64,000 bases of DNA from Nitrospinaceae bacterium UBA7883 (GCA_002500605.1 DLRR01000002.1:74299-138298); one strand, 5' to 3'; positions 1 through 64,000 are shown, numbered from the stretch's first letter. Made by a program: numbers and translations. The notes: a model not told the origin generated them from the sequence alone.

Positions 1-163
1 ACAACACTTATTTTCATCATAAAGTCCTATAGTACAATTTCATTGATAGTACTTATCCCATTACGCTGTTGTGAAACATTCTATCCTAGGCAACCAACAA
101 ATCTTAAACTAATTAATTTTGTCGGTTACGTTATCTGCGATTAGCATAACTATTTTAGCTAAA

Positions 164-853
164 CTAACGGCGTAGAATAATTGTGACCCACCGCCAAACG
201 TTCACCATGCTCAACAAAGAGTTTGCAAGGTAGGTAAAAGCACAGGCCTTAAGGATTTTTCGCACTGCAGTTTCTTCATCTTTTCCAGTTATATAACCAC
301 CTTTCTTCAATATTGGTAAGGCCCTACCGAAGGATGCATCCAGTTCCACAGGTAACGTTATCAAATGAACAAGTGCATTCGATCCAAGAGAAACTAGTCC
401 TAAAACTACTACCACAATAGTGGCATAGGGTGAGCGGGTGATACCGAGAATTACCGGAATGGCTAGCATAGCTACCGATCCGATTTTCTCGGCCTGCTGA
501 GCAAATGCAACCATTTTAGTTCTGCTCCTAAGCGGCGGGTAACCCTCGTAGTCCTGCAAGGCGTGACCAAACTCATGTGCAGCTACAGCAATAGCTGAGA
601 GTGATTTTCCATTCATAGAATTTGAAGAGAGTCGCACAGCTTTTTCCTTTGGGTCGTAATGATCTCCACCGTTAAACTGTTCTACAACAACACCAGTCAG
701 GCCATATTCCTCTACCAAATGTTTAGCTAATTGACCACCAGTGCCAGGTAAGTTTTCTACAGGTTCTGAATGATGATTGATGGCTGACCTTGCCAAAAAA
801 TGAGGAGCCACCATCACGATTAGCAACAGAATACCAAAGATTATCGGGATCAT
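164..853 (-). CDS. YugP-type membrane zinc metallopeptidase (HEXXH, 'HEFGH')
   Basis: 229 aa ORF with an N-terminal TM segment, a HEFGH zinc-binding motif and C-terminal TM helices. This is typical of the peptidase_M YugP family. Confidence 0.75.
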   Translation of the reverse strand: MIPIIFGILLLIVMVAPHFLARSAINHHSEPVENLPGTGGQLAKHLVEEYGLTGVVVEQFNGGDHYDPKEKAVRLSSNSMNGKSLSAIAVAAHEFGHALQDYEGYPPLRSRTKMVAFAQQAEKIGSVAMLAIPVILGITRSPYATIVVVVLGLVSLGSNALVHLITLPVELDASFGRALPILKKGGYITGKDEETAVRKILKACAFTYLANSLLSMVNVWRWVTIILRR

Positions 854-873
854 ACCGAGGCCTCTCGGGCCCT

Positions 874-1398
874 TTATAATTTATTGGAAGGAGGAAGAGG
901 GCGACAGTCTGACATGTCTCCTTCTGCTTTGTCCATACCGTGGAGTAGTGGCTTAAATACTGAGTCTAGATTTTCCACTGCTGCCTTCGGAGATCCTGGT
1001 AAGTTAACTATCATGCAATTTCCTCTCAGTCCAGCCACCCCTCTAGCCAAAATAGCATTTGAAGTCACCTTTTGGGATGCCAAACGCATGGCCTCAGGAA
1101 TACCAGGTATCAGTCTATCCAACAGAGCTTCGGTGGCTTCAGGAGTAACATCGCGTGGCGATAATCCAGTTCCACCAGATGTAAGTATCAAGTTGTACGA
1201 ACCACCATCTGCTAATTCCAAAATTGTTTTACCTATTTGATCTGCTTCGTCAGGTATTATAACGGTGTTACCTAATTTCTGATCGTTATCTTCGAGAAAC
1301 TTTTTTATTGCAGGGGCACATTTGTCATCGCGTACCCCGGCGCTCGCTCGGTCACTTATTACAACAAGAGCAATTGAATATTGTTTTGTATCCGACAT
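874..1398 (-). CDS. mogA: Molybdenum cofactor biosynthesis protein MogA/MoaB (molybdopterin adenylyltransferase)
   Basis: 174 aa. The 'LILTSGGTGLSPRDVTPEA' segment contains the conserved GGTG motif of the MoCF_biosynth domain. Confidence 0.85.
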   Translation of the reverse strand: MSDTKQYSIALVVISDRASAGVRDDKCAPAIKKFLEDNDQKLGNTVIIPDEADQIGKTILELADGGSYNLILTSGGTGLSPRDVTPEATEALLDRLIPGIPEAMRLASQKVTSNAILARGVAGLRGNCMIVNLPGSPKAAVENLDSVFKPLLHGMDKAEGDMSDCRPLPPSNKL

Positions 1399-1406
1399 AG
1401 AATGTT

Positions 1407-1640
1407 TTACTCAGCTAAGGCATCTTGGGAAGCACAACTATGACTGCAATAATAACGGAAGCCATCAGGCGCTTTTTTTACAACGGCAGTATCACGAGCG
1501 ACAAATTTCCCGCATACTGGATCCTTCTCCATCTCCAAAGAATTTACACATGGGCTGCTACTAAAAAATGTGCTTTTTATCCTTGAAACAGCATACCAAG
1601 TAACAGCAACTAGTATCGCTAGCATTAGATAGATTCGCAT
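1407..1640 (-). CDS. Membrane-anchored YHS/TRASH-domain metal-binding protein
   Basis: 77 aa with an N-terminal TM helix, then a 'CGKFV...YYCSHSC' cysteine pattern typical of YHS domains. Confidence 0.55.
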   Translation of the reverse strand: MRIYLMLAILVAVTWYAVSRIKSTFFSSSPCVNSLEMEKDPVCGKFVARDTAVVKKAPDGFRYYCSHSCASQDALAE

Positions 1641-1914
1641 AGCTTCATTTTAACAGGTAAACACAAAAGGTGGTATAGGTCGATAAATTATATGGAATTA
1701 TTATGTTTTTTGTGCAAAAAGTGAATTCACTTCCTGAGTCAAATGGATAATTGATGTATTTATTTTGATGAAAATTGCTCCTATTGGCTAATTATAGTTT
1801 ATAATTTTCTCATAAATGGTGTTTTTACAATCGAAAGGAGCTAATTTCTAGTGATGTCAAAGGTTGTGATGTTAGCAAAAAAATTGTAACGAGTGAATTA
1901 CCCAGGAGAAAGAT

Positions 1915-2112
1915 ATGTTTGGAATAGGAATGCCTGAGCTGATAATTATATTGATTATTCTGCTCGTTGTTTTTGGTGCCAGTAGATTACCAGACATCGG
2001 GTCTGGACTTGGTAAAGGGATAAAAAACTTCAAGAAGTCGTTCACCGAAGCTGAGAAGAGTATTAAAGCTGCTACTGATGATGATTCCACTGAAGAAAAA
2101 AAGGAAAGCTAG
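1915..2112 (+). CDS. tatA: Twin-arginine translocase subunit TatA/E
   Basis: 65 aa. 'MFGIGMPELIIILIILLVVFGASRLP' is the canonical TatA TM plus amphipathic-helix start, and the C-terminal tail is acidic. Confidence 0.85.
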   Translation: MFGIGMPELIIILIILLVVFGASRLPDIGSGLGKGIKNFKKSFTEAEKSIKAATDDDSTEEKKES

Positions 2113-2140
2113 ACACACACAAAACAGGATATTGGTATTC

Positions 2141-2440
2141 GTGGACAAAGATATAGTGGTCACCTGTGCTTGTTGCGACTCAGTTCTGATTATAGACAGG
2201 GTTTCAGGGAAATTAGTGGAATGTCGCAAACCACTGGTAGAAGAAAGTTCAGGAGACAGGCTAGTAGACGCATTTAAGAAAAGTAAACAAGACAGAGATA
2301 CACGAAACGCCATTTTCGATAACATGAGGGATTTGGCTGATAATAAAAAGAAAGTCGCTGAAGAACTTTTCAAGGCCTCGCTTGAAGAAGCAAAAAAGGA
2401 CCCCGAAGATAAGCCGCAATCCATTTACGATGTAGAGTGA
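2141..2440 (+). CDS. Hypothetical small zinc-ribbon-like protein (CxxC..C)
   Basis: The ORF in track 2078..2440 overlaps the tatA stop. A GTG start at 2141 gives 'VDKDIVVTCACCDSVLIIDR..C'. The protein is cysteine-rich at the N-terminus and charged at the C-terminus. No family was recognised. Confidence 0.3.
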   Translation: MDKDIVVTCACCDSVLIIDRVSGKLVECRKPLVEESSGDRLVDAFKKSKQDRDTRNAIFDNMRDLADNKKKVAEELFKASLEEAKKDPEDKPQSIYDVE

Positions 2441-2588
2441 TCAAAGCATCCTTCATTCGTTTGACTTTGACCAAGTCAGCTTGTTTCAGTAATAATAGTT
2501 ATCCATACGGAAACCAATTTCTACAGTATAATTCATTTGTTTCACGTCAAGTTTTTGTTCTTCAACACCGGTTAGTTTATACTTTGGC

Positions 2589-3533
2589 ATGTATAAAATA
2601 CTTTTAATAATAGTCATTTTGATGGTTGTGGCATCTGAAGTTTACGGACAACCAGCCGAACACATAACTGTTCCAGTCAAAGCTACCTCAGAAATAGTGA
2701 ACGGGAATAACCATGCGGCAAGACAAAGAGCTATTGCTAAAGCCTTTCAATTAGCAGTTTGGCTGGCTGCTGCTGGTGTTACTCCATCAAGTGAAATGGA
2801 ACACAACAAGAAACTTATCCAGAAAAACCTTCTTGCAAATGCAACAAGTTATGTGTTGAGTTACAAGTTTTTAGAGAATACTATCGATCCAATAAATGGA
2901 AATGTGCTAGTTCGCCTGCAAGTAACTCTCTCTCTCGACACCATACGAAAAATCTTGAGTTCCTTAGGTATAAAGGCAAAGTCAAGAAAACTGCCAAAAC
3001 TTGTGGTTGTGATAAAAGAATCCAAAGTTGGAACCTTTACCGACTCCAACTTTCTTATACTAACTTCACTAACAGAAGAAGTCCTAACTAGTAATTTTAA
3101 GCGGCGTGGATATGAAGTGGTCGACAGAAGCGACATAACAGATGCTGGATTTGACAAACTATTGTTCAAGGCCATGGAAGGAAATATAGTTTCTATTGTA
3201 AATCTTGCAACTTACCTAAAAGCGGATATATTGATACTTGGGTCAGCCGACGTCACAGTCACTCCTTCAAGCAAAGGAGAAGTGATAGGTGTTACTATAA
3301 ATGTAACAATTAGGAATGGTTCCAATGGGAACGTCATGACTAAAAAGAGCAAAAGTGGAAGTGGCATTTTAAAGGATATTCTTGCAGGCAGCCTACATGT
3401 CAAATCTACCACAGCACACAATCTCTTTAGTTCACTAGTCAGATCAGTGGCATCCATTTGGCAAGAAATAGAAGACAACGCCAATAGCCGTAAGAATTTT
3501 CAAAAATTTAGCGTGCAGGATGATGTTAGATAA
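2589..3533 (+). CDS. Hypothetical secreted protein (signal peptide)
   Basis: 314 aa with a clear N-terminal signal peptide (MYKILLIIVILMVVASEVYG/QP). Its stop overlaps the start of the downstream AI-2E transporter. No family was recognised. Confidence 0.5.
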   Translation: MYKILLIIVILMVVASEVYGQPAEHITVPVKATSEIVNGNNHAARQRAIAKAFQLAVWLAAAGVTPSSEMEHNKKLIQKNLLANATSYVLSYKFLENTIDPINGNVLVRLQVTLSLDTIRKILSSLGIKAKSRKLPKLVVVIKESKVGTFTDSNFLILTSLTEEVLTSNFKRRGYEVVDRSDITDAGFDKLLFKAMEGNIVSIVNLATYLKADILILGSADVTVTPSSKGEVIGVTINVTIRNGSNGNVMTKKSKSGSGILKDILAGSLHVKSTTAHNLFSSLVRSVASIWQEIEDNANSRKNFQKFSVQDDVR

Positions 3534-4615
3534 TGGACTTGTATACAAATCGGCTGGGAAAGATTTTCTTAGGTTTATTGGTCATAGCAATTCTATTGTG
3601 GATGGTGTATATGGCCGAGGTAATACTATTTCCTTTTGTGGCAGCATTAACACTCGCTTATTTACTTGACCCGCTAATAAGTAGGTTAGAAGCGCTTCAC
3701 ATACAACGACCAATTGCAATAATAGGCCTGCTAGGTTTGGTAATATCCCTTTGCTTTGGTGTGTTCGCTGTTTTAACTCCAATGGTGCTGGAACAGACAA
3801 ATGCATTGTCAAAAAGTCTGCCGAACTATATTAGGATAATTGAAGAAAAAGTTGAACCATTTATAAGTAATGTGTCATTAGCAGAGTCTGGAAATTATAA
3901 GCTGCTGGTTCTTAGCGCTTTATCATCTCTTGGTGATCTTCCCGCCCGTGCGGCAAAAGCTACAGTGGAGGCGTTCTGGTCCAGTTTGACTGGCACTATG
4001 GGGTATATTATCGCCATTATCAACCTAGTGATTATCCCGGTGGCCACATTTTACTTTCTAAGGGATTTAGATAACATAAGGGAGAAAATAAAACACCGCA
4101 TCCCACAGCGAAACCGTGAAAAAGTTTTTGCCTTGGCAATGAAAATAGACTCGATTCTTAAAGGTTTTTTCCGTGGGCAAATGATGGTGGCATTGTTTTT
4201 AGCCATCTTTTTATCTGTTGGGCTGCTTATATTAAAAATACCAGCTGGGCTGTTCATAGGGCTTGTTGCTGGTTTAGCAAACGTAGTTCCATACTTAGCA
4301 ATATTTGTGGGACTTATTCCAGCAACATTCTTAGCTTATGTCAAGTTTGGAACTTTAGGCAGTGTAATATCAGTTGTGTTGTTGTTCGTCATTGCAAATG
4401 CCATAGAAGGGCTTGTGATCACACCCAAATTGCTTGAGAAAGAAGTTGGATTACATCCAATAGTAGTGATGGGATCAATGTTAGTTGGCGGATCACTTTT
4501 TGGGTTTCTAGGCATTATGCTAGCCGTTCCCATAGCTGCTGTAGTTAAAGTAGGACTAAAAGAACTTGACAGGGTATATCTGGAGTCAAATTATTATCTT
4601 AATAGAACCAAGTGA
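3533..4615 (+). CDS. AI-2E family transporter (PerM/YhhT/TqsA, UPF0118)
   Basis: 360 aa polytopic membrane protein with the characteristic AI-2E architecture and the central 'KGFFRGQMMVALFLA' region. Confidence 0.75.
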   Translation: MDLYTNRLGKIFLGLLVIAILLWMVYMAEVILFPFVAALTLAYLLDPLISRLEALHIQRPIAIIGLLGLVISLCFGVFAVLTPMVLEQTNALSKSLPNYIRIIEEKVEPFISNVSLAESGNYKLLVLSALSSLGDLPARAAKATVEAFWSSLTGTMGYIIAIINLVIIPVATFYFLRDLDNIREKIKHRIPQRNREKVFALAMKIDSILKGFFRGQMMVALFLAIFLSVGLLILKIPAGLFIGLVAGLANVVPYLAIFVGLIPATFLAYVKFGTLGSVISVVLLFVIANAIEGLVITPKLLEKEVGLHPIVVMGSMLVGGSLFGFLGIMLAVPIAAVVKVGLKELDRVYLESNYYLNRTK

Positions 4616-4792
4616 CCACTTATCAAGAAAGAGCATGGATTAGCCAAAGGTCCGACAAACAATTTTTATCTGTTAAGCCACAGCATAAAGTCACTACCAA
4701 CACAAAAATAATAATTGAAGAGCACCACATTTACTTCCCCACTCTAAAGTTACAATATGGTGGGTTTTTGGCCCTAATTATGCAAAGCTTTG

Positions 4793-5608
4793 TTATTCCG
4801 CAACAATAAAAGAATTTACAAGCCCTTGACTCCTGGCACGGTCAAGGACTTTTTTGGCTTTAGTCATGCTGTTAATTGGACCCACCTGGACCCTTGTAAG
4901 GAAACGGTCATTGTCAGAGATTATAGGCAACAGCCTTACCAACCACGATAATTTTAGGAGTCTAGTCTTGACCTTCATAGCATTATTCGTTTTAGCAAAA
5001 GCTCCAACCTGAATAAAAAACTTTCCTTGTTCCAAGTTTGGCAGACTACCTGCCACAGTAGGTGCGCCACCTAATGGATCCGGTTTTCCTTTGGCAAGGG
5101 CTACAACTCTAACCATAGCAGTACCTTGGTTGACCAAATCAATTTTTCTGGCCGCTCCATATGACAGGTCTATGATTCTACTATGAACAAAGGGTCCACG
5201 GTCATTTATCCTCGCTGCCAACTTTTGTCCAGTGTCAAGCCTTGTGATTTCCACTACAGTTCCAAATGGCAACGTTTTATGAGCGGCGCTTATTTCATAC
5301 ATATTATATATTTCACCATTGGCTGTAAGCCTACCATGGAATTTCTTACCGTACCATGAAGCTAACCCTTTCTTGTCATATCCGAATGCTACCCCAATTG
5401 GATAGTATGTTATACCCTTGATTGTGTATGGCTTAGATTTTTTCAGATAATTGGTCTTGTCCCTATTTGATCTTTTAATAAGCCCATCATGGTAATTAGG
5501 TTTTGAGATTCTTTCTTTAGAAGCACATCCCAACGAAAAAAAAATCAAGAAGGTAGTTAATGAGAGGGTCAATGCTAAAAATGTGGCAATTTGCTCTTTA
5601 AGTCCCAT
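4793..5608 (-). CDS. rlpA: Septal ring lytic transglycosylase RlpA (DPBB domain + C-terminal SPOR domain)
   Basis: Lipoprotein-like signal ending in ...LGC, a DPBB core ('KTLPFGTVVEITRLDTGQKLAARINDRGPF') and a C-terminal SPOR-like domain. Confidence 0.8.
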   Translation of the reverse strand: MGLKEQIATFLALTLSLTTFLIFFSLGCASKERISKPNYHDGLIKRSNRDKTNYLKKSKPYTIKGITYYPIGVAFGYDKKGLASWYGKKFHGRLTANGEIYNMYEISAAHKTLPFGTVVEITRLDTGQKLAARINDRGPFVHSRIIDLSYGAARKIDLVNQGTAMVRVVALAKGKPDPLGGAPTVAGSLPNLEQGKFFIQVGAFAKTNNAMKVKTRLLKLSWLVRLLPIISDNDRFLTRVQVGPINSMTKAKKVLDRARSQGLVNSFIVAE

Positions 5609-5958
5609 GATGATTTAATAGGTTGTATGCAACCACAAAGAGAATGTTTTCTACACAATATAACAGCTTATAGCTGCATCCGCTTGGTTATACATCTAAA
5701 ACCTAAAGATATCGGATTCTTGGTCATGATTTTGGTGGCATATGACTCCATAGGGGTTCCAAGAACCATTGATCAAAGAAAGGGCCTTGTTGAATTTCTC
5801 GTTGCTCCCGACTTTGCCGACGATGCTATATGTCTTCTAAGGTCACTAAGTGAGGAAATAGTTGGAATGTGTATCTTAAATTCCTGTCGTGGGCAGTCTA
5901 ACCTTTAATAATTTATGTCGTCACAAACAATGCACGGCATTTGTGCTAGCATATTGAT

Positions 5959-7362
5959 TCAATCGTGGTTTTTTGATAAGTAGCTAGCTACATCAATATC
6001 GTGTTGTTTTATTTTCTCTTGTAGGTTCTTACGAGCAATCTCAATGGCTTCTGCAGTTCTAGAAATGTTTCCAGCATGGCGCTTCAAGGCATTTCCCAAA
6101 TAGCTCTTTTCCCATTTAGCCTTCGCCAACTTAAGTGGTAGCATGTCTGCCGACTCGTAATGAGGCGGGATATATAACTTAAAGCGTGGAGAACGCATAT
6201 TTTCTGGTAAGTCAGATACTTCAATAGTTTTATTTTTAGACAATACAACCGCACGCTCGATCACATTTTCAAGTTCCCTGATGTTCCCAGGCCATTTGTA
6301 CCCGCTCATAATCACAAGAGCTTCATCTGAAATATCTGAAATATCCTTGTTAGTCTCCTTGCGATATTTCTCTAAAAAGTGGTATGCCAAAGGAACAGTA
6401 TCTTCGACTCGCTCCCTAAGTGGGGGGACCTTTATTGATATGACATTTAGACGATAGAAAAGATCTTCACGGAAATTTGCATTCTTCACTTCTTCGGCAA
6501 GGTCACGATTTGTCGCTGCTATTATACGAGTATCGCATTTTATGGTTTTCGTACCCCCTACTCTCTCAAATTCAAGCTCTTGTATAACTCGTAAAAGTTT
6601 TATTTGGATCGATTGTGATATCTCTCCAATCTCATCTAAAAAAAGCGTCCCACCATTTGCTATCTCGAATCGCCCTTTTCGCATGCCAACAGCGCCTGTG
6701 AATGAACCTTTTTCGTGGCCAAACAATTCCGATTCAAGCAGCTGTTCAGGTAAGGCAGCACATGAAACCTTTATAAAAGGCTTTCCAGCTCTCTGGCTTT
6801 TCTTATGAATGGCTTTTGCCACGAGTTCCTTGCCGACCCCCGACTCGCCAAGCACAAGAACAGTAGCATTGCTTTGCGACACATCATCAAGAGAAGAAAG
6901 AATTTTTTTCATCTCGAAACTTTTATAAACCATAGTATCGTCCATCAACACCCGTGATAATTCTTCTCGCAGCATCTTGTTTTCTGAGCGAATACCCTGA
7001 AGTTCAAAAATCTTTTTTATGGTTAGTATCACTTCATCTGGCTCGAATGGGCGAAGTAGATATGTAAAGGCACCCTTTTTTATGGCTTCTATAGCAGTTG
7101 GAATAGACCCGTATGCTGTAATAATTATTACTTCCGTAGAAGGCCAAGACTCTTTTATTCGATCCAGCAACTCTAGACCATTCATGAGTGGCATCATGAG
7201 ATCAACGAGTACAATGTCATAGGAATCCGCTTCTATTTTCCGAAGGCCTAATTCTCCGTTTTCTGCAGTTTCATATTCCCAACCGTGCATTTCTAACATG
7301 GCTGAAAGCAGCTCACGGTTTTCCATGCTGTCATCTACAATTAGGATTTTATTGTCACCCAT
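5959..7362 (-). CDS. Sigma-54-dependent response regulator (NtrC family: receiver + AAA+ + Fis HTH)
   Basis: Receiver domain (LIVDDS...D), AAA+ Walker A 'GESGVGKE', the GAFTGA-type motif 'GSFTGA' and a C-terminal HTH. No cognate kinase is adjacent. Confidence 0.9.
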   Translation of the reverse strand: MGDNKILIVDDSMENRELLSAMLEMHGWEYETAENGELGLRKIEADSYDIVLVDLMMPLMNGLELLDRIKESWPSTEVIIITAYGSIPTAIEAIKKGAFTYLLRPFEPDEVILTIKKIFELQGIRSENKMLREELSRVLMDDTMVYKSFEMKKILSSLDDVSQSNATVLVLGESGVGKELVAKAIHKKSQRAGKPFIKVSCAALPEQLLESELFGHEKGSFTGAVGMRKGRFEIANGGTLFLDEIGEISQSIQIKLLRVIQELEFERVGGTKTIKCDTRIIAATNRDLAEEVKNANFREDLFYRLNVISIKVPPLRERVEDTVPLAYHFLEKYRKETNKDISDISDEALVIMSGYKWPGNIRELENVIERAVVLSKNKTIEVSDLPENMRSPRFKLYIPPHYESADMLPLKLAKAKWEKSYLGNALKRHAGNISRTAEAIEIARKNLQEKIKQHDIDVASYLSKNHD

Positions 7363-7523
7363 TAAAACACGCTGTTATGATTTATTTTTTAGTCATTGTA
7401 TCATGGAGATCATAAACATAAGTGTTTGTCATTAATTATTGAAGTTCTATATTTACATTTCCAGTACAAATAAAGCTAATATTGCTGCATAAGCATTGGG
7501 CACAAATTGAATAAGGAAGCTTA

Positions 7524-8525
7524 GTGATGGAACTGAGGAAAGACCCAATCGTTGACAGATGGGTAGTTTTTAGCACTGAAAGAGTGTCGCGTCCTTTTGG
7601 CTTCATACCAGATTCTCACGATTACGATTCTCACAGTTTCTGCCCATTTTGCGAAGGAAATGAAACTTCTACTCCTCCAGAGACTCTTTGCTTTGGAAGA
7701 AAAGAAGGGGCTCCAGCAAACGGCGCTGGATGGAGTCTAAGGGTTGTGCCAAACAAGTTTCCAGCTCTTTCTATGGGTGGGGCTTTAAAAAGGGTAAAAG
7801 AGGGTATGTACGATGCAATGAGTGGTATTGGTGCGAGTGAAGTTGTTATAGAAACACCAACTCATGATTTAACTTTAGCCAATATGAGCGTGCCGCAGGC
7901 TGCACAACTGTTTAGTGCTGTAAAGGAGAGGTTTGTCTTCTTTCAAAAAAGCCCTGAGCTTAAATGCGCCCAATTTTTCAAAAACCATGGTTATATGGCA
8001 GGGGCGTCATTACCCCACTCTCACTCGCAAATAATTGCTATGCCTCTCGTTTCAAAGTTGCTCGGCGAAGAAATGGATGGGGCCGAAAAGTACTTCAAAG
8101 ATAAAGGTAGGTGCGTTTACTGCGATATCATAGCTGATGAATCTGGGTCAGGGGAAAGATTAGTTTACCTTAACAGCAAATTTTTAGTTACTACACCATA
8201 TGCGTCCAGGTTTCCTTACGAAACTTGGATTCTACCAACTTTCCATTCCAGCCAATTCGAGCAAACACACCCAAATTCAATTCTAATGCTTGCTGATGCT
8301 GTTACCCAAACGCTGAAAAGGATGACTGTCACGCTAGGTGATGTTCCCTACAATATGGTATTACATACGTCACCATTTCACTCTAACCAAAAAGGTTATT
8401 ATCACTGGCACCTAGAAATTTTTCCAATACAAGGAAAAGAAGCTGGGTTTGAGAGGGGATCTGGGTTTCATATTAATTCTACAGCGCCTGAACAAGCTGC
8501 TGTTCTGTTAAGGGAGGCTATATAA
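7524..8525 (+). CDS. galT: GalT-family HIT nucleotidyltransferase (galactose-1-phosphate uridylyltransferase-like)
   Basis: The active-site 'HSHSQ' (HxHxQ) motif and an N-terminal CPFCEGNE zinc motif are present. The gene lies immediately upstream of glgA. Confidence 0.75.
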   Translation: MMELRKDPIVDRWVVFSTERVSRPFGFIPDSHDYDSHSFCPFCEGNETSTPPETLCFGRKEGAPANGAGWSLRVVPNKFPALSMGGALKRVKEGMYDAMSGIGASEVVIETPTHDLTLANMSVPQAAQLFSAVKERFVFFQKSPELKCAQFFKNHGYMAGASLPHSHSQIIAMPLVSKLLGEEMDGAEKYFKDKGRCVYCDIIADESGSGERLVYLNSKFLVTTPYASRFPYETWILPTFHSSQFEQTHPNSILMLADAVTQTLKRMTVTLGDVPYNMVLHTSPFHSNQKGYYHWHLEIFPIQGKEAGFERGSGFHINSTAPEQAAVLLREAI

Positions 8526-8529
8526 ATCC

Positions 8530-10008
8530 GTGACAAAGCAACTTTCAATCGCCTTCGTAGCTTCTGAAGCCACACCATTTGCAAAAACAGGTGGCTTGGC
8601 AGATGTAGCAGGCTCTCTCCCGCCCGCCCTTGCAAAGTTAGGACACAAAGTGAGCTTATTCATTCCCCTTTACAAAGAGGTGGATCGCGCAAGACATAAA
8701 ATACCAGATCGTGGGCACAAACTGCAGGTTCAAGTGTCAGCACGAGTAATAGATGCACATTATAAAAAAATCAAGTGGCGTGGAGTAAATGTTTATTTTA
8801 TTGAGAGCGATGGGCATTTTCATAGGCATGGTTTGTATGGCTTGACTGATGGTGCCCACCCGGATAATTCCGAGCGATTCTCTCTTTTTTGCATGGCAAC
8901 GCTGTTGGCACTAAAAAAAGAGCAGATTACGCTGGATGTGATTCATGTCAATGACTGGCAATCCGCACTAGTGCCAGTTTATTTGAGTCAATTATTTTCA
9001 AGCGATAAAACTTTAGGAAAAGTTGCTACGGTTTTAACCGTTCACAACATTGGTTATCAAGGTATTTTCAACCCACTAGAATGGCATTTACTCGGACTCG
9101 ATTTTAGCCTTTTTAATATGCACAATTTAGAGTTTTATGGAAACATTAACTTTTTAAAGGGCGGCCTCATCCACACAAATATTATTACAACCGTATCAAG
9201 TACCTACGCAAAGGAAATACAAACAAAGGACGGAGGTTACGGTCTTGATTCGGTGCTTCGAAACAGAAGCAAAGATGTATTCGGGGTTGTCAATGGAATT
9301 GATACCGATCAATGGAATCCAAAAATTGACGAAACAATACCTCAGAACTTTGAAATAGCAAATATGGATGGAAAAAAGAAATGCAAAGAAAGCCTATTAA
9401 ACGAATTTGGTTTTCCTAAGGGTGAAAACCCCCTAATTGTAATGATTACTAGGCTGGCTGAGCAAAAAGGTGTGGATATAGGATTAGTTGCCATAGACCA
9501 GGCAATATCAAAGGGAATCAATTTCGCACTGCTCGGGTCTGGCTCAACACAATATGAGGAACTAGCCAAATCCCTTAAATACAAGTATCCGGACAATGTA
9601 TTTATTCACATTGGATTCGACGAAGCGTTAGCCCATAGAATGATAGCAGGTGCAGATATGTTTTTCATGCCATCTAGGTACGAGCCTTGTGGGCTCACCC
9701 AGATGTATTCTTTGGCTTATGGAACAGTACCTATCGTAAGGGCAACTGGTGGACTTAATGACACCGTTTCAGAATACAGTTCAGACACCAAAACTGGCGT
9801 TGGGTTTAAGTTTTCTAAATACAGTACTGAAGCCGCGTTTAAAAAAATAGAAGAGGCGGTAACTCTTTATAGAAATTGCCCGAACATATGGAACAAGATG
9901 GTAATCAATGGAATGAAGGAAGATAACTCATGGGCAAGCTCAGCAAAAGAGTACCTAAAGCTGTATAAAGTGGCCATAAAACATAAACAAGGAATATCCA
10001 TAAAATAA
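8530..10008 (+). CDS. glgA: Glycogen synthase (ADP-glucose type, GT5)
   Basis: N-terminal 'KTGGLADVAGSLP' motif. The 492 aa length is typical of GlgA. The start is GTG. Confidence 0.9.
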   Translation: MTKQLSIAFVASEATPFAKTGGLADVAGSLPPALAKLGHKVSLFIPLYKEVDRARHKIPDRGHKLQVQVSARVIDAHYKKIKWRGVNVYFIESDGHFHRHGLYGLTDGAHPDNSERFSLFCMATLLALKKEQITLDVIHVNDWQSALVPVYLSQLFSSDKTLGKVATVLTVHNIGYQGIFNPLEWHLLGLDFSLFNMHNLEFYGNINFLKGGLIHTNIITTVSSTYAKEIQTKDGGYGLDSVLRNRSKDVFGVVNGIDTDQWNPKIDETIPQNFEIANMDGKKKCKESLLNEFGFPKGENPLIVMITRLAEQKGVDIGLVAIDQAISKGINFALLGSGSTQYEELAKSLKYKYPDNVFIHIGFDEALAHRMIAGADMFFMPSRYEPCGLTQMYSLAYGTVPIVRATGGLNDTVSEYSSDTKTGVGFKFSKYSTEAAFKKIEEAVTLYRNCPNIWNKMVINGMKEDNSWASSAKEYLKLYKVAIKHKQGISIK

Positions 10009-10038
10009 GGCATTATCAGGGACCTATCCCCATTTGCT

Positions 10039-11862
10039 TTATTTTCTCATAAACTTTTTTAACAATTCATTTTCTGTGATGCTCATTGCCACTGGTCTTC
10101 CATGTGGACATGTATACGGTAGGCTGCATTTTTTTAGATCTTCGACTAAGGCATTAATTTCATCTTGATCAAGTTTTTCCCCAGCCATTACCGATGATCT
10201 ACATGCCATGATATTAATTGTACTTTCAGCCAACTTACTAAAGTCAGGCTCACCATTAAGATCACATGCTCCATGAAGAACGTCTATAACAAGAGAACCA
10301 AAATCGACTTCGCCTAGCACGGATGGGGTTGCCCGTATAGCAATGGTATGACCACCAAAATCTTCCAATGAAAATCCAAGCGCTTTGAAGTGCTCTAACG
10401 CGTCCATAATTCTTTCGTGATCAGCCTTAGTAACATCCAAATTAATAGGAAATAGCAAATCTTGCGACTCTATTTTCCCCTTACTGTACTTCTCCACCAG
10501 TCTCTCGTAATTAATCCTTTCATGAGCAGTATGCTGGTCTAGTAGTAGTACTTGATTGCCATCTTCAATCACTATAAACGTGTTAAAAATCTGGCCTACG
10601 GCACGAAAACCTTCAGAAATGACCCAATCAGACCTGGTCAGCAGGTCACCAATATGTTCACTATCGGCTCCCAATATTGACTGTCCAGAATGGCCAACCA
10701 TGTCTACCACTTTTATTTTTGCTTCTGGAAGATCAGATGCTACGCTGGTCGAATCTTCCACAGTCAAAGGTCTATTGATATTATTGGGAGCACCATGAGA
10801 ACGCTGATCATTTATTTGATCTGACTCATTCATGGACAAACCACCATCGATAATGACACCTTTGGCCTTTGAAAGCCCAAAGGAAATTCCATTTTCCACC
10901 AATTCTATAACTGGTCTTGTATCGGCAAACCGCACTTCTGTCTTGGTAGGGCTCACGTTAACATCAACTTTGTCAGGGTCCATGGTAATTCTTAAGTACA
11001 CGGCTGGATGCTTTCCTTTAGGAACCAGCGAACGATAACCCTGATCAATAGAGTAAAATAGCAAGCGATCTCTAACATACCTGTCATTAATAAATACATG
11101 TTGCGCTTCGCGACCACTGCGTTCATAACCAGGTTTAGATACAAGGCCAATTAGTGACATTCCTGCATAATTATATTCAACCTCGGCTAACGACTTTGCC
11201 ACAGTCGAGCCAAACAAAAGAGAGACTCTACTATTGTAACCACCACTGGAGCTTTCAGACGGCAGATCAAATACCAAGTTCCCATCGCGGATCAACTTGA
11301 AAGAAACGCAGGGTGATCCTAAAGCCTGACGCGCGACGACCTCGTGGATTCTAGCCGCTTCTATTTTCTCTGACCGTAGAAATTTACGGCGCGCTGGGGT
11401 GTTGAAAAAAAGTGACTTAATCTGAATCTTAGATCCTGCTATTGGTGGGCAATTTTTTACATCATGCAACACACCCCCATTTATGCTTACCTCAACCCCT
11501 TCCGAAACATCCTTTTGTGAAGTGGCCATTATAAGTCGAGATACAGCTGCGATAGATGAAAGTGCCTCGCCCCGAAAACCCAAGGTCTTTACACTTTTTA
11601 AATCTTCAGAGTATTGGATTTTGCTGGTGGTGTGCCGATCAAAAGCCAACAAAGCATCATCATTGTTCATACCGAACCCATCATCAGTGACTTCTATAAA
11701 TGACTTGCCACCATTTCTAAACGAAACTTCAATATGGGTTGCTCCAGCATCGAGTGAATTCTCAAGCAGTTCTTTAACAACAGACGCTGGCCGTTCTACT
11801 ACCTCGCCAGCTGCAATCTGATTTATCACACCGTCAGGTAAAGAGCGGATTCGGCTTGGCAT
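10039..11862 (-). CDS. mutL: DNA mismatch repair endonuclease MutL
   Basis: 'INQIAAGEVVERPASVVKELLENSLDAGAT' GHKL ATPase N-terminus. The C-terminal endonuclease motif 'DQHTAHERINYE' (DQHA(X)2E(X)4E) indicates the MutH-independent type. Confidence 0.9.
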   Translation of the reverse strand: MPSRIRSLPDGVINQIAAGEVVERPASVVKELLENSLDAGATHIEVSFRNGGKSFIEVTDDGFGMNNDDALLAFDRHTTSKIQYSEDLKSVKTLGFRGEALSSIAAVSRLIMATSQKDVSEGVEVSINGGVLHDVKNCPPIAGSKIQIKSLFFNTPARRKFLRSEKIEAARIHEVVARQALGSPCVSFKLIRDGNLVFDLPSESSSGGYNSRVSLLFGSTVAKSLAEVEYNYAGMSLIGLVSKPGYERSGREAQHVFINDRYVRDRLLFYSIDQGYRSLVPKGKHPAVYLRITMDPDKVDVNVSPTKTEVRFADTRPVIELVENGISFGLSKAKGVIIDGGLSMNESDQINDQRSHGAPNNINRPLTVEDSTSVASDLPEAKIKVVDMVGHSGQSILGADSEHIGDLLTRSDWVISEGFRAVGQIFNTFIVIEDGNQVLLLDQHTAHERINYERLVEKYSKGKIESQDLLFPINLDVTKADHERIMDALEHFKALGFSLEDFGGHTIAIRATPSVLGEVDFGSLVIDVLHGACDLNGEPDFSKLAESTINIMACRSSVMAGEKLDQDEINALVEDLKKCSLPYTCPHGRPVAMSITENELLKKFMRK

Positions 11863-12199
11863 TATAGGATGGATACCTAAATTAATTATTTAACAATATT
11901 TATTCTATTGCCACAAATCAATCTGGTCAATAGAATGGCATTACGAAAAAAGAAACCCAAAGAGCTGAAAAGTCTTCCACAGAAATTGTGGAAAAACTGT
12001 TCATGTAGAGGTAGATTTAAGCAGGAAATGATTAAATATTAACCAGTTATTGCAGTTTACTGCTAATCAAGCAACTGATAATACTATGTTATTAAAGGTT
12101 TTAATCAATATTTTGAATGCATGTCTAAGCTATTGATAAATAAATGGTTTCAGTTGGTTAGGTCATTAACAAGGCCTTTGCTAACCTTTAGGCTCGCTA

Positions 12200-13072
12200 A
12201 TGTCACAGCTTAAATTTCCGTTTCCAAAAAATCGCAAGGATAGGTTTGAAAATTTTGCAATCGATGAAAAAAATGCCAAAGCCGTTATGCTTTGCAAAGC
12301 ATTTTCTAATGGATCATCTGAAGAAGCTGGTAGCCTAGTCATCCATGGTGATAAAGGGTGTGGTAAAACCCATATGCTAGCAGCCATGGGTAACTTGGCC
12401 AAAAAGTGTGATAGTACAATTGAAGCAATGTATTTAGATTGTATTGATATCAAAAACAGTGTGGCAAAAGCCTCAACCTACGAAGAACTAAAAGAATGGA
12501 TTACAGGTTTTGAGGGTGCTTCATTTCTAACTTTCGATAACATGCATGAGTTATCTGATTACAATACTATTGACAACCTTCTAAATGAATCAACCACAAA
12601 CGATCCAACAGACTATGGTGATTGTAAAGCTGATCAAAACGCTCATCTGCTAGGTGATGCATCAATAGAAAGTCGTAGAAAGAAACGGAAGATAGAAGAG
12701 GCACAGTATCAAGTGTTTCATCTTTATAATGCTGTAGTTCAGAATGGTGGGCGCATCGCTGTGGCCACACAAGAGTTTCCAAGCTCTTGGAAATTTCCCG
12801 ACTGGCTCTCAACACGTCTTCTTTGGGGGTTCGTAACTAATCTAAAGCCTGTAGGAGATGAAATGCGAATTGATGTTCTAAATAAAATATCCAGGGATCT
12901 CGGCATGATCCTGCCGGAATCTGCAGCAAACTGGATGCTAACCCATCTACCTCGAGACCCTGCATCCCAACTCAATTTTCTGGAAAAAATTGACCAACAC
13001 TCGTTGACATTGGGACGAAAAGTGAGTATATCTTTAGTGAAGCAAGCCTTGGAGTACGCCGATGAGAGATGA
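12200..13072 (+). CDS. DnaA-family AAA+ ATPase, Hda-like (possible regulatory inactivator of DnaA)
   Basis: Walker A 'GDKGCGKTHML', Walker B 'LTFDNMHEL', and a C-terminal region whose spacing resembles Hda/DnaA domain III-IV ('FHLYN...GGRIAV...LSTRL..G'). An unusual ~60 aa charged insert follows Walker B. Confidence 0.55.
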   Translation: MSQLKFPFPKNRKDRFENFAIDEKNAKAVMLCKAFSNGSSEEAGSLVIHGDKGCGKTHMLAAMGNLAKKCDSTIEAMYLDCIDIKNSVAKASTYEELKEWITGFEGASFLTFDNMHELSDYNTIDNLLNESTTNDPTDYGDCKADQNAHLLGDASIESRRKKRKIEEAQYQVFHLYNAVVQNGGRIAVATQEFPSSWKFPDWLSTRLLWGFVTNLKPVGDEMRIDVLNKISRDLGMILPESAANWMLTHLPRDPASQLNFLEKIDQHSLTLGRKVSISLVKQALEYADER

Positions 13073-13451
13073 TAAAGGTCACAAAGAAGCCCAAAAAACA
13101 GTTAAATATTTGGATTGTCCCAATTGTGGATGTCCTAGTAAAAACAAAGATTCCAAGTGCCCATTTTGTAATGAGCCGCTTCCAGACCATCTTGATAATA
13201 CTTCTAAGGCCTTTGATAGCGCTACGTCGTTAAGCAAGGCTCTCAACAAAGAAGATAACTTGGTTTCGGTAAACCGTAATACTGGTAAAACTTTTACTCT
13301 AATTCTTGGTTTTACCCTTGCCATGCTTGGAGGTTGGTTTATTGTGCGTGGATTCGCACCATTAAATTTTCCTGAGTTCTTGATTGGGGGACTGTTTCTA
13401 TTGTATGGGGTATATGCTATTACTCGTACTATCCGCTCCAAATCTGGCTAA
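13062..13451 (+). CDS. Hypothetical zinc-ribbon + two-TM membrane protein
   Basis: 'CPNCGC...CPFC' double CxxC zinc ribbon followed by two hydrophobic helices. It overlaps the upstream gene by 11 nt, which suggests an operon. Confidence 0.4.
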   Translation: MRDDKGHKEAQKTVKYLDCPNCGCPSKNKDSKCPFCNEPLPDHLDNTSKAFDSATSLSKALNKEDNLVSVNRNTGKTFTLILGFTLAMLGGWFIVRGFAPLNFPEFLIGGLFLLYGVYAITRTIRSKSG

Positions 13452-13563
13452 TTCCCAGATAGTCTTTATCACACATCCACAAACAGCGACCTCGAAAGCC
13501 GTTGTGCCTTATAAGCACCGTGGGTTCGAATTCCACCCTCTCCACTATTGTTAAATGTTGAAG

Positions 13564-14382
13564 TCAATTGATTAATAATCCTCCATACCCAACAACGCTT
13601 TCCAAGTCCCCGGTCGTATCGCCGGATGTCTGGTAGCTAACGAGTTCAGCTGATGTGGCTCCACGGGCTTTACATATATCCATAACAACTGCTGTGGCTT
13701 GAACACCACACATGTTTATATTATTCTTGCGGACCACATCTATCAAACCAGAACTGTCCATTTCTATAATTTTTTTCATGGTCATAAAATCAAGTATTTT
13801 GGCTTTTTCTTGAGAAACGTAATGGGAAAAGTCGGTACTGGCTACAAAAGTTAACGTTTTACCAAAATCGGCAAGGGCACCACAAATATCGGTCGCCAAC
13901 TTGTTGATATCACTATCAGGCATTCTACCAATAATTATGGGAACTATTTTTAAGCCCGGTCTGATGAGTTGAAGAAATGGTATCTGCACTTCCAACGAAT
14001 GTTCATTTTCATGTGCCCAATCTGCCGGTTGGACTAAGGAAGAGGCGTCAAGCAGGGAACTGGCAAGTAATTCATCTATTTCACATGGACCAATTGGTGT
14101 ATCCCACGCCCCTGTGGAATAAATTGATATTGCTGGTTCCAAGCTTTGATTGCCTAGCCCATGGTTAGGGCCTATTAGGATTATTGTTTCAGTAGGTTCC
14201 ATTTTGGCATATACACTAGCAGCAACTGAACCTGAATACCGATAACCTGCATGGGGTACTACTGCACCCATGTAACGAGATCTCTGCATAGGCTCTATTT
14301 CGAATGTATTTAGTTGAGCCTCGATTTCTTCACGTGTAGATGGATAAAATAGACCTGCAACTGCGGACCGTCTGTTCATATC
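13564..14382 (-). CDS. MEMO1-family protein (AmmeMemoRadiSam system protein B)
   Basis: The start 'MNRRSAVAGLFYP...' matches the Memo family, and His/Asp metal-site residues are conserved throughout. The longer ORF in the track (to 14523) overlaps pyrE, so the internal ATG at 14382 was chosen. Confidence 0.75.
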   Translation of the reverse strand, partial: DMNRRSAVAGLFYPSTREEIEAQLNTFEIEPMQRSRYMGAVVPHAGYRYSGSVAASVYAKMEPTETIILIGPNHGLGNQSLEPAISIYSTGAWDTPIGPCEIDELLASSLLDASSLVQPADWAHENEHSLEVQIPFLQLIRPGLKIVPIIIGRMPDSDINKLATDICGALADFGKTLTFVASTDFSHYVSQEKAKILDFMTMKKIIEMDSSGLIDVVRKNNINMCGVQATAVVMDICKARGATSAELVSYQTSGDTTGDLESVVGYGGLLIN

Positions 14383-14434
14383 TAAATATACCCCCCCACC
14401 ACCAAAGAAATCAATAGACTGAGAAATGACCCTA

Positions 14435-14983
14435 TCACATACTTTCTTTAATATCAGAAATTTTGAACAAAGGTTGATATCGAAGCCCCATCTCTGCAAA
14501 CATTTTTGCCCCACCTTTTTCACGATCCACGATGGTTATAACACCTATCACTTCAGCCCCAGTCTCAAGCACAGCATCAATGGCCTTTTTGCATGATCCA
14601 CCTGTGGTAATCACATCTTCTACCACTACAATCTTAGAATTCGGCCCTATGTCACCTTCAAGCTTCTTGCCTGTTCCGTGTCTTTTTGTCTCTCTTCGTA
14701 CAACAAAGTTTTTTACACTTTTCCCATTGGTTGCAAATGCAATACAAACAGAGGTGGAAATAGGAACAGAACCAAGTTCCATACCACCAACTGCATCTAC
14801 TCCCCATTTGTCTATTAATTCGTATATTGCGCGGCCCACTATTAGGTTGCCTGGACCGTCAAGAGTTACCTCCTTCATATCTATGTAATAGTCAGTATTT
14901 TCGCCCGAAGACAATATGAATTCGCCTTTACGGTAGGCTTTGTTTATAATTTGGCTTTTGAGTTTGGTCAGCGTCTTATTCAT
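14435..14983 (-). CDS. pyrE: Orotate phosphoribosyltransferase
   Basis: PRPP-binding motif 'VVVEDVITTGGS' and a typical 182 aa length. Confidence 0.9.
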   Translation of the reverse strand: MNKTLTKLKSQIINKAYRKGEFILSSGENTDYYIDMKEVTLDGPGNLIVGRAIYELIDKWGVDAVGGMELGSVPISTSVCIAFATNGKSVKNFVVRRETKRHGTGKKLEGDIGPNSKIVVVEDVITTGGSCKKAIDAVLETGAEVIGVITIVDREKGGAKMFAEMGLRYQPLFKISDIKESM

Positions 14984-15110
14984 TTACTATAATTTGATTG
15001 AGCAGTTAACCTTTACGAATAGTTGTTTTCAACTAATTATACATGTGTCTTGTCGCTGAATGGAAAATAGTCTTTAATTTATCAGATAAATAGCAGAGGC
15101 TGGAAATTAG

Positions 15111-16640
15111 ATGAGCAAAATAATAGACAAACTGAAAAAGGTAATTCAAAAAGATACAATACCATTACCAGATGACAAGTTGGTGGTTCTAATCACAAAA
15201 CCAACTGGCCAGGAAAAAGCAGTTTCTAAAACAGGAGAAGACATAATAAGTATTTCGTCTTCTCCTGATATTCCGTTAGTCATAAAAACTTGCAACAAAA
15301 CTATCACTTCGGATGGTAATGCTTACATTAAGCGGACAGCAAATTCTCTGGCCAACTCACCAGACAACGCCACTCACGCGGTTTTAGTTGCCCAAATATT
15401 AGATTCTGACGATGGCACGGTTTTAAAATCGCAACTATTAATATGCTCCCATCCAACCACCTTATGGCGACAGCCAGGGAGCAACAAATTTAAGGCCTAT
15501 GAAATGGAGTCGTTGATTTTGTCCGATACTCAGCTTGGGGCAGAATCTATATCTCAGTTTTTGCGAGGACTTGCCTGGTATGAGCTCGGTTTTCATGAAG
15601 CAGCTTTACGCCTATTTACACCTATGGGCTCTAGCGAAAGCAGTTTCTATGCCGGATTAGCACTGTGCCATATTGGAGTAAAAAACCATAACATGGGCCA
15701 AGAACTAGAAGCAGCTTTCAAGAAATTTAGCCAGGCAATGGAAACAGCCTCTGAGGAACAGGGGGAGTTGGCTTTAGTCACGTATTTAAATACCGCTTCC
15801 TGTCTCCAACACATGGCCCGTCTAAATTCAGAAGGTGTCAATATAGATCTTTATGATAAGGCCATAGGTTCATATGAAAGCCTTATTCAGATGCTCCAAG
15901 AAGATAACTCTACGGGTTTATTGATGCCAGCATGTTTGGCATTGGGGGCCGCTTGTTTAGAAAAGGCCATGAAGTTAAGCGATGACGATAAAAACAAAGG
16001 TCTTTTGGAAGCCCTGAAAGCTTACGAAGCTGCTATTGCAAAATCCAAGCTTGGAACTGTGGACTGGGCTCTTGCTAAGGCAGGAGTTGGGAATGTAGAG
16101 AGAGAAATAGGAACTAATAAAGAGGAAGATAAAGCCATCGAACATCTCAACGCCTCAGTAGATAATTATAAAAAGGCATTGACAATACTTACATCAATAG
16201 ATACCCCATGGCAATATGCCGAAACTGCCTCTGGTTTGGCTACAACCCAGATGGAAATCAGTGAGATGACACGAGGTGAAGAAAAATTATGCAACCTGCT
16301 TGAATCAGCGCAGCTTTTTAAAAACGTTATGGAAATTTGGACTGAAGAGAGCAATCCCGGTGATTGGGCAACAGCAAAAAACAACCTTGGTAATAACCAA
16401 TACCTTACGGCCTCCTGTCTTAAACCAGAAAAGGCACTTCAATATATAAACGATTCTATTCAATCGTATGAAACGGCTCTAACAATATTCACCGAAACTC
16501 ACTTTCAGGTGTTTCACCAAGGAGTTACCATGAATATGGCAAAAGCCAAGCTGTTACGGTCCACTCTGCAGAAAACACTCGGAATAGATCCTAGTGAAGG
16601 AGCGATGGACGGTTGGGATAGCAATTCATCGCAATCATAA
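15111..16640 (+). CDS. Hypothetical TPR-like repeat protein (cytoplasmic)
   Basis: 509 aa with recurring W-x2-A-x3-LG-N/A helical repeat signatures ('WALAKAGVGN', 'WATAKNNLGN') typical of TPR-like folds. No signal peptide. Confidence 0.5.
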   Translation: MSKIIDKLKKVIQKDTIPLPDDKLVVLITKPTGQEKAVSKTGEDIISISSSPDIPLVIKTCNKTITSDGNAYIKRTANSLANSPDNATHAVLVAQILDSDDGTVLKSQLLICSHPTTLWRQPGSNKFKAYEMESLILSDTQLGAESISQFLRGLAWYELGFHEAALRLFTPMGSSESSFYAGLALCHIGVKNHNMGQELEAAFKKFSQAMETASEEQGELALVTYLNTASCLQHMARLNSEGVNIDLYDKAIGSYESLIQMLQEDNSTGLLMPACLALGAACLEKAMKLSDDDKNKGLLEALKAYEAAIAKSKLGTVDWALAKAGVGNVEREIGTNKEEDKAIEHLNASVDNYKKALTILTSIDTPWQYAETASGLATTQMEISEMTRGEEKLCNLLESAQLFKNVMEIWTEESNPGDWATAKNNLGNNQYLTASCLKPEKALQYINDSIQSYETALTIFTETHFQVFHQGVTMNMAKAKLLRSTLQKTLGIDPSEGAMDGWDSNSSQS

Positions 16641-16960
16641 TTCTTAAATTTCGTGTAGTCGTTCATTGTTTATCTAGTAACTTTTATCGTCACTAATAAA
16701 GCTAAGTTTCTTAGCTACATGCGATCCGCAAGCTTCGTGTAGCCGAACCTGTCCTATCAGCAGACCTCAGGTGTTCATAAGCATCCCATTTGTAAGCTTA
16801 CTGATCAATGGTAGTATTGGTCCAGAAATTGACACGCTAACCCAAAACTGATACCTTACCCGATCAATTTGTAATAGTCGCAAGGTGCAAATAATCAAGC
16901 TTTCCGGAGGCTTAATATCCCTGCACAGCCATGGTAATGCGGCAGGGATCTAATATTTGT

Positions 16961-17521
16961 ATGACTCAGGATAAATACAGCCTGCTAGTGTTAAGACTAG
17001 AGGATATAACTGAAGACGTCATGGAGCACAGCTGGAATGTTCCTGAGGAGTTATTTGAATGCGACGATAACCCTTTGCCGGTAGGGGGGACAACAAATTT
17101 ACATGGTAAGATCTATAAGTTGGGGGTGAATGTCCACTTTAGGGGAGAGGTTAAAACCCTATTACGGTTAAAGTGTTCCAGGTGTCTAAAGCAACATAAA
17201 TCATTAGTAGAATCACCAGTTGAAGTTTCTTTCCTCCCAATTGATAGCATCAATCCCGGTACTGAAGAGCTACAACTAGGAGCTGATGATCTTGACGCCC
17301 AGCTGTATAAAGAAGACGAAGTGGACTTGTTTCCTGCTGTACGGGACCAGTTGTGGCTAGCTGCACCGATAAAGCCACTTTGCAGCAAAGGTTGCCGAGG
17401 GTTATGCCCGGAATGCGGCGCAAACCTTAATGATGAAAATTGTGGCTGCAAGAACGTAGTTACTGACCCAAGATTTGCAGTCTTAAATAAGTTGATTAAC
17501 AAGGATAAAAAACAGGAGTAA
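16961..17521 (+). CDS. yceD: YceD/DUF177 (23S rRNA accumulation protein)
   Basis: C-terminal 'CxxC...CPECG..L...C.C' zinc-ribbon-like signature and a position immediately upstream of rpmF. The start was moved to the ATG at 16961 ('MTQDKYS'). Confidence 0.8.
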
Positions 17522-17526
17522 TTCCG

Positions 17527-17709
17527 ATGGCAGTGCCAAAGAAAAAGACATCAAGGACAAAACGCAACACGAGACGATCCCACGACTCAATTACTGCCCC
17601 ATCGGTAGGAACTTGCCCCGAGTGTGGCTCTCCCGCCGAACCGCACAGAGTTTGTCCTGAATGTGGAAAGTACAAAGGTAAAGAAGTTATCGTTGTAGAA
17701 GAAAGTTGA
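17527..17709 (+). CDS. rpmF: 50S ribosomal protein L32
   Basis: '[19 protein letters not shown]' is the canonical L32 start. 60 aa with a CxxC pair. Confidence 0.9.
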
Positions 17710-17736
17710 TCTAGGGCAATAGAAACTTCTGTCAAA

Positions 17737-18906
17737 ATGGCTGAAAAGAGTCCAAAACCTATATCCGAGGTTAAGATTACCGAAAAAGCTTCTGAGCTAG
17801 ATGGGCAAATTCATGCTGATTCCAGATTAGTGCGGATAGCGCTTGACGCAATGGGCGGCGACAATGCTCCATCGGCAATAGTGGAAGGAGCTATTAAAGC
17901 TGTCGAAGCAATGGATGATATCGAGATTATTCTTGTTGGTATCAACAAAGTAGTGGAAGCTGAACTTTCTGGTAAACTAGGTAGTAAACATCGTATTCGA
18001 ATAGCACATGCTGAAGAAGTGATAGGCATGGATGAGTCTCCTTCTATAGCGTTTAGAAAGAAAAAGAAATCCTCAGTCCATGTTGGCCTGAGGTTGGTTT
18101 CAAATGGTACAGCAGATGCGTTCGTTTCAGCTGGAAACACTGGTGCCACAATGGCAACTGCGTCAGTTATCCTACGTACTCTCCAAGGTATAGACCGAGC
18201 GGCCATAGCCGTTGTCCTGCCAACTCAAACAGGCAAAACAGTATTATTAGATGCCGGTGCAAATGTATCTTGCAAGGCAGGGCAACTATATCAATTTGGA
18301 ATGATGGGCTCAATGTATGCGAAACACGCATTGGAAAAGGAAATACCAAGAGTAGGGCTACTCTCTATTGGAGAAGAAGATAATAAGGGCAATATTACAA
18401 CACGTAAGGCCTTAGAAATATTCTCTAAAAGTCAGATGAATTTCATTGGGAACGTCGAAGCCAAGCTATTATATAAGGGCATTGCTGATGTTGTAGTATG
18501 CGATGGATTCACAGGTAACATTGCTCTCAAAATCTCAGAGTCAGTTGCCGAAATGATCGGTGCTTTTCTCAAGGTTATGTTTAGGAAAAACATTGTTACA
18601 AAATTTGCCTACTTGTTACTTAAGTCATCGTTAAGAGACTTTAAGAAAAAGGTAGATCATAGAGAGGTCGGGGGGGCTCCGTTATTAGGCATCAATGGTG
18701 CGGTATTTATTTCTCATGGCTCTTCAGACGCAAAATCCATAAAGAGCGCAATAGCTGCGGCAAGAAAGTTTGTGGCAGAGAATGTTAATGAACACATTTG
18801 TAAATGTATAGAAAAAGCAGTTGACCTGTCCAACGATGAGGATGAAGAGGACAAGCAAAACGGATTATGGGGCCAGTTTAAAAAGAAAATAGGGTTTGGC
18901 ACTTAA
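17737..18906 (+). CDS. plsX: Phosphate acyltransferase PlsX
   Basis: 'IALDAMGGDNAP' and the 'CDGFTGN' region. The true start may be the GTG at 17830, because the first ~30 aa are an atypical extension. Confidence 0.85.
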   Translation: MAEKSPKPISEVKITEKASELDGQIHADSRLVRIALDAMGGDNAPSAIVEGAIKAVEAMDDIEIILVGINKVVEAELSGKLGSKHRIRIAHAEEVIGMDESPSIAFRKKKKSSVHVGLRLVSNGTADAFVSAGNTGATMATASVILRTLQGIDRAAIAVVLPTQTGKTVLLDAGANVSCKAGQLYQFGMMGSMYAKHALEKEIPRVGLLSIGEEDNKGNITTRKALEIFSKSQMNFIGNVEAKLLYKGIADVVVCDGFTGNIALKISESVAEMIGAFLKVMFRKNIVTKFAYLLLKSSLRDFKKKVDHREVGGAPLLGINGAVFISHGSSDAKSIKSAIAAARKFVAENVNEHICKCIEKAVDLSNDEDEEDKQNGLWGQFKKKIGFGT

Positions 18907-18935
18907 AAATAATACTCATTGAGTAAAAATCAAAT

Positions 18936-19919
18936 ATGAACATCATGTCAAAAATAGTTGGAATGGGATCGTCCGTTCCAAAGAAAAGGCTAACAAACTT
19001 TGATCTAGAAAAAATGGTCGACACCTCGGATGAGTGGATTTTCACAAGAACTGGTGTTAAAGAACGCCGCATAGCCGATCCAGGAACAACTGTAGCTGAG
19101 CTTGCCGCGCCAGCAGCAATAGACGCATTAAAAATGGCCGGTGTAGATTCAAAAGAACTCGACTTGATAATTTGCGCAACATCCACCCCAGACATGATGT
19201 TTCCATCCACAGCCTGCGCCATACAAGCTCTTATTGGTGCAGCAGAGTGCCCTGCCTTTGACCTTTTGGCGGCATGCTCTGGTTTTGTCTATTCATTATC
19301 TGTGGCTGACCAGTTTATACGCTCCGGATCATCGAAAACCGTTCTTTTGGTAGCCAGCGAAATCTATAGTAAAATGATTAACTGGGAAGACCGAGGCACT
19401 TGTGTTCTTTTCGGCGATGGTTCAGCAGCCATAGTTCTACAAGCCAATAATAATTCGGAAGGTGTATTAGGGTCTGAAATTCATTCAGATGGTAAGTTCG
19501 GTAGCTTTATTAAAGCTGGTGGCATGCCAAAGCGTCATAACTTTTCATCAGAACCACAAGTTGAAGCAGATTACTTTGTCGTGATGAAAGGCTCACATAC
19601 ATTCAAAGTAGCTGTAAAAAAGATGACCGACGTAAGCCTGTCGCTATTAGAAAAACTCACAATATCACCTGCAGAAATAGACCTTATTATCCCCCATCAA
19701 GCTAACGAACGAATAATGAAAGCTGTTGCCAAATCACTAAATGTTGACGAAGGAAAAGTATTTAACAACATTGCAGGTTATGGCAACACCTCTGCAGCAT
19801 CCATTCCACTTGCCATGACTGAAGCATACATGGCTAACCGTATTAACAAAGGTGATCTTGTGCTAACTGTAGCATTTGGTGGTGGCCTGACATGGGGAGC
19901 TAACTTGATCCGTTTTTAA
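18936..19919 (+). CDS. fabH: 3-oxoacyl-ACP synthase III (KAS III)
   Basis: Active-site 'AACSGF' cysteine and a C-terminal 'GYGNTSAASIP...AFGGGLTWGA'. Confidence 0.9.
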   Translation: MNIMSKIVGMGSSVPKKRLTNFDLEKMVDTSDEWIFTRTGVKERRIADPGTTVAELAAPAAIDALKMAGVDSKELDLIICATSTPDMMFPSTACAIQALIGAAECPAFDLLAACSGFVYSLSVADQFIRSGSSKTVLLVASEIYSKMINWEDRGTCVLFGDGSAAIVLQANNNSEGVLGSEIHSDGKFGSFIKAGGMPKRHNFSSEPQVEADYFVVMKGSHTFKVAVKKMTDVSLSLLEKLTISPAEIDLIIPHQANERIMKAVAKSLNVDEGKVFNNIAGYGNTSAASIPLAMTEAYMANRINKGDLVLTVAFGGGLTWGANLIRF

Positions 19920-19934
19920 AAACTGTTACATTCC

Positions 19935-20861
19935 TCACAACCCAACCGAAGCCAACATAGCCCGTTGAACCATTTCTGCACCCCATGCGCCAAGCCTAGA
20001 TATCTCCATGCTACGCTCTCCCAAACTTACTACAAAAATGATATCACCGTCATAAGGTGTATGTGAAGGTGACACAGTTCTAGCAATACCATCGTGAGCC
20101 ATTATGGCCAATCTTTGGGCTTGTGCTTTTGTTAATGCCGCATCAGTGACGACCACCCCAATCGCTGTTGATCCAAATTCTGGAGGGGTGGATTGTATGT
20201 CAAGAAATGGCAAGTGACTTCCTTCTTCATTTTTCGGTCCAGCCACAATAGCGCCGGTTGCAGGGTCTATTATGCAGCCATAACAATTGGATACCATCAG
20301 GGCACCAATAGCAACTCCATTGTCTACAACAGAGCTTACAGAACCAATACCACCAGGAGAATTATATTCATAACCTATATATTTTCCAATGGTTGCTCCA
20401 CACCCAGCCCCAACTGCCCCGCATAAGTCTTCCTGGTTTTCGCTGTCTAGACAAGCAAGGTATCCTTCTCTTGCACCAGGTCGTACTCTTCCATCCCCAT
20501 TCGCTAAATCAAAAATAACAGCACCTGGTACGACTGGCACAAAGTGGCTACCAACTTTAAACCCCCTCTCATGCTTTTCTAAATAATCTTTTATTCCAGT
20601 GGCCGCGGCAAGACCATATGACGAGCCGCCTGAAAGCAATATTGCATCAACGCCATTGATAAGACATGACGGGTTTAATAGATCAGTCTCATGTGATCCA
20701 GGGGCACCTCCTGATACATGACATGAAGCAGTGCATGACCTATCAAACAGCACTACACTACACCCTGTTTTTGCTCTTTTCTCAGACCAATGTCCAACTC
20801 TGACCCCGGAAATTGCAGATATAGGAGGTTGGGAAGTATTATTTTTCATTTCTAATAACAA
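19935..20861 (-). CDS. P1/S58 family peptidase (DmpA-like L-aminopeptidase/D-esterase)
   Basis: Ntn-hydrolase DmpA/ArgJ-like fold signature: 'GVRVGHW...GCSVVL', glycine-rich segments and the self-processing region 'GS'. Confidence 0.7.
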   Translation of the reverse strand: MLLEMKNNTSQPPISAISGVRVGHWSEKRAKTGCSVVLFDRSCTASCHVSGGAPGSHETDLLNPSCLINGVDAILLSGGSSYGLAAATGIKDYLEKHERGFKVGSHFVPVVPGAVIFDLANGDGRVRPGAREGYLACLDSENQEDLCGAVGAGCGATIGKYIGYEYNSPGGIGSVSSVVDNGVAIGALMVSNCYGCIIDPATGAIVAGPKNEEGSHLPFLDIQSTPPEFGSTAIGVVVTDAALTKAQAQRLAIMAHDGIARTVSPSHTPYDGDIIFVVSLGERSMEISRLGAWGAEMVQRAMLASVGL

Positions 20862-20931
20862 TAACAGAGATAAATGATGTTTACTTGAGTAATGTGTAAA
20901 TCGTATTTTTTATAAAAGTCTTTCTGTAATT

Positions 20932-21918
20932 CTAGTGCTTTTTTTTCTTAATTTGATAGATTTTAACTGCTTTATTGTGCTCTTTAAGTGTTCGGGAAAA
21001 AAAGTGCTCTCCATTATTTTTTGAAACAAAATAATGGTAATCAACATTCGCTGGCTCATGAGCTGCCAAAATAGAGCCCAGTCCTGGGTTGGATATTGGA
21101 CCGGGGGGCAACCCTTTGTACAAATAAGTATTATAGGGAGAATTGTAGGATAAGTCTTTTTTGCGGATGTTGCCTTTAAAGTTTGGCAATGCATAAATAA
21201 CAGTTGGGTCAGACTGGAGAGGAATGTTTTTTTCCAACCTTAAGTTGAATACGGCCGAAATCAATTTTCTCTCGTATTTTTTACTGCTCTCCTTTTCTAT
21301 AATCGAAGCCAAAGTCACAATTTGGTGTAACTTTTCAGGATCATTGGCGATACTTTTTGGCAAGTGATCTTCAACTTTTTTAAAAAATTGATCCACCATG
21401 GATACAACAACTGTCTTCGCAGTTACATTCCGGGCAAAACTATAGGTTTCTGGGAATAGATAGCCTTCGAGGCTATCCGTTGCAATTACCCACTTACGGG
21501 AAGTCAACATCTCACGGCAAGCGTTGTAAAAATCTTCAGCTTCAATCACGTTCGCATCTTGCATGCGAATACCAATCTCCGCCAAAGTCAACCCTTCAGG
21601 TATGGTGATTTTGTATAGCAAAGACTTTCCTTCTTCCAGGATTTTAATGATGTCCATTACAGAAAGATTTTTTGCTATCTTATACTCTCCTGCTTTGATA
21701 GAAGAACGAAATAAGCGCGCTACAAACTCGAACGCTATGGAACTTTTTATAATTTCAGCCTTCTCCAACATGATGGCAGCGCTTCTCGTTGTTTCCCCTG
21801 TCTTTATTGTGACTACAGCAAAACCTTGGTTATCTTTTGCAGTGTTAAGAGAGTAATATGCAGCGCATAGAAAAAAGGTTAGCAAAGATATAACGAGAAG
21901 GCCTATAGAGCGAATCAT
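20932..21918 (-). CDS. mltG: Endolytic murein transglycosylase MltG (YceG-like)
   Basis: N-terminal TM helix and the YceG domain with conserved 'LQSDPTVIY' and 'GLPPGPISNPG'. Confidence 0.85.
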   Translation of the reverse strand: MIRSIGLLVISLLTFFLCAAYYSLNTAKDNQGFAVVTIKTGETTRSAAIMLEKAEIIKSSIAFEFVARLFRSSIKAGEYKIAKNLSVMDIIKILEEGKSLLYKITIPEGLTLAEIGIRMQDANVIEAEDFYNACREMLTSRKWVIATDSLEGYLFPETYSFARNVTAKTVVVSMVDQFFKKVEDHLPKSIANDPEKLHQIVTLASIIEKESSKKYERKLISAVFNLRLEKNIPLQSDPTVIYALPNFKGNIRKKDLSYNSPYNTYLYKGLPPGPISNPGLGSILAAHEPANVDYHYFVSKNNGEHFFSRTLKEHNKAVKIYQIKKKKH

Positions 21919-22349
21919 TTTATAACTATTCCACCACTACCACCCGTAGAAAGCCAACCTGTGAGAATTAACTGGGCAGAAACCTGATCGATTTTTTTCT
22001 TTCTTTTTTTCCGTGAAGTACCGGTTTCAATCAGTATCTTTTCCGCTTCGATTGATGTCATGCGTTCGTCGAACAACACAACCTTCAGATTCAAGTCGTT
22101 TGCAAACTTGTGTGCAATGGATTCACAAGCTTTCGCCTTTTCCCCGGCACTTCCATCCATGTTTAACGGATACCCAATTACAATTCGCTCTATAGTATAG
22201 TTCTCCATTAGTTTACGAACCCAAGCTAAGTCGGACTTGTATCCTGTCCGTTCGTTGAAGCCAACTGGTTGAGCAGTAATGCCAAGATTGTCAGTTACAG
22301 CAGCGCCTGTTCTTTTCTCACCTAGGTCAAGTGCAAGCGTCCTCCCCAA
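21915..22349 (-). CDS. ruvX: Holliday junction resolvase-like RuvX (YqgF)
   Basis: 'ALDLGEKRTGAAV' RNaseH-fold start. It lies in the typical ruvX-mltG arrangement. Confidence 0.85.
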   Translation of the reverse strand: MGRTLALDLGEKRTGAAVTDNLGITAQPVGFNERTGYKSDLAWVRKLMENYTIERIVIGYPLNMDGSAGEKAKACESIAHKFANDLNLKVVLFDERMTSIEAEKILIETGTSRKKRKKKIDQVSAQLILTGWLSTGGSGGIVIK

Positions 22350-22353
22350 GTTT

Positions 22354-24411
22354 TTACTCCTGCACTTCTGTAATCATTTTGATAGACTTGTACAAGGCAT
22401 CAAGCATACTTTCCATCTGCAAAATAGTAGCTGCAGGTGCTGGGAAAAAAACCATTACATTTCCAAGAGGTCGGACAATGACCCCCATTCTTTTAGCTTC
22501 AATAGATACCCGTACGCCTATTTGTTGGCTCCAGCCATATGGTTTTTTAGTTTTCTTATCTTCAACCAACTCGATTCCAATAATTAGACCGCGTTGGCGT
22601 ATTTCTCCTACATGCAGAAGGTCCTCAAAACGAGCGAGCATATCAGACACCCTTGCACTTTTTTCTTGTATCTCTTCGATTGTTCTGCGTTCTTCCATGA
22701 TCTTTAAATTCTCTAGGGAAACTGCACATCCAAGCTGGTTTGCAGTATAGGTATGGCCATGGAAAAAAGTTTTTTCCTCTTCATAATCGCCTAAAAAGGC
22801 TTCAAATAGTTTTGAGCTTGCTATTGTTGCAGCAAATGGTAGCGTGCCTCCAGTAATCGATTTGGATAGTGTCATTATATCTGGGGTTACATCCTCATGC
22901 TCACAAGCAAACATTCGACCAGTTCTACCAAACCCAGTAGCCACTTCGTCGGCAATAAACAATACATCGTTTTCTTGGCAGATCTCGTAAGCTTTCTGGA
23001 GATATCCGTGCGGTGCAGTGATAATCCCCGCAGGACACTGAACTAGAGGTTCGATGATCATTGCAACCACGCGATCTTTATTTTCCTTAATTGTTTGATC
23101 GATAAATTCGGTGCACTCTAAACCGCAACTGGGAAACTCTTTTTCTATAGGGCAACGATAACAGTAGGGAGATGGAACGTTTAGCGATTTAAATAAGAGA
23201 TTATGAAATGTGGAGTGGTATTGATCTATCCCACCCACAGACACGGCGCCGATGGTATCTCCGTGATAGGCATTACGCACAGATATGAATAGATCACGTT
23301 TTGTGTTCGCTTCAATGTGTCGCCAATATTGGTAACCCATTTTCAGCGCTGCCTCCACTGCAGTGGAACCATCATCAGAATAAAAGACCCTATCCAAGCC
23401 TTTAGGTGTTATTTCTACCAGTTTTTCAGCAAGGTCAATTGCCACAGTATTGGAAAGGCCAAGATATGTAGAATGGGATATTTTATTCAGTTGTCGTATT
23501 ATTGAATCATTCAACCTTCTATCAACGTGGCCATGCATATTGCACCAGTAACTAGAGTGTCCATCCAAAAACTCTATTCCATTGATATCCTTGAGTGTTA
23601 CCCCACGGCCAGATTCAATTACTGTTACTGTTCCATCCATCCACCCTTTCATCTGGGTGAAGGGATGCCATGTGTACTTTTTATCACGTTCTTCATATGA
23701 CCTTTTTTTTACACCCTGTTTTTTCATGCTACCAGAAATGATCTTCAATAATTGTTTTAGATCAATACACGAACGTACATGAGAAACAAGACGATTTGGA
23801 TCAAGTGCGGCTGCATAAGAAACAAGACCAAGGACATCTGTTTCACATTTTTGCTGAATAAGGTTGAAATCAGGCACTGGAAATTTATGGTTTTTCCATT
23901 GGTTAAAAACTATTCCAAGTATATCCATGCCAACTGCCTGAGCAGTAAAAGTTGTTTGTATGGTATGGTTAATACAACCAAGATATGGGTGAGCGACCAG
24001 CAAACTTGGAAACCCTAGCATAATAGCAAGGTCAATCATATAGAGGTCTCGGGTGATGGGAACCATAAGGCCACCCGCCCCTTCAACCAAAACAAGCTCA
24101 TGCTTTGCGGCTAGGGTTGTGCAAGCATCTGTGATTACTTCAACATCAATTGTCTTATTTTCTGCATTGGCAGCATGATATGGAGAAAGAGGAGCTTTAA
24201 ACAAATAAGGGTTAACCAACTCCATTGGGTCATCTAGACCGGTAGTATCTAGCATGAACCTGGCGTCCTCAGACTCACCATCACAGCCAGATTGAACTGG
24301 CTTCATAACACCAACATCGATACCCTCCTCGCGTAAGATAGCTGCAAAAGCTGCTGTAATTACAGTTTTACCAACACCAGTATCTGTCGCCGTAATGAAT
24401 AAACCCTTCAT
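22354..24411 (-). CDS. Bifunctional dethiobiotin synthase / adenosylmethionine-8-amino-7-oxononanoate aminotransferase (BioD-BioA fusion)
   Basis: The N-terminal ~225 aa form the BioD P-loop ('TDTGVGKT'). The C-terminal ~450 aa form a class III aminotransferase with the BioA-like start '..YTWHPFTQM'. The 685 aa ORF is uninterrupted. Confidence 0.8.
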   Translation of the reverse strand: MKGLFITATDTGVGKTVITAAFAAILREEGIDVGVMKPVQSGCDGESEDARFMLDTTGLDDPMELVNPYLFKAPLSPYHAANAENKTIDVEVITDACTTLAAKHELVLVEGAGGLMVPITRDLYMIDLAIMLGFPSLLVAHPYLGCINHTIQTTFTAQAVGMDILGIVFNQWKNHKFPVPDFNLIQQKCETDVLGLVSYAAALDPNRLVSHVRSCIDLKQLLKIISGSMKKQGVKKRSYEERDKKYTWHPFTQMKGWMDGTVTVIESGRGVTLKDINGIEFLDGHSSYWCNMHGHVDRRLNDSIIRQLNKISHSTYLGLSNTVAIDLAEKLVEITPKGLDRVFYSDDGSTAVEAALKMGYQYWRHIEANTKRDLFISVRNAYHGDTIGAVSVGGIDQYHSTFHNLLFKSLNVPSPYCYRCPIEKEFPSCGLECTEFIDQTIKENKDRVVAMIIEPLVQCPAGIITAPHGYLQKAYEICQENDVLFIADEVATGFGRTGRMFACEHEDVTPDIMTLSKSITGGTLPFAATIASSKLFEAFLGDYEEEKTFFHGHTYTANQLGCAVSLENLKIMEERRTIEEIQEKSARVSDMLARFEDLLHVGEIRQRGLIIGIELVEDKKTKKPYGWSQQIGVRVSIEAKRMGVIVRPLGNVMVFFPAPAATILQMESMLDALYKSIKMITEVQE

Positions 24412-24446
24412 ATCATTAATTTTCTTTTATTTAAATTTAATCTAAT

Positions 24447-25256
24447 TTATTGCCGTTCAGCATCTATATATAGCACCTGATAAGTAGCTATAACTCCACC
24501 TTCCAATGAAAATCTCCGATGATATTCTTCTTCCATTCGAAACATTATTTCCCTTCTGCCCAAACCGAAAGATGAAAAACCATTGCTGTTTTGGGCACCA
24601 ACCTGTTTAAGGGTTTTAAGGAAATGCCTGAAACTTGTATATTTTTTTTTATACGCTTTACACTTCACAGTCCCAGACATACCACAGGCTTCAACGATTT
24701 TTTTCAACTCTTCTAACTCCACGAATTCATAAAAAACATTGTCAAGCTTAGTTTTGCCCTCAGGCCATGCTGCAGAGAACGCCTCTTTCAATTCAATAAA
24801 TGTCCCGTGTCCTAGTGTAGCGCATACGAACCGACCGTCTCTTTTTAGTATCTGCCCTATTGCTTGTAAGGCAACATATAGATCATCAACCCACTGCAAC
24901 GCCATACTCGACACCACTAAATCTATAGAACCGCTTTGAATTGGTAAATCCTCTACGTCAGCCAGAATAGGGAGGAGGTTACTTGATCCACCATGCCTTC
25001 TAGAAGTGAGTTCTAGCATTCCTTCAGATATATCACATGCGATAACTTTATTAAATATTTTTAACTTTACAAGTTCCATGGTTATCTCTCCTGTTCCACA
25101 TCCTATATCAAGTGCAATGCCACCTCCTCTACACTCGGTAATAACTCGCTGTGTTACGACCTTACCTATTTCAGACTGGAAATCAGCATATCTGTCATAT
25201 AGGAGAGAAGCCTTATCAAAGGATCTACGGATCTTTTGCTTGGAATTTGAGTTCAA
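24447..25256 (-). CDS. bioC: Malonyl-ACP O-methyltransferase BioC (class I SAM MTase)
   Basis: SAM-binding 'LDIGCGTGE' motif. It sits between bioH and bioD/A. Confidence 0.7.
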   Translation of the reverse strand: MNSNSKQKIRRSFDKASLLYDRYADFQSEIGKVVTQRVITECRGGGIALDIGCGTGEITMELVKLKIFNKVIACDISEGMLELTSRRHGGSSNLLPILADVEDLPIQSGSIDLVVSSMALQWVDDLYVALQAIGQILKRDGRFVCATLGHGTFIELKEAFSAAWPEGKTKLDNVFYEFVELEELKKIVEACGMSGTVKCKAYKKKYTSFRHFLKTLKQVGAQNSNGFSSFGLGRREIMFRMEEEYHRRFSLEGGVIATYQVLYIDAERQ

Positions 25257-25284
25257 AGCGAGCTCTCTATTTTTTTAGTATGAA

Positions 25285-26073
25285 TCACAGTCTGCCTAAA
25301 AACTGTGAAATTTCCTGAGCCAGTTCCCGAGGCCTGGTAAGATGTGGTGCATGGCCACAACCTGGTAATGTAACTCGACTGATTCTTGGAAATAGGGCAT
25401 CCCACAGTTTCTGCCCTCCAGTTGGACAAATTTTATCTAGAGCTCCATGTATTAGCAATACGGGGCAATTATTATCGGTGAAGTTTTGGGAAGTAAGGTC
25501 TATTTTTTCCAGCTCATCAAGTGTCTGCATCAAGACATCGGTCGGGGGTGGAAATGGATCAGCAACTAAAAGTGATTCAATTTGTTTTGTTTGCTGTCCA
25601 TCAATAATTTCCCCGGCATCAAAAAGAGTGTATATAAACTCGCGAAGCGCTTCATTTGAGTTGGAACTGATAGATCTCCTCATTTTCTTCAGCGCTACGC
25701 GGCTTTGCCCATAACCTAAGCCTGTTCCCCCTTCCTCTGCAAATCTTGCGGGCGCACAAATAAGTATTAATGATCTCGGGCTAGGTTTCAACCCGTCAAG
25801 CAAATATTTTGCGGCTATCGAACCTCCCATAGACCATCCAAGTAAATGAAACCCGTCGGAAAGCTCATTCGCTGTAAACCTCTGGATATCTTTTACATAT
25901 CGATCGTAGGTATACGGGCCCCTACAACTCATCGCGTCGCCATGACCTGGTAAGTCAAAAGCATAGGCCCGATATAAGTTAGGCAACTCCGCACGCAAGA
26001 GCTTAAACACAGATTTGCTATGGCCCCAACCGTGAATCATTAGCAATGGCAGTGGTGCTTTTCTTACACTCAT
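25285..26073 (-). CDS. bioH: Pimeloyl-ACP methyl ester esterase BioH-like alpha/beta hydrolase
   Basis: 'LLMIHGWGHS' and 'GWSMGG' nucleophile elbow, in bio operon context. Confidence 0.65.
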   Translation of the reverse strand: MSVRKAPLPLLMIHGWGHSKSVFKLLRAELPNLYRAYAFDLPGHGDAMSCRGPYTYDRYVKDIQRFTANELSDGFHLLGWSMGGSIAAKYLLDGLKPSPRSLILICAPARFAEEGGTGLGYGQSRVALKKMRRSISSNSNEALREFIYTLFDAGEIIDGQQTKQIESLLVADPFPPPTDVLMQTLDELEKIDLTSQNFTDNNCPVLLIHGALDKICPTGGQKLWDALFPRISRVTLPGCGHAPHLTRPRELAQEISQFLGRL

Positions 26074-26197
26074 CTACTTTAGAGAAGGTCGGATGAAGTG
26101 AGTCATATCTCATATTCCTTGCGCATACCTTATCCCAAGGTGTATCTTTAAAAATCTAACTCTGTAGTAACGACTCAAGCAAAAAGCTAATATTTAC

Positions 26198-27322
26198 ATG
26201 AAAGTAGATTTTTTTAGACATAATATCACCTCTGCTGAGAGAAAGGCACTCGATAAAACGCTGCGTGGATTGTTCATTTCTACGGGTGACGAAGTGGCTA
26301 CCTTCGAGACTAAATTCGCCAATTACACTGCTGCACCATATGCTGTAGGAGTAACTAGTGCCACAGCTGGGTTACATTTAGCATTAGAATCCCTAGGCAT
26401 AGGACGAGGCGACGAAGTTATAACCTCCCCAATGTCTTTTATTGCCACATCAAACTCAATCCTGCATGCCGGAGCCACTCCAAAGTTTGTGGATGTGGAG
26501 CCAGACACCGGAAACATTGACGTAGCAAACATTGAAAAGGCGATTACAAAAAAAACAAAGGCAATTATGCCAGTGCACCTTTATGGACAATTATGTGACA
26601 TGAAATCCATCTCCGCCATTGCCAAATCAGCCAAATTGAGGATAATCGAAGATGCAGCACATGCTGTTGAGGCAACACGGGATGGCATAAAAGTTGGCCA
26701 ACTTTCTGATGCAGCGGCCTTTTCTTTTTATGCCACCAAAAACATGACTTCTGGAGAGGGCGGTGCTATCACTGTTCGCTCAAAACGGGTGCGTAACATA
26801 CTAAGACAGTCAAGAAGTCACGGCATGACCAAAGACGCAGCATCGAGATATCAAAAAAAGTTTCAGCATTATGACATGAAGTTTTGTGGCTGGAAATATA
26901 ACATGTCCAACATACAGGCGGCACTTCTGCTTCCGCAATTGGAAAGGGTTGAAAAGAATCTCAGACTCCGGCAAAAAGCATGGGATGTCTATCTAAAACA
27001 CCTCAGTGATGTTCCAAAAATTGGACTACCCAAAATAGTGGCCGGATCTCGTTCTGCACTACACTTATTTACGGTATGGGTTTCCCCAAAGAAACGAAAT
27101 AGTATACTTACTGAATTGGAAAGCGCAGGTATTGGTGTTGCCATTAACTTTCGACCAATACACCTAATGAGCTTTTACAGAAAAAGGTTTGGATTCCGGA
27201 AAGGAGACTTCCCTGTTGCTGAAAATATTGGGAACAAAGTTATAACTCTTCCACTCTATCCAACACTTAAACCAGGTCAGATCAAATATGTCTGCGACAC
27301 TTTAAAAAGCCTGCTTGGCTAA
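26198..27322 (+). CDS. DegT/DnrJ/EryC1/StrS-family PLP-dependent sugar aminotransferase
   Basis: 'SFYATKNMTSGEGGAI' carries the PLP-lysine motif diagnostic of the DegT family. Confidence 0.85.
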   Translation: MKVDFFRHNITSAERKALDKTLRGLFISTGDEVATFETKFANYTAAPYAVGVTSATAGLHLALESLGIGRGDEVITSPMSFIATSNSILHAGATPKFVDVEPDTGNIDVANIEKAITKKTKAIMPVHLYGQLCDMKSISAIAKSAKLRIIEDAAHAVEATRDGIKVGQLSDAAAFSFYATKNMTSGEGGAITVRSKRVRNILRQSRSHGMTKDAASRYQKKFQHYDMKFCGWKYNMSNIQAALLLPQLERVEKNLRLRQKAWDVYLKHLSDVPKIGLPKIVAGSRSALHLFTVWVSPKKRNSILTELESAGIGVAINFRPIHLMSFYRKRFGFRKGDFPVAENIGNKVITLPLYPTLKPGQIKYVCDTLKSLLG

Positions 27323-27788
27323 ATTTAGGATAACTACAAATATGGATAATACGGATAAACAAATACTTAATATGATTCAGACCGGGTTTCCGGTTGTTGC
27401 TGAGCCCTATGTGGCTATTGGCAGGAGTGTTGGAATATCAGAGGAGGAAGCCTACCAACGAGTTATGGAATTGATGGAATCTGGCATTATAAGAAGACTT
27501 GGAGCAAGCTTTGACTCACGTGGACTAGGATGGACATCGACCTTATGCACAATGTGTATCCCACCTGAGAAAATCGAAAAATGTGCGTCTGTTGTCAGCG
27601 AACATCCAGGTGTAACCCATAATTATGAAAGAGACCACAAGTTCAACTTATGGTTTACCTATATAGCACCGGACAAAGATACAGTAAGTAAAACGCTCAA
27701 AGAAATTGAGAGTAAAACTGGATATAAAGTCTATAACTTGCCGATGATCAAAAAGTTTAAAATTAAGGTTGATTTTCAGTTCGATTAA
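27315..27788 (+). CDS. Siroheme decarboxylase subunit (AhbA/NirD-L-G-H family, Lrp/AsnC-like)
   Basis: 157 aa with an N-terminal wHTH 'DKQILNMIQTGFPVVAEPYVAIGRSVGISEEEAYQRV' and a C-terminal RAM-like half. It is paired with a paralog immediately downstream. Confidence 0.7.
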   Translation: MAKFRITTNMDNTDKQILNMIQTGFPVVAEPYVAIGRSVGISEEEAYQRVMELMESGIIRRLGASFDSRGLGWTSTLCTMCIPPEKIEKCASVVSEHPGVTHNYERDHKFNLWFTYIAPDKDTVSKTLKEIESKTGYKVYNLPMIKKFKIKVDFQFD

Positions 27789-27805
27789 ATACGGAAGGCA
27801 GGGAA

Positions 27806-28303
27806 ATGAAAAAAGAGATAAATGCAGCCGATGTTAAGTTGATGACAGAACTGCAAGGAAGCATACCCATGAGCAAAAGACCATTCAAAGAAATTGCCAA
27901 TAAATTAAAGATGACTGAGGATGAAGTTGTCGAAAAAGTTCAGAGTTACGGAAATAAGAAGTATTATCGGAGGTTTGGTGCCACACTCCGCCATCAGAAA
28001 GCTGGGTTTAAAGCAAATGGCATGGTGATATGGTCTGTGCCAGATGAGAGCATGCGTACCAAGATAGGCGAGCGACTTGCATCGCACCGGGAAGTAAGCC
28101 ACGGATATGAGCGGCCATCGTTTGATGAATGGCCATACCACATATACACCATGGTTCATGGTGAAACAGAAGCTGAGGTTAGGGGAATCGCAAAACAGAT
28201 GTCTGCCGAAGTAGGAATTACAGACTACGACGTACTTTTCTCTACCCGCGAGTTCAAAAAAACCAGTATGCGGTATTTCGATAACTGGCCAGTATGCGAA
28301 TAG
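27806..28303 (+). CDS. Siroheme decarboxylase subunit (AhbB/NirD-L-G-H family)
   Basis: 165 aa paralog of the preceding gene ('KLMTELQGSIPMSKRPFKEIANKLKMTEDEVVEKV'). Confidence 0.7.
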   Translation: MKKEINAADVKLMTELQGSIPMSKRPFKEIANKLKMTEDEVVEKVQSYGNKKYYRRFGATLRHQKAGFKANGMVIWSVPDESMRTKIGERLASHREVSHGYERPSFDEWPYHIYTMVHGETEAEVRGIAKQMSAEVGITDYDVLFSTREFKKTSMRYFDNWPVCE

Positions 28304-28411
28304 ATAATCCTAAGAAACACAAGGTTGAATGAGAACATGAAAAAGTGGCTTTAATGGGCTGCTTGTACTGTGGGTAATAGATAAGTAAGATTTCCCACAA
28401 ACTTTTAACCA

Positions 28412-29356
28412 TTGATGGAGAAAAAACAAATGAGCCTTGTTGTTGTTGGCACAATGGCATATGACACGGTTAAAACTCCCTTTGGAAAACGGCAATCCGC
28501 TCTTGGCGGATCGGCCACCTATTTTTCCATATCTGCTAGTTTTTTTACTCAAGTGAACCTTGTTGCTGTAATCGGTGAGGACTTTAGTAATGATCACTTG
28601 AGCATGCTGAAACAGAAAAACATAAATACAGATGGTGTACAGCAAATGGACGGGAAAACCTTCCATTGGTCAGGGGAATATGGGGATAAATTAAACGAAG
28701 CAAATACCTTAGCTACTGATCTAAATGTACTAGAGCGATTCGATCCCGTACTTCCAGATTCTTACTTGGATAGCGAGTACCTATTTCTGGCTAACATCGA
28801 CCCTGTTCTGCAGATCAAGGTATTAGACCAAATGAAGAACCCGCGCTTGGTAGCTTGCGATACTATGAATTTCTGGATTGAAGGCTCAATCAATAACTTA
28901 AAAAAGACCCTAGAGCGAGTGGATATACTAATAATTAATGACGGAGAAGCTCGAATGTTAGCCAAAACGCCAAACTTGGTAAAGGCAGCTAGGGAGATAC
29001 GAACTATGGGACCAGATACCATTGTAATCAAGCAGGGCGAGTATGGGGCTTTGTTGTTTTATGAAGATACGATTTTTTCAGCCCCTGCCTTCCCACTGGA
29101 AAAAGTAAATGACCCAACTGGAGCTGGTGACACTTTCGCAGGTGGGTTAATGGGGCATATAGCTAAAATGAATGAAAAAGAACTAAGCAATACACTGTTA
29201 CGTCAGGCAATTATTATGGGGAGTGTTATGGCCTCTTACACAGTGGAGGAATTCAGTGTTGATCGCCTAGAAAAATTAAAACCTGAAATGATCGTCGATC
29301 GATTTCGCCAATTCGATCATCTAACCAGTTTCGAAGGTCTGAGCAGCGAAGTTTAG
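28412..29356 (+). CDS. PfkB-family carbohydrate/nucleoside kinase
   Basis: 'DPTGAGDTFAGG' ribokinase-family anion-hole motif. 314 aa. Confidence 0.75.
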   Translation: MMEKKQMSLVVVGTMAYDTVKTPFGKRQSALGGSATYFSISASFFTQVNLVAVIGEDFSNDHLSMLKQKNINTDGVQQMDGKTFHWSGEYGDKLNEANTLATDLNVLERFDPVLPDSYLDSEYLFLANIDPVLQIKVLDQMKNPRLVACDTMNFWIEGSINNLKKTLERVDILIINDGEARMLAKTPNLVKAAREIRTMGPDTIVIKQGEYGALLFYEDTIFSAPAFPLEKVNDPTGAGDTFAGGLMGHIAKMNEKELSNTLLRQAIIMGSVMASYTVEEFSVDRLEKLKPEMIVDRFRQFDHLTSFEGLSSEV

Positions 29357-29362
29357 TAGCGC

Positions 29363-29722
29363 ATGAGAAAAGTTAATAGCGAAAACAAAGTAGAGTCAAT
29401 TAGAACTCTTATAATGTTATCTGTAATGTTTCCTGGAGCAGGTCAAGTGGCAAATGGGGATACTGTAAAAGGTGTTATTACTATTGCAATCTCAGCTCTT
29501 TTGTTTGTCGACATTATTGTTCACTCTTTCATCATTACATATCCTCTTTTTGGAATGTGGTTAGCTGGAAAAACACCGATTATAGACGAAAAAACTTTAA
29601 TGCCTTTAAGAACATTACTTGTTGTAATTACCATAGCTCTGGTTATTTGGGTTTGGGCATTAGTCGACACAGTCATTGTTGGGAAAAAACGATTGGCTGA
29701 AAGTTTTATTGAAGGTAATTAG
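29363..29722 (+). CDS. Hypothetical small membrane protein (3 TM)
   Basis: Hydrophobic 119 aa ORF tightly packed between the PfkB kinase and rsmD. No family recognised. Confidence 0.4.
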   Translation: MRKVNSENKVESIRTLIMLSVMFPGAGQVANGDTVKGVITIAISALLFVDIIVHSFIITYPLFGMWLAGKTPIIDEKTLMPLRTLLVVITIALVIWVWALVDTVIVGKKRLAESFIEGN

Positions 29723-29735
29723 TCATGAGTAGGCA

Positions 29736-30308
29736 GTGCGAATAGTAGGTGGCGAGTTCAGAGGCACCAAGCTGTATTTACCTAACAACAAGGACATAAG
29801 GCCAACGCCTGAAAGGGTTAAGGAAGCTGTTTTCAACATTCTTGGCGCAAACATCAAGGGTGCTTTGTTTCTAGACCTTTATGCCGGTTCAGGGTCGATG
29901 GGACTTGAGGCTTTGTCACGTGGAGCAAGTGTAGTTACCATGGTGGAACTTGAGCACATGGAAGTTATTCGCAAGAATAGCGTAAGATGCGGTATAAACA
30001 ATGATAAAAAACTCAAAGTAATCCACAGTCCAGCCCAAAAGGCGATCAATGTGATGTTAAATCTGAAAGATCGTTATGATCTAATTTATGTCGATCCTCC
30101 ATGGCACTCAAAAAATATGGGTGATAACGCCTTAAGGGCGTTAGGGTTATTAAGCCCAAGTGGGATTTTAATGTTGGAGGCATTCAAAAAAACTAACCTG
30201 CCTGATCCTAATAAGGAGTACAAACTATATGATAGTCGTAAGTATGGAGATACAGTTATCCACTTCTACCGCAATGAAGTAGACAGCAGAAAAAACGTGG
30301 TGCCTTAG
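29736..30308 (+). CDS. rsmD: 16S rRNA (guanine966-N2)-methyltransferase RsmD
   Basis: GTG start. 'RPTPERVKEAVFNIL', 'LDLYAGSGSMGLEALSRGA' and 'DPPW' motifs. Confidence 0.85.
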   Translation: MRIVGGEFRGTKLYLPNNKDIRPTPERVKEAVFNILGANIKGALFLDLYAGSGSMGLEALSRGASVVTMVELEHMEVIRKNSVRCGINNDKKLKVIHSPAQKAINVMLNLKDRYDLIYVDPPWHSKNMGDNALRALGLLSPSGILMLEAFKKTNLPDPNKEYKLYDSRKYGDTVIHFYRNEVDSRKNVVP

Positions 30309-30345
30309 GCAAGCCTATAAGTGGTTGAATTAAAACCACCTAAGC

Positions 30346-31110
30346 TCATTTGTTCTTTTCCTTACCTAATGACCTCATAAACGGCTCTATAAAGTCCATT
30401 GGCAACGGAATAATGGTGTTGGTTGCATTCTCATGTGACATCTCTCGTAGCGTCTGCAGATACCGCAATGTCAAAGCCGCAGGACGTTTTTCTATTATTT
30501 TCGCAGCCTCTGCTAATTTTTCAGCTGCTTGAAATTCACCTTCAGAGTCTATAATTTTTGCTCGCCGTTCCCGTTCAGCCTCAGCTTGTTTGGCCATTGC
30601 CCGTTGCATCTCGCTGGGCAAATCAACATGTTTGATTTCAACGTTGGCAACCTTTATCCCCCATGGGTCTGTTCGCCTATCAAGCAGACTTTGAAGTTCT
30701 GTGTTGATCTTATCCCGTTCGGAAAGTAGTTCGTCCAAACTCACTTGTCCTAGCACCGATCTAAGTGAAGTTTGCGAAAGCTGGCCAGTAGCATAAAAAA
30801 AATCTTCTACTTGGATTATAGCTTTTTCGGAATCAACCACCCGGAAGTATACAACTGCATTAACTTTTATTGAAACATTGTCCTTTGTAATTATATCTTG
30901 GGTCGGCACATCAAAAGCTATAACACGCAACGATACCTTTTTCATCTTATCAATAATTGGCCATAAGATTATAAGTCCTGGCCCTTTGACTTTGAGCAAT
31001 CTACCAAGGCGAAATACAACTGCTCTTTCATATTCGTTTAATACCCGCAAGGCAGAAAAAAGCAATAAGACTATAAATATTATGAATACCGCTATACTGG
31101 TGAGTTCCAT
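30346..31110 (-). CDS. SPFH/Band-7 (stomatin-like) membrane protein
   Basis: N-terminal TM followed by '[16 protein letters not shown]' and a coiled-coil C-terminus. Confidence 0.85.
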
Positions 31111-31234
31111 ATATTGCTCCTTTTATCTATACGTTAAGACGAGAAATACTACGTTTTATAAAGTTATTTTATGCTTTTCATGTTTAACAACAAGCGCCCC
31201 AATTGCTTTCCTTTTAATTTAGCCGCTTGTCGAC

Positions 31235-31909
31235 CTAAGGTCTAGTTATTGTTATACCCCTCACAACGTCAAAAAAAGTCCTAACTTTAGCCTCCGACTT
31301 TTCCCCTTTCTTGTCTTCAACTCCTGATGCAAGGTCTATCCCATACAAACCTGGCATACCTATTGCCTCTGCTACATTGGACGAATTAATTCCTCCGGCC
31401 AAGAATAGTGGGACCTGACATTTTTCTATAATCAGTCCTGCCAAATCCCAATCGCTTTTTACACCAGTTCCACCGAACATTCCCCTACTAGCGGTGTCGA
31501 GCACAAAACCATCTACTCCAGCCAGTATGAACTCTTCCATGCGTGCTAGTATAGTATTCGGGTTCTCATTGTTGTTGCCTTGAGCATTTAAATGGATAGA
31601 CTTATATACCAGCACATCCATTTTGGATTTTATCTGATCTACATCGGAAGTGCTTTCCTGCCCTGTTAATTGTAATGCATATGGTTTCAAAGCCACCATG
31701 CAATCTTTTAGTTCTGGCTTCAAGTTCATGTTGTAAGTGAGCAAGAAACAATGGTCTTTGTGGTTATCAAAAATAGGTGTTGCTCTGTTAATATCCAGAG
31801 ATCTAGGTGACCATTCCACATCTACCACCACGCCAACGAAATCCGCACCATGCTTCATCGCCATATTGCAGTCGCCAAGAGAGGTCTGACCGCAGATTTT
31901 TACTTTCAT
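31235..31909 (-). CDS. trpF: Phosphoribosylanthranilate isomerase
   Basis: 'MKVKICG' start and a TIM-barrel PRAI pattern. Confidence 0.75.
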   Translation of the reverse strand: MKVKICGQTSLGDCNMAMKHGADFVGVVVDVEWSPRSLDINRATPIFDNHKDHCFLLTYNMNLKPELKDCMVALKPYALQLTGQESTSDVDQIKSKMDVLVYKSIHLNAQGNNNENPNTILARMEEFILAGVDGFVLDTASRGMFGGTGVKSDWDLAGLIIEKCQVPLFLAGGINSSNVAEAIGMPGLYGIDLASGVEDKKGEKSEAKVRTFFDVVRGITITRP

Positions 31910-32088
31910 TGTTTTACCAGAAGTAGATTACTAAAAGGGTATTGGAATTTATGACTGCTGAAAGTAATGAACGCTGACTTAAATGGCTTAGGCAAGATCT
32001 AAGCCATAGAGTGTTTGCCGAAAAATATCCTTTAGTATTAGAGAAAACCTTCATGCTATAACCATTGTAGTTTTATCAGGTGGTCTTA

Positions 32089-32865
32089 TCAGCTTTGCGC
32101 TTTTTTATAAATAGAGTGGAGCCCAATTAAGGTCAAGTTTTCTTCAACGTGCTCTATGGTTGAAGAGGCCGTGGCAATTAAACTAGCCTCTCCACCAGTA
32201 GCTATTACCGTCACGCTACCATCTAGAGTTGTTTTCATTTTACTAACCACTCCATCCACAAGGCTCCCATAACCATAATAGGCACCAGCCTGTATTGCAT
32301 GAACAGTGTTTTTCCCTACAATTGATGGTGGTTTGCTGATTTCTACTTTTGGCAACTTTGCAGCTTTTTTATTGAGGGCGTTGAGACTTATGCCTATTCC
32401 TGGGATTATCGTTCCACCAAGGTATTCTGACTGACTTGAAATAGCATCAACAGTAATTGCTGTACCAAAGTCCACTAATATCAGAGGAGGGTTGTAGAGA
32501 GCTAATCCCCCAGCTGCATTCGCTATTCTGTCAGCGCCAACTTCTCTTGGATTGTCCACTTTGATTGATAATCCAGTCTTTATCCCAGGAATCACAAGCA
32601 GTGGTTCAATATCAAAAATCTTTTTGCAAAACCGAACCAGTTGTGGAAGCTGCGGTGGTACTACGCTTGAAATGATAATATCGTCTACCGAACTGGTAGC
32701 AATACCATCTAGCATAAAAAGCTGGTGGACGGTAACGGCCAATTCATCCTCTGTATGGTGCAACTTTGTCTCTAGCCGCCAGCTTGCCTTCAGTTTGTTA
32801 TTTTCGTAAATTCCTAGCACTGTCTGGGTATTGCCCACATCCACAACAAGCAAGGAATGTGACAT
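32089..32865 (-). CDS. coaX: Type III pantothenate kinase
   Basis: 'LLVVDVGNTQTVLG' and a 'GTAITVD' ASKHA fold. Confidence 0.85.
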   Translation of the reverse strand: MSHSLLVVDVGNTQTVLGIYENNKLKASWRLETKLHHTEDELAVTVHQLFMLDGIATSSVDDIIISSVVPPQLPQLVRFCKKIFDIEPLLVIPGIKTGLSIKVDNPREVGADRIANAAGGLALYNPPLILVDFGTAITVDAISSQSEYLGGTIIPGIGISLNALNKKAAKLPKVEISKPPSIVGKNTVHAIQAGAYYGYGSLVDGVVSKMKTTLDGSVTVIATGGEASLIATASSTIEHVEENLTLIGLHSIYKKAQS

Positions 32866-32885
32866 TTTTTATCCTCTTATATTGT

Positions 32886-33671
32886 TTAGTCGAAAAATCT
32901 AGTTTCTCCCGAGTATACAGTTTCCACCACCCCAGGGGAAACCTCTACGAGCAGACCCCCGTTGTCATCAATACCGATAGCCACTCCAACTATGATTCTG
33001 CTCCCTGAAATAACTTCTACTTCTCGCTGTATAAAGGTGGAACAGTACTTTCTGTATTCCTCAATTACTAACTTTGATCCATTTTCTGAAAGGAAATCTA
33101 GCCACAATTCTAGGTGGTTTATCATAGAAGCCAATAGCTTCTCTCTCGATAGAGACATACCGGTTAATTGAAAGAGGGAAGTAGAAGTACGTTGTAACTC
33201 CTCGGGGAATTGGTTGTTTTGCGTGTTAACATTAACACCTATTCCTAAAACTACTATATTTTGATCTCCTTGCTGACGAAGTTCGGCCAGAATGCCTCCC
33301 AATTTTTTTCCATTAAAAACAAGATCATTCGGGTATTTAAGCTCAGGTGTTAACTTAGCGACTTCTTGGCATGCGCAGCAAAGAGCAATTCCTGCTGCCA
33401 ATGTCACCGTGTTAAGGTTTTTAATGTCAATATTGGTACCCCATGCCAAAGAGAAAGCCAGGTTTACTAATGGAGGACTAAGCCAATTTCTGCCCAGTCT
33501 ACCACGTCCCTCGGTCTGGTTTTCAGCCACAACAACAGCAAAGTGAAGTCGTTGTTCATCAAGCCGTTCAGCAACCCAAGCGTTGGTAGAGTCCACTATA
33601 TCTAAGGTCACCAACTCCTTACCAAGTCTCGATGTTTTAAGGAAGTTGAAATAAATGTCTCTATCAAACAT
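32886..33671 (-). CDS. birA: Biotin--[acetyl-CoA-carboxylase] ligase (group I, no HTH)
   Basis: 'QTEGRGRLGRNW' biotin-binding loop. 261 aa with no N-terminal DNA-binding domain. Confidence 0.8.
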   Translation of the reverse strand: MFDRDIYFNFLKTSRLGKELVTLDIVDSTNAWVAERLDEQRLHFAVVVAENQTEGRGRLGRNWLSPPLVNLAFSLAWGTNIDIKNLNTVTLAAGIALCCACQEVAKLTPELKYPNDLVFNGKKLGGILAELRQQGDQNIVVLGIGVNVNTQNNQFPEELQRTSTSLFQLTGMSLSREKLLASMINHLELWLDFLSENGSKLVIEEYRKYCSTFIQREVEVISGSRIIVGVAIGIDDNGGLLVEVSPGVVETVYSGETRFFD

Positions 33672-33825
33672 TGTTGGATTTACACTAAATTATTAATTAG
33701 TAATATGTGCTAACGCCTATGGTCACATGTTAACATACGATAAAATTACAGATAATACCGAGATGCCAAATACTAACTAAGAAAAACAAGATGATTTTAC
33801 TAGTTTTCAATAATGAAGAAAAACA

Positions 33826-34953
33826 ATGAAGAAAGTTATTTATCTAGATAACGCAGCTTCTTCGCATCCAAAGCCTGACATAGTAATAAGGAAGATTAAT
33901 GCAACATTGCAAAAAATTGGTGCAAATCCTGGTAGGTCGGGTCATTCCATGGCGTTAGCAGCCAGCAGAATTTTGTTTGAAACTCGTGAGTCGCTGGCGG
34001 AGTTGCTAAATTTACCAAGTTCTGAACGCATTATTTTTACAAAAAACTGTACTGAAGGAATTAACCTTGCTTTGAAGGGGTTGCTTAAACCTGGCGACAA
34101 GGTTGCTGTATCAAAGCTTGAGCATAACTCTGTTGCAAGGCCATTGGAAACACTAAAGAAAAACGGAGTGATTGTAGAATATGCTCCTTGTGACGAATAC
34201 GGTCTTCCAGACCCAAAAAAGGTTCCCAAGGTAAAAATGCTTGTTACCGTGGCTGCTAGCAATGTTACAGGCGCAGTGCTAGATATAGCAGCTTTATCAT
34301 CTGCCTGCAAATCCAAAGGTGTTGTTTTTATGTTAGATGCTGCCCAAATGGCTGGTTCTATTCCTTTAGACGGGTCACTTTGTGACATTTTAGCAGCCCC
34401 TGGTCATAAGGGCCTGCTCGGTCCACAAGGAACTGGATTTGTGTGGTTCAAAAAAGGTATTGAGCCAGATGTCATACTAGAAGGGGGTACTGGTTCAAAC
34501 TCAGAGGAGTTTGATAGCCCATCTTTCTGGCCTGATCGCCACGAGGCAGGAACCTGCAATACTCCTGGTATAGCTGGCCTTGGAGCGGCAACGCAATACC
34601 TTTTAAAACGTGGAATTGCATCCATCAGGGAACGTGAAACAGTTTTGTGTGAAATGATATTGGATGAAATACGTGATATCGGAAAAGTTATCACTTATCC
34701 GCCGTATGATATAAATAAAAAAGCTAATCTGGTTTTATTCAATGTTGATGGAACTGATCCTTCGCAGCTAGCTTGGGAAATGGACAATCAAGGAGTAGCG
34801 CTACGTTCAGGTCTTCACTGTTGTCCAGAAGCCCACAGATTCTTGGAAACTTATCCAGAGGGTGGTGTGAGGGTAAGCCCAGGCTACGCCACAACAAAAA
34901 AAGATGTGAAACAATTTCTCAAGGTTTTAGATGGTTTTGTCAAACATCGTTGA
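33826..34953 (+). CDS. Class V aminotransferase-fold PLP enzyme (cysteine desulfurase/selenocysteine lyase-like)
   Basis: The NifS/CsdA-like N-terminus 'IYLDNAASS..P', a PLP-lysine region and a C-terminal 'GLHCCPEAH' segment typical of the cysteine-desulfurase family. Confidence 0.75.
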   Translation: MKKVIYLDNAASSHPKPDIVIRKINATLQKIGANPGRSGHSMALAASRILFETRESLAELLNLPSSERIIFTKNCTEGINLALKGLLKPGDKVAVSKLEHNSVARPLETLKKNGVIVEYAPCDEYGLPDPKKVPKVKMLVTVAASNVTGAVLDIAALSSACKSKGVVFMLDAAQMAGSIPLDGSLCDILAAPGHKGLLGPQGTGFVWFKKGIEPDVILEGGTGSNSEEFDSPSFWPDRHEAGTCNTPGIAGLGAATQYLLKRGIASIRERETVLCEMILDEIRDIGKVITYPPYDINKKANLVLFNVDGTDPSQLAWEMDNQGVALRSGLHCCPEAHRFLETYPEGGVRVSPGYATTKKDVKQFLKVLDGFVKHR

Positions 34954-35203
34954 AGGAAAAATAATTGTTGTGTTCCAGTCAACACACATAACACTCAAAG
35001 CCGAAAAAGAGTTAAAGGAAGCTAATATTAAGGTAAGAACCACTATAAAACCAAGAACTATTGGCTCCAATTGCCAACTGGCACTGGTAGTACCACCAGA
35101 GGATGTTCGCAAAGCAGCAATGCTTGTTTCAAAGAAAGGACTCAGCCCTACTGGGTATTATATGCAAAATGCTAAGGAAGAGTGGGAAACCGTAAAAACA
35201 TAA
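34931..35203 (+). CDS. DUF3343-like small protein (putative Se/S carrier-like)
   Basis: 90 aa overlapping the upstream class V enzyme by 23 nt. Its size, charge pattern and single Cys are reminiscent of DUF3343 proteins, which commonly pair with this enzyme family. Confidence 0.45.
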   Translation: MVLSNIVEGKIIVVFQSTHITLKAEKELKEANIKVRTTIKPRTIGSNCQLALVVPPEDVRKAAMLVSKKGLSPTGYYMQNAKEEWETVKT

Positions 35204-35259
35204 CTTCAAAAACTACTACGCTTCAGTTTATCAACTTAACCTTTAATAACTTTATGCTA

Positions 35260-36297
35260 TCAACTAAGGGGTAGTTGCAAAACAGTTCCACTGGTATCCG
35301 ATTTAGAAATTCCAAAATGGTTGTAGGCTTGTTCGGTGGCGATACGGCCCCGAGAAGTTCTTTGAATAAATCCCTGCTGAATGAGAAATGGTTCGTAAAG
35401 GTCTTCTATCGTATCTTTGTCTTCTGAAATAGCAGCGGCAATTGCTTCTATACCAGCAGGCCCTCCTGCAAATTCTTTAATAATCAACAACATAAGCTTT
35501 CTATCCATTTTATCAAACCCTTTACTATCGACTTCTAACATTTTAAGGGCGTCATCTGCTACCTTCCGAGTAATTTTTCCAGTTGACTTTACCTGGGCAA
35601 AGTCACGTACTCGCCTAAGAAGACGATTCGCCACACGAGGCGTTCCACGGCTTCTAGATGCAATCTCTTCGGCACCTTCCTCGGCTATAGGGACATTTAA
35701 TATGGAAGCCGAACGATTAACAATTTTAGCAAGATTGGTAACATTGTAAAATTCCAGCCGATCAACAATTCCAAACCTGCTGCGGAGTGGCCCAGTTAAA
35801 AGTCCAGCACGGGTAGTTGCCCCTACCAAGGTAAACGGTGGCAAATTTAAATTTATTGATCGGGCTGCTGGACCTTGCCCAATAATTATGTCTATTTTAA
35901 AATCCTCCATGGCTGGGTAAAGTATTTCTTCTACGGCTGGAGTAAGCCTATGAATCTCGTCTATAAAAAGGGTGTCATGCTCTTGAAGATTTGTGAGTAT
36001 TGCTGCCAAGTCGCCAGGCCTTTGTAGTATCGGCCCGGAGGTAGTTGTTATGTTTGTTCCCATTTCCGATGCTATGATATGAGCCAATGTGGTTTTCCCA
36101 AGGCCAGGAGGACCGTAAAATAGGCAGTGATCAAGCTCTTGCCCTCTCTGCCTGGCAGCCGTAATAGCGATTACAAGATTCTCCTTCAATTCATCTTGCC
36201 CAATGTAGCTATCAAGCGTTTTTGGTCGTAGACTGTTTTCCAGCCCCACCTCATCTGGTGACTCAAGCTCTGGGTCGGTAACTCTGTGCTCAGACAT
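35260..36297 (-). CDS. ruvB: Holliday junction branch-migration helicase RuvB
   Basis: '[12 protein letters not shown]', Walker A '[11 protein letters not shown]'. 345 aa. Confidence 0.9.
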
Positions 36298-36566
36298 TTA
36301 ATTTACTATACGGTAATAACATTCACTAGTTTAGATATGGTAATTATACTTTTTAATTAAAGAGTTTGCTTGAGGAAATCATGCTGTCAAGAAAATAACG
36401 TATTAACAAACAATGCTCAAACTGTTTTGGCTTTTTCCTTAGCGTCAATGCAAGAATCAAAAAGCTGGAGATTTTAAGGTAATTATGATAGTTTTCGTGA
36501 AACTGATAAGCTTAGAAATCGAAGCTTTTAAGCAAACACTTTTTTTTGATTTAGGGGGAGACAAAA

Positions 36567-37067
36567 ATGGATCTTATTACGGCGTTAGCTGTGTCAATCG
36601 GCCTGCTAGGCGGAGTGGCAACTTTCTTGTTTGCTAGCATGGGACAACTTGGTTTAGTCTGGATCGCTTTCATCGCTTGGGCAAGCTTTTATCACTGTGG
36701 CGGCGAAGCAAAAGGCCTTCAGGCATCACTCATAGCGAATGTTTGGGGTGTAGTGATGGCATCGGTTGGGCTTTTCTTAATTACCCATCCATTCCTCGGA
36801 ATTACTGGTAATCTTTGGATTGCTATTTGTGTTGGGCTAGGAGCATTTATTTTGGTGTTGGGCGCAAAATTGCCAGCCCTTGCGGCAATTCCCGCTTCGG
36901 TTTACGGTTTCGCTTCAACCGCTGGATACGCTCTACTTACAAGCACTTTTGATGTAACTATGCCTTCTTTTGCGAACCCATTAATTTGTGTTACGCTAGC
37001 GATGGTAGTCGGTGGCATTTTTGGGATTATATCTCAGAAAGTTGCTGGGGCCATAACAGCCGGCTAG
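36567..37067 (+). CDS. DUF1097-like polytopic membrane protein
   Basis: 166 aa with 5-6 predicted TM helices. It is followed by a strong terminator. Confidence 0.5.
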   Translation: MDLITALAVSIGLLGGVATFLFASMGQLGLVWIAFIAWASFYHCGGEAKGLQASLIANVWGVVMASVGLFLITHPFLGITGNLWIAICVGLGAFILVLGAKLPALAAIPASVYGFASTAGYALLTSTFDVTMPSFANPLICVTLAMVVGGIFGIISQKVAGAITAG

Positions 37068-37088
37068 AACAAATAGCCGAACTCTTCA

Positions 37089-37126
37089 CGCAGGCAGGAT
37101 CACAATCCTGCCTGCGTTTGATTTTC
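37089..37126 (+). terminator. Rho-independent terminator (12-bp perfect stem CGCAGGCAGGAT/ATCCTGCCTGCG, loop CACA, then TTTGATTTT)
   Basis: Read directly from the sequence, 22 nt downstream of the stop of the preceding membrane protein gene. Confidence 0.8.
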
Positions 37127-37240
37127 AGCCAAACCCATATCCTTTTATAGATTGCAGTCCATTTTTTCTCTAGCACTTAAGCTCATATTATTACTACCTT
37201 GATTTTGTAGTTGAACTTCACAATGTGCTAATCTCCATCA

Positions 37241-38101
37241 ATGGAAAAAACTATTCTTGCGCATGGCAAAGTTAATCTCTACTTGAAGGTAACCGGTAAA
37301 AGGAGTGATGGATACCATTTATTACGCTCATTTTTCCATAAAATCTCTTTGTGTGATGAGTTAACTTTTTTTCCAACAAAAGCAAACAAGATAACCATAA
37401 AATGCAGCGACCCAAATGTCCCTCTCGATGAGTCAAACTTAGCAGTAAAAGCGGCTAAAGCCTTAGCAAAGATTACTGGTTGCAATAGAGGGGTTCTTAT
37501 AAACATTGTCAAACATATACCTATAGGTAGTGGACTGGGTGGTGGATCATCCAATGCAGCAGCAACGTTGCTGGCATTAAATAATTTATGGAAAACTAAG
37601 GTTAGACATGAGGATCTATTGAAAATTGCCCTAAATCTTGGAGCAGATGTTCCTTTTTTCACTAGCAATTATTCAGCGGCATGGATAGAAGGAATAGGCG
37701 AGGTTATCCTACCCGTATCTGTAAATTCCTCATTGAATATGGTACTGTTTAAACCTGATTTTCCCATATCCTCAAGTACAGCTTTTACCAACTCAAAGTT
37801 TAATTTTGTTAGTGGTCCAAACGGCAAAACTTTAATAGAAAAACTTAGTGGAGGAGATCCTTTCATTGTCGGAGCTACCATGCAAAACGACCTTCAGCCA
37901 TGGGCTTTTGATTGTTACCGAGAACTGGCTGAGTTAAAAACTTCGATTTTACGTGGCAATACCAAACCAATTGCCGTAACAATGACTGGGAGCGGGTCAA
38001 CATTAATGGCTTTATATGAAAATAGTGAAGCTTCCAATAAAGCATATAAAGAATTGTCCAATATATCTAAGTTTGTAAAGGTTGTGACAACTTTGGCATG
38101 A
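37241..38101 (+). CDS. ispE: 4-diphosphocytidyl-2-C-methyl-D-erythritol kinase
   Basis: 'GKVNLYLKV' and the GHMP kinase motif 'PIGSGLGGGSSNAAA'. Confidence 0.85.
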   Translation: MEKTILAHGKVNLYLKVTGKRSDGYHLLRSFFHKISLCDELTFFPTKANKITIKCSDPNVPLDESNLAVKAAKALAKITGCNRGVLINIVKHIPIGSGLGGGSSNAAATLLALNNLWKTKVRHEDLLKIALNLGADVPFFTSNYSAAWIEGIGEVILPVSVNSSLNMVLFKPDFPISSSTAFTNSKFNFVSGPNGKTLIEKLSGGDPFIVGATMQNDLQPWAFDCYRELAELKTSILRGNTKPIAVTMTGSGSTLMALYENSEASNKAYKELSNISKFVKVVTTLA

Positions 38102-38390
38102 GTTTTAGCTTTCAGTGAAAATAGTGATTTTACCGTCGGTTATTTTCTTGTCGATTGCAATCCAAACGCACTAAAAACCTTTCGAGCATCTCATCATTGA
38201 AAGTAATTTAGTAATAAATGTTGTTGGTTTAAATGGTTGTTTAGTTAACTCCAATGGTTGTATCATTACTACTATAGACTTTAATCCCAAATGGGGGAGG
38301 AAACTCTTAAACCAATCAAAGTAAAATTAAACCTCAACTGAGGTTTAAGAAAATGCTCCAAAATAAACAAATTTAAATCTTGAGAGTCAG

Positions 38391-39554
38391 TTGATTTTTT
38401 CCGATTTTTTCAATGTAAACGAAAAGCTTGTATTCAGACTTTCCCTAGATCTGAATACGGAGCAATTTACTTGTCATGTAAAAAAAATTAAGAATAAGTT
38501 CATGGCTGTTTTGATCTCCAGACGAGACAAACCAAAAATTAGCCCCTCAATTGGTGACGAGTTGTTTATTTACCACAAAAACGACAATTGTAATCATGTT
38601 ATTCAGACCAAAATCGCCCAAAACAAACAATTTCCACTACTTACTTTATTTATGACCGAGTTATACGACCCAATAGTTGGAATTGAAGGTGCGGAACTGC
38701 CAGCAAGCTCCAGTTTAATAGAGAATATTTCAAATGATCATATAGGAGACAAAATAATTGGAGTGAATGAACACATCACTCATTTAGATTTTGCCACGGA
38801 AGAAAGTGAACTGAACGAAATTATAAAAGAGCAGTCGGATACGGACAGCGCGATTACTGGTGAGCCCAAAACAAGCCTAGCTTGGGAAGAAGCTGAGGAG
38901 GAACCTTTGGTGCTGGACACAGGTTTAAATGACAAATGGAAAGCTCAATCAAAATTGTCGCCAGATGCCACGAGTTTAAAGGATCACTTTGGGTTCAATT
39001 ATTTTCTTATTTCTGACGAGACCAGGAAAAGAATAAATAAAGTTATTACGGATTATGGCTCAGCTGATGGAGATTCCAGCGAATGCATCAACGACCCAAA
39101 AAACCCAGAGTTTGGTGAGCAAACTGACCTATTCTTGGTGGAAAAAGTTAGAGGAATAGATGCTAGGTTAACAAAACTGGAAAACATTGCCAGCGCAATT
39201 TTTAGCTATCACGCTGCGCAAGAGAACCTTACCACAGATCAAATTGTGTCAAGCTCTTTTGCTCGACCTGATAATGCTATTTGCCTTTCAATAGACAGCT
39301 TAGGGATTACTGCGGCTATTCAAGAACCAATTCCTAACCGCTCCACCGCTTTACTGTCTGTCGACCGGTTCTGGGATCCGCCGCTTCATTTTACCGCAGT
39401 TGCCGAAACAGAAGAGTCAAAAGAATGCGAGAACAACCTGTTCATTTGTCGGTTTTGCTTTGTTGCCATAAATTCAGATGACCAAATGTCCATAGACAAC
39501 TATTTGGCTCGATGGTCGGAATTTCTAGAAAAAATCACCAAAAGCAGGCAATGA
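38391..39554 (+). CDS. Hypothetical protein, possible PilZ-like N-terminal domain
   Basis: 387 aa. The N-terminal ~100 aa has a beta-rich PilZ-like pattern. This is followed by an acidic linker and a C-terminal domain with a 'CRFCF' motif. No clear family. Confidence 0.4.
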   Translation: MIFSDFFNVNEKLVFRLSLDLNTEQFTCHVKKIKNKFMAVLISRRDKPKISPSIGDELFIYHKNDNCNHVIQTKIAQNKQFPLLTLFMTELYDPIVGIEGAELPASSSLIENISNDHIGDKIIGVNEHITHLDFATEESELNEIIKEQSDTDSAITGEPKTSLAWEEAEEEPLVLDTGLNDKWKAQSKLSPDATSLKDHFGFNYFLISDETRKRINKVITDYGSADGDSSECINDPKNPEFGEQTDLFLVEKVRGIDARLTKLENIASAIFSYHAAQENLTTDQIVSSSFARPDNAICLSIDSLGITAAIQEPIPNRSTALLSVDRFWDPPLHFTAVAETEESKECENNLFICRFCFVAINSDDQMSIDNYLARWSEFLEKITKSRQ

Positions 39555-39750
39555 ACCTAACTAAAGTAAATGGGAAAATTCCGCGTAAAATAAAACATCA
39601 CATTAGGCAGTGAACAGAAATGTTCAAGGCAAAGCGCCAAAAGTATAAAGTATTATTTCGTTGACCAGTCAACAGACTTTCTGTTATTCTCATTCCCCAA
39701 ATATTTAAAAATCAAAATGTTAGCTTTAATGATTGGGTGGCTCCTTTTAA

Positions 39751-40392
39751 ATGGGCGATTTAAAAAACCAGATTTTTCTCGAACAAATTAACGTTGCGTT
39801 AGACGAAGTCCGCGATGAATATACTTCCAAGCACACTGTTAAAAAACAAAACCGCTTTTTGATCAAAGATATAACTTATGAAATTAGCAGATGTGATGTA
39901 GACAGCGAGACTTTTACCTACAATATAAGCTCTAAAATTCCAAACGAGTTAGTGCCGAAAAACTACAAAGCAAAAAATTATTATAATTTTATCGCTAAGC
40001 TGTTAAACAAATCACCAATAAAGCCAGCGATAAATAAAATGGAAAGCGTTGTACAAAATTCACGCGATATGGAATATAAGGAGCGGGAGTATGCCAAATT
40101 CACATACCGATTTAAAGAACATGAGCTCTATAACAACGAAGAGCTGAAAAAGTGTCTGGAAGGTTATCACTCAAAAAAATTCCCATTACCTAGCCTTCCT
40201 GGGATTTCTACGCTAAGCGGGAGGATGGTTTTAGTTTTGGTTAGAAAAAACATCACAGAATACGCAAAACGGAACATTTCAGATCTGATAAATGCCAACG
40301 AAAAGATGAAAATAGAACTTTCAAAAAAAAGGATCGCAAAAAAATCTTCCATTAAAAAGTCCTCGACCAAAAAACCCAGCGCTAAGAAATAA
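39751..40392 (+). CDS. Hypothetical protein with lysine-rich (histone H1-like) C-terminal tail
   Basis: 213 aa. The C-terminus is 'KKRIAKKSSIKKSSTKKPSAKK'. Its stop abuts the prfB start codon. Confidence 0.4.
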   Translation: MGDLKNQIFLEQINVALDEVRDEYTSKHTVKKQNRFLIKDITYEISRCDVDSETFTYNISSKIPNELVPKNYKAKNYYNFIAKLLNKSPIKPAINKMESVVQNSRDMEYKEREYAKFTYRFKEHELYNNEELKKCLEGYHSKKFPLPSLPGISTLSGRMVLVLVRKNITEYAKRNISDLINANEKMKIELSKKRIAKKSSIKKSSTKKPSAKK

Positions 40393-41518
40393 ATGAACGA
40401 AGAATTCAGATCGCTACTGGCGTCAACCAAAGCCAGGTTAGACAGGCTCCGAGGTCATCTTTGACCTAACCAAAAGAGAAAAAGAGCTTGCTAGACTCGA
40501 AGAAAAAATAGCCTCTCCTAATTTCTGGAACGACCCGGAAGCAACAAAGCCTTTGATGAAACGTCGGTCTTATCTTGCAAAAAGTATTGAAGAGTTTGGG
40601 CATCTGAAAAAGTCTCTTGACGATATAACCGATTTGGCCTTTTTGCTGGAAAAAGATAGCGATGAAGAACTGGAGAATGAAGCGGCATCCGAGTTGGGAC
40701 TTTTAGCAGATAAAATTAATAATGCAGAACTTGCCGCCATGCTTTCCGGTGAGCATGACGAGAACAATGCCATAGTTGAAATCCATCCTGGCGCTGGTGG
40801 TACAGAATCACAAGATTGGGCTGAGATGTTGATGCGCATGTACCTTCGCTGGTGTGAAAGACGCGAATACAAAACTGAAATCATTAACATCCTCTACGGC
40901 GAAGAAGCAGGTATTAAATCAGTTACTTTTATAGTGAACGGAAATTATTGCTATGGTTATTTAAAGGCTGAGTCAGGTGTTCATCGTTTAGTACGCATTT
41001 CCCCGTTTGACACTAACAAAAGAAGGCATACGTCGTTTGCATCAGTCACAATAACCCCAGAAATATCAGATGATATTGAAGTAAATATACGTGATGAAGA
41101 ATTAAAAATTGACACTTTCCGCTCTTCAGGTGCCGGCGGGCAACATGTAAACGTGACCGATTCTGCCGTTCGAATTACCCACCTTCCAACGGGTACAATT
41201 GTTGCCTGCCAGAACGAGCGAAGCCAACATAAAAACAAAGCTCATGCTATGAAAGTGCTAAAAGGAAAGCTTTTTTCTATCGAACAGCAGAAATTGCAAG
41301 ACAAGGTCGAAGGACTAACTGGTGAAAAGAAGGATATTAAGTGGGGGTCACAGATACGCTCCTACGTAATGCAGCCATATCAACTGGTCAAAGATCTTCG
41401 TACTAGGATAGAAAATGGCAATATTGGTGCCGTACTTGATGGTGACATAGATCAGTTTATTACCGGTTACCTACTCAAAGGGCCAGTAGATGGCGCAGTA
41501 GATGACAGTACTGAATAA
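40393..41518 (+). CDS. prfB: Peptide chain release factor 2, requires programmed +1 ribosomal frameshift at CTT TGA C (40459-40465)
   Basis: The short 23-codon frame-0 ORF 'MNEEFRSLLASTKARLDRLRGHL*' ends at the in-frame TGA (40462-40464). It is preceded by an SD-like GAGGT 3 nt upstream of the CTT. The +1 frame continues as 'DLTKREKELARLEEKIASPNFWNDPE...' into the RF2 body with the SPF and GGQ motifs. Confidence 0.85.
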
Positions 41519-41570
41519 CCTTTGCAAATAGTTTGTCCTCACTATTTTTTATCAACCAAACAAGGGTCAT

Positions 41571-41966
41571 TTAAAGAATGTTTGCTAGTGTGGCGTTTTC
41601 GAAAGGGGACATGAACCCCCTTCGGGCTTCGTATAAAATTTTCATTAGCTTACAACCACCAATGATTGGACAAGTGTTGTTTTCCCTGTCGAAGCACTCC
41701 GCAAGGTTCATGTGCTGTTCAGTATTGTAAATAACGTCTGCTAAAATAATATCTTCCGGTTCTCTGGAAAGGCGAATTCCACCAGATTTTCCCCTAACCG
41801 TTGCAATAAAATCATTTCTTGAAAGGTTATTAATTACTTTTGTCATGTGGTTTCGTGACACATTGTGAAATTCTGCTATTTCAGAAATCGTAACAAGGCG
41901 ATCTTTGTGACCTGCAATGTACAAAAGTGCCCTTAACGAATAGTCTGTGTAAGAGGTCATTTTCAT
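41571..41966 (-). CDS. Rrf2-family transcriptional regulator (NsrR/IscR-like, three Cys cluster ligands)
   Basis: Rrf2 HTH 'TISEIAEFHNVSRNHMTKVINNLSRNDFI' and a C-terminal 'C..5..C..5..C' ('ECFDRENNTCPIIGGC'). Confidence 0.8.
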   Translation of the reverse strand: MKMTSYTDYSLRALLYIAGHKDRLVTISEIAEFHNVSRNHMTKVINNLSRNDFIATVRGKSGGIRLSREPEDIILADVIYNTEQHMNLAECFDRENNTCPIIGGCKLMKILYEARRGFMSPFENATLANIL

Positions 41967-42107
41967 GTACTTAATAATAACATTATAAGATGCATATAAT
42001 CTACATATTTAAACAAAAACGACTTCTTTTTTTGGATTGTTAAGCAGAAAATAACCTTAAATACAACTTGATTTTAAATTTTTATACGCAGATAATGTGG
42101 GTCAACT

Positions 42108-42130
42108 AATATGTATTTAGTATGCATCTT
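42108..42130. promoter_or_regulatory. NsrR-type 11-1-11 inverted-repeat operator (AATATGTATTTAGTATGCATCTT)
   Basis: The match to the enterobacterial NsrR consensus AAGATGCATTT-N-AAATGCATCTT was read directly. It overlaps the -40..-16 region of the oxidase-like operon, whose ATG is at 42146. Confidence 0.5.
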
Positions 42131-42145
42131 TTAAGGGGGGAGCGT

Positions 42146-42664
42146 ATGCAAGAAATTGCTTGGAGTATTACCTTGTGGCTAACGATAATCTTAGCCGTTA
42201 CATATCTTTATGTTGCGATGAAATCGGGGGACGCTGCTGACGCATCAAGCGTTGCAGGTGCAGCCGGATCTTTAAGAACCTGGCTATTTGCGATGCTGGC
42301 ATTTGCCTTTGTGCCAGTGACCCTGATGACCACAGCTGATTTACCATACGGCGCAGGGGCATCTACTGGTAAAGCTCAGGTAGTTAATGTTAAAGGATTC
42401 CAATGGTATTGGGAAATGGACCAAGAAGAAGTAAAGGCTGGTATACCAGTGCTTTTCAAGGTCGAGGCTGCAGATGTTAATCATGGCTTTGCCATTTACG
42501 ATGAAGACAATGTTTTGATTACACAAACACAGGCTATGCCAGGTTACACAAACAACTTAAAAGTTACTTTTACTAAGCCAGGGACCTACAAGTTTCTATG
42601 TCTTGAATACTGCGGCAGGCAGCACCACGCCATGGAAATTACCCTGAATGTTACTTCTAATTAA
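42146..42664 (+). CDS. Heme-copper oxidase subunit II-like cupredoxin with CuA site
   Basis: TM helix plus cupredoxin domain: 'GFQWYWE', 'H' in 'VNHGF', and 'CLEYCGRQHHAM' (CxExCGxxHxxM CuA ligands). Start chosen at the ATG with an upstream AAGGGGGG SD. Confidence 0.7.
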   Translation: MQEIAWSITLWLTIILAVTYLYVAMKSGDAADASSVAGAAGSLRTWLFAMLAFAFVPVTLMTTADLPYGAGASTGKAQVVNVKGFQWYWEMDQEEVKAGIPVLFKVEAADVNHGFAIYDEDNVLITQTQAMPGYTNNLKVTFTKPGTYKFLCLEYCGRQHHAMEITLNVTSN

Positions 42665-42678
42665 GGGGGATAGAAATA

Positions 42679-44130
42679 ATGAGTAACGATATTTCTGCGG
42701 GCGGCCGGCTGACGGTAGTTATATACCAAGCTGTCGCAGCGGTAGTTTTGCTTTTGCTTATGACTTTTGGTCTATTGATGCGTTATTCACAGGCTGGTGG
42801 ACTAGATTTATCAGAAGATCTTTTCTATCAGCTTATGACGGCCCATGGTATCGGCATGGTGGGCATTGCCGCCATTTGCGGTGTTTCTATCATGTGGTTC
42901 TTTTTAAGCCAATATGTTCAATTAACAACTGAAATATTCGTCCTAAACCTCATCCTCTTTCTAGTGGGTGTGGTGATGATATTAAGTGCAATATTCCTCG
43001 GGGGATTTGCTGGTGCTTGGACTTTCCTCTATCCGCTTCCACGTATTTCTGGTGGTGCTTGGGGGCCGTCAATGGCAGCGTTGCACTTAGGAGGAGTACT
43101 GCTTATTGGTGTGGGGTTTCTTTTGGTTCATCTTGATTGCGGTTATGCAATTCTTAAGAAATACGGCTCATTGACTAATGCGCTTGGTTGGCCTACCCTT
43201 TTCGGTGGCCCTCAAACAGGCAAGTTTCAACATCAAGTTGACGAAGCAACACCGCCTCCAACAGTAGTGGCCTCGACCATGGTTACGATTGTGAATATTT
43301 TAGGCCTAGTTTCTGGGGCTTCAATACTTGTCATCACCATAGTTAACCTGTTTGTCCCAAGTTTTGCTATATCAGCTTTGCTGGGAAAAAACATGATCTT
43401 TTTCTTTGGGCACGTTTTCATTAACGCCACAATATACATGGCAGTAATAGCGGTGTATGAGATCTTACCCCGTTACACAGGTCGCCCTTGGAAATCTTCT
43501 AGGCCATTCCTGGCAGCTTGGTCTTTCTCAACTGTAGCTGTCTTAATTGTTTATCCCCATCACCTTTTGATGGATTTCCCAATGCCGGTATGGATGCTGG
43601 TCATGGGACAAGTAATCTCCTATTTGAGTGGTATCCCCATACTAGTGGTCACTGCCCTAGGCGCTCTTGCTTATGTGCACCGTTCTGGTATTAAGTGGGG
43701 CATGGCTCCGAGTTTACTTTTTCTAGCTACGTTTGGCTGGGCTGCGGGCGCCATTCCTGCTATCGTTGATGGAACCATTGTGGTTAATTCAGTTTTACAT
43801 AACACCCTATGGGTGCCAGGTCACTTTCATACATACTTACTTCTAGGGTTGGTACCAATGGCCCTTGGTTTTATGTATTTTTTAATTGAGGAAGAAGGAT
43901 CTACAATAGACCTTGCAGCCTTTTGGGCATTTATTATAGGCGGGATGGGATTCACCATGACCTTTTTGATGGCCGGAGCAGCGAGCGTTCCACGCCGCTT
44001 TGCTGAGCATCAGCCGTGGATGCAAGGGATGGACACCTTAGGATCCGCTTTTGCAGCTTTGGCAATTTTAGGTGTAGCCCTCATTGCAGTTCGATTTCTT
44101 GGAGGGGTTTTGGCGTCACTCAAAGCTTAA
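42679..44130 (+). CDS. Heme-copper oxidase superfamily subunit I (NOR-like: six His ligands present, no helix-VI cross-link Tyr)
   Basis: 12-TM protein. His ligands at 'TAHGIGM', 'FGHVFIN', 'PHHLLM' and 'GHFHTY'. The canonical GHPEVY tyrosine is replaced, giving GHVFIN. Confidence 0.75.
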   Translation: MSNDISAGGRLTVVIYQAVAAVVLLLLMTFGLLMRYSQAGGLDLSEDLFYQLMTAHGIGMVGIAAICGVSIMWFFLSQYVQLTTEIFVLNLILFLVGVVMILSAIFLGGFAGAWTFLYPLPRISGGAWGPSMAALHLGGVLLIGVGFLLVHLDCGYAILKKYGSLTNALGWPTLFGGPQTGKFQHQVDEATPPPTVVASTMVTIVNILGLVSGASILVITIVNLFVPSFAISALLGKNMIFFFGHVFINATIYMAVIAVYEILPRYTGRPWKSSRPFLAAWSFSTVAVLIVYPHHLLMDFPMPVWMLVMGQVISYLSGIPILVVTALGALAYVHRSGIKWGMAPSLLFLATFGWAAGAIPAIVDGTIVVNSVLHNTLWVPGHFHTYLLLGLVPMALGFMYFLIEEEGSTIDLAAFWAFIIGGMGFTMTFLMAGAASVPRRFAEHQPWMQGMDTLGSAFAALAILGVALIAVRFLGGVLASLKA

Positions 44131-44136
44131 TGGTTA

Positions 44137-44727
44137 ATGCGTAATGCCTTTCTGATTATTGCACTGCTTTGTGTTGGGTTTTTAGCACTTGGCAAAGGAA
44201 CGGACGGGTACACTGTCCTAACATCGGAAGGGAGTCGACGCACAGCTGTTGCAAAACATCCAGTTGTGATCCCCCCCATCCTGCTAAGGGATCGGGGGGG
44301 ATCATTTTTTAAGATCAATGATTATAGGGAAGGGCCAACCCTAGTTGAATTTATTTATACAGGTTGTCAGACTACCTGCGTGGAACTTGGTAATGCTTTC
44401 GAGGAAATTTCAGATAGTTTGTCAAAGAGCATGAAAGTTCGCTTGGTTAGCATAAGCATTGACCCAACAGATCAACTTGAAGATCTTCAGCGGTACGCTG
44501 AACGATTCAATATACCATCCCACTTGTGGAAAGTTGCTAAAGTTAAAAATCGTAAAGATACTACTTCACTCCTGAATACATTTGGCATAATTGCCATTCC
44601 AGATGGCTATGGCGGATATGAGCACAATGCTGCCATTCATATTGTCGATAGATCGGGAAAGTTAATAAGCATTGTTGACCACGAAGTAGCTCTACTTGCT
44701 CTTACAGCAATGCAAGGGGATCAATGA
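44137..44727 (+). CDS. SCO1/SenC-family copper chaperone (thioredoxin fold, CxxxC)
   Basis: Signal/TM anchor, then 'FIYTGCQTTCVELG' with the CxxxC motif and a downstream His. Confidence 0.7.
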   Translation: MRNAFLIIALLCVGFLALGKGTDGYTVLTSEGSRRTAVAKHPVVIPPILLRDRGGSFFKINDYREGPTLVEFIYTGCQTTCVELGNAFEEISDSLSKSMKVRLVSISIDPTDQLEDLQRYAERFNIPSHLWKVAKVKNRKDTTSLLNTFGIIAIPDGYGGYEHNAAIHIVDRSGKLISIVDHEVALLALTAMQGDQ

Positions 44728-45272
44728 AATACGGGGTTATTTTGTGGGGATTTCTGGCGTTACCCTCAATGCGTTATTACCTCGAGCTTAACTTAACAAC
44801 TCACATGCTAGTGCAAATCCCACTCCTGGTTACGTCTGGTTGGTTGGTTGGGAGAAAGCTAACTAGCTCGTATTTCGAAAAAATTAACAGAAACGGTATT
44901 CCAGGGCTACTTGTTGGACTATTCACTCTTTTGTTTTGGATGATTCCCCGCTGGCTTGATGCATCACTAACAAATCCATTTTGGGAAGCGGTTAAATTTA
45001 TAACAATTCCTGGATTAGTGGGAGTTCCATTGGGGGCTAGCTGGTTTTTGCTCAAACCAATTGCCCGTGGTTTTGTCTGGGCAAACGGAATTTCAATGCT
45101 TTTGATTCTAGGATGGCTGTATTTAGAGGCGCCGATGCGGGTATGTAACAACTACCTTGTAAACCAACAAGAGTACTTCGCTTACAATACTTTTGGAATA
45201 GCTATTGCGATCGCCGTCTACTGGGTATCCGTAGCTTTCTATGGCGACTGGAAAAATGCAGGGAAAAGGTAG
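44724..45272 (+). CDS. Hypothetical 5-TM membrane protein (operon partner of oxidase-like genes)
   Basis: Hydrophobic 182 aa, translationally coupled to the SCO1-like gene by a 4-nt overlap. No family recognised. Confidence 0.4.
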   Translation: MKYGVILWGFLALPSMRYYLELNLTTHMLVQIPLLVTSGWLVGRKLTSSYFEKINRNGIPGLLVGLFTLLFWMIPRWLDASLTNPFWEAVKFITIPGLVGVPLGASWFLLKPIARGFVWANGISMLLILGWLYLEAPMRVCNNYLVNQQEYFAYNTFGIAIAIAVYWVSVAFYGDWKNAGKR

Positions 45273-45405
45273 GGTGCAGATTAACTAGAATGTTGGTAAA
45301 ACCATTCTTTATCAACCAAGTGCCGTTATCGAAGTAGCGATGGAGTTCGCATTCAATTGTTGTAATGGGTATCAAAAGAAAATAGAACTAACTGGAGTTT
45401 AAAAG

Positions 45406-46179
45406 ATGTATAGCAACACAATTGACCAGTTGTCTGAACTGGCATCCAAAAAAGCCATGCTGATTCGTAGATCACCATTAGGCTTCTTTATTGGTTCCAT
45501 GATGGCTGGTGCCTATGTCGGTTTTGGGATCATCCTTGTATTTAGTATTGCAGCCGGGCTGGATCCTAGCGTACAAAAACCTGCTATGGGAGTGAGCTTT
45601 GGCGTTGCTCTAACACTAGTAGTCTTTGCAGGAGCTGAGCTCTTCACAGGTCACACCATGTATATGACATTGGGGTGGCTTACCAAACAAACTAGCGCAA
45701 AAGATCTTGCGGCAAGTTGGTCTTTAACTTGGTTGGGCAACCTTGCGGGAGCATTTACTCTTGCATTTATTTTCTACCTTGGTGGCGGCGGGGTTCTATT
45801 GAATGCTGGAAGTGACCTTCTGTATGGTATTACTGATGCCAAGATGAATGGTTCTGCTATTTCTCTTCTGGCAAAAGGAATTCTGTGTAACTGGCTTGTT
45901 TGTCTTGCCCTTTGGATGGCGGCCAGGACTACTAATGACACAGCTAAATGCATTGTAATATTCTGGGCGCTTTACGCTTTTATTGCCTCAGGATTTGAAC
46001 ACAGTGTAGCTAATATGACCCTTTTCTGTATTGCACTACTCGGCAATCATCCTGAAACAATCAGCATTGCAGGCATGGGACACAACCTTCTATGGGTTAC
46101 TATTGGGAATATCATTAGCGGTTCTCTTTTTATGGCTACCGCTTACTGGTACGCAACAATAGCTCCGGCAAAAAGTTAG
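45406..46179 (+). CDS. Formate/nitrite transporter (FNT) family channel
   Basis: 257 aa, 6 TM, with FNT signature regions ('LFTGHTMYMTLGW', 'GFEHSVANM'). Confidence 0.85.
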   Translation: MYSNTIDQLSELASKKAMLIRRSPLGFFIGSMMAGAYVGFGIILVFSIAAGLDPSVQKPAMGVSFGVALTLVVFAGAELFTGHTMYMTLGWLTKQTSAKDLAASWSLTWLGNLAGAFTLAFIFYLGGGGVLLNAGSDLLYGITDAKMNGSAISLLAKGILCNWLVCLALWMAARTTNDTAKCIVIFWALYAFIASGFEHSVANMTLFCIALLGNHPETISIAGMGHNLLWVTIGNIISGSLFMATAYWYATIAPAKS

Positions 46180-46306
46180 GCAGACTTTATTTATTAACTG
46201 TTAGTATTACTACTCAAAAAGACGGATTCTTCGTTAATTGCTTAAGGAATAGAGGGGTCACTTTAACCCCAAAAAGTCATGTGCGCAAAGGGTTTTTCTT
46301 GAAAAA

Positions 46307-47275
46307 ATGATAGTTAACACTGTTCTATTAATTGCTGGCCTTCTAATGCTTTACTATGGAGCCGAATGGTTAGTAAAGGGTTCTGCTAGTGCGGCAATTA
46401 TCCTTGGCATAAAACCAGTTATTATAGGCTTAACGGTAATAGCTGTGGGTACCAGCACGCCAGAACTTATTACTTGTCTGATCGCTGCATACCGTGACTC
46501 TAACGATATTGCCATTGGCAATATCATCGGCTCAAACATAGCGAATATTGGTTTAGTTCTAGGGTTTGCCTCCCTATTAGCCCCCATAGGCGGTCAGTGG
46601 AGAAAAACCACACCCGGGCTATCAATCATGTTGTTATTTACATGCCTCTTCATTGCCCTTTGTATGGACAAAAGTATTTCGCGCATTGATGGAGTTATCC
46701 TTTTTGTTCCATTTGTAACATTTCTTGTATACACAACTAAATTAGCAAGCAACCAAAAAAAAGAAAACTTGATTTCGAATTCTCCATCTGATCAAATCTT
46801 AGATAAAAGCTATTCAGCCAAGAACGTAATCCCTCTTACCTTGTTCGGAACCTTATGCCTTGTAACCGGTGCTTACCTGCTCGTAGAGTCAGCTACCGAA
46901 ATGGCAAGATATTTTGGGGTTAGTGAACTCATTATTGGTATAACCATAGTTGCAATAGGCACTAGCCTCCCAGAACTTGCCACCACTATAGTGGCGGCAT
47001 TTCGGGGTCATGCAGAACTAGCTTTTGGAAATATTGTTGGTTCAAACATTTTCAATATCGGGATGGTTCTAGGCATCACTGCGATGTTAAAACCTTTAAC
47101 CGCTGATCTTTCAATAATTTGGATAGAGGTTGCGGCACTTTTGTTTTTCACTCTGGCCATGGCCCCTATGAAGTGGAGCGGCAAAATAGGTAGACCTTTG
47201 GGCACATTTTTGCTGGTTGCTTATTTGGGGTTCATTCTTTGGCTTGGACTTTTGAAGGCATCGACCGGGGCATGA
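46307..47275 (+). CDS. CaCA-family cation/Ca2+ antiporter (YrbG-like)
   Basis: Two alpha-repeats: 'GTSTPELITCLIAAYRD' and 'GTSLPELATTIVAAFRG'. Confidence 0.85.
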   Translation: MIVNTVLLIAGLLMLYYGAEWLVKGSASAAIILGIKPVIIGLTVIAVGTSTPELITCLIAAYRDSNDIAIGNIIGSNIANIGLVLGFASLLAPIGGQWRKTTPGLSIMLLFTCLFIALCMDKSISRIDGVILFVPFVTFLVYTTKLASNQKKENLISNSPSDQILDKSYSAKNVIPLTLFGTLCLVTGAYLLVESATEMARYFGVSELIIGITIVAIGTSLPELATTIVAAFRGHAELAFGNIVGSNIFNIGMVLGITAMLKPLTADLSIIWIEVAALLFFTLAMAPMKWSGKIGRPLGTFLLVAYLGFILWLGLLKASTGA

Positions 47276-47410
47276 TATTTGATCCTCATATTTTGTTCAC
47301 GAGGGAACAAAATTAAAACCCCCGGCTTCCCCACTCATTATAGTGGGGTAGAATAGTAAAACGCTGGCTATGGATCAGAACCGGCCTGTAGAACTTGGTT
47401 TTAAAAAGTA

Positions 47411-47872
47411 TCAGCGATAAGACGAACCACCGTAATGTTTGCCCGGTCTAGACCTTTCGTTACCCCTTCTGCCCTCACCAATAAACGAGCCGCCCATCCG
47501 CTCTTGCATTTTCTTCTTTTGCTCTGGGGTAAGTATTTGGCTGATCTTAACTTGAGAGCGCAATCTATGGGTTGCCATCTCTGCCTCAATTTCCGCTATC
47601 TCTTTGATCAGCTTATCCAGTTTGGCGCTGTTCGGCTTTTCGTTTTGAAGCTCGTCATGGAAATCAACCCGTTTAAGGTCCAACTCGCTCTTTGTTTTAA
47701 TCCTGTGCCTATACATTTCTTTGCGAACAGATCGCATCTTATCCATCTGTTCTGAGCTTAGGTTTAGCTCTTTAATCATACTCTGACCCGAAGGCCCTCT
47801 TTGCCCCCGCTCGGCCACGGCCGTGACCGGAATCATCATGGAAAACGCTAAGATTATTGCCAGTTTACGCAT
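47411..47872 (-). CDS. Periplasmic Spy/CpxP-family (LTxxQ) stress protein
   Basis: Signal peptide, 'LNLSSEQMDKM' and 'ILTPEQKKKM' LTxxQ-type motifs, and a charged C-terminus. Confidence 0.6.
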   Translation of the reverse strand: MRKLAIILAFSMMIPVTAVAERGQRGPSGQSMIKELNLSSEQMDKMRSVRKEMYRHRIKTKSELDLKRVDFHDELQNEKPNSAKLDKLIKEIAEIEAEMATHRLRSQVKISQILTPEQKKKMQERMGGSFIGEGRRGNERSRPGKHYGGSSYR

Positions 47873-48317
47873 TTTTACCTCCATTTATCCAGTAAATCTC
47901 CATGAGGTTTGAGGATACAAAGTCGTTCACTTCTTCCTCTTCGTGAGATAACTGGACGTTATTATCCAAGTTGTAATTGAAGACGGTATCGATGGTTTCG
48001 CGTATAAATTTTTCTGTGTTTGTCGTCATTACCGCTTCTAATTGCTCATTCCCTTGGCGAATCACGGTCGTCACGTTTAGATTTACATAGACCATGGCAA
48101 TTAGTGCAGCAGCCGTTAATGGCAAAAAGATCTTTCTGGCGATAATCACCTGCCATATATAATCTATTATCGTAGGCTGAACCTCTTCTGGTTTGTACTC
48201 CTGTGGTGTAGTAGCCACAGCCTTTACCACATTTTTTTGCAGCGAATCTGGTGGTTGTAGTCTTTTGATAGTATTGATTATGCCGTCAACATCCATGTCT
48301 GCATTCCTCCATATCAA
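47865..48317 (-). CDS. Putative membrane-anchored anti-sigma factor
   Basis: 150 aa with a single central TM helix. It overlaps the 3' end of the ECF sigma gene, which is the typical sigma/anti-sigma arrangement. No conserved motif recognised. Confidence 0.4.
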   Translation of the reverse strand: MIWRNADMDVDGIINTIKRLQPPDSLQKNVVKAVATTPQEYKPEEVQPTIIDYIWQVIIARKIFLPLTAAALIAMVYVNLNVTTVIRQGNEQLEAVMTTNTEKFIRETIDTVFNYNLDNNVQLSHEEEEVNDFVSSNLMEIYWINGGKNA

Positions 48318-48891
48318 TTGCCACTTTTTTTAAGTCATCCTTTGCCCTTGAAATTCGTGATCGCACAGTACCAATAGGAGTCAGCGTAACCTCAGAAATA
48401 TCTTCATAACTCAAGCCTTCTATTTCACGTAAAATAATTGCTATTCTTCTCTCCGGCACAAGATGTGAGAGAATTTTGGCCAATGTTTTCTCAGCATCCA
48501 TAATATTTATCGCCTCTTCAGGGTTTTCATTCGCCAACAAATGATTCTCAATGTTCTTCAACATTTTTTCATCTGAATATTGAAGTTCAAAGCGGTTTGA
48601 CTTTATCCAGTTAAGTGTTTTATTTACTACAATTCTGTATAACCATGTGCGAAAGGCTGATCTTCCTTCAAACTTTGGAAGTGCGATCCAAACTGAAACA
48701 AATACATCTTGGGAAATATCCTCGGCTATGTCTGAGTTATATGTCATTCTATATGTTACATTCCAAACGAAACTCTCGTACCGGTCGAATAGCCCTGCAA
48801 ATGCCTTCTGGTCGCCTGAAGCGGCCATTTTAACTAGCTGAGCATCGCTTATTTTTTCCACCATGTCTGCTAAAGTGTCTTTCCTGTTCAT
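48286..48891 (-). CDS. ECF (group IV) sigma-70 family sigma factor
   Basis: Region 2 'DIAEDISQDVFVSVWIALPKFEGRSAFRTWLYRIVVNKTLNWI' and region 4 HTH 'LSYEDISEVTLTPIGTVRSRISRAKDDL'. The start is uncertain (ATG at 48891, or GTG at 48924). Confidence 0.8.
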   Translation of the reverse strand: MNRKDTLADMVEKISDAQLVKMAASGDQKAFAGLFDRYESFVWNVTYRMTYNSDIAEDISQDVFVSVWIALPKFEGRSAFRTWLYRIVVNKTLNWIKSNRFELQYSDEKMLKNIENHLLANENPEEAINIMDAEKTLAKILSHLVPERRIAIILREIEGLSYEDISEVTLTPIGTVRSRISRAKDDLKKVAIDMEECRHGC

Positions 48892-49224
48892 TCCAGTGGT
48901 CATATAAATGGTCGATGTGTTCACATGCTATAAACCGTAGAACATTTGGAATGCAGACCACCTGAATTTATTAACATTTTGGCTTTTACCATCCCTTACC
49001 AGTTATTGCATGGTACCCCAATTCCCCGAAAAGTCTGAAACCACAGCAAAAATTCAGTCGCTACTATCAATTTACCTATTCATACTACTAATGGTAAAAA
49101 CCATTTATTTTGTTTTGTGTTAAATATATGACAATATAGAATCAAAAAAGTTCCCGCCTCATCAATATTTATGTGAAAAGAGAAGAGAATATAATCAAGT
49201 TAAACCAAGAGCAGAGAACCAAGT

Positions 49225-50022
49225 ATGAGTAAAACTGCCAACTTAAAAACCAAGCTTAGAGCATGGCTATACACAAGGTTTCCCTTTCTTGCTCATAAAG
49301 CGGCAGCCAAAATTAGGCCATTTTCGTTTGAAAATACTCCTTGGGCACCTATCGTCAAACCGTTGTCTGAGATCAAAGTATCCATTGTTACCACTTCAGG
49401 TGTGCATTTAAACAGCGATTTGCCCTTTAACATGGAAGATGAGACTGGAGATCCATCATACAGAATAGTTCCATCTGACGCTGACATATCCACGCTTACT
49501 ATTACACACAATTACTACAACCATTCTGACGCCGATCGAGACATCAACATAGTATTCCCCATTGAACGAATGCGCGAATATGTAGACGAAGGCCGGATAG
49601 GTTCACTGGCTAACCAGCATTATGGGATGATGGGACATATTCGGGAGAACCACTTGGGTGAGTACATGAATAAATGGTTGCCAGAAGTCGCAAAAATGAT
49701 GAAAGAAGACAGCGTTGATTGTGCCTTAATCACCCCTGGTTGAGGTTTGTGCAACCGGTCCGGAGGATTGGCACAAAGGGTTTTGGAAGCAAACGGTATC
49801 GCAACAGTTGGGATCTCAATAGAAAAAAAATTTACTGAAGAGGTAAAACCACCTCGCACGGTTTTCCTCAAATGGCCCTACGGGCATCCTTTGGGAGAAC
49901 CGGGTGCTATAAAACAACAGAGGGCAGTACTAGATGTGGCCTTCAGGATGCTGGAAACATGTGAAACTCCTGGAGAAATCATCGAACCAGGATATGCGTG
50001 GAAACGCCACAAATACGAGTAA
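49225..50022 (+). CDS. Candidate selenoprotein, GrdB/PrdB (glycine/D-proline reductase protein B)-like; in-frame TGA(Sec) at 49741-49743
   Basis: Two ORFs in the same frame are separated only by a TGA. Read-through gives '...CALITPG-U-GLCNRSGG...', a UxxC redox motif. A SECIS-like hairpin (TTTGTGC...GCACAAA, 49746-49777) lies immediately 3' of the TGA. Both halves look coding. Confidence 0.5.
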
Positions 50023-50069
50023 TGAGCTTTAAATTCCATGCTAATACAAAAAGTAGCGCCAGTTATTAG

Positions 50070-51296
50070 CTAAGATTTTTGGCTAATCCCACAGCCCTTG
50101 TAAACCTCACGAAACCCTAATAGCGCCCGTTCGCATACATCCGTACTGAGACAAAATGCTACCCGGAAATAACCAGCTCTACCAAAACCTTTCCCCGGAA
50201 CCACCAGAATATTCTTTTCCTTCAACGCTTCGGTAAATTTCTCATCGTCAGAATCAGGAGATTTTGGGAACAGGTAGAACCCGCCTTTTGGACTAATAAC
50301 ATTGTACCCAATATCCGATAAACCATTTACAAGGATATCACGGTTCTTCTTGTATATGGACATATCACACTCTTCAGCCTGAAGTTCGGCCACAAGCCTT
50401 TGGAAAAGAGCCGGAGCGTTTACAAATCCAAGTATCCTGTTAGTCAAAACCATAGCGTTTATTAATGCCTCGGCATGTTGATCTTTTGGATTAACGGCAA
50501 CGTACCCAATACGTTCACCTGGCAAGTTTAGATCCTTGGAGTGAGAGGTAACCACCATGGACTGATCATAATAACCAAAGACCCAAGGAACTTTTACTCC
50601 GTCATATAAAAGTTTCCTATATGGTTCGTCCATAATCAAAAAAATCGGCCTGTTATGCTCGCTAGACTTTTCCCTAAGTATTTCCCCAAGCTGTGCTAGG
50701 GCCTCTTCAGGATAAACAGCACCACTTGGGTTATTAGGTGAGTTTAATAGCACAGCTCTGGTTTTTGGGCCAATGGCTTCTTTTATTTTCTCTGGTATCA
50801 GTTGGAAGTGCTCATCTGTCTCCACTACTATTGCCCTGGCTCGATGATTTGCAGTATAGAAAATGTACTCAGCAAAGTAAGGAGCCGTTATGATAACATC
50901 ATCGTCAGGATCACATATGGCTCTTAGGATGACGTTAAGCCCTCCGCCCGCCCCAACTGTCATTATCAAGTGGTTAGGAGTAAAACTTTGGTCTGTTTCG
51001 ATTCTAAGATGTTCTGCGATCTTTTCTCTTACCCAGGGGAAACCAGCATTTTGCATGTATTTGTGGGTGCCAGATGCATCGTCTAATACTAACTCACGTA
51101 ACCGATTAATAACACGGTGTGAGGGTTCTTGGAAAGGGTTGCCCAGTGTAAAGTCGCACACCGCTTCATCACCCAGTCTGGCCTTCATCATGGCTCCCTC
51201 ATCGAACATCTTCCTGATCCATGAGGACTTTTCAATCATTTCCGCAATTTCTTTAGCGATTGGCATAGGGCCTCCAACTAAATCTTTCATACGCAT
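50070..51296 (-). CDS. Class I/II PLP-dependent aminotransferase (aspartate/alanine aminotransferase family)
   Basis: 408 aa with a fold-type I AAT pattern (the 'NPSG' and 'SKDLNLPGERIGY' regions). Confidence 0.8.
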   Translation of the reverse strand: MRMKDLVGGPMPIAKEIAEMIEKSSWIRKMFDEGAMMKARLGDEAVCDFTLGNPFQEPSHRVINRLRELVLDDASGTHKYMQNAGFPWVREKIAEHLRIETDQSFTPNHLIMTVGAGGGLNVILRAICDPDDDVIITAPYFAEYIFYTANHRARAIVVETDEHFQLIPEKIKEAIGPKTRAVLLNSPNNPSGAVYPEEALAQLGEILREKSSEHNRPIFLIMDEPYRKLLYDGVKVPWVFGYYDQSMVVTSHSKDLNLPGERIGYVAVNPKDQHAEALINAMVLTNRILGFVNAPALFQRLVAELQAEECDMSIYKKNRDILVNGLSDIGYNVISPKGGFYLFPKSPDSDDEKFTEALKEKNILVVPGKGFGRAGYFRVAFCLSTDVCERALLGFREVYKGCGISQKS

Positions 51297-51332
51297 GACA
51301 TCTAAGTTAAGCGTTACCTTCCATATGTTCTT

Positions 51333-52538
51333 TTAATCGAACAACTCATCAGTTAGCTTGAGTCTTATTGCAGCCTGACTAATCTTTGTCTTCGTTTCAA
51401 GCTCCTGCCTAAGCCTATTAACAACATCCTTACAATGATTTATATCGGCGCTGTTGTTAAGCTCTACGCTAAATTCTATAAGAATTTTTCCGGTTATATA
51501 ATGTATTACCAAATGTGACACACTCAGAATCTCTTTGTCCTCTAAGGCAATGCTCATTATTTGGTCTTCTAGTAAAGTGCGATCTAAATTAATGACTTTG
51601 TAGTCCATGTCACTCTCTGTATCAGCATGGACAAGAACATCAATGGCTCCAGTTAATTTTTTCAGTTGCGAACGAACATTTTCTGAAACGTTGTGAGCTT
51701 CGGTTATTGACATATTGCATTGCACTTCTATGTGCACATCAATGAACTTATCCCCGCCCATTTTTCGTGACCTAAGTTCATGGTAACTAAGCACACCAGG
51801 AGTCTGAGAAATAGCTATGCCAATCTCCTTAAGATCATCTGGTGATAGCGATGTATCCATCAGTTCCTTAAGAGCATTCCAGCATATTTCTCTGCCGACC
51901 TCAGCTATAAGCAAAGCTACTACAATAGCCGCCAATGGGTCTAGTATTGGAAATCCCATCATGGCTCCACTAATTCCCAGAAGAGCAGCTATAGATGACA
52001 GGGCATCCGTTCTATGGTGCCAAGCGTTTGCCATGATGGCTTGGTTGTCGAGTTCTCGCCCTATCCTAGCTGTATATTGGTATAAAGTTTCCTTGAAAAC
52101 GATCGATAATATCGCAGCCAGCAGGGCTGGCCAAGTAGGGATACTAATATTTCCTTCAGCAATAGAGTATGTAGTGTCGATCATAATCAGTACGCCGACT
52201 AGAACAAGTAATGCGCCTAAAGCAGCTGCCCCGATGGTCTCCGCTCTACCATGACCGTATGGATGTCCCTCATCAGCCTCCATCTGAGCAACGTGGACTG
52301 AAATATAGACCATAAGGTCAGTCACGATATCACTTAAAGAGTGGACTGCATCAGCAATCATAGCTGCCGATCCGCCTGCAATGCCAGCAATGAATTTACC
52401 TGCGGAAAGTCCCGAATTTACAAATAAGCCCAAAATGGTGACTTTTTTAGCTGCAGACCCACGGCCATCCTTATCCAGCTTTGGCTTATTAATATGATCG
52501 TACAACAAACTACCTCGAAAATTACAGGATTGTAACAT
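51333..52538 (-). CDS. Cation diffusion facilitator (CDF) family metal efflux transporter with extended C-terminal domain
   Basis: 'HSLSDIVTD' and 'DALSS' motifs in TM2/TM5. 401 aa, which includes a ~100 aa C-terminal extension. Confidence 0.8.
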   Translation of the reverse strand: MLQSCNFRGSLLYDHINKPKLDKDGRGSAAKKVTILGLFVNSGLSAGKFIAGIAGGSAAMIADAVHSLSDIVTDLMVYISVHVAQMEADEGHPYGHGRAETIGAAALGALLVLVGVLIMIDTTYSIAEGNISIPTWPALLAAILSIVFKETLYQYTARIGRELDNQAIMANAWHHRTDALSSIAALLGISGAMMGFPILDPLAAIVVALLIAEVGREICWNALKELMDTSLSPDDLKEIGIAISQTPGVLSYHELRSRKMGGDKFIDVHIEVQCNMSITEAHNVSENVRSQLKKLTGAIDVLVHADTESDMDYKVINLDRTLLEDQIMSIALEDKEILSVSHLVIHYITGKILIEFSVELNNSADINHCKDVVNRLRQELETKTKISQAAIRLKLTDELFD

Positions 52539-52701
52539 ATGTCTTCATGGTAGGAAAAAGTATCAAACACATAGAGGGGGGTATATATGGGGGGCGTAAA
52601 ATATAGAGCACACCCCTAGTCGAATCGGGCTTTTGATAATCAGATATGCCAAACGTCAATGCGGAAAGACAAGGTTGATCTGGTTCGCCTGTGCTGGGGA
52701 C

Positions 52702-53019
52702 TCAAAAACCATTAAAGTTTTTTTTCACACATTCTCGAGCAAGTTCCTTTGCGGTGGAAATTTCGGCACTGGTCATTCTCTTCGCAACGATGTCTCTAAA
52801 TTCATATGCGTCCTTATTCCCAGAAGGCACGGCAATACTAAACCACATATGAGCATAAACATTATCCTTTAGAACACCTCTTCCAAAGTGGTACATCAAA
52901 CCAAGTTTGTACTGTGCATCGGCATGCCCCTGTTCGGCAAGTGGCTTGAATTCACGCAGAGCAGCTTCGTAATCACATTTTTCATAAGCAGCCTCCCCCT
53001 TTTGGTAATCAGCGCTCAA
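52702..53019 (-). CDS. Sel1-repeat (TPR-like) protein; N-terminal signal peptide appears to lie in a different frame (53084-53013)
   Basis: 'A.QGHADAQYKLGLMYHFGRGVLKDNVYAHMWF' is a Sel1 repeat. The upstream ORF 'MRRTAITLLITLAVLLGSAGVS*' terminates in a different frame at the Sel1 start. Confidence 0.55.
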   Translation of the reverse strand: MSADYQKGEAAYEKCDYEAALREFKPLAEQGHADAQYKLGLMYHFGRGVLKDNVYAHMWFSIAVPSGNKDAYEFRDIVAKRMTSAEISTAKELARECVKKNFNGF

Positions 53020-53293
53020 CTCACACCCGCACTTCCTAAGAGTACGGCAAGGGTAATCAGCAAAGTAATCGCTGTGCGTCTCATAAAAATAAGTTTAGCA
53101 GGTTATGGTAATGTGAGAAATAATTCATTATCGAACAAACAGATACAATTAAATAAATTTTCCAAACGTATTTATTCATGATAGCTTTTACCATATAAGT
53201 TTTAATGCTTAGATTTAGGACACCCTTACTTTGTCACCTAGTTCACTGAAAAGATGGAATAAAATAAACCCCAATATAAGAAAAAATGTGGCA

Positions 53294-54076
53294 ATGCTTG
53301 AATGTAAACTTCCATTGGTTTGGGTTGTGGTAGCTTTCTGTATTCTGATTAGTGATGTACAACATTCTTTTGCTGGATCTATTAAAGCAGCAGTTTCCTC
53401 TAACTTTCTTGCACCAATGGCAAAAATAGCAATCGAGTTTGAGAAAGAAAGCGGTAATAAGGTTTTAATCAGTTCCGGCTCCACAGGGCAATTGTACGCA
53501 CAAATTATCCATGGTGCACCGTTTGACATTTTTTTTGCGGGGGATGCTGCAAGACCCGAAAAACTGGTTGGGCTTGGAGTGGCTTATGGAGATTCAAAAT
53601 CGTACGCTTTCGGTAAATTAGCTTTGCTGTGTGTTGCCAGAGAAATAGAATGTACCCTTGATTCAATTAAGCAAGGTAAATTTAAGAAATTGGCGTTAGC
53701 AAACCCTTTACTAGCCCCTTATGGTGTAGCGGCAAAACAAGTTTTGCAAGTGGTGGGCAAAAGAAAAGCACACTTCAACCGACTTGTCTACGGGCAGAAT
53801 ATTTCTCAAACCATGCAATTTGTGATTTCAGGAACTGTGGCGGCAGGGTTTGTAGCCGTATCCGACTTAAAAAAAGTGGAAAAAACATTACCCAGTTCAT
53901 TTTTGATAGTTGACCAACAACTTTATGACCCCATTGACCAACAAATGGTTGTTATCAAAAACCAAAAGAACATCATAGAGGCAAGAGCACTAGCTAATTT
54001 CGTTACCAGTAAAAAGGGTCGTGCAATCATCAAGTCATTTGGATACGATTTACCAAAACAAAAGCTTTTAAAATAA
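53294..54076 (+). CDS. modA: Molybdate ABC transporter substrate-binding protein
   Basis: Signal peptide, then 'SSGSTGQLYAQIIHGAPFDIFFAGD'. The start was set at the ATG that begins the signal peptide (the track ORF starts at 53231). Confidence 0.8.
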   Translation: MLECKLPLVWVVVAFCILISDVQHSFAGSIKAAVSSNFLAPMAKIAIEFEKESGNKVLISSGSTGQLYAQIIHGAPFDIFFAGDAARPEKLVGLGVAYGDSKSYAFGKLALLCVAREIECTLDSIKQGKFKKLALANPLLAPYGVAAKQVLQVVGKRKAHFNRLVYGQNISQTMQFVISGTVAAGFVAVSDLKKVEKTLPSSFLIVDQQLYDPIDQQMVVIKNQKNIIEARALANFVTSKKGRAIIKSFGYDLPKQKLLK

Positions 54077-54094
54077 TATTACCTAGGTCAAGCT

Positions 54095-54772
54095 GTGGAA
54101 CTTTTTCAAAGCCCTCTCTGGATAACTATAAAGCTTGCTACTATTTCAACTTTCATCCTGCTTTTGATTTCTACACCAATGGCTTGGTGGTTATCGCGTG
54201 ACAAGGGAAAGTTTAAAGCTGTAGTGGAATCTGTTGTAGCTATACCTTTGGTGTTACCACCAACTGTATTGGGATTCTACCTTCTCATTGCATTAAGCCC
54301 AAATGGGTTTTTAGGAGCTCCCTTGGAAGCATTAGGAATAGGGTCGCTTGCTTTTACATTTGAGGGATTGCTAATTGGGTCAATAATTTACTCGTTGGCA
54401 TTCGTAGTAAGACCGCTGCAGAACTCCTTTGAATCGGTAAACGACGAACTTTTGGAAGCGGCTGCAACTCTTGGTGCCTCTCCTCTGGACAGGTTTTTCT
54501 CAATTGCCGTGCCGTTATCCATACCTGGTTTTCTCACGGCTACTGCCCTTGGGTTTGCTCATACAGTTGGAGAGTTTGGAGTTGCACTTATGATTGGCGG
54601 CAACATCCCTGGTGAAACAAGAGTTATGTCAATTGAGATATTTAACCTAGTTGAAGCCTTAAATTATGACCAGGCACACTTTTACTCTGCAGGGTTAATG
54701 ATATTTTCTTTTTTACTCCTATTCTTAGTGTCAATGATCAACTTTAACTCAAGTTCAAAAAACCCGTTATGA
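54095..54772 (+). CDS. modB: Molybdate ABC transporter permease
   Basis: ABC TM permease with the EAA-like motif 'EAAATLGASPLDRFF'. Confidence 0.85.
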   Translation: MELFQSPLWITIKLATISTFILLLISTPMAWWLSRDKGKFKAVVESVVAIPLVLPPTVLGFYLLIALSPNGFLGAPLEALGIGSLAFTFEGLLIGSIIYSLAFVVRPLQNSFESVNDELLEAAATLGASPLDRFFSIAVPLSIPGFLTATALGFAHTVGEFGVALMIGGNIPGETRVMSIEIFNLVEALNYDQAHFYSAGLMIFSFLLLFLVSMINFNSSSKNPL

Positions 54773-55881
54773 ATGTACTTCCATCCAATGGAGAAACTCC
54801 TGAAGGACTCTATGCACAGTTTACCCATATGCGGGGGACGTTTAGCATAGAAGCCACCCTTGAAGCACCACAGAGTGGTGTCACCGCTCTGTTTGGCCCT
54901 TCTGGTTGCGGCAAAACAACTTTCCTGCGTCTTTTGTGCGGTGTTGACAGGGCTAAAGTGGGAAAAGTTTGTGTTAACGGAATGTGGTGGCAAAACAGAT
55001 CTTTTTTCCTGCAGACGTGGAAACGCCCTGTTGGAGTAGTTTTTCAAGACTCCAGACTTTTTCCACATCTTACAGTCAAAAACAATCTTGAATATGGTGC
55101 AAAAAGATCTTTTGCTAGTAAACGCACAAACGGTTATAGGGTAAATTATGATCACACAGTTTCTTGGTTAGGATTGGAGAGACTGCTCGACAGATTTCCT
55201 AATGGCCTTTCTGGCGGAGAAAAACAGCGTGTAGCACTGGGCAGAGCAATCCTTCGTAATCCAAGTCTTTTGTTGCTTGATGAGCCAATGGCTTCTCTAG
55301 ATGAAAGTTCGAAAATAGAGATTATTCCTTACTTAGAAGAGCTACGATCAGAGTTGAGCATACCTATTTTATATATTAGCCATGACATATACGAAATTCA
55401 TAGGATTGCTGACCGGGTTGCTCTTATGGAAAAAGGGTCCCTATTAACTAGCGGAGATATCAAAACAATCCTCACATCTCTAGAACTTCCGATTAGCAGG
55501 GGTAGCCATGCAGGGGCAGTAATAAATGCAGATGTTGTTGAGCATGACAAAGAATTTAATCTTTCTATCTTAGAATTCGAAGGCGGTAAAATCAGCGTCG
55601 CCAGAGGCGGCATGACTATTGGGAAAAATGTAAAGCTAAGAATAAACGCATCAGATGTTGCACTGGCATTAGATAAACCACGTAATACCAGCGTGCTTAA
55701 CGTCTTTGGCGTTAAAGTAACAGGCATTGTTGAAATTAACGAGTCACAGGTGATAGTTAAGCTCGACGCACATGGTGTAGCGATGCTATCAAAAATTACA
55801 AAAAAGTCCTTGGATGCACTTAGCATTAAGAGAGGCGACAAATGCTACGCAATGGTGAAAAGTGTGGCACTAATGGCCTAA
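54769..55881 (+). CDS. modC: Molybdate ABC transporter ATP-binding protein with C-terminal TOBE/Mop domain
   Basis: Walker A 'GPSGCGKTT', signature 'LSGGEKQRV', Walker B 'LLLDEP', and a C-terminal Mop-like ~140 aa. Confidence 0.85.
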   Translation: MNVLPSNGETPEGLYAQFTHMRGTFSIEATLEAPQSGVTALFGPSGCGKTTFLRLLCGVDRAKVGKVCVNGMWWQNRSFFLQTWKRPVGVVFQDSRLFPHLTVKNNLEYGAKRSFASKRTNGYRVNYDHTVSWLGLERLLDRFPNGLSGGEKQRVALGRAILRNPSLLLLDEPMASLDESSKIEIIPYLEELRSELSIPILYISHDIYEIHRIADRVALMEKGSLLTSGDIKTILTSLELPISRGSHAGAVINADVVEHDKEFNLSILEFEGGKISVARGGMTIGKNVKLRINASDVALALDKPRNTSVLNVFGVKVTGIVEINESQVIVKLDAHGVAMLSKITKKSLDALSIKRGDKCYAMVKSVALMA

Positions 55882-55941
55882 AAGGTTTTTTCAGCTAGAA
55901 AAATAACAAAAGAAAATACCGTTAGGGGCGATAATATTTAC

Positions 55942-56826
55942 TTACAAAGGCTTATCCAATAAACTCATTTTTCGAAGTACCGCCTGAAGTTTTTCATTGT
56001 TCATTTGGCTCATTTCACAAAGAGGTAGTCTTAGCTCTCCATTGATCTTACCCATAAGAGCAAGTGCGGTCTTCACAGGTATGGGATTGCTTTCAATAAA
56101 CATCGCAGAACTAAGGTCTTGTGTTTCGTAATGTAGCTCTTTTGCTCTGTCCCATTCGCCAGCATAGAACGCATCTGTCATGGCTGATATTTTGTTAGGA
56201 ACTATATTTGCGCTTACAGATATTACTCCCTTGCCGCCAATTGCCATCATCGGGAAAGTAAGAAAATCATCGCCAGAAAGCACGGTAAAATCATCACCGC
56301 AAAGTCCAATTACATTAGATGTATGCGAAAGGTTACCAACAGCATCCTTTACACCAATAATATTTTCGTGAGTTGAAAGGCGTGCTATGGTCTCCGGCGA
56401 AACTGCCATTGCTGTTCTTCCTGGTACGTTATAAATAAAAAATGGTAGGCTTACTGAACTTGCTATTGTCATGTAGTGGCGATATAACCCTTCCTGGGTT
56501 GGTTTATTATAGTAGGGGCTCACCAACAATGCTGCATCTGCTCCCGCATCAGCAGCGTACTTTGTAAGTATCGTGGCTTCGGCTGTGGAGTTGGACCCAG
56601 CACCAGCAATTACGGGGATTCGTTTATCAACAGTATTCACACAAAGTTCTACGACCCTCTTGTGTTCCTCGAACGTCAGTGTAGCAGATTCACCAGTAGT
56701 TCCACATGGGACTATACCGTGAGTACCCTGCTCGATGTGCCATTCAATAAGCTCAACGTAGGATTTTTCATCGACTTTTCCTGCGCTAAATGGCGTAACA
56801 AGTGCCACTATTGATCCTTTGAACAT
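55942..56826 (-). CDS. dapA: 4-hydroxy-tetrahydrodipicolinate synthase
   Basis: 'GSIVALVTPF' start with a TIM-barrel DapA pattern. Confidence 0.9.
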   Translation of the reverse strand: MFKGSIVALVTPFSAGKVDEKSYVELIEWHIEQGTHGIVPCGTTGESATLTFEEHKRVVELCVNTVDKRIPVIAGAGSNSTAEATILTKYAADAGADAALLVSPYYNKPTQEGLYRHYMTIASSVSLPFFIYNVPGRTAMAVSPETIARLSTHENIIGVKDAVGNLSHTSNVIGLCGDDFTVLSGDDFLTFPMMAIGGKGVISVSANIVPNKISAMTDAFYAGEWDRAKELHYETQDLSSAMFIESNPIPVKTALALMGKINGELRLPLCEMSQMNNEKLQAVLRKMSLLDKPL

Positions 56827-56910
56827 TTTCTAGTCTCCGATCATTTTTTGTACGGTGACGGACAACCCTATCCGTCAGAAATTTTATCGTAATGAGCCTC
56901 TATCGTGGGA

Positions 56911-57744
56911 TTAAAGTTTAATCTCACCGCTAAATACCTCGGCTGCTGGACCAGTCATTAACACTCGGCCTTCTTTTGTCCAGTTGATATCCAACGACCC
57001 ACCAGGCAAATCCACAGTAATTTTACGCTCAGTTTTTTTTTGTAGATAAGCCACAACAGCAGAGGCACAGGCCCCGGTTCCACATGCCAACGTAATCCCA
57101 GAGCCTCGCTCCCAAACCCTAACCTTAATTCTTGAGCGTGAAACAGGCTGAACAAACTCAACGTTAGTTCTATTTGGAAAAACTTTATGATTCTCTATCA
57201 ATGGGCCTACTTTTTCAAGTTCAATACTATCAACATCACTGGTAAAGATTACACAGTGTGGGTTGCCCATTGACACAGCAGTGATTTGGTATGATTTATT
57301 GCCAACTTTAAGCGATGTAGCAACCGCTCCGTCTCCCAATGTAGAGAACTCCTGTGAACTTCCGAGTATTGGGGAACCCATATCAACTTGAATTTTCTCT
57401 GCCGATACTATTTTAGCACGTACAATACCGGACAAAGTTTCCACATCCAGACATTTCTTTTTTCTTATAATTTTATCGTTGCGATTCCACAGGTATTTAG
57501 CAAAGCATCGAATACCATTACCGCACATCTCCACCTCAGATCCATCCGCATTGAATATCCTCATTTTGTAATCTGCTTTACGGGAATTAACAATGACTAT
57601 GATCTGATCGCATCCTATCCCTGTGCGCCTATCACATATGGACCTAGCTTTTTCACGCAGTTTCGGAATCGACTTGTGACGGGAGTCTATCATCACAAAA
57701 TCATTGCCTGCGCCATGCATCTTAGTAAACTGCAACTTCGCCAT
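56911..57744 (-). CDS. dapF: Diaminopimelate epimerase
   Basis: 'FTKMHGAGNDFV' and the second active-site Cys region 'ACGTGACAS'. Confidence 0.9.
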   Translation of the reverse strand: MAKLQFTKMHGAGNDFVMIDSRHKSIPKLREKARSICDRRTGIGCDQIIVIVNSRKADYKMRIFNADGSEVEMCGNGIRCFAKYLWNRNDKIIRKKKCLDVETLSGIVRAKIVSAEKIQVDMGSPILGSSQEFSTLGDGAVATSLKVGNKSYQITAVSMGNPHCVIFTSDVDSIELEKVGPLIENHKVFPNRTNVEFVQPVSRSRIKVRVWERGSGITLACGTGACASAVVAYLQKKTERKITVDLPGGSLDINWTKEGRVLMTGPAAEVFSGEIKL

Positions 57745-57751
57745 TATAATC

Positions 57752-59014
57752 TTACTCCAGATATTCCGGTATTACTTCACCATTTACCAAATCCTCAACC
57801 TTCTCCCTAGCACGGACCACATCGAACCTATCGCCATTTACCATAACTTCGGCTACACGTGGACGAGAATTGTAGTTTGATGACATAGAAAAGCCATATG
57901 CACCAGAACTCATAATAGACATGAGGTCTCCCGGTTTATAATTGGGTAAAGTTCTATCCTTAGCCAAAAAATCACCTGACTCACAAATCGGTCCAACAAT
58001 ATCAGCTACAATTTTTTCACGGGCATTAACTTCCATCTCTACCGGGGCAATTCCATGATAACTGTTATAAAGACTTGGTCTGGCAAGATCATTCATAGCT
58101 GCGTCTACTATAAAGAATGTTTTATCGTCATTCTTTTTTGAGTAAAGCACGGTCGCAACTAAAATGCCGGCATTTCCAACAATAACACGGCCTGGTTCAA
58201 AAATTATTGTACAACCGCTCTTTAATAATAGCGGTTCAATTGCTTTGGCTAAGTCATTTGGTTGTGGTGGAGCTTCATCTTCATAGGTGATGCCTAGCCC
58301 GCCACCAATGTCTATGTACTTTATGTTGATGCCGCCTTCTTTCAACTTTTCAACAATATCAATTGTTTTCTCTAAAGCATCAACAAAAGGAGAGACCATG
58401 GTTATCTGTGAGCCAATGTGCTTGTGTACCCCTACCACATCAATGTTTTTTAAGCTAATTGCCAGTTTGTATTCCTCCAAAACAGTGGTATGGCTAATAC
58501 CAAATTTATTTTCCTTCAACCCTGTTGATACATAAGGGTGGGTTTGTGGATCAACATTAGGGTTAATACGAAGTGCAATCGGCGCCTTAACTCCCATCTC
58601 AGAAGCAATTGAGTCTATCGTCAACAGCTCTTGGCTCGACTCGACGTTAAACATTAATATTCCAGCTTTGAGTGCACTGATTATCTCTTGGCGAGTTTTG
58701 CCAACACCTGCGTATACAATTTTCCCTGGTGGTATACCTGCTTTTTGTGCCCTATAAAGCTCACCGCCAGATACAATGTCCGCACCGCCCCCTTGTCTGG
58801 CAAACAATTTTAATACAGCAAGATTGCTGTTAGCCTTTACTGCAAAACAAACTATATGCGGAACTTTTTCAAAGGAATGGTCGAACACATTATAGTGCCT
58901 CAATAAAGTACCGTGGCTATAGCAGTAAAATGGCGTTCCTACTTCTTCGGCAATTTTCTTTATTGGCACTTCTTCACAATAGAGTTCACCTAAGCGATAA
59001 TCAAAATAATGCAT
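57752..59014 (-). CDS. lysA: Diaminopimelate decarboxylase
   Basis: PLP fold-type III with 'FAVKAN' lysine, 'GGGLG' and 'EPGR'. Confidence 0.9.
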   Translation of the reverse strand: MHYFDYRLGELYCEEVPIKKIAEEVGTPFYCYSHGTLLRHYNVFDHSFEKVPHIVCFAVKANSNLAVLKLFARQGGGADIVSGGELYRAQKAGIPPGKIVYAGVGKTRQEIISALKAGILMFNVESSQELLTIDSIASEMGVKAPIALRINPNVDPQTHPYVSTGLKENKFGISHTTVLEEYKLAISLKNIDVVGVHKHIGSQITMVSPFVDALEKTIDIVEKLKEGGINIKYIDIGGGLGITYEDEAPPQPNDLAKAIEPLLLKSGCTIIFEPGRVIVGNAGILVATVLYSKKNDDKTFFIVDAAMNDLARPSLYNSYHGIAPVEMEVNAREKIVADIVGPICESGDFLAKDRTLPNYKPGDLMSIMSSGAYGFSMSSNYNSRPRVAEVMVNGDRFDVVRAREKVEDLVNGEVIPEYLE

Positions 59015-59135
59015 GTCTTAGTCACAAAATCCTTTCTGTTGGAATTATCAAGACAATCGTCTCCTATCCTTTCAAGACAGTTAGATAATGATTAATAAAA
59101 GTCCCGCTGTCAACTTTAGTGGTAGTTGGTGTTTA

Positions 59136-59936
59136 TTAATAGAACAGCAAGCTAGAACGAGTCACAAGACCCAAGTCTTCGGCAGACCTTAGAAAATAAG
59201 TCAACCCTTCTATTTGTTCATGCCCTAAATCGAAAAAAATTTTAGTTGTGAGGTAATCTAAGAACTTTTCCGATGTGATTCCCGCTGCATAAGTTGCATT
59301 ACTCTCCTGTCTAGCAATCAGGTCCAAATTTGCTAAACCTGTCTCCTTAGCTTTCACTAGTGCTTCAACAGCACTATCCCACCTCTCTCCCTTCTTTGCA
59401 CAAAGCACAGCATGGGTAAAAGAGCGTCTTGTATGTTGGTACCATAACTCCCCTAAGTCGTAAACAGCGTATCTTCTTCGGTCGATTCGAAAAGCTTCAT
59501 CGCCTATCACCAACCCGGCATCAGCTGAATTTAGCATCAATTCGGGTTTCTCTTCCCCAGTTTTGATTGATAAGCTTTTCCCCCATTTTTCGTGGAAAAG
59601 GACTTCTAGCATGGAAACCGACGTTCGTGATTTAGGATCGACAGAAACCGTCTCTATGTTCTCTATTTCTATCTTGCTGAACAGCAGCACAGTATCCACC
59701 CTGCCTAAGGAGGCAATGCATATTTGTGGGATGATCACTGCTTCTTCTATACGTGCATATTCGACGGAGGGAATCATGGCAATATCCAACTCACCCGATG
59801 AAAATCTATCTGCCAAGCGTGACGGTGAATCAATGATTAGTTCGAATGGTGTTTCCACCAACCCGTGCAGTATTGGATTTATAATTGGCTTCGAATTAAG
59901 GAAATCGTGAATACCCACACGCGGTCGCATTGGCAT
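59136..59936 (-). CDS. mqnA: Chorismate dehydratase MqnA (futalosine pathway, VitK2_biosynth/PBP fold)
   Basis: 'RVGIHDFLNSKPI' start typical of MqnA/MqnD-family proteins. 266 aa. Confidence 0.65.
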   Translation of the reverse strand: MPMRPRVGIHDFLNSKPIINPILHGLVETPFELIIDSPSRLADRFSSGELDIAMIPSVEYARIEEAVIIPQICIASLGRVDTVLLFSKIEIENIETVSVDPKSRTSVSMLEVLFHEKWGKSLSIKTGEEKPELMLNSADAGLVIGDEAFRIDRRRYAVYDLGELWYQHTRRSFTHAVLCAKKGERWDSAVEALVKAKETGLANLDLIARQESNATYAAGITSEKFLDYLTTKIFFDLGHEQIEGLTYFLRSAEDLGLVTRSSLLFY

Positions 59937-59942
59937 TTTCTA

Positions 59943-61031
59943 TTATACAATACCAACGACATTGTACACAGTGTCTCGTTCCACTGGACTCCTTCCTGCT
60001 TCATGAACCAGTTCCTCCAGTCTTTGTTTAGTGAGACCTTGGTTGGTAGTGGCTCCAGCTGCATGGGTGATTTTCTCCTCTACTACGGTACCGTCCAAAT
60101 CATCAGCACCGAACGAAAGTGAAATTTGTGCCAGTTTTTCTCCAGTCATTATCCAAAACGCTTTTATATGCGGAAAATTATCAAGCATCAGTCTAGACAT
60201 CGCGATCATTTTAAGATCCATTACGCCAGATGTCCTTCCTATTTCCTCATACGCAGTATTCCTTGGGTGAAATGCCAAAGGGATGAATGTTAGAAATCCT
60301 CCCGAACGGTCTTGGGCTTCTCGTAAAAGTAATAGGTGGTCCACGCGGTCCTCAGCAGATTCTATATGCCCATAAAGCATGGTTGCATTTGTATTGAGAC
60401 CTATATCATGAGCAGTTTTATGAACTGCAAGCCACTCTTTTCCATCAATTTTTTCAGGGCAAATCTTTTTCCGTACCCGATTGCTGAATATTTCTGCTCC
60501 ACCACCAGGCAGAGAGCCAAGCCCAGCATTTTTTAGCTCTTCAAGCACCACTCGTGTCGATTTTCCGGATATCATGCTTAAGTGAACTATCTCAACAGCA
60601 GTAAAGGCTTGCAAGTGAACATTAGGAAATTCACCACGAAGGCTGCTAATCATTTCAACGTAGTAACTATAGGGTAAGGTTGGATGTAATCCGCCTACAA
60701 TATGAAATTCGGAGAAATTTTCTCCATCATGCATATGGGCTTCCTCTAACACCTTATCGATCATCATGGTATATGCATCATCGTCTTCTGCTTTACGGCT
60801 AAATGCACAGAATTTGCACGAGTTCACACATACATTGGTGTGGTTTATATGGCGGTTGGAAATGAAGTAAGCAGCGGAACCATTTATCCGCTCCCGTACA
60901 ATGTTTGCAAGGTGCCCCACGCCTAGCAAATCAGCTGAATTATCTATCATCAGCCCATCTTCATAATCAAGACGGTTACCAGATTCTACCTTTTCGGCGA
61001 TTTTAATTAGATTATTGTCTGTAAACTTCAC
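59943..61031 (-). CDS. Radical SAM enzyme, MqnC/MqnE family (futalosine pathway)
   Basis: 'CVNSCKFCAF' CxxxCxxC cluster motif. 362 aa, adjacent to mqnA. Confidence 0.7.
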   Translation of the reverse strand: MKFTDNNLIKIAEKVESGNRLDYEDGLMIDNSADLLGVGHLANIVRERINGSAAYFISNRHINHTNVCVNSCKFCAFSRKAEDDDAYTMMIDKVLEEAHMHDGENFSEFHIVGGLHPTLPYSYYVEMISSLRGEFPNVHLQAFTAVEIVHLSMISGKSTRVVLEELKNAGLGSLPGGGAEIFSNRVRKKICPEKIDGKEWLAVHKTAHDIGLNTNATMLYGHIESAEDRVDHLLLLREAQDRSGGFLTFIPLAFHPRNTAYEEIGRTSGVMDLKMIAMSRLMLDNFPHIKAFWIMTGEKLAQISLSFGADDLDGTVVEEKITHAAGATTNQGLTKQRLEELVHEAGRSPVERDTVYNVVGIV

Positions 61032-61176
61032 TACTATAAACTCAGAAGTTTTTAATGAAAAAGCTCTTTGTTTAATTCTAGCCCTACAACACTTGGTTTA
61101 CAAGGAGAGACAGTGAGGGCAGGACCATCAAGTCAGCATTAAAAATTTCTTTGGTGGCTAATCATTTTAAGTTGAT

Positions 61177-62049
61177 TTAGCCCTTCGCAAGAATCATTAC
61201 ATCCAAAATTGTAAATACCATAAGACCTAAAGAAACAACACCGTTCACCCTGAAGAAGGCCATGTTTACCTTGCTTAAGTCATTTACGCTAACAAGAGAG
61301 TGCTCATAAAACAGCATACATGCAGTAAAAATAACTCCAGCTGCATAAAGCCATGATAGATTGGAAAGAAAAGCCACAACGACAAGCATAACAACCATGA
61401 AAAAATGAAAAACACTGGCCATTATAAGAGCATTATTTAACCCAAAACGTTGAGGAATAGAGTTTAACTTTAGTTTTTTGTCGTGCTCTACGTCTTGACA
61501 AGAATAAATAGTGTCTAGCCCAGCCAACCAAAAAACGACCACCACTCCTAGCGTTACTGATACTATAGAGAACTCTTCTCGTACAGCTATCCACGCACCA
61601 ATCGGTGCCAAAGCCAAGGCAGTTCCAAGGAAAAAATGTGAAAAAATAGTAAACCGTTTTGTAAATGAGTAGAAAAAAATAACTGCTAGCGCTGGTACTG
61701 AGAGATGAAAGGCTAACTGGTTGGTAAACCAGCATGTGGTAATAAACCCTGCGGAGCAAAAAACAATAAATACTACATAGTCTGGGCTAAAGCCAGTGTT
61801 GGCTGCTAGTACACGATTTTTTGTCCTGGGGTTACTACGGTCGAACTTGGCATCTGCATAACGATTAAAAGCCATGGCTGCTGATCGGGCGAAAAACATA
61901 CCAAGAATGATGAGTAAAAATAGCCTCCACCCAGGCCAGCCGCCTGCCGCTATAAAAGAACTCATAATGGCAAACGGAAGTGCAAAAATGGAGTGCTGTA
62001 TTTTAATATCATCAAGAATCATGGTTAGTCGTTTGATGGGATTGAGCAT
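61177..62049 (-). CDS. UbiA-family prenyltransferase (MqnP/MenA-like, menaquinone prenylation)
   Basis: 'NRYADAKFD' Asp-rich motif and 8-9 TM helices. It is clustered with the mqn genes. Confidence 0.75.
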   Translation of the reverse strand: MLNPIKRLTMILDDIKIQHSIFALPFAIMSSFIAAGGWPGWRLFLLIILGMFFARSAAMAFNRYADAKFDRSNPRTKNRVLAANTGFSPDYVVFIVFCSAGFITTCWFTNQLAFHLSVPALAVIFFYSFTKRFTIFSHFFLGTALALAPIGAWIAVREEFSIVSVTLGVVVVFWLAGLDTIYSCQDVEHDKKLKLNSIPQRFGLNNALIMASVFHFFMVVMLVVVAFLSNLSWLYAAGVIFTACMLFYEHSLVSVNDLSKVNMAFFRVNGVVSLGLMVFTILDVMILAKG

Positions 62050-62052
62050 GAT

Positions 62053-64000
62053 TTAGCGCTTTATACCTACAGGCTTCAATTTTGCGAATTTTTTAACTAG
62101 TTTCTTAGAACCATAACGAGGGAAATAAACGGTTATTTTACTTTTGTCTCCCTTTCCATCAATGGCTCTTATCACACCAACGCCAAAGCTTGGATGAGCA
62201 ACTTTTATTCCGGGTTCATATCCATCCATAGAATTGGCAAATAGTTTTTCAGATTGATGGCCAATACCATGGTCTGGTACAAACTTTTGTAATGGCTCGT
62301 TACAAGGCGAATATTGTTTAATAGAAGCTGATGATTTTATTCCTTCCGAGTACTCTTTGCACTCAGTAGTCTCCGTGGGTAAGTCAGCAAGGAATGGAGA
62401 GGGCATGTTGGTCTGTGATATCCCTAACAGACGACGTGAAAGAGCATGGCTTAGAAACAGTTTTTCCTTGGCCCTCGTCATAGCAACATACAGCAATCTA
62501 CGTTCCTCTTGCATCTGCAGTGGATCATCCTTACTCCTTGCGTGAGGAAACAAATTATCCTCCATCCCAGTAATGAAAACCATTGGAAACTCAAGGCCTT
62601 TGCTTATGTGAATGGTCATTAACTTTACTGTTCCGGTATTCTGATCAACCATGTCTGCATCTGCCATTAGCGCAGTCTGGTCTAGAAAAGATAATATCGA
62701 AATGTTACCGGTTCTTTCTGAAAACTCAGCGGCGGCGGAAACTAGCTCATTGAGGTTTTCTATCCTCGAAAGTGATTCACTGTTGTTGTCGGCTAGCAGC
62801 CATCGCATGTATCCACTTTCCTCCATAGCCCTGGAAATAGCTTCGGAAGACTCGTATGATCCGGCAAAGGTTCTTATACTTGAAAGCACCTCACGAAAGC
62901 CTTCTAACTTGGCCTTAGCCGTAGAAGACAATTCATGTACAGAAGAAATATTATCTAGCATCACTCCCATGGGAACACCATCAGCAGCAGCTTGGTGCTC
63001 CAATTTTTCAATAGTTACTGCACCAATTCCACGCGGAGGTGTGTTTATAATTCGTTTTAGGTTTACTGTGTCAAATGGGTTTAGAGCTGCACGAAAATAA
63101 GCCAGGATGTCTTTAACCTCCTTTCGCTCATAAAATTTTAATCCGCCGTATATTTGGTAAGCAAGTCCACCGTTCCTAAGGCCATCTTCTATGGCTCTTG
63201 ACTGGGAATTGGTTCTATAAAACACTGCCACGTCGGAAAGCCTAAGACCGTCACTTTTTACTGTCGAAAGTATTGTTTTAACGACGAATGATGCTTCCGC
63301 AGTCTCATCCAATGCGGTTTTTAAGGTAACTTTATCCCCCTCCTCATTCTCTGTCCACAACCGCTTATCCTTTCTATCAGGGTTGCGTGATATAACAGCG
63401 GATGCCGCAGAAATAATGTTTGATGTAGAGCGATAGTTTTGCTCAAGCAATACAACTTTAGTTTCGGGGAAATCATTCTCAAAACTCAAAATATTGCCTA
63501 CATTAGCTCCGCGCCACTGATAAATCGATTGATCATCATCCCCTACAACGCAAATATTTTTATCACCATTGACCAACAGGCGTATTAGATTGTACTGGAC
63601 AACATTTGAATCTTGAAACTCATCAATTAGAATATGCTGGAATTTGTTACGGTATTCTAAACAAAGATTTTGATTATTTTGAAGCATTTCCACTGTCTTT
63701 ATTAGCAAGTCGTCGAAGTCCATCACCTTGGCTTCCCGCAAATTGTCCTCATATCTTTGGAATATCAATACAAATTCGTGGTTCCACGGAAATCGCTTTT
63801 CTTCTTCTGCATCAACCGGATTTTTCATCTTGTTTTTGAATTTTGAGATTTTAGAAAGAATCTCCCGGGCTGGATATTTTTTTTCCTCTAAGTTTAAATC
63901 TTTCAGAATGGTTTTTATGAGTCGTTTCTGGTCTTGCGCATCGTAAACTGCAAAATCACGAGGATAGTTTATAAATTCATGGTGTTTTCTCAAAAGCCTA
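62053..64000 (-). CDS. UvrD/PcrA/Rep-family ATP-dependent DNA helicase (5' end beyond window)
   Basis: SF1 helicase motifs: 'VVGDDDQSIYQWRGA', 'NYRST' and 'MTIHISKGLEFP'. The Walker A N-terminus is not within the window. Confidence 0.85.
   Translation of the reverse strand, partial: RLLRKHHEFINYPRDFAVYDAQDQKRLIKTILKDLNLEEKKYPAREILSKISKFKNKMKNPVDAEEEKRFPWNHEFVLIFQRYEDNLREAKVMDFDDLLIKTVEMLQNNQNLCLEYRNKFQHILIDEFQDSNVVQYNLIRLLVNGDKNICVVGDDDQSIYQWRGANVGNILSFENDFPETKVVLLEQNYRSTSNIISAASAVISRNPDRKDKRLWTENEEGDKVTLKTALDETAEASFVVKTILSTVKSDGLRLSDVAVFYRTNSQSRAIEDGLRNGGLAYQIYGGLKFYERKEVKDILAYFRAALNPFDTVNLKRIINTPPRGIGAVTIEKLEHQAAADGVPMGVMLDNISSVHELSSTAKAKLEGFREVLSSIRTFAGSYESSEAISRAMEESGYMRWLLADNNSESLSRIENLNELVSAAAEFSERTGNISILSFLDQTALMADADMVDQNTGTVKLMTIHISKGLEFPMVFITGMEDNLFPHARSKDDPLQMQEERRLLYVAMTRAKEKLFLSHALSRRLLGISQTNMPSPFLADLPTETTECKEYSEGIKSSASIKQYSPCNEPLQKFVPDHGIGHQSEKLFANSMDGYEPGIKVAHPSFGVGVIRAIDGKGDKSKITVYFPRYGSKKLVKKFAKLKPVGIKR

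Follow-up and report, generated by a model that had tools for sequence, protein, structure and literature searches.

The locus comprises six genes within the 64-kb window, that is, the whole stretch of DNA analysed. A gene for an nsrR-like Rrf2 repressor lies on the minus strand (41571..41966; Pfam Rrf2, E 1e-32) and faces, across a 179-bp divergent spacer, five genes on the plus strand. These are norS, encoding a CuA subunit II of 172 aa (42146..42664; Pfam COX2, NCBIfam CoxB-like); norY, encoding a heme-copper subunit I of 483 aa with 12 TM helices (42679..44130; Pfam COX1, E 5e-45); senC, for an SCO1-type copper chaperone of 196 aa (44137..44727; Pfam SCO1-SenC); orf1, for an all-helical, polytopic membrane protein to which no Pfam family matched above threshold (44724..45272); and a gene for a NirC-like FNT channel of 257 aa (45406..46179; Pfam FNT, E 3e-65). 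The six genes are real, and all ORFs were present at the coordinates given in the original prediction, with a single correction. The subunit II gene, placed there at 42122..42664, stands as a gene, but its likeliest start is the ATG at 42146 and not that at 42122: ATGCAAGA and the preceding G-rich ribosome-binding site are kept in four zetaproteobacterial relatives, the protein is 172 aa long in public gene calls, and the ATG at 42122 lies inside an operator palindrome. The spacing is 14 bp between norS and norY and 6 bp between norY and senC, senC and orf1 overlap by 4 bp, and the cluster genes showed no small ORF between them. The FNT gene follows orf1 on the same strand after a gap of 133 bp, in which no terminator-like site was found. 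ORFs, domains and spacing thus agree with the earlier description of a compact operon of CuA subunit II, subunit I, SCO1 and a membrane protein followed by an FNT gene. The host is probably a zetaproteobacterial Fe(II) oxidiser.

Subunit I had been described as Tyr-less, and the alignments agree. The GHVFIN motif of NorY aligns with bovine GHPEVY, which places N249 at the Tyr244 position, and N249 was invariant in 121 homologous sequences, as were H56, H245, H294, H295, H382 and H384. Asn also occupied this position in all 33 Asn-type representatives. The published active-site residue at the Tyr position is N in sNOR, Q in eNOR, D in gNOR and E in cNOR/qNOR (PMC8756737 Table A4), Asn being the residue given for both sNOR and bNOR (PMC8756737 Table A4; PMC3475470). 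When the 42679..44130 protein was placed among the heme-copper families, as the original prediction had proposed, it fell into an Asn-only clade, apart from the Tyr-bearing B-type oxidase representatives (NJ, 50/50 bootstraps; motif table). This clade also includes Cytobacillus and proteobacterial Asn-type proteins. No conserved relocated Tyr is evident, because the residue at Tyr292, next to the HH motif, varies at the sequence level between Y, F, V and W across the representatives; some members have L or F instead of Y253, which is separated from H245 by two helical turns, again at the sequence level. A conserved Glu in the K-channel region has been reported for sNOR (PMC11214002), and E261 (YEILP, end of helix VI), which is at least 90% conserved and present across the NorY subclade, is a candidate for this residue. 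The absence of a cytochrome c subunit and of subunit III, which had been used to argue against a conventional cytochrome c oxidase, is not discriminating, because B-type oxidases also lack both; the real argument is the missing Tyr.

The AF2 model of NorY (pLDDT 85) has 12 long helices, and its fold matches heme-copper oxidase subunit I (TM 0.73-0.80). We discarded the fold search as a means of family placement because it did not separate A-type (TM 0.80) from ba3 enzymes (0.73-0.76). The homologue lists for NorY were saturated by closer relatives, and cluster look-ups of the representatives returned Cytobacillus, Ginsengibacter and a Methanomicrobiales MAG, with no nitrifier among them.

NorS and SenC also retain their ligand sets. 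NorS has two N-terminal hydrophobic (TM) segments followed by a CuA cupredoxin domain, whose ligands H113, C152, C156, H160 and M163 are all present and are kept in 60-61 of 62 loci. SenC has one N-terminal TM helix, and its C77-x3-C81 pair and H163 are kept in 59/59 loci. For orf1 we found 230 homologues, all the named ones being called 'hypothetical'; its AF2 model has a pLDDT of 90, and the fold search gave no PDB match. Weak similarity to DUF1404 was detected in 17 of 40 members of the orf1 family, and its FWxIPxxxDAxL motif is common to a Caa3_CtaG protein, with an hhalign probability of only 6.6%.

Judging from its sequence, the locus is a typical example of a cluster that already bears a name, sNOR (norS-norY-senC-orf1). 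Because its gene order matches norSY-senC-orf1, which has been described in ammonia oxidisers (PMC3764937, PMC6967387), it belongs to a known family and is no new type. This order was present in 59 of 64 related loci, with senC after the subunit I gene and orf1 after senC in 59 each, and it also occurs in Neobacillus. Other heme-copper families fit less well. The eNORs carry Gln where NorY has Asn. In gNORs a CuB His is replaced by Asp and subunit II is without CuA ligands, whereas NorY has its three CuB His and NorS lacks none of the CuA ligands. The cNORs and qNORs have a NorB with Glu-ligated FeB and a cytochrome c subunit or a fused quinol domain, whereas NorY gave no NCBIfam or Pfam match to the NorB family beyond generic COX1 and its partner is a CuA cupredoxin. 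The B-family O2 reductases bear the GHPxVY His-Tyr cross-link in place of GHVFIN, and their Tyr-type representatives form a separate group. The earlier reading of the locus as a non-canonical NOR module was therefore supported as regards the NOR type; the module is not novel, since sNOR already has its name and has been known since 2007. Similarly, the statement that CuA-bearing NOR families are largely uncharacterised holds for sNOR and no longer for eNOR, because eNOR and bNOR, though not sNOR, have now been characterised biochemically (PMC11214002).

The sNORs of Nitrosomonas europaea and N. eutropha, Nitrosococcus oceani (Noc2968-2971) and Nitrococcus have the same four-gene order (PMC3764937, PMC6967387, PMC3772326). 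Like this locus, they encode a CuA subunit II, a subunit I of ~480 aa with Asn for Tyr, SenC and a small membrane protein orf1, according to published descriptions. In N. oceani, moreover, nsrR adjoins the sNOR cluster (Noc2967-2971, PMC3772326). The present locus differs in its host, a probable zetaproteobacterial iron oxidiser and no nitrifier, in the divergent upstream nsrR with two predicted operator boxes, and in the appended NirC-like channel. The Bacillaceae 'qCuANOR type II', or Bacillota sNOR (for example B. azotoformans BAZO_04705-04710; Neobacillus, Cytobacillus), shares with the locus the shorter 12-TM subunit I, two N-terminal TM helices in subunit II, the Tyr-to-Asn replacement and a linked SenC (PMC3475470). 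NorY and its Cytobacillus counterpart share 51% identity, and Neobacillus shows the same COX2-COX1-SCO1-orf1-FNT order, although it has no NsrR box upstream of the cluster, its FNT protein is only 32% identical, and a heme A synthase gene comes after the cluster. Bacillus azotoformans bNOR (qCuANOR), for which electrogenic NO reduction has been proven, likewise combines a CuA subunit with Asn in the place of Tyr (PMC11214002, PMC3475470). However, it is restricted to Bacillales, whereas the host here is proteobacterial; its subunit I is longer (about 560 aa and 13 TM helices, compared with 483 aa and 12), its subunit II has one TM segment instead of two, and it possesses an extra 46-aa subunit. 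Its likeness to sNOR is stated to be merely convergent (PMC11214002). The B-family ba3 oxidase of Thermus thermophilus resembles the locus in its two-subunit CuA and heme-copper core with the same six His ligands (Foldseek TM 0.73-0.76) but has the cross-link motif GHPIVY and very low sequence similarity (E about 1e-4).

The Rrf2 protein is 131 aa long, or 129 aa from the Met3 start of public gene calls. Its top NCBIfam match was NsrR with 122.4 bits (cut-off 182 bits), and its best PDB match, over the full length, was the NsrR of S. coelicolor (5N07). It had been described as NsrR-like with three Cys, and C91, C99 and C105 do align with the [4Fe-4S] ligands of the Streptomyces protein, as does Asp8. 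A Rrf2 gene was found near the sNOR cluster in 18 of the 64 related loci, and the ligand residues are kept in 17-18 of these 18 genes. We therefore consider the protein NsrR-like and a putative NO sensor of the NsrR type.

Operators were scored against the NsrR consensus gATGyAT-N5-ATrCATc, which has 14 specified positions (PMC1274295). The best and second-best matches of the 64-kb window both lay in the divergent spacer, namely box 2 (TATGTATTTAGTATGCATC, 42110..42128; 13/14 specified positions) and box 1 (GATGCATATAATCTACATA, 41989..42007; 12/14). Box 1 precedes the start codon of nsrR by 22 bp and is the probable autoregulatory operator of this gene. Box 2 is located between the norS ribosome-binding site and a sigma-70-like promoter candidate for norS on the plus strand (TTGATT-17-GATAAT, 42068..42096), which was identified by consensus scan alone with 9/12 positions; relatives carry TTGACA at the aligned position. 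The position of box 2 is kept in four zetaproteobacterial loci. Moreover, 15 related loci, belonging to zeta-, alpha- and gammaproteobacterial lineages, have an NsrR box with no more than two mismatches ahead of the gene for subunit II. At this threshold, 16 of 23 box matches fell within the stretches that directly precede subunit II genes, which make up 2.35% of the sequence (binomial p about 2e-21, uncorrected for intergenic AT-richness). IscR and RirA sites were rejected as spacer operators, because only poor matches were obtained: the best type-1 IscR match in the spacer had 9/25 mismatches and the best type-2 match 7/24, and there was no exact match to the RirA IRO box. The alternative named earlier as a counter-case, an IscR ortholog with a type-1 site, is thus answered by a spacer with two NsrR-type boxes and neither type of IscR site. 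In known NsrR regulons of beta- and gammaproteobacteria, Bacillus and Streptomyces, a three-Cys Rrf2 repressor similarly acts on a 19-bp operator at NO-detoxification promoters, although the published members are hmp, hcp, dnrN, nirK and norB (PMC1274295). In the library that was searched, we found no paper that states norSY as an NsrR target, and only instances in which the genes are co-listed.

The FNT protein reached the NCBIfam NirC equivalog cut-off marginally (293.6 bits against 293). A FNT gene adjoins the sNOR cluster in 12 of the 64 loci and also in Neobacillus; these genes represent different subtypes that are 25-32% identical. In the present locus the FNT gene is probably co-transcribed with the cluster.

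Taken together, we consider it likely that the locus is a NO-inducible operon for an sNOR-type heme-copper nitric oxide reductase. At low NO, a dimeric [4Fe-4S] NsrR-like repressor (C91, C99, C105 and Asp8) would occupy the two 19-bp palindromes of the spacer. On box 2 it would block norS-norY-senC-orf1 and probably the FNT gene too, whereas box 1 would serve autoregulation. NO would damage the cluster of the repressor and so lift repression. NorS, with its CuA domain in the periplasm, could then take electrons from a periplasmic carrier and hand them over to NorY, first to its low-spin heme (H56/H384) and next to the site formed by high-spin heme (H382) and CuB (H245, H294, H295), where 2 NO + 2 e- + 2 H+ would give N2O + H2O. 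SenC would load copper, orf1 may be an assembly factor or an extra subunit, and the NirC-like channel would move nitrite across the inner membrane. Reduction of NO is the best-supported function, and the replacement of Tyr by Asn argues for the predicted NO reductase activity because bNOR, whose active site is the same, has been proven to be a NOR (PMC11214002). Four-electron reduction of O2 is not expected, because Asn249 takes the place of the redox-active Tyr.

An O2-reducing role nevertheless has to be weighed. The enzyme could be a high-affinity or NO-tolerant terminal O2 reductase, and no NO reductase, that is induced once the main cbb3 oxidase has been poisoned by NO. NsrR control would suit such an NO-resistant oxidase as well. 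The origin of the sNOR family lies in B-type O2 reductases (PMC11214002), NorY keeps three CuB-type His without the Glu-rich FeB site of cNOR/qNOR, and norSY-senC of N. europaea were upregulated 2.7- to 10.8-fold under O2 limitation, in a study whose authors argued for a possible role of sNOR as an O2 reductase of high affinity (PMC6967387). We regard this as unlikely, given the invariant Asn in place of the cross-link Tyr, the variability at position 292 and the activity of bNOR. We assign a very low probability to another explanation, in which the Rrf2 protein senses iron or Fe-S status in the manner of RirA or IscR and the operon answers iron availability. The likely host is a Fe(II) oxidiser, the RirA score (114.8 bits) followed closely on that of NsrR and was likewise below the cut-off, and the protein has a C-x7-C-x5-C spacing that we take to be RirA-like. 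However, both operator sites fit the NsrR consensus and not those of IscR or RirA, the closest solved relative is NsrR with Asp8 conserved, and many lineages have the NsrR box in front of norS.

There is, finally, the slimmest of chances that the complex carries out a different reaction, on nitrogen oxides or some other small molecule, such as NO dismutation or peroxidase-like detoxification, and that the FNT protein carries another anion such as formate or hydrosulfide. Roles as NO dismutase and as N2O reductase have been suggested for heme-copper scaffolds (PMC11214002), and the FNT genes beside sNOR clusters differ in subtype. Nevertheless, the active site is that of the proven NOR, the FNT protein of the window attains the NirC cut-off, and NsrR control points to NO.

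By itself, the NO-inducible sNOR operon proposed here adds nothing categorically new. It places sNOR in probable Zetaproteobacteria, where NO stress is plausible because Fe(II) and nitrite react abiotically. The comparative NsrR-box result has wider bearing, as sNOR is an abundant NOR family and a possible contributor to environmental N2O (PMC11214002), and its true substrate is disputed (PMC6967387). The operators upstream of norS in 15 loci and the repeated recruitment of FNT genes provide independent, regulation-based arguments for a role of sNOR with NO and nitrite rather than O2. It is a more speculative and rather doubtful idea that sNOR here is an electrogenic, energy-conserving NO reductase that obtains its electrons from cytochromes serving Fe(II) oxidation in the periplasm, which would couple iron oxidation to NO respiration in a 'microaerophilic' zetaproteobacterium when nitrite and Fe(II) make NO abiotically. 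Were that so, the NsrR/sNOR/nitrite-channel trio would form a portable NO/nitrite module, conserved in Proteobacteria as well as Bacillota.

Some further observations concern the window. None of norB, nirK, nirS and hmp was found among its 60 ORFs of at least 150 aa, and Rfam and tRNA scans gave no matches. The FNT gene itself has neither an NsrR box nor a promoter candidate in the 133-bp gap behind orf1. A third NsrR-like match at 44958-44976, inside orf1, was rejected as an operator because it codes for W-L-D-A-S-L, a conserved motif (GAT GCA TCA), and because a similar match occurs in orf1 of Neobacillus.

All six open reading frames listed in the original prediction were recovered at their coordinates, and their families were assigned with Pfam and NCBIfam. 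A minus-strand Rrf2 regulator gene (41571-41966) is divergent from genes encoding a COX2/cupredoxin subunit II (norS, listed as 42122-42664), a COX1 subunit I (norY, 42679-44130, E 5e-45), an SCO1/SenC protein (44137-44727) and a membrane protein, Orf1, to which these databases gave no family (44724-45272). The formate/nitrite-family (FNT) channel gene (45406-46179) barely reached the cut-off of the NCBIfam NirC equivalog (293.6 bits against 293). The genes from norS to orf1 are separated by gaps of 14 bp and 6 bp and a 4-bp overlap, and 133 bp precede the FNT gene, a gap in which no terminator-like site was found; a Ca/Na antiporter gene comes next. The start of subunit II had to be revised from 42122 and is almost certainly the ATG at 42146. 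ATG 42122 falls within an operator palindrome, public annotation of the identical locus gives the protein 172 aa, and ATGCAAGA together with the G-rich ribosome-binding site 5' of it is kept in four zetaproteobacterial relatives.

In subunit I all six heme/CuB histidines are present (H56, H245, H294, H295, H382 and H384). Helix VI reads GHVFIN where its oxidase counterpart reads GHPEVY, and in the HMMER alignment N249 occupies the position of the bovine COX1 cross-link Tyr244. N249 and the six histidines were invariant across 121 homologues, which bears out the earlier description of this subunit as lacking the tyrosine. Since Y292 beside the HH motif varied among homologues, no relocated cross-link tyrosine was evident at the sequence level. 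The AlphaFold model (pLDDT 85) comprises 12 long helices and matched HCO subunit I chains at TM 0.73-0.80, values which did not separate A- and B-type relatives. Subunit II has two N-terminal hydrophobic segments and a complete set of CuA ligands (H113, C152, C156, H160 and M163), kept in 60-61 of 62 related loci, and the C77-x3-C81 and H163 residues of SenC were kept in 59/59 loci.

The residue at the tyrosine position is diagnostic: Y in O2 reductases, E in cNOR/qNOR, Q in eNOR, D in gNOR, and Asn in sNOR and the Bacillus CuANOR (bNOR) (PMC8756737 Table A4, after Hemp and Gennis). The 'type II' Bacillus enzyme of Heylen and Keltjens has a shorter 12-TM subunit I and a two-TM subunit II, shows the Tyr-to-Asn change and is linked to SenC (PMC3475470), and all of these features are matched by the window proteins. 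Murali et al. credited B. azotoformans with qNOR, bNOR and sNOR (PMC11214002). An exhaustive search through 1.84 billion representatives returned a 493-aa Cytobacillus protein as the nearest full-length relative of subunit I (51% identity), and Neobacillus has the same gene arrangement as the window, COX2(172)-COX1(495)-SCO1-orf1-FNT. Representatives with at least 32% identity all carried Asn at the diagnostic position, and those at 27-32% read GHPVVY. The neighbour-joining tree split Tyr-type from Asn-type sequences in 50/50 bootstraps and placed the query deep in the Asn group, so that the proposed phylogenetic check set subunit I apart from the Tyr-type sequences. Because of the diagnostic Asn, the match to the 'type II' features and this placement, we filed the locus as a probable sNOR, an assignment made via published feature descriptions rather than direct comparison with nitrifier NorY. 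eNOR, gNOR, cNOR/qNOR, bNOR and ba3-type oxidase were each rejected, a defining feature of each being missing at the locus. The original observation was correct and its interpretation as an NO reductase module was supported, but the system is the already named sNOR cluster and not a new one.

The best solved relative of the Rrf2 protein was Streptomyces NsrR (5N07), which aligned over the full length and with whose [4Fe-4S] ligands Asp8 and three Cys of the window protein coincide. NCBIfam ranked NsrR top, narrowly ahead of RirA and under the equivalog cut-off. The two best matches in the window to the published NsrR consensus, gATGyAT-N5-ATrCATc (PMC1274295), both fall in the 179-bp divergent spacer. 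Box 2 (42110-42128, one mismatch) ranks first and lies between a promoter-like element (42068-42096) and the norS ribosome-binding site, and box 1 (41989-42007, two mismatches) lies 22 bp upstream of the nsrR start codon. An IscR-type site had been named as evidence against the prediction; the spacer gave two NsrR boxes and only poor matches to the IscR type-1, IscR type-2 and RirA IRO motifs. The third match in the window, at 44958-44976 within orf1, was set aside as explained by the codons of a conserved LDASL peptide, and Neobacillus orf1 contains a similar match.

The boxes were compared across 64 related loci (about 678 kb), the target being the 260 bp around the subunit II start, or 2.35% of the sequence. 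With up to two mismatches, 16 of 23 matches fell within this target, in 15 loci (binomial p about 2e-21), as did 9 of 10 with up to one mismatch. The test was uncorrected for the AT-rich composition of intergenic DNA, but composition by itself would hardly account for a roughly forty-fold enrichment at a single defined position in several classes. In an alignment of five zetaproteobacterial spacers the palindrome stood at a fixed distance from the ribosome-binding site, and 18/64 loci had an Rrf2 gene no more than 6 kb from the cluster. In Nitrosococcus oceani an annotated nsrR (Noc2967) adjoins orf1-senC-norY-norS (PMC3772326); we found no statement in the searchable literature that norSY is an NsrR target.

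An FNT gene adjoined the cluster in 12/64 loci, and 10 of these 12 channels were NirC-like, with 49-61% identity to the window protein. FNTs of other subtypes (25-32% identity) occurred in two zetaproteobacterial MAG loci (L001, 3659-4393; L004, 3642-4253) and in Neobacillus sp. CP133262.1 (3355-8665), where the sNOR cluster and FNT gene are followed by a heme A synthase (CtaA) gene. Judged by these sequences, the channels look as if they were recruited independently, which suggests that the sNOR cluster is functionally tied to a small anion, nitrite being the most plausible candidate. Orf1 is likewise conserved with the cluster, and subunit I-SenC-orf1 synteny was kept in 59/64 loci of alpha-, beta-, gamma- and zetaproteobacterial genomes. 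It has 182 aa in the window and about 200 aa in most homologues, with an invariant motif, FWMIPRWLDASL, plus R139-x-C141-N142-x-Y144. Its all-helical model (pLDDT 90) found no fold match among solved structures, and DUF1404 matched 17 of 40 family members weakly. The FWxIPxxxDAxL motif resembles Caa3_CtaG assembly factors, with a profile comparison that was not significant (probability 6.6%). An assembly factor and an extra subunit are candidate roles.

The best reading of the locus is an NsrR-repressed, NO-induced sNOR. The NorS CuA would pass electrons via a low-spin heme to the heme-CuB site which, having no Tyr radical donor, would use two electrons to reduce 2 NO to N2O, with copper delivered by SenC and a nitrite channel alongside. 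The chief alternative, proposed in PMC6967387, is that sNOR acts as a high-affinity O2 reductase; the NsrR operators and the invariance of the Asn both weaken this idea. Two minor rivals are that the Rrf2 regulator is iron-responsive and that the complex does different chemistry altogether. For the NO-induced sNOR, NO stress in an Fe(II)-rich habitat is plausible, because nitrite reacts abiotically with Fe(II) (compare PMC8114936). The sNOR cluster itself was already known, and the addition made here is modest: NsrR boxes conserved across lineages and FNT genes repeatedly linked to the cluster, both of which favour an NO/nitrite role for a family of disputed function.

The closest genomic relatives were Mariprofundaceae/Zetaproteobacteria MAGs, with 70-72% identity in subunit I, and Orf1 shared 56% identity with its Ghiorsea bivora counterpart. 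The public assembly collection lists an identical subunit I in 47 of its blocks, and the 24 blocks examined held 23 contigs that carry it; thus, the source organism is a recurrent environmental population. Two of the loci with the identical protein, L065 (JGI 3300022227, Ga0187827_10000042, 183 kb) and L066, have the same gene neighbourhood as the window.

Elsewhere the window consists of chromosomal housekeeping DNA, in which no other nitrogen-cycle genes were found. The prfB frame (listed as 40553-41518) is preceded by the classical site of the programmed +1 frameshift in RF2, a CTT TGA C after a GG-rich stretch (40455-40466). Since this site lies 5' of the TTG at which the frame was listed to start, the gene must begin farther upstream, and that TTG start is an ORF-calling artefact. 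Between prfB and an ispE-like gene lies the lowest-GC stretch of the window (38001-40400, 0.366), whose frames 38391-39554 and 39751-40392 had no Pfam match, the latter with a Lys/Ser-rich tail. A GrdB-like frame in 49225-50022 (Pfam GRDB, E 7e-12) stops at an in-frame TGA (49741-49743), beyond which ORF 49747-50022 continues it without a change of frame. It is likely a selenoprotein, because the TGA reads as a UxxC motif (...ITPG-U-GLC...); the stability of the hairpin after this TGA did not exceed that of shuffled sequence (z = 0.18). Immediately downstream of the Ca/Na antiporter gene, the minus strand (47411-48924) encodes an ECF sigma factor, a putative anti-sigma protein (no Pfam match) and a CpxP/Spy-like LTXXQ periplasmic protein. 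At 27315-27788 and 27806-28303 lie tandem genes for two NirD/L-like siroheme decarboxylases of AsnC type, which indicate either the alternative heme pathway (AhbAB) or the synthesis of heme d1 for a NirS whose gene is located elsewhere. A modABC-like transporter occupies 53231-55881, and futalosine-pathway genes for a VitK2_biosynth/MqnD-like and a radical-SAM MqnC-like protein (59136-61031) suggest a menaquinone-based respiratory chain.
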